This document shows positions 1-41,956 of a DNA stretch of 41,956 nt, piece by piece. A program made the position numbers and the translations under genes. The notes beneath the pieces were generated by a model. That model made no database searches and was not told the origin of the DNA. It saw only the letters and a list, made by a program, of their open reading frames with translations. The stretch is from Candidatus Iainarchaeum sp. (lineage in GTDB: Archaea > Iainarchaeota > Iainarchaeia > Iainarchaeales > JAAZKV01), in contig JAQVAR010000001.1 of NCBI GenBank assembly GCA_028690725.1, forward strand, positions 1-41,956. Direction: 5' to 3'. How positions within the stretch are numbered: the stretch's first letter is position 1; every line of letters begins with the position of its first letter.

Positions 1-628
1 CCCACGTATCTATTTTTCTTTCAAAAACCAAAAAAAAGTTATTCAAATAACTATTTTGAATTCGTGTATTAATAAATAATTTTTTAATTAAATCTGAACT
101 TTCAAATTTTTTATAATCAATCATATTAAAATCATATTTTTTCCAAGCTCTTCGCCAAGTAGCCCAACCCCAAATAGAAGCAGTATATGAAAAAAAATAG
201 TCTGCTTCAGAATACTTGTTTTTAGAAACTGGATTAAAACCACTAATATGCATTATTTTTTCATTATCTTTATATTTTTTTAATAGTTCTTCACAAAATG
301 GAAAAAAACTTTGACTGGGTAAACAATCATCTTCTAAAATTATTCCCATTTCCTCATTTTTAAAAAACCAAGTTATTGCTTGTGAAACTGCTTTTCCACA
401 ACCAAGATTATTTTTCCTAAAAAGTGTTTTAACATTACATTTCCAATCAATATTATCTAAAACATATTTTCTAACAGCATCAGTTTTTTTCTTTTCTTCA
501 ATATTTCTTGGACCGTCAGCAGCAACATATACTTTCTTTGGCTTTGCTTTTCTAATTTCTTCAAAAACTTGTTTTGTTGTATCTAAACGATTGAAAATTA
601 AAAATAAAATTGGAATATTTATAACCAT
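1..628 (-). CDS. Glycosyltransferase-like protein (GT-A type nucleotide-diphospho-sugar transferase, HlpA-like); 3' end cut by window edge
   Basis: Absent from the ORF track because it runs off the window. My translation from the ATG at 626-628 (minus strand) is MVINIPILFLIFNRLDTTKQVFEEIRKAKPKKVYVAADGPRNIEEKKK...MGIILEDDCLPSQSFF...WGWATWRRAWKKYD. The IPILF-IFNR / AADGPR / EDD pattern is typical of this transferase group. It lies in the glycan cluster. Confidence 0.6.
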   Translation of the reverse strand, partial: MVINIPILFLIFNRLDTTKQVFEEIRKAKPKKVYVAADGPRNIEEKKKTDAVRKYVLDNIDWKCNVKTLFRKNNLGCGKAVSQAITWFFKNEEMGIILEDDCLPSQSFFPFCEELLKKYKDNEKIMHISGFNPVSKNKYSEADYFFSYTASIWGWATWRRAWKKYDFNMIDYKKFESSDLIKKLFINTRIQNSYLNNFFLVFERKIDTW

Positions 629-1330
629 TTAATCAACTCTCTTAAAAAAAACAGAATTTCCAGTTTTAGCAAAGTAATCATAGTTTTTACTCTTTAAAAA
701 CAAAAAAACTTTATCTTTGAATAATTTATTAGATGATTCAGTAAATAATTCAACAATTATTACTTTTGGCCGATATTTTTCCCAATCATTTGATTTTAGA
801 ACATTAAAATCAAAACCTTCAGTGTCTATTGAAAAGAAATCAATTTTTTTATTTTTTACATATTTATCAAGAATAAAAGATAATTTTTCTAATTTAATAT
901 CAATTTCGCTAACTATTTTTTTAACATTTTTTTTTCTTTCATTTTTTACTTTTTCAGAAAAAGTATTCAATTGTGATTCTTCAAACATATAATATTTCAT
1001 TTTTCCAGATTCGTTTGAAATTCCAATGTTTAAATTAATATCTCTTTTTCTATATTTATCAAACAACTTTTTTGATTCTGGCAAAGGATCAATATTTATC
1101 CCAAACCACCCTTTTTTATAAAAATAATAAGTATTTGAATATTTTTTTGGATGATTTGCCCCAATATCAACATAAAAACCATTTTTTTTATTGCCAAAAA
1201 ACCTAGCTAAAACTAAATCTTCTCCTTCTTGAGAATATGATCTAACTGAATAATCACTAAAAATATCTCTAATTTTTACTAATTCGCCAAAAATTTTATT
1301 TTTAATATTCAATTTAATCACCAATAACAA
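629..1330 (-). CDS. FkbM-family SAM-dependent methyltransferase
   Basis: Motifs NGFYVDIGANHP and IDFFSIDTEGFDFNVLKSNDW. Clear paralog of 7614..8306. There is no in-frame ATG near the 5' end, so the start is TTG (1330) or GTG (1321, a GTGA overlap with the upstream stop). Confidence 0.8.
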   Translation of the reverse strand: MLLVIKLNIKNKIFGELVKIRDIFSDYSVRSYSQEGEDLVLARFFGNKKNGFYVDIGANHPKKYSNTYYFYKKGWFGINIDPLPESKKLFDKYRKRDINLNIGISNESGKMKYYMFEESQLNTFSEKVKNERKKNVKKIVSEIDIKLEKLSFILDKYVKNKKIDFFSIDTEGFDFNVLKSNDWEKYRPKVIIVELFTESSNKLFKDKVFLFLKSKNYDYFAKTGNSVFFKRVD

Positions 1331-2205
1331 CCATTTTCGACGTTTTTATATCCTTTTGGTCGCTCACTTTTACTAGGCCTAATCCAATATTTATTTATAT
1401 AGTTAAAATTTGATTCTTCCCATCTTTTTCCCTTTATACCAAATAATATTTGTGTTGCAGATCCTAAATGAATTGCTTTTTTTCCAATTTGTTTTATATA
1501 TGCTGCTAGTAGCAACCCATATGCCCCACAACCAATTATTGCGATATCAAAATCTATTTTTGATATTTCATCTTCCATATATTTCAATGCGTCAAACCAA
1601 TTTGAAAAACTTTCACAATTTCCCCCAATAGATTGAACAGATTTTAAAGTAATTAAATCAAATTTTGGTAAAATATTTTGATTCTCAAAAAGTTTTTCTC
1701 GTATTTTATATTGTTTTTTTATAGAATTTTCAAAAGGATAAACAACCAACACTTTTTTACCTTTTAATATTCTTGACCAAGGCAATTCATATTCCCATGG
1801 ATTTAAATCAGATAATCTAACTTTTTTCTTGTTACGTAATAAATTACTAAAATATAATTCTATCGTTGAAAATTGTCCATAAATATCAATTTTTAACATA
1901 TCTTCTAACATTCGATCATGAAACTTTTTCAAAAACTCATATTCAATTGGAAAAAAACCAGCATTATTTTTTAATTGAAAAAAATCGTTTTTATTAAACT
2001 TTAATTTTCCTTTTTCAATTAAATCAATTTTTTTAACAGCATCTAATTCCACACTACCAAATCTACAAATCATAATTGGTTTATCAGAATTTAATAATTC
2101 AAAAATTTTATCAGATACTTCTTGACCAGAATAGTCTACTGGCAAAACTAAATTTCTATAAATTAATCTTAATTTTCTCCCAAAATCATTTATCTTTTTT
2201 TTCAT
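1318..2205 (-). CDS. Hypothetical protein, possibly a GT-D/DUF1792-like glycosyltransferase
   Basis: Long ORF in the glycan cluster. ICRFGSVELD resembles the RFGDGE motif of DUF1792, and there is a C-terminal IAIIGCGAYG Rossmann-like stretch. The track start at 2217 is TTG; the ATG at 2203-2205 (MKKKINDFG) sits 1 nt after the upstream stop. Confidence 0.4.
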   Translation of the reverse strand: MKKKINDFGRKLRLIYRNLVLPVDYSGQEVSDKIFELLNSDKPIMICRFGSVELDAVKKIDLIEKGKLKFNKNDFFQLKNNAGFFPIEYEFLKKFHDRMLEDMLKIDIYGQFSTIELYFSNLLRNKKKVRLSDLNPWEYELPWSRILKGKKVLVVYPFENSIKKQYKIREKLFENQNILPKFDLITLKSVQSIGGNCESFSNWFDALKYMEDEISKIDFDIAIIGCGAYGLLLAAYIKQIGKKAIHLGSATQILFGIKGKRWEESNFNYINKYWIRPSKSERPKGYKNVENGCYW

Positions 2206-2206
2206 T

Positions 2207-3154
2207 TTAAAAACCAAATTTAATCAATACTTTTTTCAAAAAAATTCTTTGTTTATTATTTAATAATTGACTATAATTATCCCTAAAATTCATTAAAAAA
2301 TTAATTTTTAATTTTTCTAAAAAATTTATGTTTCTACCTTTAGAATAATATTTCATATAAAATTTTGTTGGACCAGCACAATGCAAACAACACAATTTAA
2401 TTTTTTTATTATTTTTTTTCAAAAAACCAAAAGGAATTCCATTTTCAAAAATAATTTTTTTTGTATTATTTTCCATAATCATTCCTTGCGAAGCATTTAT
2501 TTGAGTATCATAAGTTTCACCATTAATTATTTTTGAAATTTCTCCAATCTTTTTTTTATTTTGTTTATAATATTCTGAAAGGGCCGTCATATCATTAACC
2601 CCACCAAAACTAGTTTTGAAAGGATAATTTTTCCAAAAATTATCAAGTATCATAAACATTTTTTTATTAGAATACAAGTTAAATAAAAATCTAGTTAATT
2701 TATTAATTTCTTTATAATCATTAACAAACATGAACTCACCACTAGAATGATTCGCAAGAGTAAATTTAAATTTATTAAACTTTTTAGAATCATTTGTAAC
2801 ATTAACAAAAATTAAAACATCAGAATCAAGTGTTAAGCACTTTTTTATTTTATTCTTTTTTAAAAATTCATTTAAAATAAACCACCTTTCAAAACAAAAC
2901 CTTTCAATTTCTTCATTATTGTTGCTCATATGTTTGTAAACTTTTTTAAATTCCAATGCAGACTTATCATAATTTTTTAAATCATAATACTCAACAAAAC
3001 TTGGATATTGAGTAACATTGTCTCCAACAAGAATTATTCTTGAATTTGGATTAAATTTTCTAGCATTTTCTAAAGCATATTTTAAATAAAAAGAGTCTCC
3101 TTTATGAATGAAAATTATTGGAATAGCCATATTAATAAAATATTGGGTTAACAT
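2207..3154 (-). CDS. Hypothetical protein, putative glycosyltransferase (DXD-like motif)
   Basis: MAIPIIFIHKGDSFYLKYALENARKFNPNSRIILVGD plus LTLDSDVLIF (DSD). The track ORF extends to 3307 but would overlap the divergent gene at 3163. In-frame ATGs at 3154 and 3130 are more plausible starts. Confidence 0.4.
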   Translation of the reverse strand: MLTQYFINMAIPIIFIHKGDSFYLKYALENARKFNPNSRIILVGDNVTQYPSFVEYYDLKNYDKSALEFKKVYKHMSNNNEEIERFCFERWFILNEFLKKNKIKKCLTLDSDVLIFVNVTNDSKKFNKFKFTLANHSSGEFMFVNDYKEINKLTRFLFNLYSNKKMFMILDNFWKNYPFKTSFGGVNDMTALSEYYKQNKKKIGEISKIINGETYDTQINASQGMIMENNTKKIIFENGIPFGFLKKNNKKIKLCCLHCAGPTKFYMKYYSKGRNINFLEKLKINFLMNFRDNYSQLLNNKQRIFLKKVLIKFGF

Positions 3155-3162
3155 ATTTTTAA

Positions 3163-3828
3163 ATGAATAAGGTACAAAAATTATTGAGTCAAATTTTTTT
3201 GAAAATAAAAAAATTTTATCATAGTTTTTTTTATGATTATACTTTCGAACTAAAAAAAGTTTTAAAAAATTGTAATTCTGTTTTAGATGTTGGTTGTGGG
3301 AAATCATCTCCAGTTCAATTTCTTTCAGGAAAATGTTATTTGGTAGGAGTGGATAGTTTTAAAATAAGCATTAATAAAAGTAAAAACAAAAATATTCACA
3401 ATAAATATTATGTTATGAATGTAATGAATATTAATAAAAAATTTAAAGATAATTCATTTGATTGTGTTGTTGCATTAGATCTTATTGAACATTTGGAGAA
3501 AAAAGATGGAGAAAAATTAATTAAAATGATGGAGAAAATTGCTCGGAAAAAAATAGTAATTTTTACACCAAATGGATTTTTAGAACAAAAAGTATATGAC
3601 AATAATCAATTTCAAAAACATAAATCTGGGTGGACCGTTTCTGAAATGAGAAAAAAAGGATATGATGTTATTGGGATTGGAGGATATAAAAAATTGAGAG
3701 GAGAATTCGCACAAATAAAATACTCTCCCAAAACGTTTTGGGGTTTAATTTCAAATTTATCACAAAAAATATTTAAGAATTTTCCAAAATATTCATTTCA
3801 AATACTTTGTATTAAAATAAAAAAATGA
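3163..3828 (+). CDS. Class I SAM-dependent methyltransferase
   Basis: Motif I VLDVGCGKSS and post-motif CVVALDLIEHL; length is typical of the family. Confidence 0.8.
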   Translation: MNKVQKLLSQIFLKIKKFYHSFFYDYTFELKKVLKNCNSVLDVGCGKSSPVQFLSGKCYLVGVDSFKISINKSKNKNIHNKYYVMNVMNINKKFKDNSFDCVVALDLIEHLEKKDGEKLIKMMEKIARKKIVIFTPNGFLEQKVYDNNQFQKHKSGWTVSEMRKKGYDVIGIGGYKKLRGEFAQIKYSPKTFWGLISNLSQKIFKNFPKYSFQILCIKIKK

Positions 3829-3832
3829 TTTT

Positions 3833-4666
3833 ATGAATAAAAAAATTTTAATAATAATAGTTAATTATAAAAAAATTCAAGAAGTTGTTAATTGTATAAA
3901 TTCATTGGAAAAAAATACTTATTCAATTTGTTTAGTTGATAATGAAACTAATCAAGAAAATTATGAAATATTAAAAAAAATAAAAGATATTAAACTAATT
4001 TTAAACAAAACAAATCGCGGTTTTGCCGGAGGTAATAATGATGCTATTAAAAAATTTCCAAATTTTGATTATTATTTACTTTTAAATAGTGATACAAAAA
4101 TCGTTGAAAAAAATTGGTTAAATACATTAATTGAATACATGGAAAAAAACAAAGAAATTGGCATAATTGGACCAAAATTATTAAATTCTGATAAAACAAC
4201 ACAGAGAAGTTGTGGTTATAACACAATATTTGGAACTAAACCAATAAAAGGAGATGAAATTGAAAAAATTGATTGGATAAGCGGAGCAGTGTTTTTGATA
4301 AGAAAAGAAGTTATAAAAAAAATAGGTTATTTGGATGAAATTTATAACCCAGCATATTATGAAGAAAATGATTATTGTGTGAGAGCAAAAAAAGCTGGGT
4401 TCAAAATTGTTTATTACCCAAAAACAAAAATAATTCATTTCAATAAAGGAAGCCAAGAAAAATTGAATAATTTGGTTCAAAGAAATAAATTAATATTTAT
4501 ATTAAAAAATTTTCCACTTCACTGGCTTTTAATCAGAATTCCTTTTGAATTAATAGTCTTTTTTAGAGAATTTTTTAAAGAAAAAAAAATTCCAGAACAA
4601 TATTTTTTCATATTAAAAAATATTAAAAAAATAATAAAAAATAGAAAAAAAATTTATTTTTTATAA
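3833..4666 (+). CDS. Family 2 (GT-A) glycosyltransferase, rhamnosyltransferase-like
   Basis: ILIIIVNYKK, VDNETN, NRGFAGGNN, LLLNSDT (DXD region), SGAVFLIRKEV, EENDYCVRAKKAGFKI. Confidence 0.85.
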   Translation: MNKKILIIIVNYKKIQEVVNCINSLEKNTYSICLVDNETNQENYEILKKIKDIKLILNKTNRGFAGGNNDAIKKFPNFDYYLLLNSDTKIVEKNWLNTLIEYMEKNKEIGIIGPKLLNSDKTTQRSCGYNTIFGTKPIKGDEIEKIDWISGAVFLIRKEVIKKIGYLDEIYNPAYYEENDYCVRAKKAGFKIVYYPKTKIIHFNKGSQEKLNNLVQRNKLIFILKNFPLHWLLIRIPFELIVFFREFFKEKKIPEQYFFILKNIKKIIKNRKKIYFL

Positions 4667-4676
4667 ATAAAAAAAA

Positions 4677-6023
4677 TTATTTTCTTATTTCTCTTACAAC
4701 CCTTAAAAAATTAAATGATTTTAATTGCATTTTAAATAAAAACCTTGTCTCTTTGAAAAACAAATTAGCAATATATGCAACAAAAAATGATGAAAATACT
4801 GTTGCTATTGCCGCACCATTAATCCCAAACAAATTAATCAAAATAAAATTTAATACAACATTTACTATTGCCCCCATTATTGAAGCATATAATGTTATTT
4901 TGTATAATTTTTCTGAATTTATATAGTTTCCCACTGCTGAACGCATTGACATAGCTAAAAAACTCCAAACAAGTATCGAAAGAACTACTCCGGCTGAAGA
5001 ATATTCAAAACCATACAAAAAAATGATTAAAAAATTTGATAATAAAAAAATAGGTAAAATTATTCCTAAAGAAGTCCAAGTGAATAAATCAAACATTCTT
5101 TGCAATCTATAAAAATACAATTTTAATGAACTTTTTTTAGAATTAATTAATGCTGGAAATAAAGAAAGCGCAATAGCCCCCGGTAAAAAATATGCGATTT
5201 GTGAAATTTTTGCAGCAACAGAATACAACCCAACTTGATATTCATTTAATAATAAACCAATCATTACTTGGTCAATACTTAAATAAATAAAAGCAAAAGC
5301 TGATGAAAGAATTAAAGGCCAACTCATTGATAAAAAAGATTTTGCTATTTTTTTATTAAATTGCCATTTAAATAAACTTTGTTTTTCTTTAAAATAATAA
5401 TATAATTGCATAACAATTGTTATTGTTGTATTAATTAGTGAAGTTATAACAAACCAAATAACTGCAAAACCAGAAACAATAAAAAATATTTTGAAAATAT
5501 TGCTTATAATAAGAGCTATGCTTGTAGATTTAACCACTTTTCCAGAATCTATTTTTGACTGAAAATAATTTCCAACTATTCCAAACGAGTTAATTATATT
5601 TCCAAACGCAAAAATACTAACCATTAATAATAATTCAAAATTTGGTTTAATCCAAGATATTATTAAAATCATTAAAATTCCAAAAAAACTACTTGAAATT
5701 AATTTTAATTTTAAAACTGTTCCTAAAAAAATATTACTTTTTTTTGGATTAGCAACTAACTCCCTGTGAAGAATAGTATCCAAACCAAGATTTATAAATG
5801 GCCCAAATAATGCAGTAAATGAAATAGCAAAGTTCATTAAACCAAAATCTGATGGCCCCAAATAACGAGCAACCCAAATTCCAACAATTAATGCAACTAT
5901 TAATTCTAAAAATCTTTCAAAACTAAGCCAACCAATATTTTTTACTATTTTTTGTAATATTGGGCGATTAGTAAATCTTGACCTTATTTTTTTTGGAATA
6001 ATTTTTTTTAGATAGTTAAACAT
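4677..6023 (-). CDS. Oligo/polysaccharide flippase (MOP/Wzx-like polysaccharide biosynthesis protein)
   Basis: 448 aa with about 12-14 hydrophobic segments. The N-terminus (ILQKIVKNIGWLSFERFLELIVALIVGIWVARYLGPSDFG) is typical of Wzx/RfbX-type proteins. Glycan-cluster context. Confidence 0.75.
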   Translation of the reverse strand: MFNYLKKIIPKKIRSRFTNRPILQKIVKNIGWLSFERFLELIVALIVGIWVARYLGPSDFGLMNFAISFTALFGPFINLGLDTILHRELVANPKKSNIFLGTVLKLKLISSSFFGILMILIISWIKPNFELLLMVSIFAFGNIINSFGIVGNYFQSKIDSGKVVKSTSIALIISNIFKIFFIVSGFAVIWFVITSLINTTITIVMQLYYYFKEKQSLFKWQFNKKIAKSFLSMSWPLILSSAFAFIYLSIDQVMIGLLLNEYQVGLYSVAAKISQIAYFLPGAIALSLFPALINSKKSSLKLYFYRLQRMFDLFTWTSLGIILPIFLLSNFLIIFLYGFEYSSAGVVLSILVWSFLAMSMRSAVGNYINSEKLYKITLYASIMGAIVNVVLNFILINLFGINGAAIATVFSSFFVAYIANLFFKETRFLFKMQLKSFNFLRVVREIRK

Positions 6024-6091
6024 AATATAAATGATTAAATTGTAAGTTTAAAATGCTATTAGTACAAAAAACATTTCAAAAAATAGATTAA

Positions 6092-6910
6092 TTAACTATT
6101 TTTTCCAGCATCAACACTACAATAATTTCTGTAAAAACAAATTGGAATACTTGAAATCCCAATATCAAAAAACAAGTTGACTCTTATTTGAAAGTCACGA
6201 TCAGAAAAATTAACTATTCTATTTTTTTTGGGAAAATAACCATTAATATGTTTCCAAGCAAGTCTAGAAAAAGTAGAACCCGAATGAGTCATATTAATAT
6301 CATTATAATTTTCATATTTACTCGCATCCAAAGGAGTTTTGATTATTATTGAATTGTTTTTTGAATAATCTGAAGATTTTGCATTTCTTATAACTTCTTC
6401 ATCTGATTTTGCTAAAATACTTCCAAAACCAACCAAACCAAAAGTGGGATTTCTTTTGAATATCTTTTTTACTATACTAATAGCATCTTTCATTAAAAAA
6501 TCATCATCATTAAGAACCATTATCAAAGGAGATTTTGAATTTTTTACACCAATATTTATTGATTCTGCTTGACCAACATTTTTTTTATTAAAAATTACTT
6601 TTACTTTTTTAAAAAAAGAATTTTTTTCTAATTTTTTTAATAAATTATAACTATTATCTAGTGATTTATCAACAACAAAAATAACTTCGTCCGGTTTTTC
6701 GATTTGATTTATTATACTATTAAATGTACTTTCAAGAACTTGTTCATGACCATAACAAGGAACAACAATTGCAATTTTTTGATTTTTCAAAAATAATTTT
6801 GGCGTCTTTTTATTAATACTTTTAACAAATCGATTTACTTTTGCTTTTTTAATATCTTTGATTCCAAAAAATTGAATAATTTTTCTAGTATTCATTCTAA
6901 AAAAACCCAT
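6092..6910 (-). CDS. Family 2 glycosyltransferase
   Basis: IAIVVPCYGHEQVLESTFNSIINQ, VVDKSLDNS, NVGQAESINIGV, VLNDDD (DXD). Confidence 0.75.
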   Translation of the reverse strand: MGFFRMNTRKIIQFFGIKDIKKAKVNRFVKSINKKTPKLFLKNQKIAIVVPCYGHEQVLESTFNSIINQIEKPDEVIFVVDKSLDNSYNLLKKLEKNSFFKKVKVIFNKKNVGQAESINIGVKNSKSPLIMVLNDDDFLMKDAISIVKKIFKRNPTFGLVGFGSILAKSDEEVIRNAKSSDYSKNNSIIIKTPLDASKYENYNDINMTHSGSTFSRLAWKHINGYFPKKNRIVNFSDRDFQIRVNLFFDIGISSIPICFYRNYCSVDAGKNS

Positions 6911-6914
6911 AAAA

Positions 6915-7595
6915 CTAACCTTTTTTTATTACAAATATAAATTGAATTGCAAATAACCTTGGATATAATCTACAAATGATTTTTCTTAACTTTATTAGTT
7001 TATTAAATTTTTCAAAAAAACCAATGCCAGGAATAAAATCTGATTTTATAACAGAATAACCTGTGTTTAAAAATAATTCAGACATTGTTTTGAATGTAAA
7101 AAATCTTATATGTGTTTTATCCATTAAACCAGTTTCATAATAATCCCACTTGCCAAATAAATGTCTAATTCTTGAAGAAACATAACCAATATTTGGAATT
7201 GATGTAATTACTATTCCATCGTCACTTAAAATTTTTTTAAATTTTTTTAAAACTAAATCGGGTTGCTTAATATGCTCAAGAACATCAGCAAAAATAATTA
7301 CATCAAATTTATTATTATCAAAAGGCAATCCTTCAGAGTCTAAATTAAAAAAATTTGTTTTGTCTAAACGTTTTGAAGCAATTTTGATTGCTTTTGGAGA
7401 AAAATCAACTCCAAAAACTCTGCATTTTTTTTCTTTAATTAATTTTTCACCAAGTTTTCCAGTACTACAACCAACATCAAGAACAAATGATTTTTCTGGA
7501 ACTAAATCAAAAACATTTTTATTGTAACCATCACCATAATTAGTAAAATTTTCAACCATCAAAATAATAAAAATAAGTTTGTTATTTAAAAGCAT
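6915..7595 (-). CDS. Class I SAM-dependent methyltransferase
   Basis: VLDVGCSTGKLGEKL (motif I), RVFGVDFS, FDVIIFADVLEHI. Confidence 0.8.
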   Translation of the reverse strand: MLLNNKLIFIILMVENFTNYGDGYNKNVFDLVPEKSFVLDVGCSTGKLGEKLIKEKKCRVFGVDFSPKAIKIASKRLDKTNFFNLDSEGLPFDNNKFDVIIFADVLEHIKQPDLVLKKFKKILSDDGIVITSIPNIGYVSSRIRHLFGKWDYYETGLMDKTHIRFFTFKTMSELFLNTGYSVIKSDFIPGIGFFEKFNKLIKLRKIICRLYPRLFAIQFIFVIKKG

Positions 7596-7613
7596 CTATC
7601 ACAAATAATTTAC

Positions 7614-8306
7614 ATGAAAATAAAGAAAAAAATGACTTTATTGATTGCACAAAACCTTACTCTTAGAAAAATATATAATTTGAAATATTCTTGTTTACAT
7701 TTTTTTGGATCACATAGTCAACATAGAGAAGATATTGTTATTGACAAATTGCTTGGTAATAAAAAAAATGGTTTTTATGTTGATATTGGAGCAAATAACC
7801 CTACTGGTTTTAATAATACTAAAAGATTTTATGAAAAAGGTTGGAGTGGAATAAACATTGAACCAAATGTTAGAGGTTACAAATTATTTTTAAAAGAAAG
7901 AAAAAGAGATATTAATTTGAATATTGGTATTGGAGAAAAAGAAGACACAATAACCTTTTATGAAATGGAACCAGATATGTTATCAACTTTTTCAAAAAAA
8001 GAAGCAATAGAAAATCAAAAAAATGGTTACAAATTAGTAAAAGAAAGAAAAGTAAAAATATTGCCATTAAAAAATGTCTTAGAAAAATATGCGAAAGGAA
8101 AAGAAATAGATTTTTTTTCGATTGACACAGAAGGATTTGATTTAGAAGTATTAAAAAGTAATGATTGGAAAAAATTTAAACCAAAAATAATTTGTGTAGA
8201 AATAATGCAAAACAATAGAGGAAAAAAAATAGAATCATTTTTAAAAAAAATTGGTTTTGAAAAAGTTCATCAAAACAATACTAATACAATATACAAATTA
8301 AAATAA
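7614..8306 (+). CDS. FkbM-family SAM-dependent methyltransferase (paralog of 629..1330)
   Basis: NGFYVDIGANNP, KRDINLNIGIG, IDFFSIDTEGFDLEVLKSNDW. Shares near-identical nucleotide stretches with the inverted paralog. Confidence 0.8.
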   Translation: MKIKKKMTLLIAQNLTLRKIYNLKYSCLHFFGSHSQHREDIVIDKLLGNKKNGFYVDIGANNPTGFNNTKRFYEKGWSGINIEPNVRGYKLFLKERKRDINLNIGIGEKEDTITFYEMEPDMLSTFSKKEAIENQKNGYKLVKERKVKILPLKNVLEKYAKGKEIDFFSIDTEGFDLEVLKSNDWKKFKPKIICVEIMQNNRGKKIESFLKKIGFEKVHQNNTNTIYKLK

Positions 8307-8308
8307 TT

Positions 8309-9241
8309 TTAATAATTTTCAAACCATTTTATTGTTTCTTTTAATCCATCGTCAAAATTTGTTGTTGCTTTGAAACCAAATTCTTTTTCTGCTTTACTAG
8401 TGTCAAGACATCTTCTTGGTTGACCATCTGGTTTGTTTGGATCAAATAATAATTTTCCGTCATAATTTGTTAAGTCTTTTATTTTTTCAGCCAAATCTTT
8501 TATTGTTATTTCCATTCCTGATCCGAGATTACAAGGTTCTGTTTTATCATATTTTTTTGTTGCTAAAACAATTCCTCTCGCAGCATCTTTTACAAACAAG
8601 AATTCTCTTGATGCTTTACCAGTCCCCCAAATTTCTACTTGTGGAAAATTATTTTTTTTCGCTTCAACAAATTTTCTAATCAAAGCAGGAATAACATGAG
8701 ATGATTGTAAATCAAAATTATCTCCAGGGCCATACAAATTTACTGGTAATAAATAAATTCCATTAAAATCATATTGTTGTTTATAGGATTGTAATTGTAC
8801 TAACAACATTTTTTTTGCTAGACCATAAGGCGCATTTGTTTCTTCGGGATAACCATTCCACAAATAATCTTCTTTAAATGGAACAGGAGTAAATTTTGGG
8901 TAAGCACAAACTGTTCCCAAACAAACAAATTTTTCTACATTAGCTAATCTTGATTGTTCGATTAATTGAACACCCATCATAATATTATCATAAAAAAAAG
9001 AACCAGGACTTTTTCTATTAGCTTCTATCCCACCAACTTTTGCAGCCAAATGAATTATTATATCGCTTTCCCTAGCAATTTTTTTACAAGAATCTTTTTC
9101 TACTAAATCATATTCTTCAAATTTTGGTAAAAAAAGATTGTTGGCATTATTATTTTTTAATTCTTTAACCAAATGTTTTCCTAAGAAACCATGTGCACCA
9201 GTAACAGTAACTCTTTTTTTAGACAAATCTATTTCGTTCAT
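8309..9241 (-). CDS. fcl: GDP-L-fucose synthase (GDP-4-keto-6-deoxymannose 3,5-epimerase/4-reductase)
   Basis: SDR fold [14 protein letters not shown], catalytic [30 protein letters not shown]. Adjacent to gmd. The track start at 9259 is TTG; the ATG at 9239-9241 ([11 protein letters not shown]) is preferred. Confidence 0.85.
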
Positions 9242-9301
9242 AAAAATAAAAAAATACAAAACAATTTAATATTATTTTGTTAAACAATTTTTTCAAAAAA
9301 A

Positions 9302-10306
9302 TTATTTTTCTCCATTAATACCATAATATTCTTTTTTTACTATTTCAATATCAGAGTCAACCATTTCTCTTACTAACTCTTTAAATTTTGTTTTTGGTTC
9401 CCAACCCAATTTTTCTTTTGCTTTTGTAGCATCACCCAACAATAATTCTACTTCAGCTGGTCTAAAATATTTTTTATCAATTTCTATATAATCTTGATAA
9501 TTTAATTTTGCATAAGAAAATGCTTCTTCCAAAAATTCTTTTACAGAATGAGTTTCCCCAGTTGCTACAACAAAATCATCTCCTTTTTCTTGTTGTAACA
9601 TTAAATACATTGCTTCAACATAATCTTTCGCATGACCCCAATCACGTTTAGCATCCAAATTTCCTAAATACAATTTTTTTTGCAAACCAAATTTTATTCT
9701 TGCTATTGCCATAGTAATTTTTCTAGTAACAAAGGTTTCTCCTCTTCTTGGTGACTCATGATTGAAAAGAATACCATTACTAGTATACAAATCATATGAT
9801 TCTCTATAATTTTTTGTAATCCAATAACCATAAACTTTTGAACAACCATAAGGACTTCTAGGATAAAAAGGAGTATTCTCATTCTGAGGAGTTTCCAAGA
9901 CTTTTCCAAACATCTCTGAACTAGAAGCTTGGTAGAATTTTGTGTGAGGAGAAAATTGTTTTATTGCATCCAAACATCTTAGAACACCCAAACCAGTTAC
10001 ATTACTAGTATACTCTGGAATATCAAAACTAACTCTAACATGAGATTGTGCGCCAAGATTATAAAATTCATCTGGTTGAACTTCTCTTATTAAAGAACTA
10101 ATAGAACTAGGATCAGACAAGTCACCAAAATGCAATTTAAATTTTGAATTTAAATGAGGATCAACATACAAGTGGTCAACTCTCTCAGTATTAAAAGTAC
10201 TAGCCCTTCTCATTATCCCGTGGACTTCATAACCTTTTTCCAATAATAATTCTGCTAAATAAGAACCATCTTGTCCTGTTACACCAGTAATAATAGCTTT
10301 CTTCAT
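9302..10306 (-). CDS. gmd: GDP-mannose 4,6-dehydratase
   Basis: [75 protein letters not shown]. This is a textbook Gmd sequence. Confidence 0.95.
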
Positions 10307-10380
10307 GATAAATAATAAGAAGAATTTGTTTAAATAAGTTAGTGGTACAAAAAAATATTTTTTTTGTAATTTAATTAAAA

Positions 10381-10506
10381 TTATGCGTCTCTCCCAATAC
10401 CTTGTTTGTATAACACAAAATGACTTCCTTTAATATGGTGAACAAAATATTCTTTTGTTTCCAAAAATTTCATCATTTTTTCAGAAGAAATTCTTTTAAT
10501 TTTCAT
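10381..10506 (-). pseudogene. Truncated HicA-like toxin remnant (41 codons)
   Basis: My translation is [41 protein letters not shown]. It matches the N-terminal half of HicA/YcfA mRNA interferases (...KGSH...) but stops before the C-terminal half. No hicB partner lies next to it. Confidence 0.45.
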
Positions 10507-10533
10507 TAATCAAAACAAAAAAAATTCATAAAC

Positions 10534-10567
10534 ATAAACTTAACTACTTTTTCGTTGATTGCCAAAA
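10534..10567. repeat. 34-bp direct repeat, copy A (ATAAACTTAACTACTTTTTCGTTGATTGCCAAAA)
   Basis: 32/34 identical to 11317..11350 in the same orientation. The similarity extends a few nt on each side if 2-nt indels are allowed. Confidence 0.8.
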
Positions 10568-10584
10568 AACAAAACTTTTTTATA

Positions 10585-10610
10585 TATTACTTAGTATTAC
10601 TTTGTATTAT
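10585..10610 (+). promoter_or_regulatory. Three phased 10-bp direct repeats (TATTACTTAG / TATTACTTTG / TATTATGG) between a TATA-like box and the RHH start codon; candidate operator
   Basis: Read directly from the sequence. TTTTTTATATATT at 10576-10588 is TATA-like, and the ATG at 10609 overlaps the third repeat. No Shine-Dalgarno motif is present, so the mRNA is probably leaderless. Confidence 0.45.
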
Positions 10611-10896
10611 GGAAACAATTAGTTTGAAGATTGATAAAGGAATGAGTAAAAAGATTTCTTTGTTAATGAAAGAATTCGATTTTTCTACAAAAACAGAGTT
10701 TATTAGAGAAGCAATTAGAAAAAATATTTCTAACTATGAATTAGAACAAAAAAAGAAAAAACAATGGGAAAAATTACTTGGAATGAAAGGAGCTTACAAA
10801 GGAAAAACAAAAGAAATGAATGATGACGAATGGGAAGACATGCGTAATAATCTAGCTAAAAAATTTGCAAAAGAACAATATGGGATAAAAATCTAA
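10609..10896 (+). CDS. Ribbon-helix-helix (CopG/VapB-like) DNA-binding protein
   Basis: METISLKIDKGMSKKISLLMKEFDFSTKTEFIREAIRKNI gives a beta-strand plus two helices, the RHH pattern. The track start at 10555 is a TTG inside the 34-bp repeat and adds an implausible hydrophobic extension. Confidence 0.7.
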   Translation: METISLKIDKGMSKKISLLMKEFDFSTKTEFIREAIRKNISNYELEQKKKKQWEKLLGMKGAYKGKTKEMNDDEWEDMRNNLAKKFAKEQYGIKI

Positions 10897-10899
10897 ATA

Positions 10900-11292
10900 T
10901 TATATTAATTCTTCTGGGAGTTTGGTCTCATTAAAAGATAATAAATGATTATCTCTTGAAACTAAAATAGCTTTGTTTGTTTTTGATAAAACGTAATGAA
11001 ATGCATCTCCAAAAGGAATTTGTTTTTCAATACTCAAACTTTTTATTTTTTCTAGATCATTTTTACTTGGAAATACTTCTTCAAGAATAAAACAAAAATC
11101 TTTGGATATTTCAAAAAAATCTAAACCATTATTCTTTAGTTCAAAAACAACCATTTTTGAAAACAAAACGTTGTTATTATTTTTTAAACACTTTTTAAAA
11201 AACTGGAAAGCAAATTCTCCTAATGGTTTTAAACCATCAAAACGATTATTAAAAAAATCAATCCAAATACAAGAATCAACATAATAATTCAT
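10900..11292 (-). CDS. PIN-domain nuclease (VapC-like)
   Basis: MNYYVDSCIWIDFFN (first acidic residue D6), VVFELKN, GDAFHY, LVSRDNH. All four PIN acidic positions are plausible. The ATG at 11290-11292 is preferred over the TTG at 11316. Confidence 0.75.
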   Translation of the reverse strand: MNYYVDSCIWIDFFNNRFDGLKPLGEFAFQFFKKCLKNNNNVLFSKMVVFELKNNGLDFFEISKDFCFILEEVFPSKNDLEKIKSLSIEKQIPFGDAFHYVLSKTNKAILVSRDNHLLSFNETKLPEELI

Positions 11293-11316
11293 AAAAAAAA
11301 CAAAATTAAATAACAT

Positions 11317-11350
11317 ATAAACTTAATTACTTTTTCGTTTATTGCCAAAA
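11317..11350. repeat. 34-bp direct repeat, copy B (ATAAACTTAATTACTTTTTCGTTTATTGCCAAAA)
   Basis: Second copy of 10534..10567, located just upstream of apt. Confidence 0.8.
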
Positions 11351-11382
11351 CAAATAAAAATCCTTTTTATGCCGAAATATTT

Positions 11383-11934
11383 ATGACTGAGAGTATAAAA
11401 AATAAGATTAGAACTATACCAAATTTTCCAAAACAAGGAATAATGTTTAGGGATATAACAACATTGTTAAAAGATAAGGATGGTTTGAGAGAAGTAGTAG
11501 AAATACTAGAAAAAAAATACAAGGATATTGAATTCGATTATGTTGTTGGGATAGAATCAAGGGGTTTTATTATTGGAGGGATTTTAGCACACAAATTAGG
11601 AATAGGATTTATTCCAATTAGAAAAAAAGGAAAATTACCTTCAGAAGTAATCAAAGAAGAATATGATTTAGAATACGGAAAAGATGTTATAGAAATACAC
11701 AAGGATTCGTTAAAAAAAGGAGATAAGATTTTATTATTAGATGATTTGATTGCAACAGGAGGAACAGCATTAGCTTCTTGTAAACTAATAGAAAAAGTTG
11801 GCGCTATTGTAGAAGAATGCGCATCCATAATTGACTTACCAGAATTAGGTGGCTCAAAAAAAATTAATGATTATTTGAAAAAAAATGATGATGAAAAAAA
11901 AGTGTTTTCAATAGTACAATTTGAAGGAGAATAA
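11383..11934 (+). CDS. apt: Adenine phosphoribosyltransferase
   Basis: [36 protein letters not shown], and the PRPP loop [13 protein letters not shown]. Confidence 0.95.
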
Positions 11935-11951
11935 AACAAATTGGTGATTAA

Positions 11952-12692
11952 ATGATTGCAATTATTGGTGGTTCTGGTTTAGAAGATCCAGAATTGTTAA
12001 AAGAATCAGAAGAAATTATCATTGAAACCCCTTTTGGAAAACACTCTCCAATAAAAAAAGGTTTTATTGAAGGAATAGAAATTGCAATATTATCTAGACA
12101 TGGTTACAAACACGAATATTCCCCTAGTTCAATTCCATACAAAGCAAATATTTTTGCACTAAAAGAATTAGGAGCAAAAGCAATAATTGCTACAAGTGCT
12201 TGTGGTTCTCTAAGAGAAGAACTCGTTCCAGAAAGTATTAGTTTCCCATCACAATTCATTGATAGAACAACAAAAAGAGATTCTAGTTATACTGAATTTG
12301 GAAATGTTATACACGAAGGACATAGTGATCCTTTTGACAAAAAATTAAGAGAAATACTTGTAAAAAAAAGTAAAGAAATTGGAATAGAATATAGTGCTGA
12401 TACTACTCTTATAACAATAGAAGGCCCAAGATTTTCTACAAGAGCAGAAAGCGAGTATTTTAGAAAATTTGATTTTGATTTGATTAACATGACTACTGTA
12501 CCAGAAGTTTGTCTAGCAAAGGAGTTAAAGATACCATACCAAGTAATAAATTTGATAACGGATTATGATTGTTGGAAAGAAAATGAGGAAGCAGTTACAT
12601 TTGAAATAGTATTAGAAAGAATGAAAAACAATAGTGAAAAAGTAAAAAAAATTATTTTAAAATCGTTAAAAGAAATTGACAAAGAATTCTAA
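11952..12692 (+). CDS. mtnP: S-methyl-5'-thioadenosine phosphorylase (MTAP/PNP family)
   Basis: IAIIGGSGL, LSRHGYKHEYSPSSIPYKANIFALKELG, SACGSL, QFIDRTTKR, IEGPRFSTRAES, INMTTVPE, TDYDCW. A GGTGA Shine-Dalgarno motif lies 5 nt upstream. Confidence 0.9.
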   Translation: MIAIIGGSGLEDPELLKESEEIIIETPFGKHSPIKKGFIEGIEIAILSRHGYKHEYSPSSIPYKANIFALKELGAKAIIATSACGSLREELVPESISFPSQFIDRTTKRDSSYTEFGNVIHEGHSDPFDKKLREILVKKSKEIGIEYSADTTLITIEGPRFSTRAESEYFRKFDFDLINMTTVPEVCLAKELKIPYQVINLITDYDCWKENEEAVTFEIVLERMKNNSEKVKKIILKSLKEIDKEF

Positions 12693-12707
12693 TTAAGGTG
12701 AGAAAAA

Positions 12708-12833
12708 ATGATGGGAAAAAAATTAGTTTTAAAAGCAGTTGAAATTGAAATGCAAGAAGTAATAAATGGAAACATAAAAACAAAACCATTTAATGAATTA
12801 AAAAAGAAATTTTATTGGCAAAAAATATATTAA
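12708..12833 (+). CDS. Small hypothetical protein (41 aa)
   Basis: Not in the ORF track. AAGGTGA at 12695-12701 is followed 6 nt later by an ATG. Translation: MMGKKLVLKAVEIEMQEVINGNIKTKPFNELKKKFYWQKIY*. It fills the mtnP-truD gap. I recognise no family. Confidence 0.35.
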   Translation: MMGKKLVLKAVEIEMQEVINGNIKTKPFNELKKKFYWQKIY

Positions 12834-12846
12834 ATTAAGTGTTAAA

Positions 12847-13830
12847 ATGAATTATAATCTAAAACCAGAAACTTTTTTTGTAGAAGAAGATTACAAACCA
12901 AGATTAAAAGAAGAAGGCAAATATTTGTATTATGTTATAGAAAAAAAAGGTTTGAGTCACAAACAATTAATAAAAAGAATTCCAAAAGATGCATTATTCA
13001 ATGGTTTAAAAGACAAAAACGCAACAACAAAACAATGGTTTTGTACTAAACAAACAATAGAAAATATTTTTGAAAAAGATTTGAAAATAGAATACAAAGG
13101 AAAAAGTGATGAAAAAATATTTATTGGAAAACACAAAGGTAATAAATTTAAAATATTGTTAGAATTAAAAGAAAAAGAATTAAAAAAAATTAAAAAAATT
13201 AATTGGAAGAAAGAATTAATAACAAACTATTTTGGAAAACAAAGATTTGACAAAAGAATAAACAAATTCAATGAATTATTAGAAAAAAAAGATTTTGAAA
13301 ACGCATTAAAATTTTTTTTAACAGAAAAAAGTGATTATGATACACAAAAAAGCAGTGAAATAAAAAAAGAAATATTTACAAATTGGAATAATTGGAAAAA
13401 ACTTATTGAATCAAATATCCCAGAATCAAAAAAACCAATTTTTGAATTATTAGAAAAAGAAAAAGATTTTGAAAAAGCTTTTATGCTAACAGAAAAAAAA
13501 AGTTTAAAACAAATGCTAAAAGCAGTACAAGCAAAAAAATGGAACGAACTTCTACATAAGCAAATTTTGTTTTTTGTTGCAAACAATTTAGAAGGAAAAA
13601 AAGCTTCTAGGAATATTAAAAACAAATTAATATTAGAAGGAAATGATTTTGAAAAAAAATTTGGTTTAAATAAGTTAGACAGAGAAACATATTTTAAAAT
13701 AAAAAAATTCAAAATAAAAAAATCTAACAAGAAAAACAATTTTTGGATAGAATTTTATTTGAAAAAAGGTTGTTACGCAACAATTTTTATAGAATACTTA
13801 GAAAAAATTTTAACAGCGGCAAGAAACTAG
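12847..13830 (+). CDS. truD: tRNA pseudouridine synthase D (TruD/Pus7 family), compact form
   Basis: N-terminal PETFFVEE, catalytic-Asp motif GLKDKNATTKQWF, and NYFGKQRFD (compare TruD NYFGxQRFG). Confidence 0.75.
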   Translation: MNYNLKPETFFVEEDYKPRLKEEGKYLYYVIEKKGLSHKQLIKRIPKDALFNGLKDKNATTKQWFCTKQTIENIFEKDLKIEYKGKSDEKIFIGKHKGNKFKILLELKEKELKKIKKINWKKELITNYFGKQRFDKRINKFNELLEKKDFENALKFFLTEKSDYDTQKSSEIKKEIFTNWNNWKKLIESNIPESKKPIFELLEKEKDFEKAFMLTEKKSLKQMLKAVQAKKWNELLHKQILFFVANNLEGKKASRNIKNKLILEGNDFEKKFGLNKLDRETYFKIKKFKIKKSNKKNNFWIEFYLKKGCYATIFIEYLEKILTAARN

Positions 13831-13866
13831 GCACAAATTTTTAAAAGAAAATAAAACAATAACAAT

Positions 13867-14301
13867 ATGAGAATTTATTTAGATACATGTATTTGGTTAA
13901 ACATTTTTAACAAAAATGAAAAAAACGAAGAATTTAATGAATCAAAAAAATTAATAGAAAAATTATTATTTGAAAAAAAATTTGATATTTTTTATTCTGG
14001 ATTTATATTAAAAGAAATGCAATTCAAATTAAGTGAAACAGAATTTTTAAAAAAAAGAGATTTTTTTAGAAATGAAAAAATAATTTTTTTAAAAGCAACA
14101 AATGAAGATTATAATTTAGCAAGAAAATTCGAAATAGATAATAATTACAAAATAAGTTTTTTTGATTATTTACATACAAGTATTTGTATAAATAATAATT
14201 TGATTTTAATAACCAGAGACAAAAAATTATTAGTATTTACAAAAACAAAAATAATTGCATTAAAACCAATAGAATTACTTCAAAGAATTAATTTCTTGTA
14301 A
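13867..14301 (+). CDS. PIN-domain nuclease (VapC-like), paralog of 10900..11292
   Basis: MRIYLDTCIWLNIFN, ILKEMQ, FFDYLH, LITRDKK. Same YxDxCIW ... (S/T)RD pattern as the first PIN. Confidence 0.75.
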   Translation: MRIYLDTCIWLNIFNKNEKNEEFNESKKLIEKLLFEKKFDIFYSGFILKEMQFKLSETEFLKKRDFFRNEKIIFLKATNEDYNLARKFEIDNNYKISFFDYLHTSICINNNLILITRDKKLLVFTKTKIIALKPIELLQRINFL

Positions 14302-14520
14302 TTCACTTTTTTTAATAGATAATTTTTTTCTTATCTCACGAACTTCTTTAACCGAACTTTTTTCCAAACTAATCGATTTTAATTGTTCTTCAAAAACCAT
14401 TTTTCTAATTGCACCTCTAATGAAATCTGATTTATTCTCAAAATTTCCAAAATTAACAATTTTATCAATTTCTTTAACCAATTTTTTAGGCAATCTTGCT
14501 TGAACCAAAACCATACTCAT
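14275..14520 (-). CDS. Ribbon-helix-helix (CopG/VapB-like) protein, paralog of 10609..10896
   Basis: MSMVLVQARLPKKLVKEIDKIVNFGNFENKSDFIRGAIRKMV. Shares (S/T)(D/E)FIRxAIRK with the first RHH. Its 3' end overlaps the convergent PIN gene by 27 nt. Confidence 0.7.
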   Translation of the reverse strand: MSMVLVQARLPKKLVKEIDKIVNFGNFENKSDFIRGAIRKMVFEEQLKSISLEKSSVKEVREIRKKLSIKKSELQEINSLK

Positions 14521-14528
14521 AAAATCAC

Positions 14529-14546
14529 GTATTACAATTGTAATAC
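14529..14546 (-). promoter_or_regulatory. Perfect 18-bp palindrome GTATTACAATTGTAATAC, 9-26 nt upstream of the RHH start; candidate operator
   Basis: Read directly from the sequence. It lies between an A/T-rich TATA-like stretch and the ATG at 14518-14520. Confidence 0.5.
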
Positions 14547-14585
14547 AAAACCTTTTTAAAATTAAGTAATAAAAAACTTAGAAAA

Positions 14586-15083
14586 TTAGATTCCAAAAAA
14601 AGAAAAAGCCCCAATTGTTAACAAGAATATTATTATACCAGCGATTATTACTCCAATAGTATTACCAATAATATAATCTTTGAATTTTATATTTAATATT
14701 GAAGCAGAAAAAGCACCACCCCAAGAACCAGAACCAGGCAAAGGCATTCCAACAAAAAAAATTATTGCAAACACACCATATTTATCAACAAAATCCTTTT
14801 TCTTTAATAACTTTGAACACCACCAATCATACAATTTTTTAATAAAAGGAATTTTTGTGAAAACAAAAACTATTCTAGTAGCAAAAAAATATGCTATCGG
14901 ACCCAAAATCATATTAGCAATAACACAAATTAAAAAAACAGTTAAAGGATCCATTCCAAAGCCATTAAAAACACCAAAAGGAGTATTAATAGAACCAGAA
15001 AAAATACCAATAGGAATACTCCACCTTAATTCTAAAGTAGGAACAAAAGTAAGTATTACCAGCCAAAAGATATTTGATAACAT
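14586..15083 (-). CDS. Small polytopic membrane protein, putative small multidrug-export-like (COG2426-type)
   Basis: 165 aa with 4-5 transmembrane segments. N-terminal PTLELRWSIPIG resembles the ElRxxIP signature of that family. Confidence 0.5.
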   Translation of the reverse strand: MLSNIFWLVILTFVPTLELRWSIPIGIFSGSINTPFGVFNGFGMDPLTVFLICVIANMILGPIAYFFATRIVFVFTKIPFIKKLYDWWCSKLLKKKDFVDKYGVFAIIFFVGMPLPGSGSWGGAFSASILNIKFKDYIIGNTIGVIIAGIIIFLLTIGAFSFFGI

Positions 15084-15236
15084 GAAATAAGTAATATTAA
15101 CAGAGTATTAAAATTATGATGGTACAAGAAAAAAAATTATTATAATATAAAAAACAATTCAAAGTTTTTTTTAAAAAAAGGATTTCAAAAAGTATAAAAA
15201 CTCTTTCTTACTGATTTTGTTAGAACAAAGTAGAAA

Positions 15237-17861
15237 TTGGGTGTTTGGTTGGACAAAAAATTTTTTATAATACTAATTTTAATAGGAATAATTTTTTTTA
15301 GTGGAAACGTTTTAGCAGAACCAAGCATAACAATCAATGGCGGAGAAACACACACTAATGATAATGATGTTATAGCTAGAATACTAAATACTGAAGATAT
15401 CAATTATTGTGTTACTCTATCAGACAATAATAATAATTGTGAGTGGATACTTTCAGAATTAGATGATATTAATATTGATATTACTCTTACAGGTGATGAT
15501 GGGGGAAAAGAAGTTTTTTTACACACCAAAAATAATTTGGTTTATGATACTAAGAGTGATACCATAATTCTTGATACTACTGGGCCAGTAATAACAGTAA
15601 ATGGAGTAACAGATGAAAACTATTACGATAATAATGTTTTCGCAATAACTATTGAAGCAGTTGATGCTAATGTTGGTAAATATAATGGAAAAATAACTTA
15701 TTCGTTAAATGAAAGTGATAAAAATATTTATTCTAGCCAAATTGATTGGACTCTTGAAGAAGGAAATTATGTTCTAGTTGTAGATGCAAATGATGATTTA
15801 GGAAATATTTCAACCAAAACAATTTCTTTCATAGTTGATATTACTGAACCATTATTATTAGGCGTGTTAAATGATTATTCCGGAATTGGTTCGTATACTA
15901 ATAGTGTAATGCCAACATTTACAATTTCTTTAGAAGAAGATAACCCAGACAAAATATTTTTTAGTTGTAGTAATGGTAGCAATTGGTTTGAAAGAAATTA
16001 TAATTCTACTATAAATGATTTTAATATTGTCTCAAGTAGTTATGATTGTAATAATGATGATGGAACTAAAACAATTTATGTAAAAATAAATGACAAATTT
16101 GGAAATACTGCAGGGCCAGTTACCACTACAATTAATTATGATGGAACATCACCAGCACCCCCAACAGGATTGAGTGTTAGTAATGGAAATAAAGAAGTAA
16201 CTGTTAGTTGGAATGCACCAACAGCAGATAATTTATCAGGAAACAAAGAATATGAAGTTTACAAGAATGGTGATTTGTATGCCACAACAACAAGCACTAG
16301 TAAAACTGTTACAGGTTTAACAAATGGGACTAATTACTCTTTCAAAATAAAGACAATTGACAATGCAGGTAATAAAAGTAGTTTTAGTTCAACTATTTCA
16401 GGAACACCACAATCATGTTCTTGCGAACTAACAATAAAAAGAAGTGGAACAAGCGTTGAATATGTTAAAGGTGGAGACAATTTACTAATTAGTTGTAACT
16501 GGGAAGAAGAAGTTGATGACGCAAAAATAAGATATAGATATTATGATGGAAGCTGGGAATCACTACAAAATTTGAGTAGTGAAGAAGACAACACTGATTT
16601 CATAGAAGAAAATATTAGTATTAATGGTAATAATGAGAGAATAGAATTTCAATGTATTGCTAGTAATGTTGAAACAAAAACAAAAACCATTTATATTGAC
16701 AACGAATTACCAACAATACAATGGAATGTTATAGATTCAACATTAAAAGAAACAAGAGAAATATCAGCAAATATTACTGATAATAAAAATATTAAGAGCG
16801 TTGAATTCGAATTAAATTCAGTAAAACATAACCCTACCAAAAGTGGAAACAAATATTATTTTAATTTGGACACAACAAAAATTGCTAATGGAACATATTC
16901 ATTAAAAGTAAGTGCTATTGATGAAGCAGGAAACCAATCACAAAAAACTACTACAATAACAATAGAAAACTTGTTAACAGAAGAACAAAAAAGAATAAAA
17001 GCAATTAATGATGCGAAAACAAAAAAAGTAATAGTAGACGACTTGATAAAATATTATGAAGAAAGAGGATTAAAACTAAGCGAAGAAATGCTAGGAGAAA
17101 AACAAAGAGCAGATGACTTATTAGAAGAAGCAGAAGAAACAGATAATAATACTGTTTCAAAAACAAAAGCAGAAGAAGCAAAAAGCATTTATGATAATAT
17201 AAATGAAAAAATTGTTTTCGAAAATGTTGAGAGCAAGAATTATGAATACGAAAAAGAAAATTTAACATTGTTATTATCAGGAATTGGATTAATAGGAGAA
17301 CAATTAGAACAAGCAAAAAATAATATTTTAGAAGGAAATGTTGAAAGAAAAATAACAATAATAAAAATTGGAGAAGAATATAGAGCACAAATAGAATTGA
17401 GTTTTGAATTAGGAGAAGAAGATTATATTATAGTAGAAGTTATTCCAAAAGAGTTTGTTGAAAACGCATCAAAAATATTTTCAAACACAGATTTTAACAT
17501 AATAGAAGATGATCCAGTAATAGAATTTTTAATAACAAAAGATATTAAAAAAATTTTTTACAGTATTGATGTAAAAGAAGAAGATGCAAATACATTAATG
17601 GATAATAATGTTATTGACTTATTTGCTTCACCACCAATAATATTAAAGGCTAATGAAAAAATAAGTATTGTTAAAGAAAATGGAATGTTTTTCATAATTC
17701 TAATAATTATTATACTAATAATAATATTGATTTGTGGAATAGGTTTCTTTGTTTTAAAAAATAACAAAAATGATTTTGGAAAAAACAACCCAATAGGAAA
17801 AATGAAAGAAAAATTATTAAAACCAGAAGAAAAGAAAAAGGATTGGAAGTACAAAGGGTAA
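15237..17861 (+). CDS. Secreted, C-terminally membrane-anchored surface protein with Ig-like repeats, one fibronectin type III domain and a coiled-coil stalk
   Basis: Sec-type N-terminus DKKFFIILILIGIIFFSGNVLA|EPS. FN3: PAPPTGLSVSNGNKEVTVSWNAPT...YEVYKNGD...TGLTNGTNYSFKIKTIDNAGN. K/E-rich helical region around 16980-17400. C-terminal transmembrane segment MFFIILIIIILIIILICGIGFFVL followed by a basic tail. The start is TTG (15237 or 15249); there is no in-frame ATG. Confidence 0.8.
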   Translation: MGVWLDKKFFIILILIGIIFFSGNVLAEPSITINGGETHTNDNDVIARILNTEDINYCVTLSDNNNNCEWILSELDDINIDITLTGDDGGKEVFLHTKNNLVYDTKSDTIILDTTGPVITVNGVTDENYYDNNVFAITIEAVDANVGKYNGKITYSLNESDKNIYSSQIDWTLEEGNYVLVVDANDDLGNISTKTISFIVDITEPLLLGVLNDYSGIGSYTNSVMPTFTISLEEDNPDKIFFSCSNGSNWFERNYNSTINDFNIVSSSYDCNNDDGTKTIYVKINDKFGNTAGPVTTTINYDGTSPAPPTGLSVSNGNKEVTVSWNAPTADNLSGNKEYEVYKNGDLYATTTSTSKTVTGLTNGTNYSFKIKTIDNAGNKSSFSSTISGTPQSCSCELTIKRSGTSVEYVKGGDNLLISCNWEEEVDDAKIRYRYYDGSWESLQNLSSEEDNTDFIEENISINGNNERIEFQCIASNVETKTKTIYIDNELPTIQWNVIDSTLKETREISANITDNKNIKSVEFELNSVKHNPTKSGNKYYFNLDTTKIANGTYSLKVSAIDEAGNQSQKTTTITIENLLTEEQKRIKAINDAKTKKVIVDDLIKYYEERGLKLSEEMLGEKQRADDLLEEAEETDNNTVSKTKAEEAKSIYDNINEKIVFENVESKNYEYEKENLTLLLSGIGLIGEQLEQAKNNILEGNVERKITIIKIGEEYRAQIELSFELGEEDYIIVEVIPKEFVENASKIFSNTDFNIIEDDPVIEFLITKDIKKIFYSIDVKEEDANTLMDNNVIDLFASPPIILKANEKISIVKENGMFFIILIIIILIIILICGIGFFVLKNNKNDFGKNNPIGKMKEKLLKPEEKKKDWKYKG

Positions 17862-17926
17862 TTAAAAAAATATAAAGAACAAGATTTGATTAAATTAATA
17901 AGCTTTAAAGAGCACTAATTTGTAAT

Positions 17927-20674
17927 ATGAATACTGCAGCAATAATAGGAGCAGGACCAGCTGGATTGATAACAGCAATAAAATTGAAAAAAGAGGGTTT
18001 TGATTCTATCATTTTAGAAGAACATGAAGAAATTGGTTCACCAGAAAACTGTTCAGGATTAGTATCAAGAAAAGGTTTAGAAGAACAAAAAATTAATTTT
18101 GAAGAAACAATACAAAACAAGATAAGAGGAGCAAAAATTTTTTCTCCAAATGGAACAGAATTAAAAATCACTAGACCAGAAACAATCGCTTATGTTTTAG
18201 ACAGAAAAAAATTTGATTTAGAATTATTAAAAAAAGCAAGACAAATGAATATTCATGTAGCAACTAACACCAAATTATTGGATGTTAGAAAAAATACTCT
18301 TTTTGTACAAGCAAACGGGAGAGGAGAAATGAGAAAAGCAGAATATATTGTGGGAGCAGACGGAGTTAATTCTACTGTAAGACATTTGATTGGAACACAA
18401 ACAAATAGAAACAATTTTGTTCATACAATACAATCAACGTGCATAGGAGAATTTGAAAAAGAATATGTTCAATTATACTTAGGAGATTATGCAAAAGGAT
18501 TTTTTGCATGGGTAATACCAATAGATGAAAAAAAAGCAAAAATTGGATTAGGAAATATTTTAGGAGAAGATGTTACTAAAAATTTTAAACAATTTTTAAC
18601 AGAAAAAATGCCAAATGTAAAAGTATATTCTACAAAATCATCATTGATTCCATACGGAGCACCATTAGAAGGAATACAAAAAGAAAATTTAGCATTAGTT
18701 GGAGATGCAGCATTCCAAACAAAAGCAACTAGTATTGATTATGAAGAGCCTATTTTGTTAATGGACGACAACGGATTTATTAGGAATAATAAAATAGGTG
18801 AATTAGTTGATAAAGAACTAACCAATCCTGAAAACGAGATTATTATTTCAGAAAATAATGAAATAGTATCTACTAAGAATGAAATCAAAGCATTTTCACC
18901 CTCAAGAAATGCTAATACAAATAAATTTAGAACCATAAAGACAATGCTTAGGCATAAAATTGAAGAAGATTTATACGAAGTCGAATTACAAAAAGGATAT
19001 AAGGTTAAAGCCACTGCAAGCCACAGCATAATGGTTGTTACACAAAATGGTTTTGAAGAAAAATACACAAATCAAATTATTCCAGGAAAAGATATTATTG
19101 CATTAAATGCAAATATTCCAAAAGGAAAAATGATTCATGAAATTAATCTAATAAAAGAATTTTTAGTACATGATAAAGAATTTTCAAAACAAATACAAAT
19201 ATTAGGAGAAAAAGAAAAGATTTATTCTAATTATTTAGAAGTAAATAAAAACAAAATTACTCAACACTGGTATAATAATATAATCCCATTAAACAAGTTT
19301 ATAGAAAAAGGAATATTGCCTGATAATTCAATAATCTCGATTAAGAAAAGTAAGTTTAATTATAAAAACAAATTACAAATTACGCCTGAATTTTGTAGAC
19401 TTCTTGGATATTTTATAGCAGAAGGATCATTTAAAAATAATAATTTAACTATGACTTTTGGAATGAATGACATTAAAAAAGGAGTTGTTAATGATGCATT
19501 GTTTTGTATAGAAAAAAGTCTTGGAATTAAAGCTGAAAAACCAACTATAAAATTTAATCCTTTAACAAAAAAAGAATCGGCAGTATCAATTACATTTGGT
19601 GGAACAATAGCTATGAAATTATTTGAGATTATTGATACAGGAAGAGGTGCTAAGAATAAACAAGTCCCTTGGATTATTTTTAATGTTGAGGATGAACTAA
19701 AAATTGAATTTTTAAAAGGTTATTTTAGAGGTGATGGAACTTTAAGAATTCGAATTGGAAAAAATTCAAGGAATGATTCTATTGAATTATCAGCAAAAAC
19801 AATTAGTAAAAAACTTATTAGCGATTTAATAATTATTTCAATGCAACTAAATTTATTCCCATCAATTGAAAGCGAGAATAAAAAAGAACACACAATTCTT
19901 GAAAAAAAAGTTAAATTACAACCAAGTTATAGAATTGTCTTCTCAAGAATACAAGATATAAAAAAGTTGATTGATATATTTCCAGAAATGAAATCAAAAT
20001 GCTTGGCTTTTTTAGAAAACAAGAAAAGTAGAGAAACAATTAGTTTACCAATAGAATTACTAAGTACACAATCTATTAAATCACAAGAAATGAAATCCAT
20101 TTTTGGAAGCAATATTCAAGATTATAATAACTTAGGTTATCAAAGATTAAAATTAGCCACAAAAAATAATGTATGTGAAAACGAATTTATTAATAATTTA
20201 ATAAAACAAGGCATAATCTTATTAAAAGTTAAAAAAATAAACAAAATTAACCCTACAACAAAATATGTGTATGATGTTGAAATTCCAGAAACACAAATGT
20301 TTTGTGGCGGAATGGGACCAATATTATTACACAACACGGGAGGAGGAGTAGTATTCGGGATGAGAGCAGGAAATATTTTGGGAGAAACAATTGCTAACAC
20401 AATCAAAAAAAAATCTAAATTAAGCGATTACGAAAAAAATTTGAAAGAAATAAACAAGGAATTGAGAATGCATTGGAAAATAAGAAAATATGTTAACGAA
20501 TTAAGCAACGAACAAATAAACAAATTATTTGAAAAATTAAAATCAAAAGGAATAGAAGAATTTTTAGAAAAAGAAGGAAACATGGACGAACCAAGCAAGT
20601 TTATTGGAAAACTAGCAAAAAAACCAGCATACTGGTTCATGGCAAAAACATTACTTGGAATAGCAAGAAGCTAA
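17927..20674 (+). CDS. Geranylgeranyl reductase family FAD-dependent oxidoreductase (digeranylgeranylglycerophospholipid reductase-like), interrupted by an intein
   Basis: N-extein: AAIIGAGPAGLITAIKL (GxGxxG), EYIVGADGVNSTVR, LALVGDAAFQTKAT. C-extein: TGGGVVFGMRAGNILGE. The exteins total about 380 aa, the normal length for this family. Confidence 0.9.
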   Translation: MNTAAIIGAGPAGLITAIKLKKEGFDSIILEEHEEIGSPENCSGLVSRKGLEEQKINFEETIQNKIRGAKIFSPNGTELKITRPETIAYVLDRKKFDLELLKKARQMNIHVATNTKLLDVRKNTLFVQANGRGEMRKAEYIVGADGVNSTVRHLIGTQTNRNNFVHTIQSTCIGEFEKEYVQLYLGDYAKGFFAWVIPIDEKKAKIGLGNILGEDVTKNFKQFLTEKMPNVKVYSTKSSLIPYGAPLEGIQKENLALVGDAAFQTKATSIDYEEPILLMDDNGFIRNNKIGELVDKELTNPENEIIISENNEIVSTKNEIKAFSPSRNANTNKFRTIKTMLRHKIEEDLYEVELQKGYKVKATASHSIMVVTQNGFEEKYTNQIIPGKDIIALNANIPKGKMIHEINLIKEFLVHDKEFSKQIQILGEKEKIYSNYLEVNKNKITQHWYNNIIPLNKFIEKGILPDNSIISIKKSKFNYKNKLQITPEFCRLLGYFIAEGSFKNNNLTMTFGMNDIKKGVVNDALFCIEKSLGIKAEKPTIKFNPLTKKESAVSITFGGTIAMKLFEIIDTGRGAKNKQVPWIIFNVEDELKIEFLKGYFRGDGTLRIRIGKNSRNDSIELSAKTISKKLISDLIIISMQLNLFPSIESENKKEHTILEKKVKLQPSYRIVFSRIQDIKKLIDIFPEMKSKCLAFLENKKSRETISLPIELLSTQSIKSQEMKSIFGSNIQDYNNLGYQRLKLATKNNVCENEFINNLIKQGIILLKVKKINKINPTTKYVYDVEIPETQMFCGGMGPILLHNTGGGVVFGMRAGNILGETIANTIKKKSKLSDYEKNLKEINKELRMHWKIRKYVNELSNEQINKLFEKLKSKGIEEFLEKEGNMDEPSKFIGKLAKKPAYWFMAKTLLGIARS
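18731..20335 (+). mobile_element. Intein (535 aa) with a LAGLIDADG homing-endonuclease domain
   Basis: In frame. Starts with Ser (SIDYEEPILLMDDNG, block A). Block B is KATASHSIM (TxxH). The two dodecapeptide motifs are LLGYFIAEGSF and FLKGYFRGDGTL. Blocks F/G are KYVYDVEIPETQMF...ILLHN, followed by Thr at +1. Confidence 0.85.
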
Positions 20675-20741
20675 AAAAACAATGTTTTAATTTATAATAC
20701 AAAAACAAATTTTTATAAATCTCAAAACACTCTATTAATAC

Positions 20742-23537
20742 ATGTTTTTTTCCAATAAAATCCAAAAAATAATAAAAGATTTTTTTTCATTAAAACAAAA
20801 AACCTTTGGAAAAAAAATAATTGCACAAGGAACAATTGAATATCTAATTATTATTGCTATAATAGTTGTTATTGGACTAGTGGTAGTAGGATTAACAATG
20901 GAATTGTTTGACAACCAACAAATAGGACAATCACTAGGACAAATAAAAGGACAAACAGGAACAAGCGGAATAACAATAATGGATTCTGTTGCAGGATTAG
21001 ATTCTAATGGCTTACTAGTTTTAAAAAATTCTAATCCAGAAACCTTAACAATAAACACTATTATTATTGATGATGAAGAACACAATTATGATTACTCTTT
21101 ACCAATGGGTTCACAAATGGGATTCAAATTACAAAATATTGCTAATTGCGATGGAACAACAAAAAATTATACAATAATAATAGAATACACTACTAATTAT
21201 GGATTGGAAAAAACCATTAACTTAGGAACAATAACAATTGATTGTGCAGAAACAGTAGAACCAACAAAAAAATTTATAGAAAAAATAGAAGAAGAAATAA
21301 TTTACATAGTTTCTTTTGATAGTCAAGAAGCTGACACAAATGCTAACCCAACAAGTATGATTGTTATACCACCAGAAACAACAATAGAAGAATTACCAAC
21401 AGAACCACAAAAAGAAGGATATATTTTTGGAGGATGGTACACTCAAATTAATGGGGGAGGAACAGAATTTACTACAAACACTATTATAGATAACAACATT
21501 ACTGTCTACGCTTATTGGAGTGATTGTGAAGAAGGAGAATTTTTGTTTGAGGGAGAATGTATAGCATGTATTAATGGAGAAGGAATAGATTTTTTTGGTG
21601 GAACAGGAGAAGAAGAAACACCATATCAAATATGTGATTGGAACCAATTAAATAATGTTAGATATTACCTTGATGCTAATTTTATTTTAATTAATAATTT
21701 GAGTAATAAAACAAGTAATTATGAAGGAATAGGAGATGATTTCGAACCAATAGGATATGGAACAGGGTGGAATTATTCAATATTTACAGGAATTCTTGAT
21801 GGAAATGAACATACAATAAGTAATTTGAAAATAAATAAACCCGATGATTCGTATATTGGTTTGTTTGCGTACTTAGATTCTGAAAGCAAAATAAAAAATA
21901 TTGGTTTGATTGACATTAATATTGTTGGTCTTGGTTATACTACAAGTTTTGCAGGCAGAATACAAAATGGGTTAATTGAAAATAATTATGCAACAGGAAT
22001 AATCACAAGTATTTCTTTCAGCGCTGGTGGGATAACAGGAGTCCAATATAACGGAACAATAAATAATTCTTATTTCACAGGAACAATTATTGGTGGTAAT
22101 GGTACCGGAGGAATAACAGGAGTTCACTATGGTGGTACGATTGAAAATTCTTACATGACAGGAAACATAACTAGCCCTTCTAATATGGGAGGAATAGTTG
22201 GTTTAAAAAGTGGTGGAACAATTGAAAATTCTTATTATGATTATGAAAATGTTTTAATAAATGGAGAAAATATTTTAACAATTGGTGCTCTAACAAACGA
22301 AAATTTTGATTTTTGGATTGAAAATGACAAATTTTTTGATGTTGATAATTATTTAACAAAAGAAGGAGAATATTATTTAATAAATAATGTTTCAGATTTA
22401 GAAAAATTATTAATTTTTGGGCAAGATTCTTCTCTAAATTTTAAAATACAAAATAATTTAGATCTTACTGGAAACGAAGGACTTTACATACCATATTTAG
22501 CAGGAAATTTAGAAGGAAATGATAAAAACATTTTAAACCTAAAAGTAAATCTTCCTCTTGTTTCAAATATTGGATTATTTGGTTACACAATAGGAAACAT
22601 TTCAAATATTGGTGTAATAGATGCAAATGTTATTGGAAGAAGATATGTTGGAGGTTTAGCAGGAATAACAAACGGAACAATTGAAAATATATATGCAACA
22701 GGAAACGTAACTGGTTACGAAGATGAAATTGGGGGGTTAATAGGATATCAAATTAGTGGAACAATCACAAACTCTTACACAACAGGAAATGTAACTGGGG
22801 GCAATACTGTTGGAGGATTAGTAGGAAGTTTAAAAGGAATAATTACAAATTCTTATACAACAGGAAATACAATAGGAGGGCATAATACTGGAGGGTTAGT
22901 GGGAAATTCTTATGGAACAATTTCAACTTCATACACAATAGGAAATATAGAAGGATATTATGGAGTTGGAGGGATATCCGGAAGACAAATGGGCGGGTTA
23001 ATTGAAAAATCTTATTCAACAGGAAACAAAACAGGTGAAGACGGAGGCATTGGAGGAATAGTTGGATACCAACAAGGAGGACTTATTTCTAACACTTATG
23101 CAATAGGAACAAATACAGGAAATAATAGTGTTGGAGGAATTACAGGAGTACAAACAGGTGCCAAAATTGAAAATTCTTATGCAATAGGAAACATAAATGA
23201 TATTAGTTGGTTTGCTGGTGGGTTAATAGGAATACAATATGAAACAGGAACAATTGAAAACGCATATGCAACAGGAAACGTAACTGGCGACAATTCAGTT
23301 GGTGGGTTAGTTGGATTTTCCAGTGGAACAATCACAAATTCATATTGGGATACAATATTAAGTGGGCAATCCAATTGTTATCGCGATGGTAATATTGGTT
23401 GTACATCAACAACAAATAATGAAACATATTATTATAATTCTAGTAATTCACCATTAAGTTCATGGACATGGGGAATAGACGGAAATTGGACTACAAGAGA
23501 CAATAATTATCCAATATTAACCTGGCAAACACAATAA
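20742..23537 (+). CDS. Giant pilin-like surface protein: class III (prepilin-type) signal peptide, conserved N-terminal module, Listeria-Bacteroides repeat, and GLUG-type repeat array
   Basis: KKIIAQGTIEYLIIIAIIVVIGLVVVGL; VSFDSQ...PQKEGYIFGGWYTQ...ITVYAYW; many repeats of about 26 aa in the form NSY-TGN-TG---VGGL-G---G-I; C-terminal YPILTWQ. Confidence 0.85.
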   Translation: MFFSNKIQKIIKDFFSLKQKTFGKKIIAQGTIEYLIIIAIIVVIGLVVVGLTMELFDNQQIGQSLGQIKGQTGTSGITIMDSVAGLDSNGLLVLKNSNPETLTINTIIIDDEEHNYDYSLPMGSQMGFKLQNIANCDGTTKNYTIIIEYTTNYGLEKTINLGTITIDCAETVEPTKKFIEKIEEEIIYIVSFDSQEADTNANPTSMIVIPPETTIEELPTEPQKEGYIFGGWYTQINGGGTEFTTNTIIDNNITVYAYWSDCEEGEFLFEGECIACINGEGIDFFGGTGEEETPYQICDWNQLNNVRYYLDANFILINNLSNKTSNYEGIGDDFEPIGYGTGWNYSIFTGILDGNEHTISNLKINKPDDSYIGLFAYLDSESKIKNIGLIDINIVGLGYTTSFAGRIQNGLIENNYATGIITSISFSAGGITGVQYNGTINNSYFTGTIIGGNGTGGITGVHYGGTIENSYMTGNITSPSNMGGIVGLKSGGTIENSYYDYENVLINGENILTIGALTNENFDFWIENDKFFDVDNYLTKEGEYYLINNVSDLEKLLIFGQDSSLNFKIQNNLDLTGNEGLYIPYLAGNLEGNDKNILNLKVNLPLVSNIGLFGYTIGNISNIGVIDANVIGRRYVGGLAGITNGTIENIYATGNVTGYEDEIGGLIGYQISGTITNSYTTGNVTGGNTVGGLVGSLKGIITNSYTTGNTIGGHNTGGLVGNSYGTISTSYTIGNIEGYYGVGGISGRQMGGLIEKSYSTGNKTGEDGGIGGIVGYQQGGLISNTYAIGTNTGNNSVGGITGVQTGAKIENSYAIGNINDISWFAGGLIGIQYETGTIENAYATGNVTGDNSVGGLVGFSSGTITNSYWDTILSGQSNCYRDGNIGCTSTTNNETYYYNSSNSPLSSWTWGIDGNWTTRDNNYPILTWQTQ

Positions 23538-23640
23538 AAAAAAAACAACAAAATATATAAATACTATAAACAAATTATATATAAAGTAGAAAACAAAATT
23601 TAATAAAAAAATTATATTTTAAAAGTATTTAGGTGTCTAA

Positions 23641-26448
23641 TTGAAAAAAAATATTAAAAAAGAATTTGTTGCACAAGGAACAATAGAATATCTGACAATA
23701 ATAGGAGTAATTGTTGTTATTGGTTTGGTTGTTGTTAGCTTGTTAACAAATGTTTTTGATGATACACAAAATATTTCTTCTACAACAACAAAGATTAGTT
23801 CAATCACAGGAATAATTAGCATCAGTGAAACAATTGTTGATAATGAAGGAAATGGTTTAATTGTTTTATCAAACAATTCTAATGAAACACTAACAATAAA
23901 AAGTTTGAGTATTAATGGTGTTAACATAGATTATCCAAATACTATTTTGACTCAAAGTGTTGAAAAAATTTTTAGTTTAAATAGTTTGGATGATAACTGT
24001 TCTTGTGTTGGTTTTGAAGGTAAAATGAAAACTTGTGAAATAACAATTTATTATACTTCTAAATATGGTTTAGAAAAACAGGTTACAACAAATATTGTTG
24101 TTGATTGTGTTGATGAAGCAACTCCAAAAAATTTATCTAATTTGATTCTACCAACTTCATCAAGAACATATGAAATAATGTTTAACATAAAAAATTCTTC
24201 CACTAATTTACATTTAACTGATTTTAATATTAATTGTAATGATGAAACACATAATTTTACTAACCAAGAATCTCCTACATTAATTGATTTTAATGGAGGG
24301 GTTTATTCTTGTGATTTTTCAAAATTAGGTTATGATTCAAATAACATAACAATAAACGCTAATAGTGACAAAAATATTGATGTTTATTTAACTCAACAAA
24401 GTGAATTATTATCAAATTGTGGTACATTAGATGCTGAAAAAATTTATTTTTTGGAAAATGATATTGGTTCTGGCGAAAATTGTTTGATAATTGAATCAAA
24501 TAATATATTAATAAATGGTAACAGTCACACAATAACAGGAAATATTGTCGCAGATGGTGCAGAAGGAATAGCTGCTTATACAGGATTATCGTTATCTAAC
24601 ATTAATGTTGTTGGAACAGTAAGTGCAATCGGAGGAGGAGGCTCAAACACAGCAGGCTCAGGAGGAACAGTAACAGTAACTAATAATTCTAATATAACAA
24701 CAATAAATACAACGGGAGGATGGAACACGTATAGTACTCCTGGTGAAGGAGGAGCAGTAACAATAACAGATTCTAATGTAGAAACAATAACCACAACTGG
24801 GGGAGCAGGACATTTTAATCGACCAGGTGAGATAGCTGGGGCAGTAACACTTACTAATTCAATTATAGAGACAATAACAGCAAAAGGAGGAAATGGCACA
24901 TATAGTGGTGGAAAAGCAGGTGGAATAATAACAGCAAATAATTCAGTTATAATAACTATTGATGCAACAGGCGGATCAGGAGGACACCAAGGTGCTGGAG
25001 GAGCGGGAGGAACAATAACATTAACAGATTCTAATATTGTGACAATAATTTCTTTAGGAGGAAATGGCGCTTATGGGGCAACAGCAGGAGCTGGTGGAAC
25101 AATAACATTAACTGATTCAAATACAACAACAATAACAGCAACAGGTGGATCAAGTAGTGGACCAGGCGGAGCAGGAGGAACAATAACATTAACTAATTCC
25201 AATATAAAGAAAATAAATACTATTGGTGGGAATGGAAATTATGGAGGAGTAGGAGGAAATGTTAATATAATTTCCCAAAATTTAGATTTATCAAATATTG
25301 AGATAGATATTAATTATGGATCTGGAGACCCACATCACGATTCAGGAACACTTATACTCAATTTTTCAAATTCTTTTACAGATACTGGAGCTAGTTATAA
25401 CAAAAATTTAAAAGGATTAAAAATTGTTCGTAGTGGAGTCGGAGAAATTTATTGGAATGAGACCAGTATATGCGAAGGAACACCAGATAATTCAAATTGT
25501 TCTCAATGGGGTGGGTCTTGGAATGAAGAACAATGTACTAGATATGAAAACCGCGGAGGACAATGTACTTGGCCAGAACATTCTTGTATAGATGTCAGTG
25601 GAGGAGATTGCAGTAATGCTTATGATGAATCAGAATGTCTTAATAACATATACCCAACAGGATGCGACACTTGGATTCCTGGAGTTTGTGAAGATGTAGG
25701 CGGAGGAAGTTGTACAGGAGCATGGGATGAATGGGAATGTATTTATATGAAATATCCTTCAGGATGTAATTGGACACCAAATCCTATTTCTTGCATGTAT
25801 GCTCCCGGGCCAGGTTGTGTAGAAGGATCATTTTCTTGTGATGATTGTATTAATGAATCTAGTTGTAGTGTTTGTGGTGGATGGTGGGGAAGCGAAGGAG
25901 GAATTTGTGAAGGAACAGGAAGCGGATGCGAAGGAGCAACAAATAGTATGTGGTGTAATGATTATTCAGGTTGTGAATGGTCGTTAGGTTGGGAAGAAGG
26001 AATTTGTGAAGGAACAGGAAGCGGATGCGAAGATTTAAACAACTATAATAGTTGTTGGAATTATTCAGGTTGTTCATGGTTCGGAGACCCTTGTACTGGA
26101 ACAGTTACTTGCGAAGCACAAATTTCACTTGAAGCTTGCCAAGAAATAACTGGTTGCGCATACTCTGCAAGTAGTATTGATTCATCCTCTTTTACAAATT
26201 TATCAAATAATATTATAATTGAACAAAATTCTGTTTATTTAAATTCTACTGCTATACCTTCTTTAAATATTGATGCTAATATTACTCTTTATTTAACTGG
26301 ATTAGAAATTACAAATCCACAAGTATTAAAAGATGGAATTGAATGTAATTCTCCTAGTTGTGAAATATTAAGTTATGATTCTGAAATAATTATATTTAGA
26401 GTAACAAGTTGGGATAATGCAATATATACTATTGCAGAATCATCATAA
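23641..26448 (+). CDS. Giant pilin-like surface protein: class III signal peptide, the same N-terminal module, Gly-rich beta-helix-like repeats, and a Cys-rich repeat domain
   Basis: TTG start 5 nt after AGGTG. MKKNIKKEFVAQGTIEYLTIIGVIVVIGLVVV. Repeats of the form GG-G...GAGGTITLTDSN--TI. About 30 Cys between 25471 and 26157. Confidence 0.85.
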   Translation: MKKNIKKEFVAQGTIEYLTIIGVIVVIGLVVVSLLTNVFDDTQNISSTTTKISSITGIISISETIVDNEGNGLIVLSNNSNETLTIKSLSINGVNIDYPNTILTQSVEKIFSLNSLDDNCSCVGFEGKMKTCEITIYYTSKYGLEKQVTTNIVVDCVDEATPKNLSNLILPTSSRTYEIMFNIKNSSTNLHLTDFNINCNDETHNFTNQESPTLIDFNGGVYSCDFSKLGYDSNNITINANSDKNIDVYLTQQSELLSNCGTLDAEKIYFLENDIGSGENCLIIESNNILINGNSHTITGNIVADGAEGIAAYTGLSLSNINVVGTVSAIGGGGSNTAGSGGTVTVTNNSNITTINTTGGWNTYSTPGEGGAVTITDSNVETITTTGGAGHFNRPGEIAGAVTLTNSIIETITAKGGNGTYSGGKAGGIITANNSVIITIDATGGSGGHQGAGGAGGTITLTDSNIVTIISLGGNGAYGATAGAGGTITLTDSNTTTITATGGSSSGPGGAGGTITLTNSNIKKINTIGGNGNYGGVGGNVNIISQNLDLSNIEIDINYGSGDPHHDSGTLILNFSNSFTDTGASYNKNLKGLKIVRSGVGEIYWNETSICEGTPDNSNCSQWGGSWNEEQCTRYENRGGQCTWPEHSCIDVSGGDCSNAYDESECLNNIYPTGCDTWIPGVCEDVGGGSCTGAWDEWECIYMKYPSGCNWTPNPISCMYAPGPGCVEGSFSCDDCINESSCSVCGGWWGSEGGICEGTGSGCEGATNSMWCNDYSGCEWSLGWEEGICEGTGSGCEDLNNYNSCWNYSGCSWFGDPCTGTVTCEAQISLEACQEITGCAYSASSIDSSSFTNLSNNIIIEQNSVYLNSTAIPSLNIDANITLYLTGLEITNPQVLKDGIECNSPSCEILSYDSEIIIFRVTSWDNAIYTIAESS

Positions 26449-26458
26449 AAAAATATTA

Positions 26459-26571
26459 TAGCCCCACCCAGATTTGAACTGGGGTCCCAAGCTAATTCCG
26501 AGCAATTTTGCTAGAGCTTTTTTTAAAAGCTCTCCAGAAGCTTGCATCCTTGACCACTAGACGATGGGGCT
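26459..26571 (-). tRNA. tRNA-Gln (anticodon CUG) with a 40-nt intron at the canonical 37/38 position (intron 26494..26533); no encoded CCA
   Basis: Hand-folded. Acceptor AGCCCCA/TGGGGCT (A1-U72), U8, D arm GTCT-AGTGGTCAA-GGAT, anticodon stem CAAGC/GCTTG, loop TTCTGG[intron]A, T arm CCCAG-TTCAAAT-CTGGG. BHB: helix GAGC/GCTC, bulge GGA, 4-bp helix TTCT/GGAA, bulge TTA. Confidence 0.9.
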
Positions 26572-26595
26572 GCACTTCTTTTGCTTTGCAAAAGA

Positions 26596-26636
26596 CCTGC
26601 ACTAGAAAAATTTTTTATTTTTTTGCTTTGCAAAAG
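26596..26636. repeat. 41-bp direct repeat, copy 1 (CCTGCACTAGAAAAATTTTTTATTTTTTTGCTTTGCAAAAG); contains the hairpin TTTTGC-TTT-GCAAAA
   Basis: 40/41 identical to 26784..26824. A third copy of the hairpin alone (CTTTTGCTTTGCAAAAG) lies at 26578..26594. Confidence 0.85.
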
Positions 26637-26651
26637 ACTTGTAATAAAAAA

Positions 26652-26785
26652 CTTTTCCGTGAACGCTTTTCAAAAGAAAAGAGTTCTTAAACCAAAAAAA
26701 CTTTTCCGTGAACGCTTTTCAAAAGAAAAGAGTTCTTAAACCAAAAAAACTTTTCCGTGAACGCTTTTCAAAAGAAAAGGGTTCC
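26652..26785. repeat. 49-bp tandem repeat, about 2.7 copies (CTTTTCCGTGAACGCTTTTCAAAAGAAAAGAGTTCTTAAACCAAAAAAA)
   Basis: Units start at 26652, 26701 and 26750. Copies 1 and 2 are identical by eye; copy 3 diverges after about 30 nt. Each unit carries the inverted repeat CTTTTC-AAAA-GAAAAG. Confidence 0.9.
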
Positions 26786-26824
26786 TACACTAGAAAAATT
26801 TTTTATTTTTTTGCTTTGCAAAAG
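26784..26824. repeat. 41-bp direct repeat, copy 2
   Basis: CCTACACTAGAAAAATTTTTTATTTTTTTGCTTTGCAAAAG. Flanks the far side of the 49-bp array. Confidence 0.85.
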
Positions 26825-26928
26825 TAATCAATAATATAAAAAGTAATCAAAATAATTTTAAAAACACGTAACAAAGATTAATCCAACAATATTTTAAAAA
26901 AAATGTTTTTTTATTCAAAAATAAAAAA

Positions 26929-27633
26929 TTATTTTCCAAACCTTCTCTGCCTATTATTATAATCATCAATAATTTTTTCAACATCATTTTGTTGAATTTG
27001 TGGCCAATATTTGTTAATAAATGCTAATTCGGAATAAGCTGATTGGTAAGTCAAAAAACCAGATAATCTTTTTTCATTAGAAGTTCTAATAATAATATCC
27101 GGTTCTTTGAAATCAGCATATAAATATTTTTTGAATGATTCTGTTGAAAGAGTTTCTGGAAGAATCTTTTGTTTTTGAACATCAATAGCAAATTTTTGAG
27201 CAGCATCAATAATTTCTGTCTGACCATCATAACCAAGAGCAAGATTAATTGTTCTATCCTTGAATTGAGAAGAGTACTTTTCAGCATCACGCATTTTTTG
27301 CTGAATCCTTTTTGGAAATTGTTCTCTTCTACCAATAAATTTTAAAGCAATACCATTATCTTGTAATATTTTTTGATCTTTAATCTTATTCAACTCTTTT
27401 TCAAAGATTCGCATTAAAATCTTTAATTCTAAACTAGATCTTTGAAAATTTTTTAAAGAAAAAGTATAAAAAGTACCAACCCTAATAGAAGGATATTTTG
27501 TGAGCCAATCAAGAACCTCCCAAGCCTTTTTAGTACCTATAGAATAACTTTCTAAAAGAGAAATCTTAGACAATTTTGCAAAACGCCTATTACCGTCTGG
27601 AATAAAAGCAATTGATTCTAACAATAAAAACAC
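26929..27633 (-). CDS. uppS: cis-Prenyltransferase (undecaprenyl/polyprenyl diphosphate synthase family)
   Basis: IAFIPDGNRRFAK, LALGYDGQTEI, IIRTSNEKRLSGFLTYQSAYSELAFINKYWPQ. The start is GTG (27633) or the TTG at 27624, which follows an AAGGTG Shine-Dalgarno motif. Confidence 0.85.
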   Translation of the reverse strand: MFLLLESIAFIPDGNRRFAKLSKISLLESYSIGTKKAWEVLDWLTKYPSIRVGTFYTFSLKNFQRSSLELKILMRIFEKELNKIKDQKILQDNGIALKFIGRREQFPKRIQQKMRDAEKYSSQFKDRTINLALGYDGQTEIIDAAQKFAIDVQKQKILPETLSTESFKKYLYADFKEPDIIIRTSNEKRLSGFLTYQSAYSELAFINKYWPQIQQNDVEKIIDDYNNRQRRFGK

Positions 27634-27790
27634 CTTATAATAATATTAAAAGAGGTTAGTTTTATTTAAAAAATGTGTTGGTACAAAATGTCAAACAAAA
27701 TGATTAAAAACAAATAAAACAAGATAATTAATAATTCTAAAAAAATAATTATTATATAAATAAATTGTTATTTTGGGCTGGTGGAAAAAA

Positions 27791-28303
27791 ATGGATTTTG
27801 TAAAAACAAAAGAAATATTAAAAACAATAAAAGAGTTAAAAAAGGATTCAAAAAAAACTATTCTAAAAACATTGGATTTGGCTGAAAATATTGAGATTAC
27901 AAGCAAAGAATTTTATGAAAAAGAAGCTAAGAAAAATAATGGAAATGAATTAGAATCTTTTTTTTTATTCCTAAAAAAAGAAGAAGAAATGCATTTAGAA
28001 AAAATAAGAGAATTACAAGAAATGTTAAAAAGCAAAAAAGAATTGAAAAAAATTAAATTTTCTAATAATATTGGGAAAAAAATAATTAATACTAAGATAG
28101 GAAAAGAAGAAATGACAGTATTATTATACGCGTTATGGAGAGAAAAACAAGCACAAGAATTTTATGAAAAAGCAGGAAAAAAAACTATTGGAATAATAAA
28201 AGAATTTTTTGAAGAATTAACAAAATTTGAAAAAGAACATGTTTTATTATTAGAAGAATATGTAGAATCAATGGGTAATGTGAAAGAACTAATAATGGGA
28301 TAA
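27791..28303 (+). CDS. Ferritin-like / rubrerythrin-family di-iron-type protein
   Basis: Two-fold repeat EFYEKEAKK...EEEMHLEKI and EFYEKAGKK...EKEHVLLLEEY (E...ExxH twice). The ATG at 27791 follows GGTGG; the track start at 27773 is TTG. Confidence 0.6.
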   Translation: MDFVKTKEILKTIKELKKDSKKTILKTLDLAENIEITSKEFYEKEAKKNNGNELESFFLFLKKEEEMHLEKIRELQEMLKSKKELKKIKFSNNIGKKIINTKIGKEEMTVLLYALWREKQAQEFYEKAGKKTIGIIKEFFEELTKFEKEHVLLLEEYVESMGNVKELIMG

Positions 28304-28304
28304 A

Positions 28305-28910
28305 ATGAAATACAAAAAAGAAATAAGAAGAGCATTAAAAGAATTCAAAAACAATTGGAAAAAAAGCGAAAAAATTTTTGAAGAAATGTGTTATTGTATT
28401 TTGACACCACAAAGCACAGCAAGAGGAGCAATGAAAAGCATAGAATTATTAAAAAAACATAATTTGTTGGACAAAGGTTCTTATAAAGAAAAAGAAAATT
28501 TTTTAAAAACTATTAGATTTTATAAAACAAAGGCAAAAAGATTAGAAGAAGTTCAAACAAAATTTCCAAAAGAAAAAATAAAAAATATTTTAAAAAAAAA
28601 TGGTTTGCCAAAAAAACCATTACAAACAAGAGAATTTTTGTTAAAAGAAGTTAATGGATTTGGAATGAAAGAAGCAAGTCATTTTTTGAGAAATATTGGT
28701 TTTTATGAAGAAATATCCATATTAGATAGACACATATTAAAAAATTTGGTTAAATACAATATAATAAAAGAAATACCAAAAAATCTTAGTAAAAAAAAGT
28801 ATTTGGAAATAGAAGAAAAAATGAAAAAATATTGCAAAAGAAAAAAAATTAATTTTTCTGAATTAGACCTAATATTTTGGAGTAATGAAACAAAAGAAGT
28901 ACTAAAATAA
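28305..28910 (+). CDS. ogg: N-glycosylase/DNA lyase (archaeal Ogg2-type 8-oxoguanine glycosylase, HhH-GPD)
   Basis: EEMCYCILTPQSTARGA and VNGFGMKEASHFLRNIGFYEEISILDRHILK (HhH, catalytic Lys, then Asp). Confidence 0.8.
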   Translation: MKYKKEIRRALKEFKNNWKKSEKIFEEMCYCILTPQSTARGAMKSIELLKKHNLLDKGSYKEKENFLKTIRFYKTKAKRLEEVQTKFPKEKIKNILKKNGLPKKPLQTREFLLKEVNGFGMKEASHFLRNIGFYEEISILDRHILKNLVKYNIIKEIPKNLSKKKYLEIEEKMKKYCKRKKINFSELDLIFWSNETKEVLK

Positions 28911-28994
28911 AAAGGATAATAAAAATTATCCAACCATTATCGTAAAATTTAAAAAAAGTTTTATAATAAAAATTTATTATTAAGAGGTGGTTTT

Positions 28995-29429
28995 ATGGAA
29001 AAAAAAGAAGTAGATTTTTATGATCCGTTCAGAGTAATGAAAAAGAACTTTTTAGAAGATTTTTTTGAACCAATTCAAAGTATTAAATTTCCAGAAGTAA
29101 GAATGCCATTAATTAATGTAATTGACAAAGGAAAAGAAATTAATATTAAAGTAGAATTGCCAGGAATAGACAAAGAAAATATTAATGTTGATGCACACGA
29201 AGATTATATTAAAATAGAAGCAAATACTAAAAAAGAAAAAAAAGAAAGTGAAAAAGATTATTACAGATATGAAATGAGAGCAAGTTCTTTTTCAAGAGCA
29301 ATACCTATGCCACAAAAAATAATAGCTGAAAAAGTAACCGGAAAACTAAACCAAGGAATACTAGAATTGAACGCACCAAAATTAAATCACAAAAAAGAAG
29401 AAAAAACAAAAAAAGTAAAAATACAATAA
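28995..29429 (+). CDS. hsp20: Small heat-shock protein (Hsp20/alpha-crystallin)
   Basis: PLINVIDKGKEINIKVELPGIDKENINVDAHEDYIKIEA ... FSRAIPMPQKI...GKLNQGILELNAPK. A GAGGTGG Shine-Dalgarno motif lies 4 nt upstream. Confidence 0.9.
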   Translation: MEKKEVDFYDPFRVMKKNFLEDFFEPIQSIKFPEVRMPLINVIDKGKEINIKVELPGIDKENINVDAHEDYIKIEANTKKEKKESEKDYYRYEMRASSFSRAIPMPQKIIAEKVTGKLNQGILELNAPKLNHKKEEKTKKVKIQ

Positions 29430-29443
29430 AAATCTATTTTTAC

Positions 29444-29473
29444 AGTGCCTCTAAAAGAGGCACTAAAGTTTTT
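29444..29473 (+). terminator. Hairpin AGTGCCTC-TAAAA-GAGGCACT followed by a T5 run
   Basis: 8-9 bp GC-containing perfect stem 15 nt after the hsp20 stop, then AAAGTTTTTATT. It stands out against the AT-rich background. Confidence 0.5.
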
Positions 29474-29497
29474 ATTCAGAAAAGCAATAATATATAC

Positions 29498-29683
29498 ATG
29501 GAAAATAGCAAAAATGACAAAATGGAAGAGATGATTCTTAATTTAAGAAAAAAGATGACAGAAATAGATGAAATGACTAAAGAATTAGAAAAAAAAAGAT
29601 TTTTAGAGAAAAAAAATAATCCAACAAAAACAAAAAAAATTTTAGAAGAAATAAAAGTACCCGCATTAGAATTATTAAAATAG
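29498..29683 (+). CDS. Hypothetical small K/E-rich coiled-coil protein (61 aa)
   Basis: The only evidence is the ORF and its tight spacing to the next gene. I recognise no motif. Confidence 0.35.
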   Translation: MENSKNDKMEEMILNLRKKMTEIDEMTKELEKKRFLEKKNNPTKTKKILEEIKVPALELLK

Positions 29684-29694
29684 GATTGGATTAT

Positions 29695-30036
29695 ATGTTA
29701 AAAGTAAATGAAAAGAAAATAGGAATAAAAGTCAGATTTGCAAACACTTCTTGGCAAAGATTGAAAGGACTAATGTTTGAAGACACAAAAAAATTTGATT
29801 ATGCATTAATATTTGATTTTCCAAAAGAAAGCATTATTGGTTGTTCAATACACATGATCTTTGTCTTCTTCCCAATAGATGTTTTATTTTTAAACAAAGA
29901 AAAGAAAGTTGTTGACAAAATAACATTATTACCTTTTACACCAAATTATACCCCAAAAAAACCAGCCAAATACGTTATTGAAATGCCAAATGAAAAAGCA
30001 AAAAAAATAAAAATAGGCGACAAAATAAGTTGGTAA
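29695..30036 (+). CDS. DUF192 (COG1430) family protein
   Basis: SWQRLKGLMF...YALIFDFPKES..IHMIFVFFPIDVLFLNKEKKVVD matches the DUF192 pattern (RxxGLM ... M ... piDiiF). The ATG at 29695 is preferred over the TTG at 29686. Confidence 0.7.
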   Translation: MLKVNEKKIGIKVRFANTSWQRLKGLMFEDTKKFDYALIFDFPKESIIGCSIHMIFVFFPIDVLFLNKEKKVVDKITLLPFTPNYTPKKPAKYVIEMPNEKAKKIKIGDKISW

Positions 30037-30056
30037 AAAAATAATTTTTTTAAGAA

Positions 30057-30088
30057 GAAAGAAAGCGATTAAAAAGATGCTTTCTTTC
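30057..30088 (+). terminator. 10-bp perfect hairpin GAAAGAAAGC-(12 nt)-GCTTTCTTTC followed by a pyrimidine-rich tract
   Basis: Read directly from the sequence, 20 nt after the DUF192 stop. Its function as a terminator is inferred. Confidence 0.35.
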
Positions 30089-30280
30089 CTCCTTTGCCTT
30101 CTTGCCTTTACCTATGTAACGTAGAAATCGGGGTGATAACCCAATGTTATAATAGAATAAGTAATATATAATGGTTAGTGGTTCGAAAAATTAACCATTT
30201 TAAAAATTTTTTAAAAAAAAATACGTTAATTGTCTTAATTTTAATTTATTTTTTAAAGTAGTTTTTTTTCAAATAATCAT

Positions 30281-31684
30281 ATGATGAATAACATTGGGTT
30301 TTGTGTTATTGAAACAGATTTTTCTAAACAAATTAGTATTTGTAAAAGTGGGCAAATTGTAAAAAAAAGGGACAAAAACTATTTTTTGTTAGATTTTCCA
30401 ATTTTCAATGAGAAAGAAAAAAAAATTTTTTCAAATATTTCTGAAAATTTAAAAGAAACAATAAAATATGTTAAAACAAAATCAGACATTTATTTTCTTA
30501 TAAAAGAATTTTGTTTAGAAAATTATGTGTTGTTAAAAAAAGAACAAAGAGAAAAAATTTCACTAGTTTTAGAATGGGAAATGCTAGGAAATAGCATTTT
30601 AGAACCATTATTGAAAGATCCTGATTTTGAAGAAATTGTTATCAATGGAAAAGATAAACCTTTAATGTTATACCATAATATTTTTGGTTGGCTTACAAGC
30701 AATATTTATTTTAATTCTGACGAAAAAATAAAAACAATAATAAACAAAATTTCTTCACCATTAGGAAGACAAATCAGTTTTAATAATCCAATTTTAAATG
30801 CAACTTTAAGTAATGGTTCAAGATTGAATGCTTCAATGGATCCAATAGCATTCACAGGAATAAATGTTACTATAAGAAAATTTAAAGAAAATCCTTTAAC
30901 ACCAACAAACATAATAAATTTTAACACTATTAACACAGAAGCAATGGCTTTTTTGTGGTTGGTAATGCAAACTTCATCCTCAATAATGGTTTGTGGAAAT
31001 ACTGGTTCTGGAAAAACGACTACATTAAATTCATTATTTTGTTTTTTGCCAAAAGATGAAAGAATTATAGTAGTAGAAGAGACCCCAGAAATTGTTTTAC
31101 CACAAGAACATATAGTAAAATTGAATACTGCAGAACAATTGAATATTGGATTAGAAAAACTAATAGAAAATACTTTTAGAATGAGACCAGACAGAGTAAT
31201 AGTTGGAGAAATTAGAAGTAAGAAAGAAGCACACGCATTCATTAATACCATGTTAGCAGGACAAGCAAAAGGAAGTTATGCTACTTTTCATGCTGAAAGT
31301 GCTGAAGATGCTTTAGAAAGACTAAATACTTTTGGTATTGAAAAAAATGCTTTGAAAACACTTGATTTAATAATAGTTCAAAAAAGAATTACAAAAATTG
31401 ATAACAAAAAAAGTAGGAGAGAAGAAAGAAAAATAACAGAAATATGTGAAGTAAAAAAAGATTGCGGAGAAATAAAATTAGAAAAATTATTTCTTTTGAA
31501 TTATTCTAACGGATTAATTGAATTAAAAAATGATTCTAAAAGATTGAAAGAAAAAATAAAACAAACTTTTTCTTGCAAAGAAAAAGAATATTACGAATTA
31601 TTAAAGGAAAAAGAACAAATTTTGAAAAATCTTGGAGAAGGAATTTCTTTCAAAGAATTTTTTGAACTGGCTTATAACGAATAA
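30281..31684 (+). CDS. Type II/IV secretion-family ATPase (archaeal type IV filament assembly ATPase, FlaI/EpdL/TadA-like)
   Basis: Walker A VCGNTGSGKTTTLNSL, Asp box RIIVVEETPEI, Walker B RPDRVIVGEIR, His box GSYATFHAES. Confidence 0.9.
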   Translation: MMNNIGFCVIETDFSKQISICKSGQIVKKRDKNYFLLDFPIFNEKEKKIFSNISENLKETIKYVKTKSDIYFLIKEFCLENYVLLKKEQREKISLVLEWEMLGNSILEPLLKDPDFEEIVINGKDKPLMLYHNIFGWLTSNIYFNSDEKIKTIINKISSPLGRQISFNNPILNATLSNGSRLNASMDPIAFTGINVTIRKFKENPLTPTNIINFNTINTEAMAFLWLVMQTSSSIMVCGNTGSGKTTTLNSLFCFLPKDERIIVVEETPEIVLPQEHIVKLNTAEQLNIGLEKLIENTFRMRPDRVIVGEIRSKKEAHAFINTMLAGQAKGSYATFHAESAEDALERLNTFGIEKNALKTLDLIIVQKRITKIDNKKSRREERKITEICEVKKDCGEIKLEKLFLLNYSNGLIELKNDSKRLKEKIKQTFSCKEKEYYELLKEKEQILKNLGEGISFKEFFELAYNE

Positions 31685-31721
31685 AGAATAAAAAAACAAA
31701 ATGATTAAATTCTTTTTAAAT

Positions 31722-33173
31722 TTAATAATCTTTTGCAATGTAAACTACTTTAGTGGCTTTTTTTCCACAAATAACACACTTTTTATTTCCAATAAAATTT
31801 TCTTTAACATCAATTCTTGTCCCCCTTATTTTTCCACCGGATTCTTTTTCAATTATTTCAGCACAACCCAAACCATCTTTTTCAACACTACAAAAATTTG
31901 CTCTTGCAATTCCTCTTCCAACAATTTTTTTTATTTCATTAATATTTTTAACATCTTTTATTAATCCATCAAAATTATTAATTGCTTTTTTCTTCAAATT
32001 TTTACTTAATTCAAAACCATTTTTTTCTATTTCTTTTAACAAATCTTTTTCATTAATTAAAACTTTTTTTTCTGTATCTCTTCTATATAATAAAAACTTT
32101 TTTTCTTTTAAATCACGAGGCCCTATTTCTATTCTTAGTGGAACGCCTTTCATTTCCCAATAATAAAATTTTTCTCCAGGTCTTTTATCACCATCATCTA
32201 ATTCAACTCTGTAATTAGCTTCTTCTAATTCTTTTTTAAATTTAAAAGCTTTTTTTAAAACATTTGGATCTTTTTCTGAAAGAATAGGAATAATTACTAT
32301 TTGTTTTGGTGCTATTTCAAAAGGAAATTTTAATCCTTTATTATCACCATGAGTTAATATTACCGAAGCCATTATTCTTGAAATACAAGGTCCATAACAA
32401 GTTGTAAAAGGAGTTTTTTCAACCTCATTTTTATCAAAATATTTTACTCCAAAAACTTTTGGAAAATGATTATTTATCATGTGTGTGCTAGGCTGTTGTA
32501 CCACTCTTCCTTGAGGAGTAATAGCGTCAGCACCAAATGTTCTTCCAGCACCAGCAAATTTATCCCAAGCTGGTCTTTCAAAAACAATTGTTGGAACACC
32601 AAATATTTCAAAAACAACTCGCTTAGTAGTTTCAATATCATCTAAAACGCTTTGAAAAGCCTCTTCTTTTGTTTCAAAAGCACAGTGGGTTTCAATCCAA
32701 TAAAATTCTCTTGATCTCAAAAAAGGCCTTGTTGATTTTGTTTCATACCTATAAACATTTGCTCTTTGATATGTTTTAAAAGGCAAATCTTTATAAGAAC
32801 GAATCCATAATGAAAACATTGTATAAAAAGCTGTTTCAGAAGTTGGTCTGAGAGCTAATCTTTCTTCTAATTTTTCGTTACCACCTTTTTCAACCCAAAA
32901 AACTTCAGGAGTAAAACCAGCAATGTGTTCTGATTCTTTTTGAAAATATGATTCTGGAATCAAAGAGGGAAACCAATAATTTTTGTGACCTCTTTTTTTC
33001 AAATCTTTTTCAAAAAAATCATACATTAGCTCCATGCATTCAACGCTCCAAGGTTGAAAAACAAGAGCCCCTTTAACACCATACCTGATATCTGCTAGTT
33101 CTGCTTGTTTTATTATTTCAGTATACCATTCGCTTGGTTTTTCAGAATAATCAGGTAATTTTTGAACAGCCAT
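31722..33173 (-). CDS. proS: Proline--tRNA ligase (archaeal/eukaryotic type)
   Basis: PSEWYTEIIKQAELADIRYGVKGALVFQPWS, class II motifs (FRSREFYWIETH, GRVVQQPSTH), C-terminal Cys cluster and terminal Tyr (...CVICGKKATKVVYIAKDY). The ATG at 33171-33173 is preferred over the TTG at 33197. Confidence 0.95.
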   Translation of the reverse strand: MAVQKLPDYSEKPSEWYTEIIKQAELADIRYGVKGALVFQPWSVECMELMYDFFEKDLKKRGHKNYWFPSLIPESYFQKESEHIAGFTPEVFWVEKGGNEKLEERLALRPTSETAFYTMFSLWIRSYKDLPFKTYQRANVYRYETKSTRPFLRSREFYWIETHCAFETKEEAFQSVLDDIETTKRVVFEIFGVPTIVFERPAWDKFAGAGRTFGADAITPQGRVVQQPSTHMINNHFPKVFGVKYFDKNEVEKTPFTTCYGPCISRIMASVILTHGDNKGLKFPFEIAPKQIVIIPILSEKDPNVLKKAFKFKKELEEANYRVELDDGDKRPGEKFYYWEMKGVPLRIEIGPRDLKEKKFLLYRRDTEKKVLINEKDLLKEIEKNGFELSKNLKKKAINNFDGLIKDVKNINEIKKIVGRGIARANFCSVEKDGLGCAEIIEKESGGKIRGTRIDVKENFIGNKKCVICGKKATKVVYIAKDY

Positions 33174-33320
33174 TAAAACCAATAAAATTGAACACAAAAA
33201 GGGTTTTAAAGATTGTTTTTCAATTGAAAAAGCTTATTCAAAATTAGCAATATTAAAATTTGTTCAGACAATTGACGATTTTCTACAATATTTTTTAAAT
33301 GATAAAAAAATGTTTTTTTT

Positions 33321-34154
33321 ATGAAAAAAGAAAAAAAGGATGAAAAAAATATTGAATTAATTAAAAATATTTCAAAAAAATCAATTGTAAAAGAAAAAAT
33401 TTTGAAAAAAGCAAATGTTAGAGAAAAAGAATTTGAAAATTATAAAAAAAAATGTTTTTCTTATAGTATTATTTTTTCTCTTTTTGTATTAATGTTTAGT
33501 TGGTTATATTTATATGATATTATTTTAAGTTTTGGAATAATGTTTTTTGTATTTACAATAATTTTTTTAATTGGAATAAATTTACCATTTATTAAACACA
33601 AAAAATATACTAAAAAAATTGAATCAGAAACAGCTGGTTTTTTAACAAACCTTATTATTGAATTAAAAGTTGGAAAAGATTTGTTAAGTGCTATTAAAAA
33701 ATGTTCTTTAGAAAAAGAAAATATTGCAAAAGAATATGGGGTTGTTCTAAACCTTGTTGAAAATGGATTATCTTTTAGAGAAGCACTCTTATTAATGAAC
33801 AAAAAATTTAATTCTTTGAATATAAAACGAACAAATAGTAATTTGTATAATATTTATCAACATGGGAATGATGTTTTTGGATTGAAAAAATTTGCTGATG
33901 AACTATTGTTAAGACAAAGAATTGAAAGTAAAGAATTTGGTGGAAAATTAGTTGTGTATGCGTTAGTTTTTATTGCTGTTTCAGCCATTGTTCCAGCAAT
34001 GTTCGCGAGCTTTATTCTAATAGGGAGTTATTTTATGCAAATACAATTTAGCGCATTACAAATTTTTTTTATATTAGTAATATTGTTTCCAATAATAGAT
34101 TTGTGTGTTTTGATATCAATCAATTCAAAAACACCAATATTTTTGAGGAGATAA
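33321..34154 (+). CDS. Type IV filament platform protein with a single T2SSF domain (TadB/TadC/EpdJ-K-like)
   Basis: Transmembrane hairpin, a soluble helical domain (FLTNLIIELKVGKDLLSAIKKCS...ENGLSFREALLLMNKKF), then two C-terminal transmembrane segments. This is the GspF/TadC half-protein topology. Confidence 0.7.
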   Translation: MKKEKKDEKNIELIKNISKKSIVKEKILKKANVREKEFENYKKKCFSYSIIFSLFVLMFSWLYLYDIILSFGIMFFVFTIIFLIGINLPFIKHKKYTKKIESETAGFLTNLIIELKVGKDLLSAIKKCSLEKENIAKEYGVVLNLVENGLSFREALLLMNKKFNSLNIKRTNSNLYNIYQHGNDVFGLKKFADELLLRQRIESKEFGGKLVVYALVFIAVSAIVPAMFASFILIGSYFMQIQFSALQIFFILVILFPIIDLCVLISINSKTPIFLRR

Positions 34155-34207
34155 ATTAATCAAAATATTTTGATTTGAATTTTATTGTTTATTAAGAGTT
34201 GATTTGA

Positions 34208-35149
34208 TTGGATGCAGTAGATTTTTTTAAAAATTTTTTTGAAATTATTTTTGGAAAAGAAAAAATAATTAATTTTGAAGATACTCTAATTGTAAATGAA
34301 TCAAGATTCAAAAAAATAGAAAAATTTATTTTTGCTTGTGTTTTAGAAGGAATTTTTCTAACTATTTTTTCAATGATCATATTATTTTTTATTAACTTTG
34401 AAATAAACAAAACAATTTTTATTTCAATACTAATTTTTTTTGTTCCTTTTTTAATAAATTTTTTGTGGCAAGATCTTTTTTTTGAAAAGAGAAAAAGAAA
34501 AAAAGAATCTTTATTACCAGAGTTTTTGTTAGAAGTAAGCGTTTTTTGTGATGAAAATTCAATAATAAAAAATGTTGAAAAAATGAGTAAAATTGATATT
34601 TCTTTAATAAAAAATGATTTTGAAAGGGTTGATAGAGAAATAAAAAATGGTTCAAGTGTAAAAGAATCTTTTGAAAGAATGAAAAAATTAAATAAAAGTA
34701 AAACTATTAACAGAGTAATAGATATTTTTTTACAATGTTATGAAAATGGTTTAAAAATGTCTTTCTTATTAAAAGAAACTGCTGAAGATTTGATGGAAAA
34801 TAATGCTATTTTGAAAGAACAACAAGCAGTAATGCTTGTAACAAAATATACTTTGTTATTATCATCAGCATTAATTGTTCCAAGTATTTTGGGAATAATA
34901 ATTGGTTTGGTTAATAATCTTAATTTTGATTTTGCAGAAGGATTTGAAATTGGTTTAAGTGCTGTTGAAAAAAAAGAACTTTTTTCATTTTCTGTGTTAG
35001 GAACCACAATATATATTATAGAATTTGCTTTGCTAAGCAGTTTTTTCTTGGGCTTACAAGAGGGAAACAAAAAACAATTTTGGATTTATGCAATGATAAT
35101 TGTTCCAATTGCATTAATTTGTTTTTTTCTAGCACAAACAATGGGTTAA
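34208..35149 (+). CDS. Second single-T2SSF-domain platform protein (TadC/EpdJ-K-like)
   Basis: Same topology. LPEFLLEVSVFCDENSIIKNVEKMS...IKNGSSVKESFERMKK...IDIFLQCYENG. TTG start; no in-frame ATG nearby. Confidence 0.65.
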   Translation: MDAVDFFKNFFEIIFGKEKIINFEDTLIVNESRFKKIEKFIFACVLEGIFLTIFSMIILFFINFEINKTIFISILIFFVPFLINFLWQDLFFEKRKRKKESLLPEFLLEVSVFCDENSIIKNVEKMSKIDISLIKNDFERVDREIKNGSSVKESFERMKKLNKSKTINRVIDIFLQCYENGLKMSFLLKETAEDLMENNAILKEQQAVMLVTKYTLLLSSALIVPSILGIIIGLVNNLNFDFAEGFEIGLSAVEKKELFSFSVLGTTIYIIEFALLSSFFLGLQEGNKKQFWIYAMIIVPIALICFFLAQTMG

Positions 35150-35215
35150 GTTTATTAACAACTTAAAACCTAAAATTGTCATCAAGGAATTAGAAATTTT
35201 TTTAATGGTGAATTA

Positions 35216-35968
35216 ATGGTTAAAAAAAATGAAAAAAAATATTTTGAGATTGTTGAAAAAGAAAAAATGAATTTGAATGGTTTTACATTAATAGAAGGTT
35301 TTCCAGATGTTGGTTTAGCTGGAACAATTGGTGCAAGATATTTATCAGAAAAACTTGATTTTGAACAAATTGGTCATATTGATTCATTATTGTTTTCACC
35401 AATAATTAGAATTAATAATGGCATACCAATGCACCCAGTTAGAATTTATGCTAATAAAAAATATAAAACAGTTATTGCTTTATCAGAACAGATTATTCCA
35501 AATAATATTGCAAGCATAATGGCAAAAGAATTAGTTGAATGGATAAAGAAAAAAGGAATAAAACAGGTTATTGCTACATCAGGAATAAAAAATCCTACTG
35601 GAGAAAGCGTGTATGCTTTTGCAAGTGATGAAAAATCAAAAAAAATTATTAAAAAAAATAAGATAGAGTTAATTAATAATGGCATTACATCAGGAGTAAC
35701 TGCAATGCTAATGCTTTATTTAAAAGATAATAATATTATTGCTTTTTGTTTAATTGGAAATGCAAGAAACAATGCGGATTATTATGCTGCTTCAGAAATT
35801 GTTAAAGCATTTTGCAAACTAATTAATGTTAATATTGATGTAAAACCATTATTAAAAGAAGCAAAAGAATTAGAAAATGCTATAACAAATCATTTGAAAA
35901 CACTTGAAACACAAAAAAATATGGGAGAAGAATCAGAAATAATAAAAAGCCCACCAATGTATACATAA
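35216..35968 (+). CDS. PAC2-family proteasome assembly chaperone-like protein
   Basis: FTLIEGFPDVGLAGTIGARYL matches the PAC2 N-terminal signature. GGTG Shine-Dalgarno motif 5 nt upstream. Length is typical of archaeal PbaA/B-like proteins. Confidence 0.75.
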   Translation: MVKKNEKKYFEIVEKEKMNLNGFTLIEGFPDVGLAGTIGARYLSEKLDFEQIGHIDSLLFSPIIRINNGIPMHPVRIYANKKYKTVIALSEQIIPNNIASIMAKELVEWIKKKGIKQVIATSGIKNPTGESVYAFASDEKSKKIIKKNKIELINNGITSGVTAMLMLYLKDNNIIAFCLIGNARNNADYYAASEIVKAFCKLINVNIDVKPLLKEAKELENAITNHLKTLETQKNMGEESEIIKSPPMYT

Positions 35969-36035
35969 TCATTTTTTAATATTTTAATAAAATAAATATT
36001 AATAATATAATAAAAAAATTAGAATCAAAAAATTT

Positions 36036-39000
36036 TTATTTTTTCAAATTATTTTTATTTTTCTTTTGTGTTAACACGAAAGAAATTGTTAGGAATAATG
36101 TAATAAACAAAATCAAACTTGGTATTGTTTGTGGTAATGATGGAATATTAAATCCAGTTCCTTCTTGTTGTCCAATATTAAATGTCATTGGGTTTCCCGC
36201 TGTTCCTGAAACATTACCTTCTTTATCAACACCATAATACGCACCTTGGTCTTTGAATGCTTGATTTAATGGAATTTGCATTGAATTTTCTGGATACCAT
36301 TGACCAGTATTAGGATCAAACCAAAATGAACCATTTGTCCCTTGTGCTGTTCTAAGTGTTTCTGCAGGACCATTATTATAACTTAATTTTGGAATACCAT
36401 TGTCTGCGCTAAAATCAAGAGTATGTGTTTTTCCATCAGCAGTCCTAAAAGATATTTTTCCGTCAGCATCTTGTGTTACACCACCAACTATTGGAGAATC
36501 AACCAAAATTTTTCCAGTTTCTTTATCTGTTACTCTAAAATAATCTACACATTCTCCTGTTTCAGGATCTCTTTCAGCATAAAATTCAAATATTTTTCCA
36601 TCAGTAGTAAATTGTGTAAATGGCCCCAAATGTTTCATTGAAGTATTAAAATTATCTACTCTTTGTAATCCTAGTTGATCATTAGGATAGCCTTGGGCTT
36701 CTAATTCTAATGCTGGTTGTTCACAATCTGTTTCAGGATCTAATATTGAAGATAATTTTGCTTTTAAACCCGAAACTTCTTTTGAACTTAAAACAGCTTC
36801 TTTGTGTTGTCTCAACCAAATTATTATTTCATTTGTTTCCGGATTTAATACTATTGAACCATGTTCAAAAGCCATTCCAATAAATTTTCCAGCATCAACT
36901 ATTCTGTTAGCATCTTGTTCTAACCTAGAATCCCAAAAACCATTTATTATAAATTTTGCATTTATTGTTCCATAAACAGGAACAGTTCCTTCTAATTGTA
37001 TTTTTCCATCTCTCACAAAAACATTACCATATTTTTCAGTATTAATCGCTTTTAAGTCTCCGAACACTTGTGTTAACTCGTCACCATTATAAGTTATGCC
37101 TGATTGTTTTTTTATTGCATCTTGAATACAATTTCTTACAAGTGCTTCTTTCACTCTTACTTCTCCCAAAACATTTAATTCAAAAACAGTTTCTGTTGTA
37201 TTAGGCATAGAAGAAATTGAAACAGTTTTTGGAATTAGTTCAGCAGGAATTTTGTTTTCTTGTATTGTTAAACCAATAATTTCTTTTTTATCTTCAACAA
37301 TTTTTTTACCATCAATTAACAAATCCCCGTTATCAAAATCTTTTACAATTTCAATATTACCATCAGTTGTTAGTGATTTTCCACTAGTCTTTAAACCAGT
37401 AGGAAGTAAAGTATCTTTAAACCAAATATAAAATATTTCTTTTCCTGTTACACCACCACTAATCGGAGGTAATAATTCTATTGTTGCTTGTAAAATATTA
37501 TCGTTTTTTGCTTGGTTAGCAAAATTTTCAAACTCTTCTTTTATTTTTCCAATTGAATCAGCAACAGGATTATCTTGAGAAGCAAGATCATCAATATTTT
37601 TGCTTAAATCAGATATTGTTGAAGATACTCCTTCGCTTGAAAGAGACTCTTTTGTTTTACTATTAACTTGTTGAGCTGGTGGAGGAGAATAAAAATGAAT
37701 ATAATAACCATCAACATCATCAACACAATCCTGTAATTTTGGTGCAATTAAAACTTGTTGTGCACCAGTAGCAAGTAATCCAATACCAGGATTAATAAAA
37801 TAACCCACTGATTCTAAACTAGCAGTAACAAAACCAGTATACTTGCCAGCCCAACCAAGATTATTTTCTCTTAACACTTGGTCACAAGTAGTTCCTTCTC
37901 TTTTAGCTTGTGACAAATTAATTTCTTGGCCTTCAATGTCTGCAGTAGAACCCTTTATGTTAGAACCATGAGTATAAACTATTAATGTTGTGCCGTCCTC
38001 TTTAATAGTTTCAGGATCAATTGCTTCAACAATAAATGATTTAATATTTACTGGTGATTGAATATCAAATCTTGAATAATCATCATTCGAATTAATTGAC
38101 ATAGTACAACCAGAACAATTTTCATTATGAGAATAAAAAGCAATATTTTTTACTTCATCTCTCATAATTCCTCCATCTAAACCATATTCCCCAGAAAAAG
38201 CTCTTAACTTATCACCAATTTGGGGAGAAAGATTATCAGCAATTTCTTTAGCAAGATAATTTGGAAAAAAAATGAAACTATTAATTACTTTTGAAAATAA
38301 TTCTCCTTGATCAGAACCCTCATTAGCATAAAAATCAGTAAAAGATCTTTTGTAAACATCATCTATTCCTTGAGAAATAGTCATAGTGGTCCAAGAATCA
38401 GGAAGCATGAAAGCAGAAAATTTTTCATTACCAAAACCACGTTTAACATTCCAAAGCATCATTGGACCAATCGCCACTTTATAAAAAGCACTTGTATTTG
38501 CTTTAAAAGTAAAATAATCTTGAATGATTTTATTTTCACTTGCAAAAAGACTATCTAATGCATTAAGAGATCTTCTAGAAACAAAATCTGCTTTCTCTCT
38601 TAAACCAGCATCCAAATCAGAAAAATTTATTAGAGCAGTATTTGGTCTAGAAACTATTCTACCATTAGTAATAATATTCGCAAAATCCTCAGGCATTAAA
38701 TCTTTTACATAATCATATTTAGAAGAATAAATATCAACTGTTCCAAGAATACCTGGAGAATCCTTAATGTAATTAACAGTTGAAGCATTCAAAGGCATTT
38801 GCCCAACACCAGGAATATTAACAGTATACAAAGAATCCCCTAATTTTGCAACATATGATTGTAAATCAGCAACGTTTACTCCAGCAGCTTCTAATTTAGA
38901 AGGAGTTGGTTTGAATAACTTAATTCCAGTATGACCAGTAGCACCTATTGCACTACCAAGTTCATACTGATAATCAAAACTACCAATAGCACCAGCATAA

Positions 39001-40538
39001 TCATCCCAATTTCCTTTTTCAGCAAAAGGAGTCAATATTCCTTTAGTAAAATTATATGGTTGAGAAGAAGTAATATCAACAAAACCACTATCAGCAGTAA
39101 AGCCAGCTTTTTTTACTGCTAAACCTTGTAAACCAGTAAGATCAGGATTTTTTTGAATCCAAGCAGGAAAATCAAGGAAAGTAACATCATCCCAATCCTT
39201 AACTTGTTTAGAAACAGTTTTAGCATAAGACATTAAATCATCATATGTTTGAGCCGAACTCAAAAAAGCTTTTTTTGCAGCACTCATTTGAGTTGAACTA
39301 GCATTCGCATAAGCTTTTACATCTTGTAAAGCTCTAAAAAAAGCTTTTTTTTGATCAGGAGTTAAATTATTCAAAGGACTATTCGGACCAAGCAAAGCAT
39401 CAGTATAACCAGCAGCACCTGAAGAAAAAGCTTTTCCACCAACAGTAAACTCTGTAAAATATTCTCCAAAACCATTTTTTTTAATAAGTTGTTGATAATT
39501 ATCAATTCTATTTTTTCCTAAAAGAGCAGACGGAACATCCCCCAGAGCATCTCTTCCACTTCTAAAAACCTTTTCATTAAAAAATTTTACTACTCTATTT
39601 TGAGCACCACCAGCAGGACCACTGCCAGTCAAATTTAACCATCTACCAGCAGAATTTAATAATGCAGGACCAAAACTAGTAACAACAATATCAGCAGAAT
39701 ACCATTGATTATATATTTTGTCAAAAGCAGAATAACTAGAAATAATACAAGAAGCATTATTACAATTAGTAGCATTCTTAGTAGTATATTGATTTGTTCT
39801 AAAAGAATTTGGTATTTGATCAGTTGGATCTAATTTAGTTGTTTGAATTGCAAAATCATTATTAATTTCATTTTCTACACCCTCTTCAGAATCATCACTC
39901 AAATCATAACTACTAAAAACTTGGTTTTGCATCCTAACATATTCTTCTTCGCTAACACCACTAATTCCTTGTTTTGCTAAATCTTCAAAACGAGAAGTAT
40001 TATCAACAAACATATTTGTTAGTCCTTTACCAGAAGTTCTGTATGCTAAACCATTACCATAAACCCTACAATCTTCTTGAGCCGAATCAACACATGTTCC
40101 CACTCTCAAAGTATCATCTAACACTAAACCAATACCAAAAGGACCAGAAACAGTTCTACTATCAAGAAAACTAAATCTATCAGCAGAAGCTGCTTTAGAA
40201 GGAGCAGATTGTTTTACTGCTGTCTCACCATCATTATCTTGTCCAATTAATTCTAAATCATCTAAATCAATACCAGTTGCTTTCTCATTCTTATCATCAT
40301 TAATTTCTTTACCCTGAAAATTATCTTTTGTTAAATTCATTATTTGTTTTGATTCAAGAGGAGTAAGAGAAGAAATATCACATCTAAATTCATTCGAAGA
40401 ATCTTGAGAAACTGTTTCCTCAAAAAAAATATTATTTGAAACGGAATTATTTTCTAAAGAAAAGGCAATAGCGGGATTACTTGATAACAAACAAAATGTT
40501 ATAAAACCAACTAATAATCCTTCCAACATTTTATTCAT
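36036..40538 (-). CDS. 1500-aa secreted protein with a C-terminal membrane anchor; candidate S-layer or major envelope protein
   Basis: Uninterrupted 4.5-kb ORF. Signal peptide MNKMLEGLLVGFITFCLLSSNPAIA|FS. C-terminus ...GFNIPSLPQTIPSLILFITLFLTISFVLTQKKNKNNLKK. I recognise no catalytic or repeat family. Composition (G/S/T/D/A-rich, K-poor) differs from neighbouring genes. Confidence 0.8.
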   Translation of the reverse strand: MNKMLEGLLVGFITFCLLSSNPAIAFSLENNSVSNNIFFEETVSQDSSNEFRCDISSLTPLESKQIMNLTKDNFQGKEINDDKNEKATGIDLDDLELIGQDNDGETAVKQSAPSKAASADRFSFLDSRTVSGPFGIGLVLDDTLRVGTCVDSAQEDCRVYGNGLAYRTSGKGLTNMFVDNTSRFEDLAKQGISGVSEEEYVRMQNQVFSSYDLSDDSEEGVENEINNDFAIQTTKLDPTDQIPNSFRTNQYTTKNATNCNNASCIISSYSAFDKIYNQWYSADIVVTSFGPALLNSAGRWLNLTGSGPAGGAQNRVVKFFNEKVFRSGRDALGDVPSALLGKNRIDNYQQLIKKNGFGEYFTEFTVGGKAFSSGAAGYTDALLGPNSPLNNLTPDQKKAFFRALQDVKAYANASSTQMSAAKKAFLSSAQTYDDLMSYAKTVSKQVKDWDDVTFLDFPAWIQKNPDLTGLQGLAVKKAGFTADSGFVDITSSQPYNFTKGILTPFAEKGNWDDYAGAIGSFDYQYELGSAIGATGHTGIKLFKPTPSKLEAAGVNVADLQSYVAKLGDSLYTVNIPGVGQMPLNASTVNYIKDSPGILGTVDIYSSKYDYVKDLMPEDFANIITNGRIVSRPNTALINFSDLDAGLREKADFVSRRSLNALDSLFASENKIIQDYFTFKANTSAFYKVAIGPMMLWNVKRGFGNEKFSAFMLPDSWTTMTISQGIDDVYKRSFTDFYANEGSDQGELFSKVINSFIFFPNYLAKEIADNLSPQIGDKLRAFSGEYGLDGGIMRDEVKNIAFYSHNENCSGCTMSINSNDDYSRFDIQSPVNIKSFIVEAIDPETIKEDGTTLIVYTHGSNIKGSTADIEGQEINLSQAKREGTTCDQVLRENNLGWAGKYTGFVTASLESVGYFINPGIGLLATGAQQVLIAPKLQDCVDDVDGYYIHFYSPPPAQQVNSKTKESLSSEGVSSTISDLSKNIDDLASQDNPVADSIGKIKEEFENFANQAKNDNILQATIELLPPISGGVTGKEIFYIWFKDTLLPTGLKTSGKSLTTDGNIEIVKDFDNGDLLIDGKKIVEDKKEIIGLTIQENKIPAELIPKTVSISSMPNTTETVFELNVLGEVRVKEALVRNCIQDAIKKQSGITYNGDELTQVFGDLKAINTEKYGNVFVRDGKIQLEGTVPVYGTINAKFIINGFWDSRLEQDANRIVDAGKFIGMAFEHGSIVLNPETNEIIIWLRQHKEAVLSSKEVSGLKAKLSSILDPETDCEQPALELEAQGYPNDQLGLQRVDNFNTSMKHLGPFTQFTTDGKIFEFYAERDPETGECVDYFRVTDKETGKILVDSPIVGGVTQDADGKISFRTADGKTHTLDFSADNGIPKLSYNNGPAETLRTAQGTNGSFWFDPNTGQWYPENSMQIPLNQAFKDQGAYYGVDKEGNVSGTAGNPMTFNIGQQEGTGFNIPSLPQTIPSLILFITLFLTISFVLTQKKNKNNLKK

Positions 40539-40582
40539 TCAAAAACACCTAATCATATTAAACAACTAATAAACGCATAATA

Positions 40583-41149
40583 TTAATATGGTTTCAAGAC
40601 ATTAATAATTGTTAGCAATGGTGGCTCACTAACAACCCCATAAAAAATATAAACAAATAAACCAAGAGGAACCCAATTAAAAAAGAAAAATAATAAAAAC
40701 AAAAATAATGATACTGAAGAAAAAATCCCAATAAAAATTTTTATGATATCAGAATATTGTTTTTCTTTTTGATTCTCAATAATAAAACTGGAAAAAAATT
40801 CAAAAAATAATAAAACAATTGAAAGGATTATTGTTACAATTAATATTCTAATTAATGCAAGACAAATCATTAAAAAAAATTCTAAAAAATTGTATTCTAA
40901 TTCTGGTTCAGTTGGAAATGCCAAACTAGCCCCAATAAAAACAAAATACATATAAAAAGAAAATATTAAAATAAAAATTATTATTAAATTAAGCAAAAGA
41001 CAAGATTTTATCCAAGAAAAATTATACTTTTCAACAATTTTTTTCCTCAAAGGATCAAAAAGCTTACAAATAATAAACATTATTATTGAAAGAGGAATAA
41101 CAAATTTTAAAAAATCGATTAACCCAAAAAACAATTCTAAAAAAACCAT
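40583..41149 (-). CDS. Hypothetical polytopic membrane protein, co-oriented directly upstream of the 1500-aa gene
   Basis: About 5-6 hydrophobic segments. The ATG at 41147-41149 is preferred over the TTG at 41197. I recognise no family signature. Confidence 0.5.
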   Translation of the reverse strand: MVFLELFFGLIDFLKFVIPLSIIMFIICKLFDPLRKKIVEKYNFSWIKSCLLLNLIIIFILIFSFYMYFVFIGASLAFPTEPELEYNFLEFFLMICLALIRILIVTIILSIVLLFFEFFSSFIIENQKEKQYSDIIKIFIGIFSSVSLFLFLLFFFFNWVPLGLFVYIFYGVVSEPPLLTIINVLKPY

Positions 41150-41284
41150 TTTTATCAATAGAAATAAACGTTTTTTTAGTATAATAATCTTTTGCAACTA
41201 CAAACAAAAAGTAATACAATAAACAAAGCAATAAAAACACAATAATCTTATAAGTTTATAATATTTTAATAAATTGGTGGATTA

Positions 41285-41932
41285 ATGCAAGCATTGTTTT
41301 ATGGAATAGCTATTGCGGGAAGTTTTTCAATAGGCTATTCATTATTAAGAATTATTTTACCAAAAAAACAAGAAGCAAACATACTTGAAAAAATTAGTTA
41401 TAGCTATGCATTAGGATTAATAGTTTTCTTACCCGGAATGATTCTTTCATTATTAATTTTTGAAAAATTTTTTTTTATAACAGCAAGTATTTTCTATGCA
41501 ATATTATTTATAATATTTTTTATAATAAGAAAAAAATTTAATTTAGTTGATGATGTTAAATTATTAGAAGAAAAAAAAATAATATACATACCAAAAAAAG
41601 TTTTAACAAAAGAAGAAAAAATGAAAAACAAAGAAATAGATTATGAAAAACCAAATTTAGATATTATAAGTGAAAAAGAAACCAAAAAACAACTTTTTAA
41701 AGAAAAAAAACTTAATGTAATAGAAAATTTAAGAGAAAAAACATTGGAAATAAAAGAAAAAAAAAGTGATGATAATAGAAAAGAAACCCTTGAAAGATTA
41801 AAGGGTTTTGCAGAACAAGTAAATAAAAAAAAGAAATTAGAAAAAAAAGAAACAATTAATAAAAACAAACAAGATGATATTGATGAAGAGGAAATAGAAA
41901 AAATAGGAAAAGTGAATTTTGATGACAACTGA
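41285..41932 (+). CDS. Hypothetical membrane protein with a long K/E-rich C-terminal tail
   Basis: Three N-terminal transmembrane segments, then low-complexity charged sequence. ORF evidence only. Confidence 0.5.
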   Translation: MQALFYGIAIAGSFSIGYSLLRIILPKKQEANILEKISYSYALGLIVFLPGMILSLLIFEKFFFITASIFYAILFIIFFIIRKKFNLVDDVKLLEEKKIIYIPKKVLTKEEKMKNKEIDYEKPNLDIISEKETKKQLFKEKKLNVIENLREKTLEIKEKKSDDNRKETLERLKGFAEQVNKKKKLEKKETINKNKQDDIDEEEIEKIGKVNFDDN

Positions 41933-41956
41933 GAAAATTCCAAGAAGAATGCAAAG

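Follow-up and report, generated by a model that had tools for sequence, protein, structure and literature searches.

Tail-to-tail PIN and ribbon-helix-helix gene pairs form a VapBC-like family in DPANN archaea

Two facing PIN-RHH gene pairs and their products

The stretch of DNA analysed here (the window, 41,956 nt of a Candidatus Iainarchaeum sp. contig derived from landfill metagenome DNA) carries two pairs of small genes, each made up of a PIN-domain nuclease gene and a gene for a ribbon-helix-helix (RHH) partner that run toward each other. The genes, and a direct repeat that flanks the first pair, are the following:

10534..10574, + strand: left copy of the 41-nt direct repeat flanking pair 1, 88% identical to 11317-11357
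10609..10896, + strand: RHH1, type B RHH partner, 95 aa (ORF list and homologue alignment)
10900..11292, - strand: PIN1, type B PIN-domain nuclease, 130 aa (PF01850, E 2e-5)
11317..11357, + strand: right copy of the 41-nt direct repeat, overlapping part of the PIN1 TATA box
13867..14301, + strand: PIN2, type A PIN-domain nuclease, 144 aa (PF01850, E 2e-10)
14275..14301, both strands: 27-nt 3' coding overlap of PIN2 and RHH2
14275..14520, - strand: RHH2, type A RHH partner, 81 aa (RHH_1, E 2.5e-7)

A preliminary description of this DNA had assigned the four genes to these positions as PIN nucleases and RHH partners, with 3 nt between the stop codons of pair 1 and a 27-nt overlap in pair 2; the ORFs, their domains and both spacings were all reproduced, and every motif that it quoted (YxDxCIW, S/TRD, PxEL and FIRxAIRK) was found. 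The paralogy that it proposed also holds: PIN1 and PIN2 are 27% identical over their full length (E 1e-7), and the N-terminus of RHH1 is 33% identical to RHH2 over 40 aa (E 5e-5). The start of RHH1 is the ATG at 10609, in agreement with its homologues (the listed ORF opens at TTG 10555), and that of PIN1 was set at 11292, where its homologues begin MNYYVD (the ORF reaches 11316). PIN1 has 22 homologues; RHH1, which gives weak, sub-threshold Pfam matches to RHH_8 and RHH_1 only, was aligned with 10 homologues, each convergent to a PIN1-type gene.

D6, E50, D100 and D118 are invariant in an alignment of 31 PIN sequences that includes PIN1, and the AlphaFold2 model of PIN2 (pLDDT 93.7) finds its best structural matches among VapC/FitB toxins (TM 0.66-0.74), with the VapC of VapBC2, FitB, and the Shigella and M. 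tuberculosis VapCs at the top. Alignment and model together indicate that all four acids of the active site are in place and that the fold is that of VapC. In sequence, the window PINs differ from VapBC nucleases in lying far below the cut-off of the NCBIfam VapC model NF047959 (17.5 bits for PIN2 and 13.3 for PIN1, against 80).

Among the RHH family members, 21/22 match RHH_1 and 20/22 match RHH_8. Sequence matches extend to the N-terminal domain of NikR and to ParD antitoxins, the fold matches to the same proteins being weak. In RHH2 an RHH domain at the N-terminus is followed by a conserved helix at the C-terminus (model helices at residues 12-23, 30-49 and 56-80), the last of these being conserved as DSVKEIRxIRKKLSKE, and conservation in the family extends over the whole length of the protein. 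Among the NCBIfam models, RHH2 best matches that of the cell-division regulator CdrS (E 4e-10, 39.6 bits against a cut-off of 100), followed faintly by the aCcr1 model (15 bits against 60); both scores span the generic RHH domain only.

Convergent layout across the family

At 50% identity the family falls into at least 373 clusters (E <= 1e-10), and its tail-to-tail layout is almost invariant. A survey covered 160 related loci drawn from genomes as well as metagenomes; of its 158 resolvable PIN genes, 157 have an RHH gene immediately downstream on the opposite strand, and the convergent layout recurs in 8 further loci retrieved by exact protein look-up; a co-directional PIN-RHH pair occurs neither among the 160 surveyed loci nor among the 8 additional ones. 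A preponderance of co-directional relatives, named in the preliminary description as the outcome that would tell against its view of the geometry, is thus the opposite of what was found. The same description took the conservation of this geometry in both window copies as a sign that it is functional; its persistence at this many loci beyond the window speaks against an accident of local rearrangement. The layout is common to two subfamilies that are only 27% identical and to several DPANN phyla, and independent gene calls yield the same convergent pairs. Other adjacent gene pairs in the related loci are convergent in 21% of cases and only a quarter of these overlap. Other toxin-antitoxin (TA) modules on the related contigs (HicAB, AbiEi/Eii and HEPN-MNT) are ordinary co-directional operons, so that the convergent layout is specific to the PIN-RHH family and not to these genomes.

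The coding regions overlap by 4-27 nt across loci, most of the family having 6, 9 or 12 nt (a spacing of -12 in 74 loci, -6 in 33 and -9 in 17) and the close relatives L001-L004 having 24-27 nt. This spacing is far tighter than that of the other convergent pairs in related loci, 46% of which have gaps of more than 30 nt. At the overlap junction, the stop codon of either gene and the conserved C-terminal Leu codon of its partner are reverse complements of one another (TTA NNN NNN TAG, or TTATAA). PIN and RHH distances are correlated (r = 0.79, Mantel p <= 0.001, 134 unique pairs). We also considered a hidden classical antitoxin upstream of PIN and rejected it, because a conserved co-directional ORF 5' of PIN is absent across the loci, where clusters of upstream ORFs never exceed two members.

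The neighbourhoods of PIN-RHH pairs vary widely and their distribution is patchy and often multi-copy, several contigs holding two pairs; some pairs adjoin HicAB, AbiE or HEPN-MNT modules. Around TruD, both pairs are syntenic in the whole clade of the window, down to ~45% identity, and on this sequence evidence they look more like domesticated residents than like mobile addiction modules. PIN-RHH relatives were not found in viral contigs and the PADLOC defence-system models gave no match; an origin as a mobile element was rejected on these grounds. For the 41-nt repeat, 2 matches were observed against 0 expected. The right copy contains GGCAATnnAC, a conserved element in the upstream regions of type B PIN genes, and one relative (L161) retains a single copy on the PIN side.

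Promoters, operator-like repeats and 3' ends

Upstream and downstream of the four genes lie the following elements, the T-tracts being candidates inferred from the sequence:

10576..10611, + strand: RHH1 promoter, TATA TTTTTTATATA (10576-10586) followed by three tandem 10-bp TATTACTT(A/T)G repeats (10585-10611)
11314..11322, - strand: PIN1 TATA-like box GTTTATATG, ~30 nt 5' of the ATG, without ATTAC repeats
13837..13847, + strand: PIN2 TATA-like box ATTTTTAAAAG, 20-30 nt 5' of the ATG, directly past the TruD stop codon
14221..14251, - strand: T5, T5 and T6 tracts, candidate terminators of the RHH2 mRNA
14307..14329, + strand: two T7 tracts (14307-14313 and 14323-14329), candidate archaeal terminators of the PIN2 mRNA
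14529..14546, - strand: perfect 18-nt palindrome GTATTACAATTGTAATAC, putative RHH operator

That each gene has a promoter of its own, as had been proposed, agrees with the promoter-like TATA element found before each of the four. The two kinds of promoter are built differently. RHH genes have a consensus BRE/TATA followed by 2-3 ATTAC repeats one helical turn apart that end at the ATG; before RHH1 the third repeat is partial (TATT) and merges into the ATG. TATA and tandem 10-bp TATTACTTAG repeats are clear in most of 11 type B loci and degenerate in L019 and L167. Before RHH2, the palindrome sits between the TATA region (about 14551-14563) and the ATG, a position at which relatives have two ATTACA repeats ~11 bp apart. 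Across the family, TTTAWAWA at -30..-35 is present in 98/130 RHH upstream regions but in 7/141 PIN upstream regions, and GTAnTAC in 72/130 and 1/141, respectively (background, 1.6%). Tandem repeats lie upstream of RHH on the sense strand in 48 of 127 modules, with 5 more in the same region on the antisense strand; in these 127 modules none was found upstream of or within the PIN gene, and one lies within an RHH coding region, on the antisense strand. ATTAC pairs in the window alone are no commoner than in shuffled sequence, and the repeats carry weight only because their position is conserved across loci, this alone being significant. A loose TATA at -27..-31 is found in 100/141 PIN upstream regions, and type B relatives of PIN1 have a TATA at equal distance together with a conserved T-rich stretch before the ATG. 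As judged from these motifs, the PIN gene has a separate, weaker TATA that departs from the consensus, and no operator-like repeats. PIN2 starts 36 nt past TruD on the same strand, and read-through from TruD may also occur in the window.

At the 3' ends, the T7 tracts of PIN2 fall 6-28 nt past its stop codon, within the RHH2 coding region, and the T-tracts of RHH2 fall 24-54 nt past its stop codon, within the PIN2 coding region. A tract of at least five T lies no more than 60 nt past the PIN stop in 100/138 loci, as against 41% in controls, and past the RHH stop in 83/138 loci. The AAA/AAG ratio is the same over the final 25-30 codons as in the gene body, giving no sign of selected antisense T-tracts, and the tracts may simply reflect Lys-rich C-termini. 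Any cis-antisense complementarity between the two transcripts is automatic and leaves no sequence signature. The metatranscriptomes of the study that holds the relative L168 contained nothing from the PIN-RHH locus. No Rfam family matched the window and no tRNA was found in it.

A proposed VapBC-like module with uncoupled transcription

Taken as a whole, these pairs resemble VapBC/FitAB systems in the PIN fold with its four conserved acidic residues, in the neighbouring small DNA-binding protein, which has an RHH at its N-terminus and a helix at its C-terminus, in the operator-like repeats at the partner's promoter, and in their multiple copies and variable context. Whereas VapBC/FitAB form a same-strand operon with the antitoxin first, the present family is convergent with a 3' overlap, and its nuclease gene has an operator-free promoter that would escape repression by the antitoxin. 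We lean toward a VapBC-like two-protein module whose genes are transcribed separately and toward each other, with a self-repressing RHH and overlapping mRNA 3' ends. In such a module, the RHH dimer would bind the ATTAC repeats and repress its own gene only, while its C-terminal helix would bind and block PIN in the manner of VapB/FitA/ParD-type antitoxins. Should the affinity of RHH for the operator be lower once PIN is bound, free RHH would be titrated away by PIN, opening the RHH promoter; more inhibitor would then be made without more nuclease, and the supply of inhibitor would track the nuclease load. Each mRNA presumably ends at oligo-T tracts within the coding region of its partner, in which case the two would share roughly 60-120 complementary 3' nucleotides, and strong RHH transcription, through colliding polymerases or a duplex, could reduce PIN mRNA further. 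Covariation between PIN and RHH was computed as mutual information with APC over 134 pairs (effective number 105); its strongest pairs join RHH 43-49 to PIN 63-74, the C-terminal helix of RHH is not enriched among them, and they are probably a lineage signal.

A further step would be a type I/type II hybrid, in which the RHH mRNA encodes the inhibitor and self-repressor and also acts on the PIN mRNA, and the reverse; we regard this extension as rather unlikely. The 3' end of the RHH mRNA would then be a cis-antisense RNA, or part of a colliding transcription unit, directed against the PIN mRNA, and the resulting two-layer toggle would set the nuclease-to-inhibitor ratio without the conditional cooperativity of operon-type systems. 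In the type I systems Fst RNAI/RNAII and BsrG/SR4, facing promoters produce RNAs that overlap at their 3' ends, and the 123-bp 3' duplex of BsrG/SR4 triggers degradation of the toxin mRNA (PMC3874152). The predicted PIN-RHH RNA overlap is of similar size, and T-tracts and geometry fit; type I systems, however, combine a non-coding antitoxin RNA with a small hydrophobic toxin peptide, whereas the products of the window genes are conserved globular proteins (81-144 aa). The EcoRI and Eco29kI restriction-modification systems, which likewise combine a harmful nuclease and a protective partner under separate promoters, also have facing promoters whose mutual inhibition can serve as a switch (PMC3874152). 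The parallel is confined to circuit logic, the proteins being unrelated, the protection being by DNA methylation and the reverse promoters lying inside an operon.

The layout might instead be a frozen accident, that is, a normal protein-protein TA system that underwent an ancient inversion and is now preserved by its interlocked stop codons and by co-inheritance, the 3' overlap having no regulatory role. This is unlikely but deserves to be taken seriously: the stop/Leu codon interlock would fix the junction by coding constraint alone, codon usage bears no mark of selected antisense terminators, and complementarity that arises automatically leaves no trace of its own in the sequence. Its weakness is the reach of the layout, which extends to 157/158 plus 8 loci, two distant subfamilies and several DPANN phyla with a spacing tighter than that of other convergent pairs, and the systematic and complementary divergence of the promoters, by which uncoupled transcription, at least, appears to be maintained. 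It is distinctly unlikely that the pair is not a TA system at all but a general transcription factor of the CdrS/aCcr1 type linked, for co-regulation, to a housekeeping or regulated RNA-processing nuclease. The NCBIfam matches of RHH2, the strong full-length conservation of RHH across DPANN archaea, the vertical synteny beside TruD in the window's clade and the failure of known defence-system models to match would all suit such a regulator, and CdrS and aCcr1 do have an RHH_1-type DNA-binding domain of similar size. Those matches are nevertheless far below cut-off and limited to the generic domain, and the conserved C-terminal helix is an extra element specific to the PIN-RHH family; neither CdrS nor aCcr1 is known to be paired with a PIN gene. 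A patchy, often multi-copy distribution in variable neighbourhoods beside TA modules is unexpected for a core regulator, and within the modules, their surroundings and the window, where the operator-like repeats were looked for, these are confined to the RHH promoter, bar chance-level matches.

An annotation artefact, in which one ORF of each pair would be an antisense shadow and the true partner would lie elsewhere (e.g. a classical upstream antitoxin), has next to no probability. In its favour, a naive longest-ORF caller chose a long plus-strand ORF antisense to RHH in 16 loci, but with a coding overlap of 4-27 nt neither gene can shadow the other, both proteins match Pfam domains and are conserved as proteins, public gene callers report the identical two genes, and the ORFs upstream of PIN form no cluster of more than two members; this explanation is effectively refuted.

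As a rule, type II TA systems are defined and sought as operons of two genes on the same strand. Such searches would presumably miss the PIN-RHH pairs, since these are convergent, and no description of convergent PIN-RHH pairs was found in the full-text literature searched, most subscription journals lying outside its scope. The TA content of DPANN archaea may thus be underestimated. If the hybrid toggle were true, selection for it would explain the near-invariant overlap across these archaea. The layout offers a test case both for toxin transcription uncoupled from antitoxin autoregulation and for mutual regulation by the overlapping 3' ends of two protein-coding archaeal mRNAs, and both questions can be addressed with a few hundred bases of DNA.

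Orientation of the PIN and RHH genes

The window has a G+C content of about 25%, and its nearest relatives are metagenome-assembled DPANN archaea (Iainarchaeota, Woesearchaeota, Pacearchaeota and Nanoarchaeota). Its ORF listing contains all four reading frames that the preliminary description had placed there as two tail-to-tail pairs:

10609..10896 (+), RHH1, ribbon-helix-helix protein of pair 1
10900..11292 (-), PIN1, PIN-domain nuclease of pair 1 (Pfam PIN domain)
13867..14301 (+), PIN2, PIN-domain nuclease of pair 2 (Pfam PIN domain)
14275..14520 (-), RHH2, ribbon-helix-helix protein of pair 2 (Pfam RHH_1)

The spacings were also given correctly, with 3 nt between the stop codons of pair 1 and 27 nt shared by the coding regions of pair 2. 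The proposed paralogy holds for both proteins: PIN1 and PIN2 share 27% identity across the whole protein, and RHH1, whose Pfam score is only sub-threshold, can be aligned to RHH2 and to clear homologues. We refer to the PIN2/RHH2 kind as type A and to the PIN1/RHH1 kind as type B.

The survey of PIN2 relatives drew 80 loci each from species-representative genomes and from metagenomes, the PIN and RHH ORFs being placed by profile searches. These 160 loci contain 166 PIN ORFs, 157 of which are directly followed by an RHH gene on the opposite strand; for eight others a contig end no more than 165 nt downstream prevents any judgement. The orientation survey of related genomes that had been proposed thus found no co-directional PIN and RHH among the 166, and the geometry, previously noted as preserved in two copies, is preserved in 157 of 158 resolvable cases and in eight loci from public gene calls (seven further type B loci retrieved by exact protein look-up and one type A locus reached via the RHH side). 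With the type B pairs of the survey included, all 12 distinct type B loci are convergent. The sole exception to the rule is a second, solo PIN in one surveyed locus (L050, 1478-2796), where the order is PIN, convergent RHH, and then a PIN head-to-head with that RHH and with no RHH of its own downstream. The commonest overlaps between PIN and RHH are 12 nt (74 loci), 6 nt (33) and 9 nt (17). Another locus (L066, 4421-4700, minus strand) has its RHH gene in the usual position, but a frameshift, due to either decay or an assembly error, interrupts the reading frame after 36 codons; its contig was assigned to a CPR bacterium (Dojkabacteria), whereas all others of the 80 genome loci carry archaeal labels.

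Only 21% of the other adjacent gene pairs in the surveyed loci are convergent, with a gap of more than 30 nt in 46% of these, and the HicAB, AbiEi/Eii and HEPN-MNT modules of related contigs are ordinary co-directional operons. The tail-to-tail layout is therefore a trait of the PIN-RHH family, and not of the genomes or of the window; that it is an annotation artefact is scarcely credible. Upstream of PIN, no conserved co-directional small ORF was found in the surveyed loci, and therefore no classical VapB is hidden there. The component domains are already known and the protein content of a pair is VapBC-like; the pairs fall outside VapBC by its operon criterion, and they are not type I toxin-antitoxin systems either. 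In the literature searched, of which coverage was incomplete, we found no description of convergent PIN-RHH pairs.

Inheritance and gene neighbourhood

PIN and RHH distances are correlated (r = 0.79, Mantel p <= 0.001, 134 unique pairs), which fits co-inheritance, any linked genes being expected to correlate somewhat. Gene neighbourhoods are highly variable between loci, and two pairs occur on several contigs. In the window's own clade, which includes the loci L001, L004, L164, L165 and L177, both pairs occupy syntenic positions around truD (window 12847-13830), which encodes a tRNA pseudouridine synthase, and other toxin-antitoxin modules have been gained or lost in the same interval. TruD is flanked by types A and B, one on either side, in L165, by AbiEi/AbiEii in L001 and by HEPN-MNT in L177; the interval behaves as a hotspot for modules of the toxin-antitoxin type. 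Pair 1 of the window is separated from TruD by APRT and MTAP. No relatives were found on viral contigs, and defence-system models gave no match.

Close to pair 1, a 41-aa HicA-like ORF (10381-10506, minus strand; weak PF07927 match, ending ...KQGIGRDA) is a truncated toxin remnant whose antitoxin has been lost, since L001 and another relative, L161, keep a complete 74-aa HicA followed by HicB in the equivalent place. Pair 1 is bracketed exactly by a 41-nt direct repeat (10534-10574 and 11317-11357; 88% identity, 0 expected by chance), each copy being within an intergenic region with divergent promoters. The right copy covers part of the PIN1 TATA box and contains GGCAATnnAC; the left copy is a lineage-specific duplication, because L161 has the PIN-side copy only. 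Beyond pair 2, four successive ORFs of 874-935 aa on the plus strand (15237-26448) are probably tandem surface proteins; their counterparts in L164 and L165 have bacterial Ig-like and fibronectin-type domains.

Proteins and promoters

In an alignment of 31 PIN sequences, including PIN1, the acidic tetrad of the PIN active site (D6, E50, D100 and D118) is invariant. PIN2 was modelled confidently with AlphaFold2 (pLDDT 93.7), and the model is matched best in the PDB by VapC and FitB toxins and by stand-alone archaeal PIN proteins (TM 0.66-0.74); by sequence comparison only, the family is far from solved VapCs and from the NCBIfam VapC model. Among 1.84 billion proteins clustered at 50% identity, it comprises 373 representative clusters at E <= 1e-10, out of 1010 at the looser E <= 0.001. 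Type A RHH proteins are conserved over their whole length. Their N-terminal domain is similar to that of NikR and to ParD antitoxins, and the motif following the RHH domain (approximately GSIPNTGDSVKEIRxIRKKLSKEKxDLxEINKL) is modelled with moderate confidence as a long C-terminal helix (residues 56-80).

Aligned on the start codon, RHH upstream regions display a purine-rich BRE-like AAAG, a consensus TATA box and then two ATTACA repeats, about 11 bp apart and reaching the ATG. The TATA box, TTTAWAWA, occurs at -30 to -35 in 98/130 RHH upstreams versus 7/141 PIN upstreams, and GTAnTAC in 72/130 versus 1/141 (1.6% of random windows). In 127 whole modules, the tandem repeat is found upstream of RHH in 48 on the sense strand and in five more on the antisense strand of the same region, once within the RHH coding region (antisense), and never upstream of or within the PIN gene. 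In type B, most of 11 aligned loci show clear tandem 10-bp TATTACTTAG repeats ahead of the RHH gene. The window carries:

14529-14546, perfect 18-nt palindrome GTATTACAATTGTAATAC upstream of RHH2
10585-10611, three tandem repeats upstream of RHH1

Repeats spaced by one helical turn between TATA and start occupy the classical position for an RHH repressor; we infer binding there and regard them as a candidate operator. A separate motif, GG(C/T)ACAAAAA, lies 57-65 nt upstream of type A RHH starts, ahead of the RHH promoter, in 12/129 loci (e.g. L084, L085, L160, L154; 0.6% background); the window has the similar GTGGTACAAAAAAA (10344-10357), but the gene start that it shortly precedes is that of GDP-mannose dehydratase (9302..10306, minus strand), not of an RHH.

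At PIN genes the TATA is looser and lies at about -28, suggestive of leaderless transcripts. The palindrome TTCCGGA(A) is present in 20/141 type A PIN upstreams versus 0.8% background, 45-60 nt from the start (e.g. L014, L061, L099, L110) and about 15 nt upstream of the TATA box, where another regulator, acting on the nuclease gene, may bind; the PIN2 promoter of the window lacks this palindrome. Type B PIN genes share GGCAATnnAC in their upstream regions.

The shared 3' end and a possible mode of action

Overlap lengths are mostly multiples of three, and each stop codon, read on the opposite strand, is the codon of the conserved C-terminal leucine of the partner. In the junction AAACCGGAAGAA-TTA-CTT-ACC-TAG, for instance, one strand reads ...PEELLT-stop and the other ...INKLGK-stop. 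The layout could be a frozen inversion kept by its interdigitated stop codons, a reading that we consider possible though unlikely. Archaeal transcription usually terminates at oligo-T tracts. A tract of five or more T occurs within 60 nt past the PIN stop in 100/138 loci and past the RHH stop in 83/138, against 41% at control antisense positions. Candidate tracts in the window are:

14307-14313 and 14323-14329 (+), T7 tracts, candidate PIN2 mRNA ends
14221-14251 (-), T5/T6 tracts, candidate RHH2 mRNA ends
10887-10891 and 10858-10863, first tracts of pair 1, A5/A6 on the plus strand (T-runs on the minus strand)
10980-10984, first T5 tract of pair 1

With such ends, the mRNAs would be mutually complementary over roughly 60-110 nt in pair 2 and about 100-125 nt in pair 1. 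Codon usage reveals no extra AAA among the Lys codons near the junction, and the T-tracts may be a by-product of Lys-rich C-termini. Coupling of PIN and RHH at the RNA level, suggested by analogy, is doubtful.

A regulator/nuclease couple that is not a toxin-antitoxin system appears improbable. We lean towards each pair being a VapBC-like nuclease/inhibitor module with uncoupled transcription. Going by the conserved sequence architecture, a strong RHH promoter would be shut by RHH itself and PIN would be driven from a weaker promoter lacking the operator. By analogy with VapB, FitA and ParD, the C-terminal helix of RHH would neutralise PIN and, if PIN-bound RHH quits the operator, PIN would titrate RHH so that only the RHH promoter opens. 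The same analogy, together with type I 3'-overlap systems and the facing promoters of restriction-modification systems (PMC3874152), raises the possibility that the 3' overlap provides a second layer, in which RHH transcription would cut PIN mRNA.

Follow-up and report, generated by a model that had tools for sequence, protein, structure and literature searches.

The window analysed here, a stretch of 41,956 nucleotides from the tiny, uncultured archaeon Candidatus Iainarchaeum sp. (contig JAQVAR010000001.1), contains two tandem genes, ORF1 and ORF2, whose products open with a prepilin-like N-terminus and continue into a large adhesin-like body (Table 1). NCBI names the ORF1 product 'GLUG motif-containing protein' and the ORF2 product 'hypothetical protein'. 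A TATA-like element (TTTATAAA) is located upstream of ORF1 at 20714-20721, and a Shine-Dalgarno-like AGGTG at 23631-23635 lies 5 nt 5' of the TTG start of ORF2. The N-terminus of ORF1 reads ...KTFGKKII-A/QGTIEYLIIIAIIVVIGLVVVGL and that of ORF2 MKKNIKKEFV-A/QGTIEYLTIIGVIVVIGLVVVSL, with the slash marking the predicted cleavage site. The original prediction had described a basic leader, an Ala followed by QGTIEYL and about 20 hydrophobic residues in both proteins, and the N-termini and coordinates that it quoted are exact. The leader of ORF1 is unusually long and, by its sequence, looks like a degenerate copy of a duplicated leader ('AQGTIEEPF..K..') found in eight relatives.

Table 1. Features of ORF1, ORF2 and the downstream type IV filament genes, in positions of the window
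Feature	Positions	Strand	Remarks
ORF1	20742-23537	+	931 aa, ATG start; MDD3083415.1, putative pilin-headed modular surface protein
ORF1 leader	20742-20825	+	28 aa, ends ...KKIIA
ORF1 predicted mature N-terminus	20826-20903	+	QGTIEYL, then hydrophobic helix
ORF1 conserved N-terminal module	20742-21269	+	aa 1-176; class III-type signal and beta-sandwich
ORF1 Listeria-Bacteroides repeat (Flg_new)	21303-21512	+	aa 188-257; resembles the internalin B B-repeat
ORF1 GLUG repeat region	21996-23363	+	about aa 419-874; ~27-aa period, two blocks; limits approximate
ORF2	23641-26448	+	935 aa, TTG start; MDD3083416.1, putative pilin-headed modular surface protein
ORF2 leader	23641-23673	+	11 aa, MKKNIKKEFVA
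ORF2 predicted mature N-terminus	23674-23751	+	QGTIEYL, then hydrophobic helix
ORF2 conserved N-terminal module	23641-24132	+	aa 1-164; predicted helix 15-55 and 7-strand beta-sandwich 59-156
ORF2 Gly-rich repeats	24538-25320	+	~aa 330-560; ~28-aa repeats, GGxGxxGxxGGTITLTxSNIxTI; limits approximate
ORF2 Cys/Trp-rich repeat region	25438-26145	+	32 Cys between aa 611 and 839
Archaeal type IV filament ATPase (T2SSE; FlaI/TadA-like)	30281-31684	+	~470 aa; below the archaellum equivalog cut-off
T2SSF-like platform protein 1	33321-34154	+	21.5 bits, just below the Pfam cut-off of 25.2
T2SSF-like platform protein 2	34208-35149	+	26.1 bits, above the cut-off of 25.2; with protein 1 a split TadB/TadC-like platform

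Both bodies are large, repeat-rich and adhesin-like, as had been proposed. That of ORF1 combines an InlB-type repeat with ten GLUG stretches (Pfam, E=1.3e-30), and that of ORF2 Gly-rich repeats with a region containing 32 Cys. The Gly-rich repeats, which match neither a Pfam family nor a PDB sequence, probably form a beta-helix or solenoid. A PDB sequence search with the bodies of ORF1 and ORF2 returned nothing informative except the InlB B-repeat.

A six-frame scan of the window for the signal motif returned ORF1, ORF2 and one unrelated match inside a membrane protein of polysaccharide synthesis. The two proteins have an N-terminal region of approximately 165 residues in common (34% identity, E=1e-12), while their bodies are unrelated. 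Among 148 homologs of this region, Q+1, E+5 and Y+6 are each present in all 148, and position -1 is occupied by Ala in 127 and by Gly in 21. The common region of ORF1 and ORF2 together with this near-invariance shows that the motif is not a chance occurrence. The leader preceding it is variable and often basic, with R/K as the commonest residue at -2 (59/148 members; ORF1 and ORF2 both have another residue there), and positions +6 to about +25 are hydrophobic. The frequency of the top residue amounts to 0.97 at -1 to +7, 0.69 in the helix, 0.53 in the beta-sandwich and 0.24 in the leader. The helix of the module is tightly constrained, with small residues at +11, +17 and +22, and the conservation of QGTIEYL and the helix greatly exceeds what a plain membrane anchor would require. 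Cleavage by SPase I after a Sec signal was rejected, since the conserved residues precede the hydrophobic stretch, opposite to where an SPase I site would be.

On the level of primary structure, the N-termini of ORF1 and ORF2 show all the hallmarks of class III (prepilin) signals. The class III pattern put forward in the original prediction thus stands with regard to its layout, Q+1 and E+5, but the Pfam model Class_IIIsignal (PF04021) reaches only 13.6 bits in ORF1, against a cut-off of 23.7, and does not match ORF2. NCBIfam models for pilins or class III signals match neither protein. Among 75 relatives, Class_IIIsignal is found in 11 at E<=1e-3, with a best E-value of 1.7e-5. The signal has the form [G/A]xxxxEY, which we take to be of the Flp/Epd type, with a likeness to EppA substrates as well. 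A literature search for the motif QGTIEYL found no paper.

The family that is defined by the N-terminal module comprises 1,224 clusters (50% identity), whose members come from Iainarchaeota and further uncultured archaea. It becomes visible in an exhaustive profile search, whereas a word-indexed search with the ORF2 module gave only four matches; ORF1 aligns with the family profile over hmm positions 2-164 (E=6e-64). As members of so large a family, ORF1 and ORF2 are no rarity. A genome of ~1 Mb has at least 6-9 paralogs, and the module occupies roughly 1% or more of some genomes of this size. The median member length is approximately 535-590 aa. Of the 90 complete members in the loci, five are at most 200 aa long; such module-only members are about 180 aa in length and thus pilin-sized, and all other complete members carry C-terminal additions. 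According to Pfam, the bodies of 75 relatives contain GLUG (27), SBBP (9), Big_7 (9), LamG (6), Lcl_C (6), NHL (4) and Flg_new (3); GLUG, beta-propeller, LamG, Ig and C-type-lectin domains are among the body types of the family. Going by these architectures, a pilin module with grafted adhesive domains is the rule in the family. Membership in a bindosome was rejected because Pfam detects no SBP family in ORF1, ORF2 or the 75 relatives. No relatives were found in the viral contigs searched, which argues against an origin from viral receptor-binding proteins.

Three lectin-bearing relatives with the same module (L001, L052 and L072) are variable proteins of diversity-generating retroelements (DGRs). 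The cassette order target-Avd-TR-RT is present for L052 and L072 and in part for L001, and the mismatches fall on TR adenines in 19/19 and 19/20 cases. Targeting of these relatives by DGRs implies ligand binding at an exposed surface. If they are pilins, they would be, to our knowledge, the first pilins described as DGR-diversified. ORF1 and ORF2 contain no Lcl_C domain, and no Avd was found in the window; a role of the two proteins as DGR targets was rejected because the window contains neither a VR/TR repeat pair nor an RT.

An AlphaFold (AF2) model of the ORF2 module, covering the first ~165 residues, has a pLDDT of 87, with values of at least 95 in the beta-sandwich and low confidence in the second half of the helix (residues 41-57). 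The best PDB matches to this model in Foldseek are archaeal type IV pilins, with 6w8u (6e-5) followed by 8fk7, 8q30 and 6w8x, and the archaellin 9eq7 is found as well. The archaeal pilin fold that had been anticipated for the module is supported by this ranking, but the TM-scores are only 0.3-0.5, with an rmsd of 14-16 Å, and proteins consisting of a TM-helix and an Ig domain (TRAP, PmoB) score almost as high. When the sequence profile is compared with the PDB, the Sulfolobus acidocaldarius Aap pilin 8q30 ranks first (E=0.012), and hhalign of the profile against the single Aap pilin sequence yields a probability of 75% over the first beta-hairpin alone. A search for homologs of the Aap pilin returned nothing. 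The predicted structure has the outline of a pilin fold, in which a long N-terminal helix is followed by a beta-rich globular domain.

The ATPase and platform genes of a type IV filament, which the original prediction had placed 4-9 kb downstream, are indeed present and lie 3.8-8.7 kb 3' of ORF2. The genes between ORF2 and the ATPase are unrelated (UPP synthase, a rubrerythrin-like gene, Ogg, Hsp20 and DUF192), and ProRS separates the ATPase from the platform genes. The platform is split in 'system 1' (Epd-type) and in DPANN (bioRxiv 10.64898/2026.04.22.720090), and with two T2SSF-like genes and one T2SSE the window has this Epd/Tad-type layout. The ATPase is a candidate assembly motor that may act on ORF1 and ORF2. 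Homologs near T2SSE/T2SSF genes had also been expected, yet of the 78 related loci just 2 have a T2SSE within 10 kb, roughly as many as chance would give, and at locus level an association of the family with this neighbourhood is not supported. Archaeal pilin genes often stand alone (PMC4858521).

No A24 prepilin peptidase was found in the 42-kb window or in the ~1 Mb of the 78 related loci. This search covered all ORFs of the window and 62 multi-TM ORFs of the related loci using Pfam, and the families recognized were transporters, PAP2, Rce1-like and similar proteins. The unannotated 7-TM protein at 40583-41197 was dismissed as an A24 candidate because only one Asp is conserved relative to its homolog. 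A 4-TM protein of ~215 aa recurs in 7 of the 78 loci; it has neither a family match nor a GxGD motif. The window contains no small major pilin with a QGTIEYL-type signal.

The explanation that accounts best for these data, to which a probability of roughly 55% is assigned, is that ORF1 and ORF2 are archaeal modular pilins, in which a pilin module of ~165 aa carries a grafted adhesin-like body of ~750 aa. As far as sequence can define a modular pilin, it is a shared module followed by domains that also occur outside pilus biology, and this is the organization seen in the family. After insertion of the prepilin into the membrane, a prepilin peptidase of the Epd/EppA or PibD type would cut after A(-1) and leave Q(+1) at the new N-terminus. 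By way of its invariant QGTIEYL-helix the protein would then join the helical core of a type IV filament resembling Tad/Epd, whose assembly would depend on an ATPase and a split TadB/TadC-like platform of the kind encoded downstream. A body of 750 aa cannot sit on every subunit, and the giant members are therefore most likely minor pilins of low abundance or tip pilins, if they enter the filament, while the module-only members of ~180 aa could supply the shaft. The bodies may bind ligands on surfaces, particles or other cells. The giant modular pilin of the original prediction is partly supported, by the signal, the module, the predicted fold and the grafted domains, but not by the peptidase search, the gene neighbourhood or the Pfam threshold. 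Its premise of a host-dependent organism is uncertain for Iainarchaeota, which may be free-living according to a review (PMC6349945).

A possible but clearly less probable explanation is that the pilin-type signal serves membrane display only, with the proteins, whether or not a class III peptidase cuts them, anchored in the cytoplasmic membrane by their helix and perhaps arranged in short bindosome-like or pseudopilus assemblies instead of a long filament. In either case the adhesin bodies would be exposed on the cell. This would fit the scattering of the family genes, unlinked to pilus machinery in all but 2 of 78 loci, and the size of the bodies, which at the median length given above are awkward for filament packing. 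Class III signals are also found on the sugar-binding proteins of Sulfolobus and on numerous predicted binding proteins (bioRxiv 10.64898/2026.04.22.720090; PMC4858521), and the usual description of cellular DGR targets is that of membrane-anchored binders (PMC8144416). However, a mere anchor needs neither an invariant QGTIEYL nor a helix constrained at +11, +17 and +22, and a conserved pilin-like beta-sandwich would be superfluous. Furthermore, SBP domains occur in 0 of 75 members, and pilin-sized module-only members exist.

Another arrangement, in which the giant members are the major filament subunits and a ~750-aa body on every subunit gives a thick 'bottle-brush' adhesive fibre, is highly improbable, even though large members far outnumber module-only ones and no small pilin adjoins ORF1/ORF2 or the ATPase. 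Type IV filaments rise by about 5-10 Å per subunit, and the packing of 80-kDa bodies on all subunits is therefore sterically implausible. Each genome moreover has many different paralogs (at least 6-9) and no single dominant gene, and bacterial modular pilins are minor subunits (PMC10191384). It is also quite unlikely that the proteins are unrelated to pilins and form a lineage-specific family of Sec-exported or signal-anchored, surface or S-layer-associated proteins with a convergent N-terminus. Pfam, NCBIfam and the NCBI annotation make no pilin call, and the weak structural matches extend to TM-Ig proteins, but the conserved block precedes the hydrophobic segment, and E+5 and a small residue at -1 are invariant. 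The 874-aa neighbour at 15237-17861, by contrast, displays the normal Sec signal of this genome (...FFSGNVLA-EPS), and independent searches by sequence and by structure both rank archaeal pilins first.

Little is known of how DPANN archaea attach to partners or surfaces, and the bulk of their surface proteins lack annotation. The conserved and easily recognised module marks over 1,200 protein clusters as probable cargo of type IV filaments and ties retroelement-driven hypervariation to some of its bearers. Should cleavage and filament incorporation hold true, the 'modular pilin' principle would reach beyond a few bacteria into the archaea, and on a much larger scale. A defined set of candidate proteins for the binding of hosts or particles would be at hand, and the QGTIEYL N-terminus could be exploited in enrichment cultures by proteomics, antibodies and cryo-ET. 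A more tentative proposal, which we consider rather doubtful at present, is that Iainarchaeota and related DPANN use a Tad/Epd-like filament as a programmable display scaffold, with one invariant 'plug' of QGTIEYL-helix and beta-sandwich by which 6-9 or more interchangeable adhesin cargoes encoded in the genome, including retroelement-hypermutated lectin pilins, could be attached to a common filament. Such a scaffold would be the main device of the lineage to find and hold hosts, particles or prey.

Among known systems, PilB and PilC of Streptococcus sanguinis have the same organization of class III signal, pilin module and varied C-terminal grafted adhesive domains (PMC10191384, PMC9934059). 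The present proteins differ from these bacterial modular pilins in being archaeal and in having a predicted archaeal-type beta-sandwich module. Their bodies reach far greater sizes (up to >1,300 aa), and the family is massively expanded, with its genes outside the pilus operon.

The EppA-processed pilins of the Methanococcus Epd pili (PF04021, DUF361 'QXSXEXXXL') and the bacterial Tad/Flp pilins share Q+1, E+5 and the aromatic residue at +6 with ORF1 and ORF2, and QGTIEYL is presumably akin to the EppA-substrate motif QxSxE[F/Y]L and the Flp motif GxxxxEY. The split, two-gene T2SSF-like platform and the ~470-aa ATPase of the window are further points of agreement with Epd/Tad systems. In contrast, Epd/Flp major pilins are tiny and devoid of a globular domain (bioRxiv 10.64898/2026.04.22.720090), whereas the proteins described here have a beta-sandwich and giant bodies, a PF04021 match that is sub-threshold or absent, and no EppA-like peptidase in the window or related loci. 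The best structural and PDB sequence matches are archaeal adhesive pilins of the Aap/PilA type (8q30; S. islandicus 6nav; Pyrobaculum 6w8u and 8fk7), in which a linker likewise joins the N-terminal helix to a beta-sandwich opening with a hairpin of the 'I-x-V-K-N-T-G...I-x-I-x-G' type. These are major subunits of 130-140 aa without added domains, however, and the likeness is weak (E~0.01, TM 0.4-0.5).

The class III-signal binding proteins of the Sulfolobus bindosome and the large proteins with a class III signal that are predicted in archaeal T4P loci as 'adhesin or minor pilin' (PMC4858521; bioRxiv 10.64898/2026.04.22.720090) are also large extracellular archaeal proteins with a prepilin-type signal. 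The QGTIEYL family is distinguished from them by the lack of solute-binding domains, by its own conserved, pilin-like beta-sandwich module and invariant motif, and by being DPANN-specific and encoded outside T4P loci. Finally, DGR proteins with a C-type-lectin/Lcl_C (DUF1566) fold have been described in DPANN, and in the papers searched their N-termini are referred to only as 'TM domain or signal peptide' (PMC5006420, PMC8144416). L001, L052 and L072 are such targets, with the QGTIEYL module at their N-terminus.

ORF1 and ORF2, two tandem and co-oriented genes for giant pilin-headed surface proteins, lie on a contig of ~25% GC from a metagenome-assembled genome (MAG) of the Iainarchaeota (DPANN/Nanobdellati group), the window being the entire contig of 41,956 nt. 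As originally predicted, both reading frames are present at 20742-26448 and open with class III-like N-termini, in which a leader is followed by Ala, the heptapeptide QGTIEYL and ~20 hydrophobic residues. The leader comprises 28 residues in ORF1 compared to 11 in ORF2. The ATG of ORF1 is preceded at ~20 nt by a TTTATAAA box, and the TTG start of ORF2 at 5 nt by an AGGTG box. With a conserved block before the hydrophobic segment, a small residue at -1 relative to the presumed cleavage site and Glu at +5, counted from the Gln of QGTIEYL, this layout is that of a prepilin peptidase substrate and not of a signal peptidase I substrate. The combination of Q+1, E+5 and Y+6 is akin to that of EppA-processed Methanococcus pilins (Pfam DUF361) and to the GxxxxEY motif of bacterial Flp. 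A six-frame scan of the window yielded no third protein with a QGTIEYL-type signal. Since the 874-aa surface protein encoded upstream carries an ordinary Sec-type signal, the pilin-like N-terminus is particular to ORF1 and ORF2.

Features of the window and of related genomic loci (L numbers)
Feature	Sequence	Coordinates	Strand	Remarks
Glycan-synthesis cluster	window	629-10306		FkbM methyltransferases, GT2 glycosyltransferases, Wzx-like flippase, GDP-mannose 4,6-dehydratase/epimerase
Surface protein	window	15237-17861	+	Big_13/fn3/Big_7 domains
Geranylgeranyl-reductase-like FAD protein	window	17927-20674	+	directly upstream of ORF1
ORF1	window	20742-23537		931 aa; MDD3083415.1, "GLUG motif-containing protein"
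ORF1 leader	window	20742-20825		
ORF2	window	23641-26448		935 aa; MDD3083416.1, "hypothetical protein"
Filament ATPase and two platform genes	window	30281-35149		ATPase ~470 aa, FlaI/TadA-like; platform split into two T2SSF-like genes
Prolyl-tRNA synthetase	window	31722-33197	opposite	between pilus ATPase and platform genes
1,500-aa protein	window	36036-40538	-	N-terminal signal peptide, C-terminal TM anchor, no Pfam match
7-TM protein	window	40583-41197		beside the 1,500-aa protein; 61%-identical homolog in L029
DGR	L052	1907-4968		target-bAvd-TR-RT; family gene 1907-3034; VR 2918-3029; TR 3706-3817
DGR	L072	10022-12943		layout as L052; family gene 10022-10972; VR 10851-10968
DGR	L001	10001-11606		start of a TR at contig end
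~215-aa 4-TM protein	L008	4600-5256		
~215-aa 4-TM protein	L009	9472-10137		
~215-aa 4-TM protein	L020	8386-9042		
~215-aa 4-TM protein	L035	1166-1840		
~215-aa 4-TM protein	L047	9904-10530		
~215-aa 4-TM protein	L068	4675-5304		
~215-aa 4-TM protein	L070	8843-9448		

ORF1 and ORF2 align by BLASTP only over their first ~170-250 residues (34% identity, E=1e-12), so that a head of ~165 residues is common to both, judging from their sequences, and the bodies are not. A profile of this head, searched against 1.84 billion cluster representatives, retrieved 1,224 proteins at E≤1e-3, 708 at ≤1e-10 and 225 at ≤1e-30; a word-indexed search returned only four relatives. The best 150 matches always contain the whole ~160-aa module, always at the N-terminus. 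In the 148 members whose N-terminus is intact, Q+1, E+5 and Y+6 are invariant, G+2 (146), T+3 (141) and L+7 (147) are nearly so, and position -1 is Ala (127) or Gly (21), while R or K is commonest at -2 (59/148). The frequency of the top residue is 0.97 over positions -1 to +7, 0.69 in the helix, 0.53 in the beta-sandwich and 0.24 in the leader. An invariant NNS in the sandwich constitutes a potential N-glycosylation sequon. No paper containing the motif QGTIEYL was found in a literature search. Eight members (P0025, P0048, P0089, P0096, P0106, P0129 and P0147 among them) have a duplicated leader, in which a first AQGTIEEPF... without a hydrophobic stretch is followed by a basic linker of ~10-25 residues and the true AQGTIEYL helix. 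The long ORF1 leader, IQKIIKDFFSLKQKTFGKKII, resembles a degenerate version of this arrangement (compare AQGTIEEPFLLKQKTLGKKTI in P0025). Paralogs may have recombined at their conserved 5' end, the extra leader may be a regulatory peptide, or the start may be mis-set.

The pilin nature of the head was approached through both structure and sequence. An AlphaFold model based on five sequences reached pLDDT 72, and one based on a 47-sequence alignment reached 87. The latter predicts a helix at 15-40 that extends to 55, with lower confidence at 41-57, and a seven-strand beta-sandwich at 59-156 (pLDDT ≥95). In Foldseek searches of the PDB with both models, archaeal type IV pilins rank top, led by the Pyrobaculum arsenaticum pilus (6w8u; 2e-5 and 6e-5 in the two runs) and including those of S. 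islandicus (6nav), S. acidocaldarius (Aap, 8q30), P. calidifontis (8fk7) and S. solfataricus (6w8x), with the H. salinarum archaellin (9eq7) also matched. However, TM-scores are only 0.3-0.5 and generic proteins with a TM helix plus an Ig domain (TRAP subunit, PmoB) are interleaved with the pilins. The head profile has the Aap pilin 8q30 as its best PDB match (E=0.012), covering helix, linker and first strands, and hhalign aligns the beta-hairpin alone, LIVLSNNSNETLTIKSLSINGVNIDY with TITVKNTGTTSISVTSININGQPFNI, at 75% probability; these two independent sequence tests agree with the structure search. The Pfam Class_IIIsignal model scores ORF1 below threshold (13.6 compared to 23.7 bits) and does not match ORF2; it matches 11 of 75 members surveyed, at best with E=1.7e-5. 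Each line of evidence is weak to moderate; together they make a divergent pilin module of the archaeal kind the best reading of the head.

The very large, repeat-rich bodies claimed for both proteins were borne out. ORF1 contains a Listeria-Bacteroides repeat at residues 188-257, with the internalin B B-repeat as PDB match, a short Cys-rich segment, and GLUG repeats of ~27 residues in two blocks (10 Pfam stretches, E=1.3e-30). The ORF2 body has no match among Pfam and PDB sequences; it carries about eight Gly-rich units of ~28 residues (GGxG...GGTITLTxSNIxTI), suggestive of a beta-solenoid, followed by a region with 32 cysteines (residues 611-839). Such cargo is widespread in the family, of which the median length is 535 residues among representatives and 590 at genomic loci (range ~160 to >1,366), and only ~5% of members are pilin-sized (≤200 residues) and consist of the module alone, such as those at L028 5375-5914 and L018 5243-5815. 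In a Pfam census of 75 members, the commonest bodies were GLUG (27), SBBP beta-propeller (9), Big_7 (9) and Peptidase_M26_N (7), followed by Laminin_G_3 (6), Lcl_C (6), Gly_rich_2 (5), DUF5018 (5), NHL (4) and Flg_new (3).

Three relatives combine the same head with a C-type-lectin-like Lcl_C tail and are variable proteins of diversity-generating retroelements (DGRs). In L052, the 3' end of the family gene contains the VR, and the TR lies between bAvd and the reverse transcriptase. Mismatches between VR and TR fall at TR adenines in 19/19 cases in L052, 19/20 in L072 and 4/4 in L001. This shows that selection for variable binding of ligands outside the cell acts on at least some family members. 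Neither ORF1 nor ORF2 is itself a DGR target, as a VR/TR pair, Avd and RT are all missing from the window. The literature searched, which lay outside the main DPANN DGR study, contained no description of DGR targets as pilin-like.

Among one genome per GTDB species, the head family gave more than 593 pattern matches and 117 confirmed loci, the best 78 of which were analysed. The loci belong to uncultured archaea, among them Ca. Iainarchaeum, "ainarchaeum" and Ca. Forterrea; a search of viral contigs found no relatives. Two contigs binned as bacterial also carry members (L033, labelled Planctomycetales, and L054, labelled Shapirobacteria); they are probably mis-binned archaeal contigs, since a 452-aa ORF of L033 equals an archaeal ORF of L034 in coordinates, length and profile score. 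Individual MAGs hold at least nine (JBBSVX), eight (JBAZKP) or seven (JAQUZG, JBAZUY) family genes, and two or three occur together in ~22/79 loci, often in tandem as in the window. A third paralog with a LamG domain, P0007 (MDD3083769.1), probably belongs to the window's own MAG. Within 10 kb of family members, 7/78 loci encode a conserved 4-TM protein of ~215 residues, which adjoins them in L068 and L070. Pfam and NCBIfam offer no match for it. D89, H96 and D141, the last within a YLDPE motif, are among its invariant positions, and its appearance is not that of an A24 prepilin peptidase.

Large surface proteins abound on the contig (the 874-aa protein, ORF1, ORF2 and the 1,500-aa protein), and the last could be an S-layer or major surface protein. 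The glycan-synthesis cluster could serve to glycosylate surface proteins. An intein of ~500 residues that includes a LAGLIDADG homing-endonuclease domain (Intein_splicing E=1.9e-19) splits the geranylgeranyl-reductase-like protein. No pilin gene adjoins the ATPase and platform genes. A layout of ATPase plus split platform has been ascribed in a recent survey to Epd-type "system 1" and some DPANN systems (bioRxiv 10.64898/2026.04.22.720090).

We favour, at a probability of roughly 55%, the reading that ORF1 and ORF2 serve a Tad/Epd-like filament as modular pilins, either minor or at the tip; their cleavage, polymerization, filament position and ligand are what we infer. The first 25 mature residues are near-invariant across unrelated bodies, which points to a common partner, presumably the peptidase together with the helical core of a filament or platform. 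Steric reasons make it implausible that every subunit bears a 750-aa body, and the giant members may therefore enter the filament at low copy or at its tip, like the modular pilins of Bacteria, which are minor subunits (PMC10191384), with the members that consist of the module alone as candidates for the shaft.

The predicted association with T2SSE/T2SSF genes did not hold at locus level, where a T2SSE ATPase lies within 10 kb of a family gene in only 2/78 loci (L031 and L048), about what chance would give in genomes of ~1 Mb that have one to three of these genes. A search of the window's ORFs and of 62 multi-TM ORFs of related loci brought up no A24 prepilin peptidase. The original interpretation as giant modular pilins is partly supported. 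The lack of linkage to pilus machinery, together with the size of the bodies, speaks for the main rival, a pilin-type head that serves only to anchor and display the bodies at the membrane, bindosome-like and without a filament; we consider this rather unlikely, as the invariant motif and conserved sandwich suggest more than a simple anchor. All other readings jointly are improbable. The host dependence of Iainarchaeota is itself uncertain (PMC6349945).

Public records carry no annotation of these head-family features, and DPANN pilins have been described as dark matter (PMC6393860). Bacteria are known to have modular pilins, with S. sanguinis PilB and PilC as examples (PMC10191384, PMC9934059), and for other archaea there are predictions both of large "adhesin or minor pilin" proteins with class III signals and of binding proteins with such signals (PMC4858521; bioRxiv 10.64898/2026.04.22.720090); the principle is thus already known. 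What is new is a DPANN family, very large and sharply defined, whose members share an invariant signal of Tad/Epd-like type and a pilin-like sandwich of its own, in which giant cargo is the norm instead of the exception, many paralogs occur in reduced genomes and members are targeted by DGRs.

Follow-up and report, generated by a model that had tools for sequence, protein, structure and literature searches.

Introduction

The Epd pilus of Methanococcus maripaludis comprises the ATPase EpdL, the platform proteins EpdJ and EpdK, and the peptidase EppA. In bacterial Tad systems the gene order is tadA-tadB-tadC. Gln +1 and Glu +5 are described in the literature as features of EppA-type substrates. 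Two single-domain platform genes are found in each of the Epd-like and Tad systems (PMC6668835), many clade 2 loci also contain two tadC-like genes (Makarova 2016), and two platform genes have been reported for the DPANN subsystem 4A (2026 preprint). Systems composed of an ATPase and two platform genes, System 1 included, have been described in DPANN archaea (2026 preprint).

Here we analyse a stretch of 41,956 nucleotides (GCA_028690725.1, JAQVAR010000001.1:1-41956; hereafter the window) from Candidatus Iainarchaeum sp. The presence in it of a type IV filament (TFF) assembly core, composed of one ATPase and two platform proteins with a single T2SSF domain each (30281-35149), was confirmed. 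The locus is a real system, yet one of a largely expected kind, and we consider it probable that the region codes for the conserved assembly core of a pilus-like machine of the archaeal type IV kind, the host being a DPANN archaeon from the Iainarchaeota/Diapherotrites group.

Results and Discussion

Gene Organization and the Assembly ATPase

The open reading frames (ORFs) of the core were found at the coordinates given in a preliminary description of this DNA, and the host is a DPANN archaeon, Iainarchaeota/Diapherotrites-like. The conserved neighbours of the core are an upstream DUF192 (COG1430) gene (29686..30036, + strand; Pfam DUF192 1.2e-17) and a downstream PAC2-family gene encoding a proteasome assembly chaperone-like protein (35216..35968, + strand; PAC2 2e-37). 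The order DUF192-ATPase-plat1-plat2-PAC2 recurs in numerous Iainarchaeota-like loci and also farther afield, among DPANN relatives whose ATPases are 42-46% identical, and the DUF192 gene beside the core is kept even by distant DPANN relatives. Among the more distant relatives, PAC2 is missing from L020, L062 and L063, and DUF192 from L020 and L063. The runs holding the window sequence were DNA runs from landfill metagenomes only. A tRNA-Gln with an intron was an additional finding.

The first gene of the core (30281..31684, + strand) encodes a type IV filament assembly ATPase of 467 aa belonging to the T2SSE/PilB-FlaI-TadA superfamily (Pfam T2SSE, E = 1.7e-40). All four T2SSE boxes that the preliminary description had attributed to this protein were located in it: Walker A GNTGSGKTT (aa 239-247, nt 30995-31021), the Asp box ERIIVVEETPE (aa 260-270, nt 31058-31090), Walker B RPDRVIVGEIR (aa 302-312, nt 31184-31216) and the His box SYATFHA (aa 332-338, nt 31274-31294). 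These boxes are conserved in 105-118 of 118 homologues. The T2SSE match, the four boxes and the PDB relatives retrieved (afGspE, 167 bits; CpaF, 159 bits; FlaI, 158 bits) identify a PilB/FlaI/TadA-type secretion ATPase, as expected in a TFF core. Its orthologues (~78 clusters, at least 54% identity) came from Ca. ainarchaeum, Iainarchaeum and Diapherotrites MAGs; several sources label them "FlaI/FlaJ".

The top NCBIfam match of the ATPase was the FlaI equivalog NF058587, with 248 bits (cutoff 550), and the BasE model gave a weak match (128 bits; cutoff 1000). The protein is about equidistant (32-35% identity) from FlaI (34.5%), CpaF (33%) and afGspE (32%). A neighbor-joining (NJ) tree with FlaI, afGspE and CpaF as references showed a separate clade of DPANN ATPases, which lies outside the FlaI and afGspE pair and on the same side as CpaF. 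The window ATPase did not cluster with FlaI and is not a FlaI.

Two Half-Size Platform Proteins

According to the preliminary description, the platform is encoded as two membrane proteins with one T2SSF domain each, and this was supported by the orthologues, the profile comparison and the predicted folds. The product of plat1 (33321..34154, + strand; 277 aa) combines four predicted TM helices with a single T2SSF helical bundle in the cytoplasm, and that of plat2 (34208..35149, + strand; 313 aa) has one T2SSF bundle between predicted TM helices. Taken alone, plat1 stayed under the T2SSF gathering cutoff (21.5 bits; cutoff 25.2), though its orthologues score above it and most of them carry a precomputed T2SSF match, whereas plat2 scored above the Pfam cutoff (26.1 bits) and the domain was present in 101 of 101 plat2 orthologues among the matches listed. 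The plat1 and plat2 profiles are homologous to each other (hhalign 97.6%, E = 2.9e-12). The AF2 model of plat1 (pLDDT 85.3) gave as best Foldseek matches the cytoplasmic domain 1 of EpsF/OutF/PilC (probability 1.0, TM 0.70-0.74), and that of plat2 (pLDDT 85.2) retrieved EpsF/PilC folds (probability 0.99-1.0). Both are polytopic T2SSF platform proteins adjoining the ATPase, as in a TFF core.

Fused two-domain platform proteins of about 490-590 aa were found in Diapherotrites and Micrarchaeota MAGs, and in all 31 of these relatives the plat1 profile aligned with the N-half and the plat2 profile with the C-half. The orthologous locus L062 (DUF192-ATPase-platform) contains a single fused platform of 567 aa. 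Given this colinear match of each gene to one half of the fused relatives, the split is best read as a local and labile fission, or the reverse fusion, within this DPANN family. The preliminary description had taken the split platform as characteristic of Epd pili and of Tad. It is true that both kinds of system have two single-domain platform genes, as has the window, but the feature is not diagnostic of them, because the platform is fused at the orthologous locus and is also split in clade 2 and in subsystem 4A.

These data bear on a possible, if unlikely, reading in which the locus is truly orthologous to the Epd pilus of Methanococcus (Makarova clade 1 or "System 1"), shares the single ancient platform fission from which bacterial TadB/TadC also arose, and depends on an EppA-type 9-TM peptidase. 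One ATPase together with two single-T2SSF platform proteins, the latter essential in Epd, is the arrangement expected of such an orthologue, and System 1 has been reported from DPANN archaea (2026 preprint); however, the fused platforms that close DPANN relatives have at the orthologous locus point to a local fission or fusion and not to the ancient Epd/Tad split, and clade 2 and subsystem 4A have split platforms as well. The position of the DPANN clade in the NJ tree, outside FlaI and afGspE and on the side of CpaF, is in keeping with Epd orthology, but FlaI and afGspE are just as close to the ATPase as CpaF is. The Gln +1/Glu +5 class III signals of the candidate substrates described below correspond to the EppA substrate signature, an adhesion role is presumed in both cases, and in both the major pilins are possibly encoded elsewhere; nevertheless, EppA itself was not found within the window, nor were short Epd-type pilins, a FlaH/KaiC-like accessory ATPase or the rest of the 11-gene epd cluster. 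No TadZ/FlaH-like second ATPase adjoins the core, its neighbours being DUF192 and PAC2.

The gene order also differs: it is ATPase, N-half and C-half here, whereas in Tad it is TadB that resembles the C-half and TadC the N-half (PMC6668835). With the bacterial Tad/Flp (type IVc) systems the locus shares a half-size TadB/TadC-like pair beside a TadA-like ATPase, CpaF scoring 159 bits at ~33% identity. Unlike them it lies in an archaeal genome, and TadZ, the secretin RcpA, TadV and Flp were absent from the Pfam matches of the window ORFs. The minimal TFF loci of DPANN archaea (subsystem 4A; "FliI, TadC plus dark-matter pilins") are similar in host, in the combination of an ATPase with two platform genes, in the adjoining large adhesins and in pilins that are hard to recognise, but the PilY-like adhesin of subsystem 4A was not recognised here.

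Candidate Substrates

Candidate substrate 1 (20742..23537, + strand; 931 aa) has the class III signal KKIIA/QGTIEYL, where the slash marks the predicted cleavage site, followed by ~20 hydrophobic residues. Its layout comprises this signal, a pilin-like module of ~130 aa and, after it, adhesin domains of the Flg_new and GLUG repeat types (Pfam GLUG 1.3e-30); the Class_IIIsignal model gave 18.9 bits on the N-terminus, under the cutoff of 23.7 (E = 0.0014). Candidate substrate 2 (23641..26448, + strand; 935 aa) carries the signal KEFVA/QGTIEYL, and behind its pilin-like N-terminal module come repeats that are Gly-rich and beta-helix-like, and then a region rich in Cys; Pfam gave no match for the body of this protein. 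The N-terminal modules of the two proteins are 39% identical. The window thus encodes two proteins with the class III signal peptide (K-x-x-A/QGTIEYL and a hydrophobic helix) expected of substrates of a TFF core, and the Gln +1 pilin-like substrates that had been proposed upstream were recovered as proteins of ~930 aa with A/QGTIEYL, that is, with Gln +1 and Glu +5. In L006/L009, L010, L036 and L060, homologous pilin-adhesin genes immediately precede the ATPase gene. On account of the signal motif and of this recurrent but variable proximity, the ~930-aa proteins may be substrates of the core.

No Pfam match to Peptidase_A24 was obtained among the window ORFs scanned, and a motif scan of the window and about 50-60 related loci gave no GxGD-type peptidase motif; no A24-family prepilin peptidase was found in the window or in these related loci. 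Likewise, no small free-standing class III-signal ORF that could encode a major pilin was present in the 42-kb window or in about 50 related loci. The statement that the locus has neither a prepilin peptidase nor a small pilin holds within the 42-kb window on the basis of the Pfam matches, the GxGD scan and the class III-signal ORFs. As seen in the window, the system is incomplete, and the formation of a filament is putative.

A rather improbable explanation is bindosome-like or pseudopilus surface display, in which the core would insert and anchor large class III-signal adhesins at the cell surface without building a long pilus of a small major pilin. It agrees with the class III-signal proteins near the core, which in the window and its relatives are only large adhesin fusions of 550-930 aa, and with small pilins occurring in none of the related loci. 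However, in archaea a major pilin is typically encoded by a separate gene at another site (Makarova 2016), and therefore a missing small pilin says little here. Widespread functionalised TFF machineries using SPIII binding proteins have been proposed (2026 preprint), but the N-terminal module of the adhesins resembles a complete pilin domain, which suits minor or tip pilins in a genuine filament. The weak BasE match of the ATPase could be counted in favour of display, although it is far under the 1000-bit cutoff. In the Sulfolobus bindosome (BasE/BasF), as in this locus, an ATPase/platform pair presumably acts on large non-pilin proteins with class III signals; the substrates of the bindosome are sugar-binding proteins, whereas those proposed here are repeat adhesins (GLUG, beta-helix-like).

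The proS Gene between Motor and Platform

An intact archaeal/eukaryotic-type prolyl-tRNA synthetase gene, proS, occupies positions 31722..33197 on the - strand (TIGR00408, 468 bits; cutoff 437). The ORF contains the three ProRS Pfam domains tRNA-synt_2b, HGTP_anticodon and ProRS-C_1, and its true start is probably the ATG near 33173. As the preliminary description stated, proS separates the ATPase from the platform genes in antisense orientation, but this is not a design feature of the machinery: among the 35 related loci, 32 have no proS at this place and the platform comes directly after the ATPase, frequently overlapping it, and the few inserts are found in both orientations. In relatives the plat1 ORF overlaps that of the ATPase or begins right next to it, as exemplified by L002 (ATPase 10001-11410, plat1 11407-12192). 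In L004/L005 the inserted proS is on the same strand, intact platform genes following it in L004, and in L017 it is on the opposite strand, arranged as in the window; the closest relatives of the window have no insertion. Since the platform directly follows the ATPase in 32 of the 35 loci, proS is, as the comparison of gene orders indicates, a late, sporadic and derived insertion into an ancestral ATPase-plat1-plat2 operon.

Because the insertion is upstream of plat1, the platform genes would need to have their own promoter here, and a TATA-like TTTTTTAAAT was read ~24-33 nt before the start codon (ATG) of plat1, at the usual distance. That the insertion broke the coupling of ATPase and platform genes and left a disrupted or decaying remnant with lost function is very improbable: proS does part the genes from the opposite strand and is missing from the closest relatives, but none of the three ORFs is truncated, their catalytic boxes and conserved residues are intact, L017 represents a second lineage with the same arrangement, the platform genes of L004 are intact behind a same-strand proS, and the TATA-like box is correctly spaced.

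Conserved Non-Coding Element Upstream of the ATPase

A conserved non-coding element of ~110 nt was found at 30041..30148 on the - strand, and it probably corresponds to a small RNA of ~110 nt transcribed divergently from the ATPase. It contains a 5' hairpin with the consensus CGGG-UUAUCAC-CCCG (UGGG in the window copy), an invariant stretch rich in purines and, at its terminus, a hairpin of 11-14 bp, and a TATA-like box is located ~25 nt upstream of it, near 30165-30176. The nucleotide identity of the element across relatives is 72-85%, while their ATPases are just 58-77% identical. Standard pairs account for 99.5% of the helix cells on the - strand versus 82% on the + strand. A 20-mer of the element had 38 true copies in metagenomes, and on contigs that include the ATPase start the copy is upstream of it in a fixed orientation. 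Comparison with Rfam and with tRNA gave no match.

Proposed Function of the Assembly Core

A reduced archaellum (motility) core is hardly credible, for although the locus shares with ArlI/ArlJ (FlaI/FlaJ) the superfamily, the ATPase-then-platform order, FlaI as best NCBIfam match and the names given to the orthologues by several sources, that match is well below its cutoff, the platform is split, the ATPase clade is distinct from FlaI, the Gln +1 candidate substrates are adhesin fusions, and neither archaellins nor the accessory genes ArlF/G/H/CDE/X were present in the Pfam matches of the window or in the syntenic loci, in agreement with the earlier view that the locus encodes an adhesion pilus and not a motility structure.

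In the pilus-like assembly machine that we favour, a hexameric PilB/FlaI/TadA-type ATPase would hydrolyse ATP at the cytoplasmic face and so power a membrane platform of two unlike half-size T2SSF proteins. These, plat1 and plat2, would form a heterodimeric platform and jointly stand in for the usual single two-domain FlaJ/PilC/TadC protein. The substrates would be proteins with class III signal peptides, cleaved before Gln +1 by a prepilin peptidase encoded elsewhere, and the machine would pull them out of the membrane into a surface filament. The visible substrates would be the two ~930-aa pilin-adhesin fusions encoded 4-9 kb upstream, with the major small pilin, like the peptidase, encoded outside the window. 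A role in motility is unlikely. The most likely role of such a machine is adhesion, which for a DPANN cell would probably mean attachment to a host or to a surface.

Identification of the Core Proteins

The ATPase (30281-31684) and the two half-size platform proteins, plat1 (33321-34154) and plat2 (34208-35149), all on the forward strand, lie exactly where the preliminary description had placed them. The ATPase matched the T2SSE family with E=1.7e-40, and the four T2SSE boxes claimed for it were all located, namely Walker A (GNTGSGKTT), the Asp box (ERIIVVEETPE), Walker B (RPDRVIVGEIR) and the His box (SYATFHA), and these motifs were present in 105-118 of the 118 homologues. For the core proteins, the closest homologues all came from MAGs labelled Candidatus ainarchaeum, Iainarchaeum, Diapherotrites or plain "archaeon".

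Against the FlaI equivalog model the ATPase scored 248 bits (cutoff 550), and its scores with the TadA-family, VirB11 and BasE models were all far under the respective cutoffs; the best solved relatives were afGspE (167 bits), CpaF (159) and FlaI (158). An unbootstrapped neighbour-joining tree was built from 315 core columns, its only references being fragments of FlaI, afGspE and CpaF taken from PDB alignments. FlaI and afGspE, 45.5% identical to each other, paired together in this tree, and the DPANN ATPases formed a clade of their own with 32-35% identity to FlaI, afGspE and CpaF alike. The low FlaI score and the position of the DPANN clade apart from FlaI exclude an archaellum ATPase, the outcome named earlier as one that would refute the Epd/Tad reading. 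Epd membership of the ATPase is possible, and a tree without Epd references favours neither side. In related DPANN lineages (43-48% identity) the ATPase carries an added 4Fe-4S ferredoxin domain (homologues P0079, P0085-P0088, P0094 and others; locus L062, 885-2597), and the window ATPase is without it.

The Pfam T2SSF model matched plat2 just above its cutoff (26.1 against 25.2 bits) and plat1 alone under it (21.5 bits); most plat1 orthologues gave T2SSF matches, and the plat1 and plat2 family profiles aligned with each other across the T2SSF domain (hhalign 97.6%, E=2.9e-12). Since comparison of the platform profiles with PDB sequences gave only a marginal PilC match (E=0.038), the rest being noise, a fold search was needed. 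The AlphaFold models were confident (pLDDT 85.3 for plat1 and 85.2 for plat2), and the best solved-structure matches of both were the cytoplasmic domains of EpsF, OutF and PilC (probability 0.99-1.0, target TM 0.63-0.74). Each protein has one helical bundle between predicted TM helices, with two helices per side in plat1. The presence of two single-T2SSF platform proteins is thus borne out, for plat2 by the Pfam cutoff and for plat1 by its orthologues, the profile alignment and the fold.

Fused and Split Platforms

An exhaustive search was performed with the plat1-family profile, and among the best 150 representatives inspected there were about 100 with a single domain (230-340 aa) and 31 longer proteins (490-588 aa) in which two stretches matched; by their annotation the latter come from MAGs of Candidatus Diapherotrites and Candidatus Micrarchaeota. 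On these fused proteins the plat1 profile gave strong matches to the N-terminal half (103-194 bits) and weak ones to the C-terminal half. The plat2 profile scored 33-205 bits on the C-terminal half (>100 bits in 27/31) and less on the N-terminal half in all; to this assignment of the higher-scoring half the 31 proteins held no exception. Since the two profiles are colinear with the halves of the fused relatives, plat1 and plat2 correspond to one FlaJ/PilC-type protein cut mid-way, with the original order kept. At locus L062 the orthologous context DUF192 - ATPase is followed by a fused 567-aa platform, and in other distant relatives the platform is split. By these sequence comparisons the platform split is a local fission or fusion, the state of which changes among fairly close relatives.

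Two single-domain platform genes are found in Epd-like and Tad systems, where they have been attributed to fission (PMC6668835). Many clade 2 loci also have two tadC-like genes (PMC4858521), as do both System 1 and subsystem 4A in DPANN (bioRxiv 10.64898/2026.04.22.720090). Because split platforms occur in clade 2 and 4A too, and because the fused or split state is labile, the split, described earlier as characteristic of Epd and Tad, cannot assign the locus to either. Two-platform minimal loci in DPANN are already catalogued, and the Epd/Tad reading rests on a labile feature.

Gene Order and the proS Insertion

About 60 related loci were fetched for synteny comparison. The Iainarchaeota-like loci showed a stable order, namely UPPS (reverse strand), a rubrerythrin-like gene, Ogg, (Hsp20), a small coiled-coil ORF, DUF192 (29686..30036 in the window), the ATPase, plat1, plat2, PAC2 (35216..35968 in the window), a ~1500-aa surface protein (reverse strand) and a ~200-aa membrane protein (reverse strand). 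The ATPase and platform core was kept in relatives with an ATPase identity of only 42-46%, several of which, not all, also kept DUF192 upstream and PAC2 downstream. The platform directly followed the ATPase on the same strand in 32 of the 35 distinct loci with a visible ATPase 3' flank, and the ATPase and platform reading frames often overlapped in relatives, as is typical of an operon.

The small coiled-coil ORF (29498-29683, forward strand) is directly 5' of DUF192 in the window and encodes 61 aa with the C-terminal end EEIKVPALELLK; small ORFs with this C-terminal motif also precede DUF192 in loci L010, L021 and L022, and ORFs of similar size stand in front of it in L002, L004 and L008. At the other end, the ~1500-aa protein (36036-40538, reverse strand) is secreted, with a C-terminal membrane anchor and without a Pfam domain, and is followed by the ~200-aa polytopic membrane protein (40583-41197, reverse strand). 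This pair is found just past PAC2 in nearly all relatives, with 41-71% identity, and may represent the clade's S-layer or its main surface protein.

The proS gene (31722-33197, reverse strand; proline-tRNA ligase equivalog, 468 bits against a cutoff of 437) was found between the ATPase and the platform in three lineages only, those of the window, of L017 and of L004/L005. In L017 (2822-4252) it lies on the opposite strand, as in the window, and the ProRS and ATPase are 68% and 61% identical to those of the window; in L004/L005 (L004 11421-12917) it lies on the same strand, with identities of only 48% and 69%, respectively. The three nearest relatives (ATPase identity 76-77%) had no proS at this junction. 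Being rare and absent from the nearest relatives, the insertion is a derived, sporadic rearrangement that occurs in both orientations, and the ProRS identities, which do not track those of the ATPase, suggest independent insertions or gene replacement. Inverted or direct repeats were sought around proS as a trace of inversion or of a mobile element, and only AT-rich noise was obtained; the junction sequences were not conserved in relatives. The antisense proS described previously is where it was reported; it is a lineage-specific accident and not part of the architecture. In the window genome the ATPase and the platform genes cannot share a transcript. The plat1 ATG is preceded, at about 24-33 nt, by a TTTTTTAAAT box, which resembles the conserved TTTTTAAA box upstream of the ATPase and might serve as a putative promoter of the platform genes.

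Pilin-Adhesin Fusions and Other Components

The motif [K]-x-x-A/Q-G-T-I-E-Y-L (the slash preceding Gln +1), followed by about 20 hydrophobic residues, was located in only two window ORFs, 20742-23537 and 23641-26448, in agreement with the Gln +1 pilin-like substrates noted upstream of the core. Gln +1 with Glu +5 is the signature of EppA-processed pilins (PMC4371748); the Pfam Class_IIIsignal model matched under threshold only. Both proteins, of ~930 aa, have in common a ~160-aa N-terminal module (39% identity) composed of the signal, a helix and a small Cys-bracketed domain. The bodies that follow are unrelated, one having Flg_new and GLUG repeats and the second Gly-rich repeats plus a Cys-rich region. 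Relatives also had homologous fusions. Their position varied and was often immediately 5' of the ATPase, as for a GLUG protein in L006/L009, two genes in L010, a tandem pair in L036 and a single gene in L060; this recurrent, mobile linkage supports a putative functional relationship with the core.

In L010, the nearest long relative, a pilin-like gene directly upstream of the ATPase (7990-9635) has a BspA-type leucine-rich-repeat body. In this gene TAG replaces the Gln +1 codon (MKNYYFKKA*GTTEYL) in a frame otherwise open for ~547 codons, which could reflect recent pseudogenisation, variation within the population or a fault in the assembly.

Neither a peptidase, a small pilin nor archaellum accessory genes had been recognised previously, and the scans of the 42-kb window gave the same result. 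No Peptidase_A24 domain was found in it, and a GxGD motif scan for a prepilin peptidase, covering the window and all related loci, gave nothing relevant; the conserved membrane protein at 40583-41197 had neither a GxGD motif nor a Pfam match. Small pilins beyond the known genes of the 42-kb window were detected neither by a scan specific for Gln +1 nor by a general scan of the FlaFind type, and archaellum accessory genes were not found in the window either. The small ORFs beside the core in distant relatives were not pilins.

A Conserved RNA-Like Element Upstream of the ATPase

The 245-nt spacer upstream of the ATPase showed 72-85% nucleotide identity in relatives whose ATPase proteins were only 58-77% identical. 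An RNA-like element of ~110 nt (30041-30148) is located there on the reverse strand, divergent from the ATPase. A TATA-like box near 30165-30176 precedes its 5' hairpin by about 25 nt. The invariant 20-mer of the element occurred once each in 39 metagenome contigs, 38 of which contained the true element. Where the contig included the ATPase start the element was always upstream and in the same orientation, the 20-mer ending ~140-270 nt before the start of the ATPase alignment, and this placement held despite pilin-adhesin or other genes inserted between DUF192 and the element. A diverged copy was found in L022, and the element was missing in L008.

The element has a 5' hairpin with the consensus CGGG-UUAUCAC-CCCG, a purine-rich stretch that is invariant, and a terminal hairpin, after which comes U-rich sequence. 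Read from the strand opposite to that of the ATPase, the terminal 11-pair helix was 100% paired through G-C/G-U and A-U/G-U alternations, and both helices together gave 99.5% standard pairs, against 82% on the other strand, where the alternations become mismatches; these statistics point to an RNA strand opposite to the ATPase. The element is non-coding, since a start codon is lacking and the indel lengths do not keep to multiples of three. It matched neither a tRNA nor a known Rfam family, and a 13-nt repeat common to the element and the ATPase start was chance-like and not conserved. From its conservation and pairing, the element is a candidate ~110-nt orphan small RNA gene, probably undescribed, which would share a divergent promoter region with the ATPase.

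Gene Content of the Window

The window has a G+C content of ~25% and archaeal-looking genes (class-I archaeal-type ProRS, PAC2-family protein, Ogg-HhH glycosylase, the cis-prenyltransferase UPPS, TruD and a geranylgeranyl reductase-like gene). Its sequence was present in landfill metagenome DNA runs; RNA runs were sought among the sequencing runs containing it, and none was found. Together with the labels of the closest homologues, this places the organism in the Iainarchaeota/Diapherotrites group of DPANN.

A surface-glycan biosynthesis cluster (629-10306) contains FkbM-type methyltransferases, GT2 glycosyltransferases, a Wzx-like flippase, an NAD-dependent epimerase/dehydratase and a GDP-mannose dehydratase-like gene, the last recognised by eye; it could furnish the glycans of pilins or of the S-layer. 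An intein with a LAGLIDADG homing endonuclease splits the geranylgeranyl reductase-like FAD oxidoreductase (17927-20674, 915 aa), whose orthologues in relatives are of ~380 aa, without the intein. A tRNA-Gln(CUG) gene (26459-26571, reverse strand) with a 40-nt intron after position 38 was detected by ARAGORN with introns allowed and missed by the default tRNA scan and Rfam; the stretches conserved in relatives at this site are its exons. A 49-nt tandem repeat (3.2 copies, 94% matches) occupies 26646-26803 in the spacer between the tRNA-Gln and UPPS genes.

Proposed Function and Significance

The core would work like other archaeal type IV pili, its closest likeness being to the minimal two-platform DPANN loci (System 1 or 4A). 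In the proposed mechanism an ATPase hexamer would power a heteromeric plat1/plat2 platform, a peptidase encoded elsewhere would cut the proteins with class III signals in front of Gln +1, and these would be assembled by the machine into a surface filament or pseudopilus, with the large pilin-adhesin fusions as minor or tip adhesins. Adhesion is most likely the role of the core, the target probably being a host or surface. A serious alternative is bindosome-like display that involves no long filament. Membership in the bindosomes themselves, like that in Tad and in the archaellum, fails on the defining features tested. The core may also take part in DNA uptake, a function reported for the pili of Methanococcus (PMC10133366).

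A wider reading, which we consider doubtful, is that a near-universally syntenic minimal core (DUF192 - small RNA - ATPase - split platform - PAC2) in Iainarchaeota-type DPANN displays interchangeable giant Gln +1 pilin-adhesin fusions, the bodies of which are of the GLUG, LRR or beta-helix kind, for the capture of hosts or surfaces, with the ~110-nt RNA as a dedicated, previously undescribed regulator of the core.

The locus is a clear natural case of one platform gene which, at one orthologous position, occurs both in fused and in split form. This switch bears on the origin of TadB/TadC-type half-platforms, and is a warning that a split platform is unsafe as a classifier of Epd/Tad ancestry. 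DPANN archaea, whose genomes are very small, are thought to live attached to other cells; since the neighbourhood of the core is kept across an entire clade within DPANN, the core is a good candidate for their attachment apparatus. Testable leads come from the variable pilin-adhesin fusions and from the conserved RNA-like element, the rest of the system being expected in such genomes.
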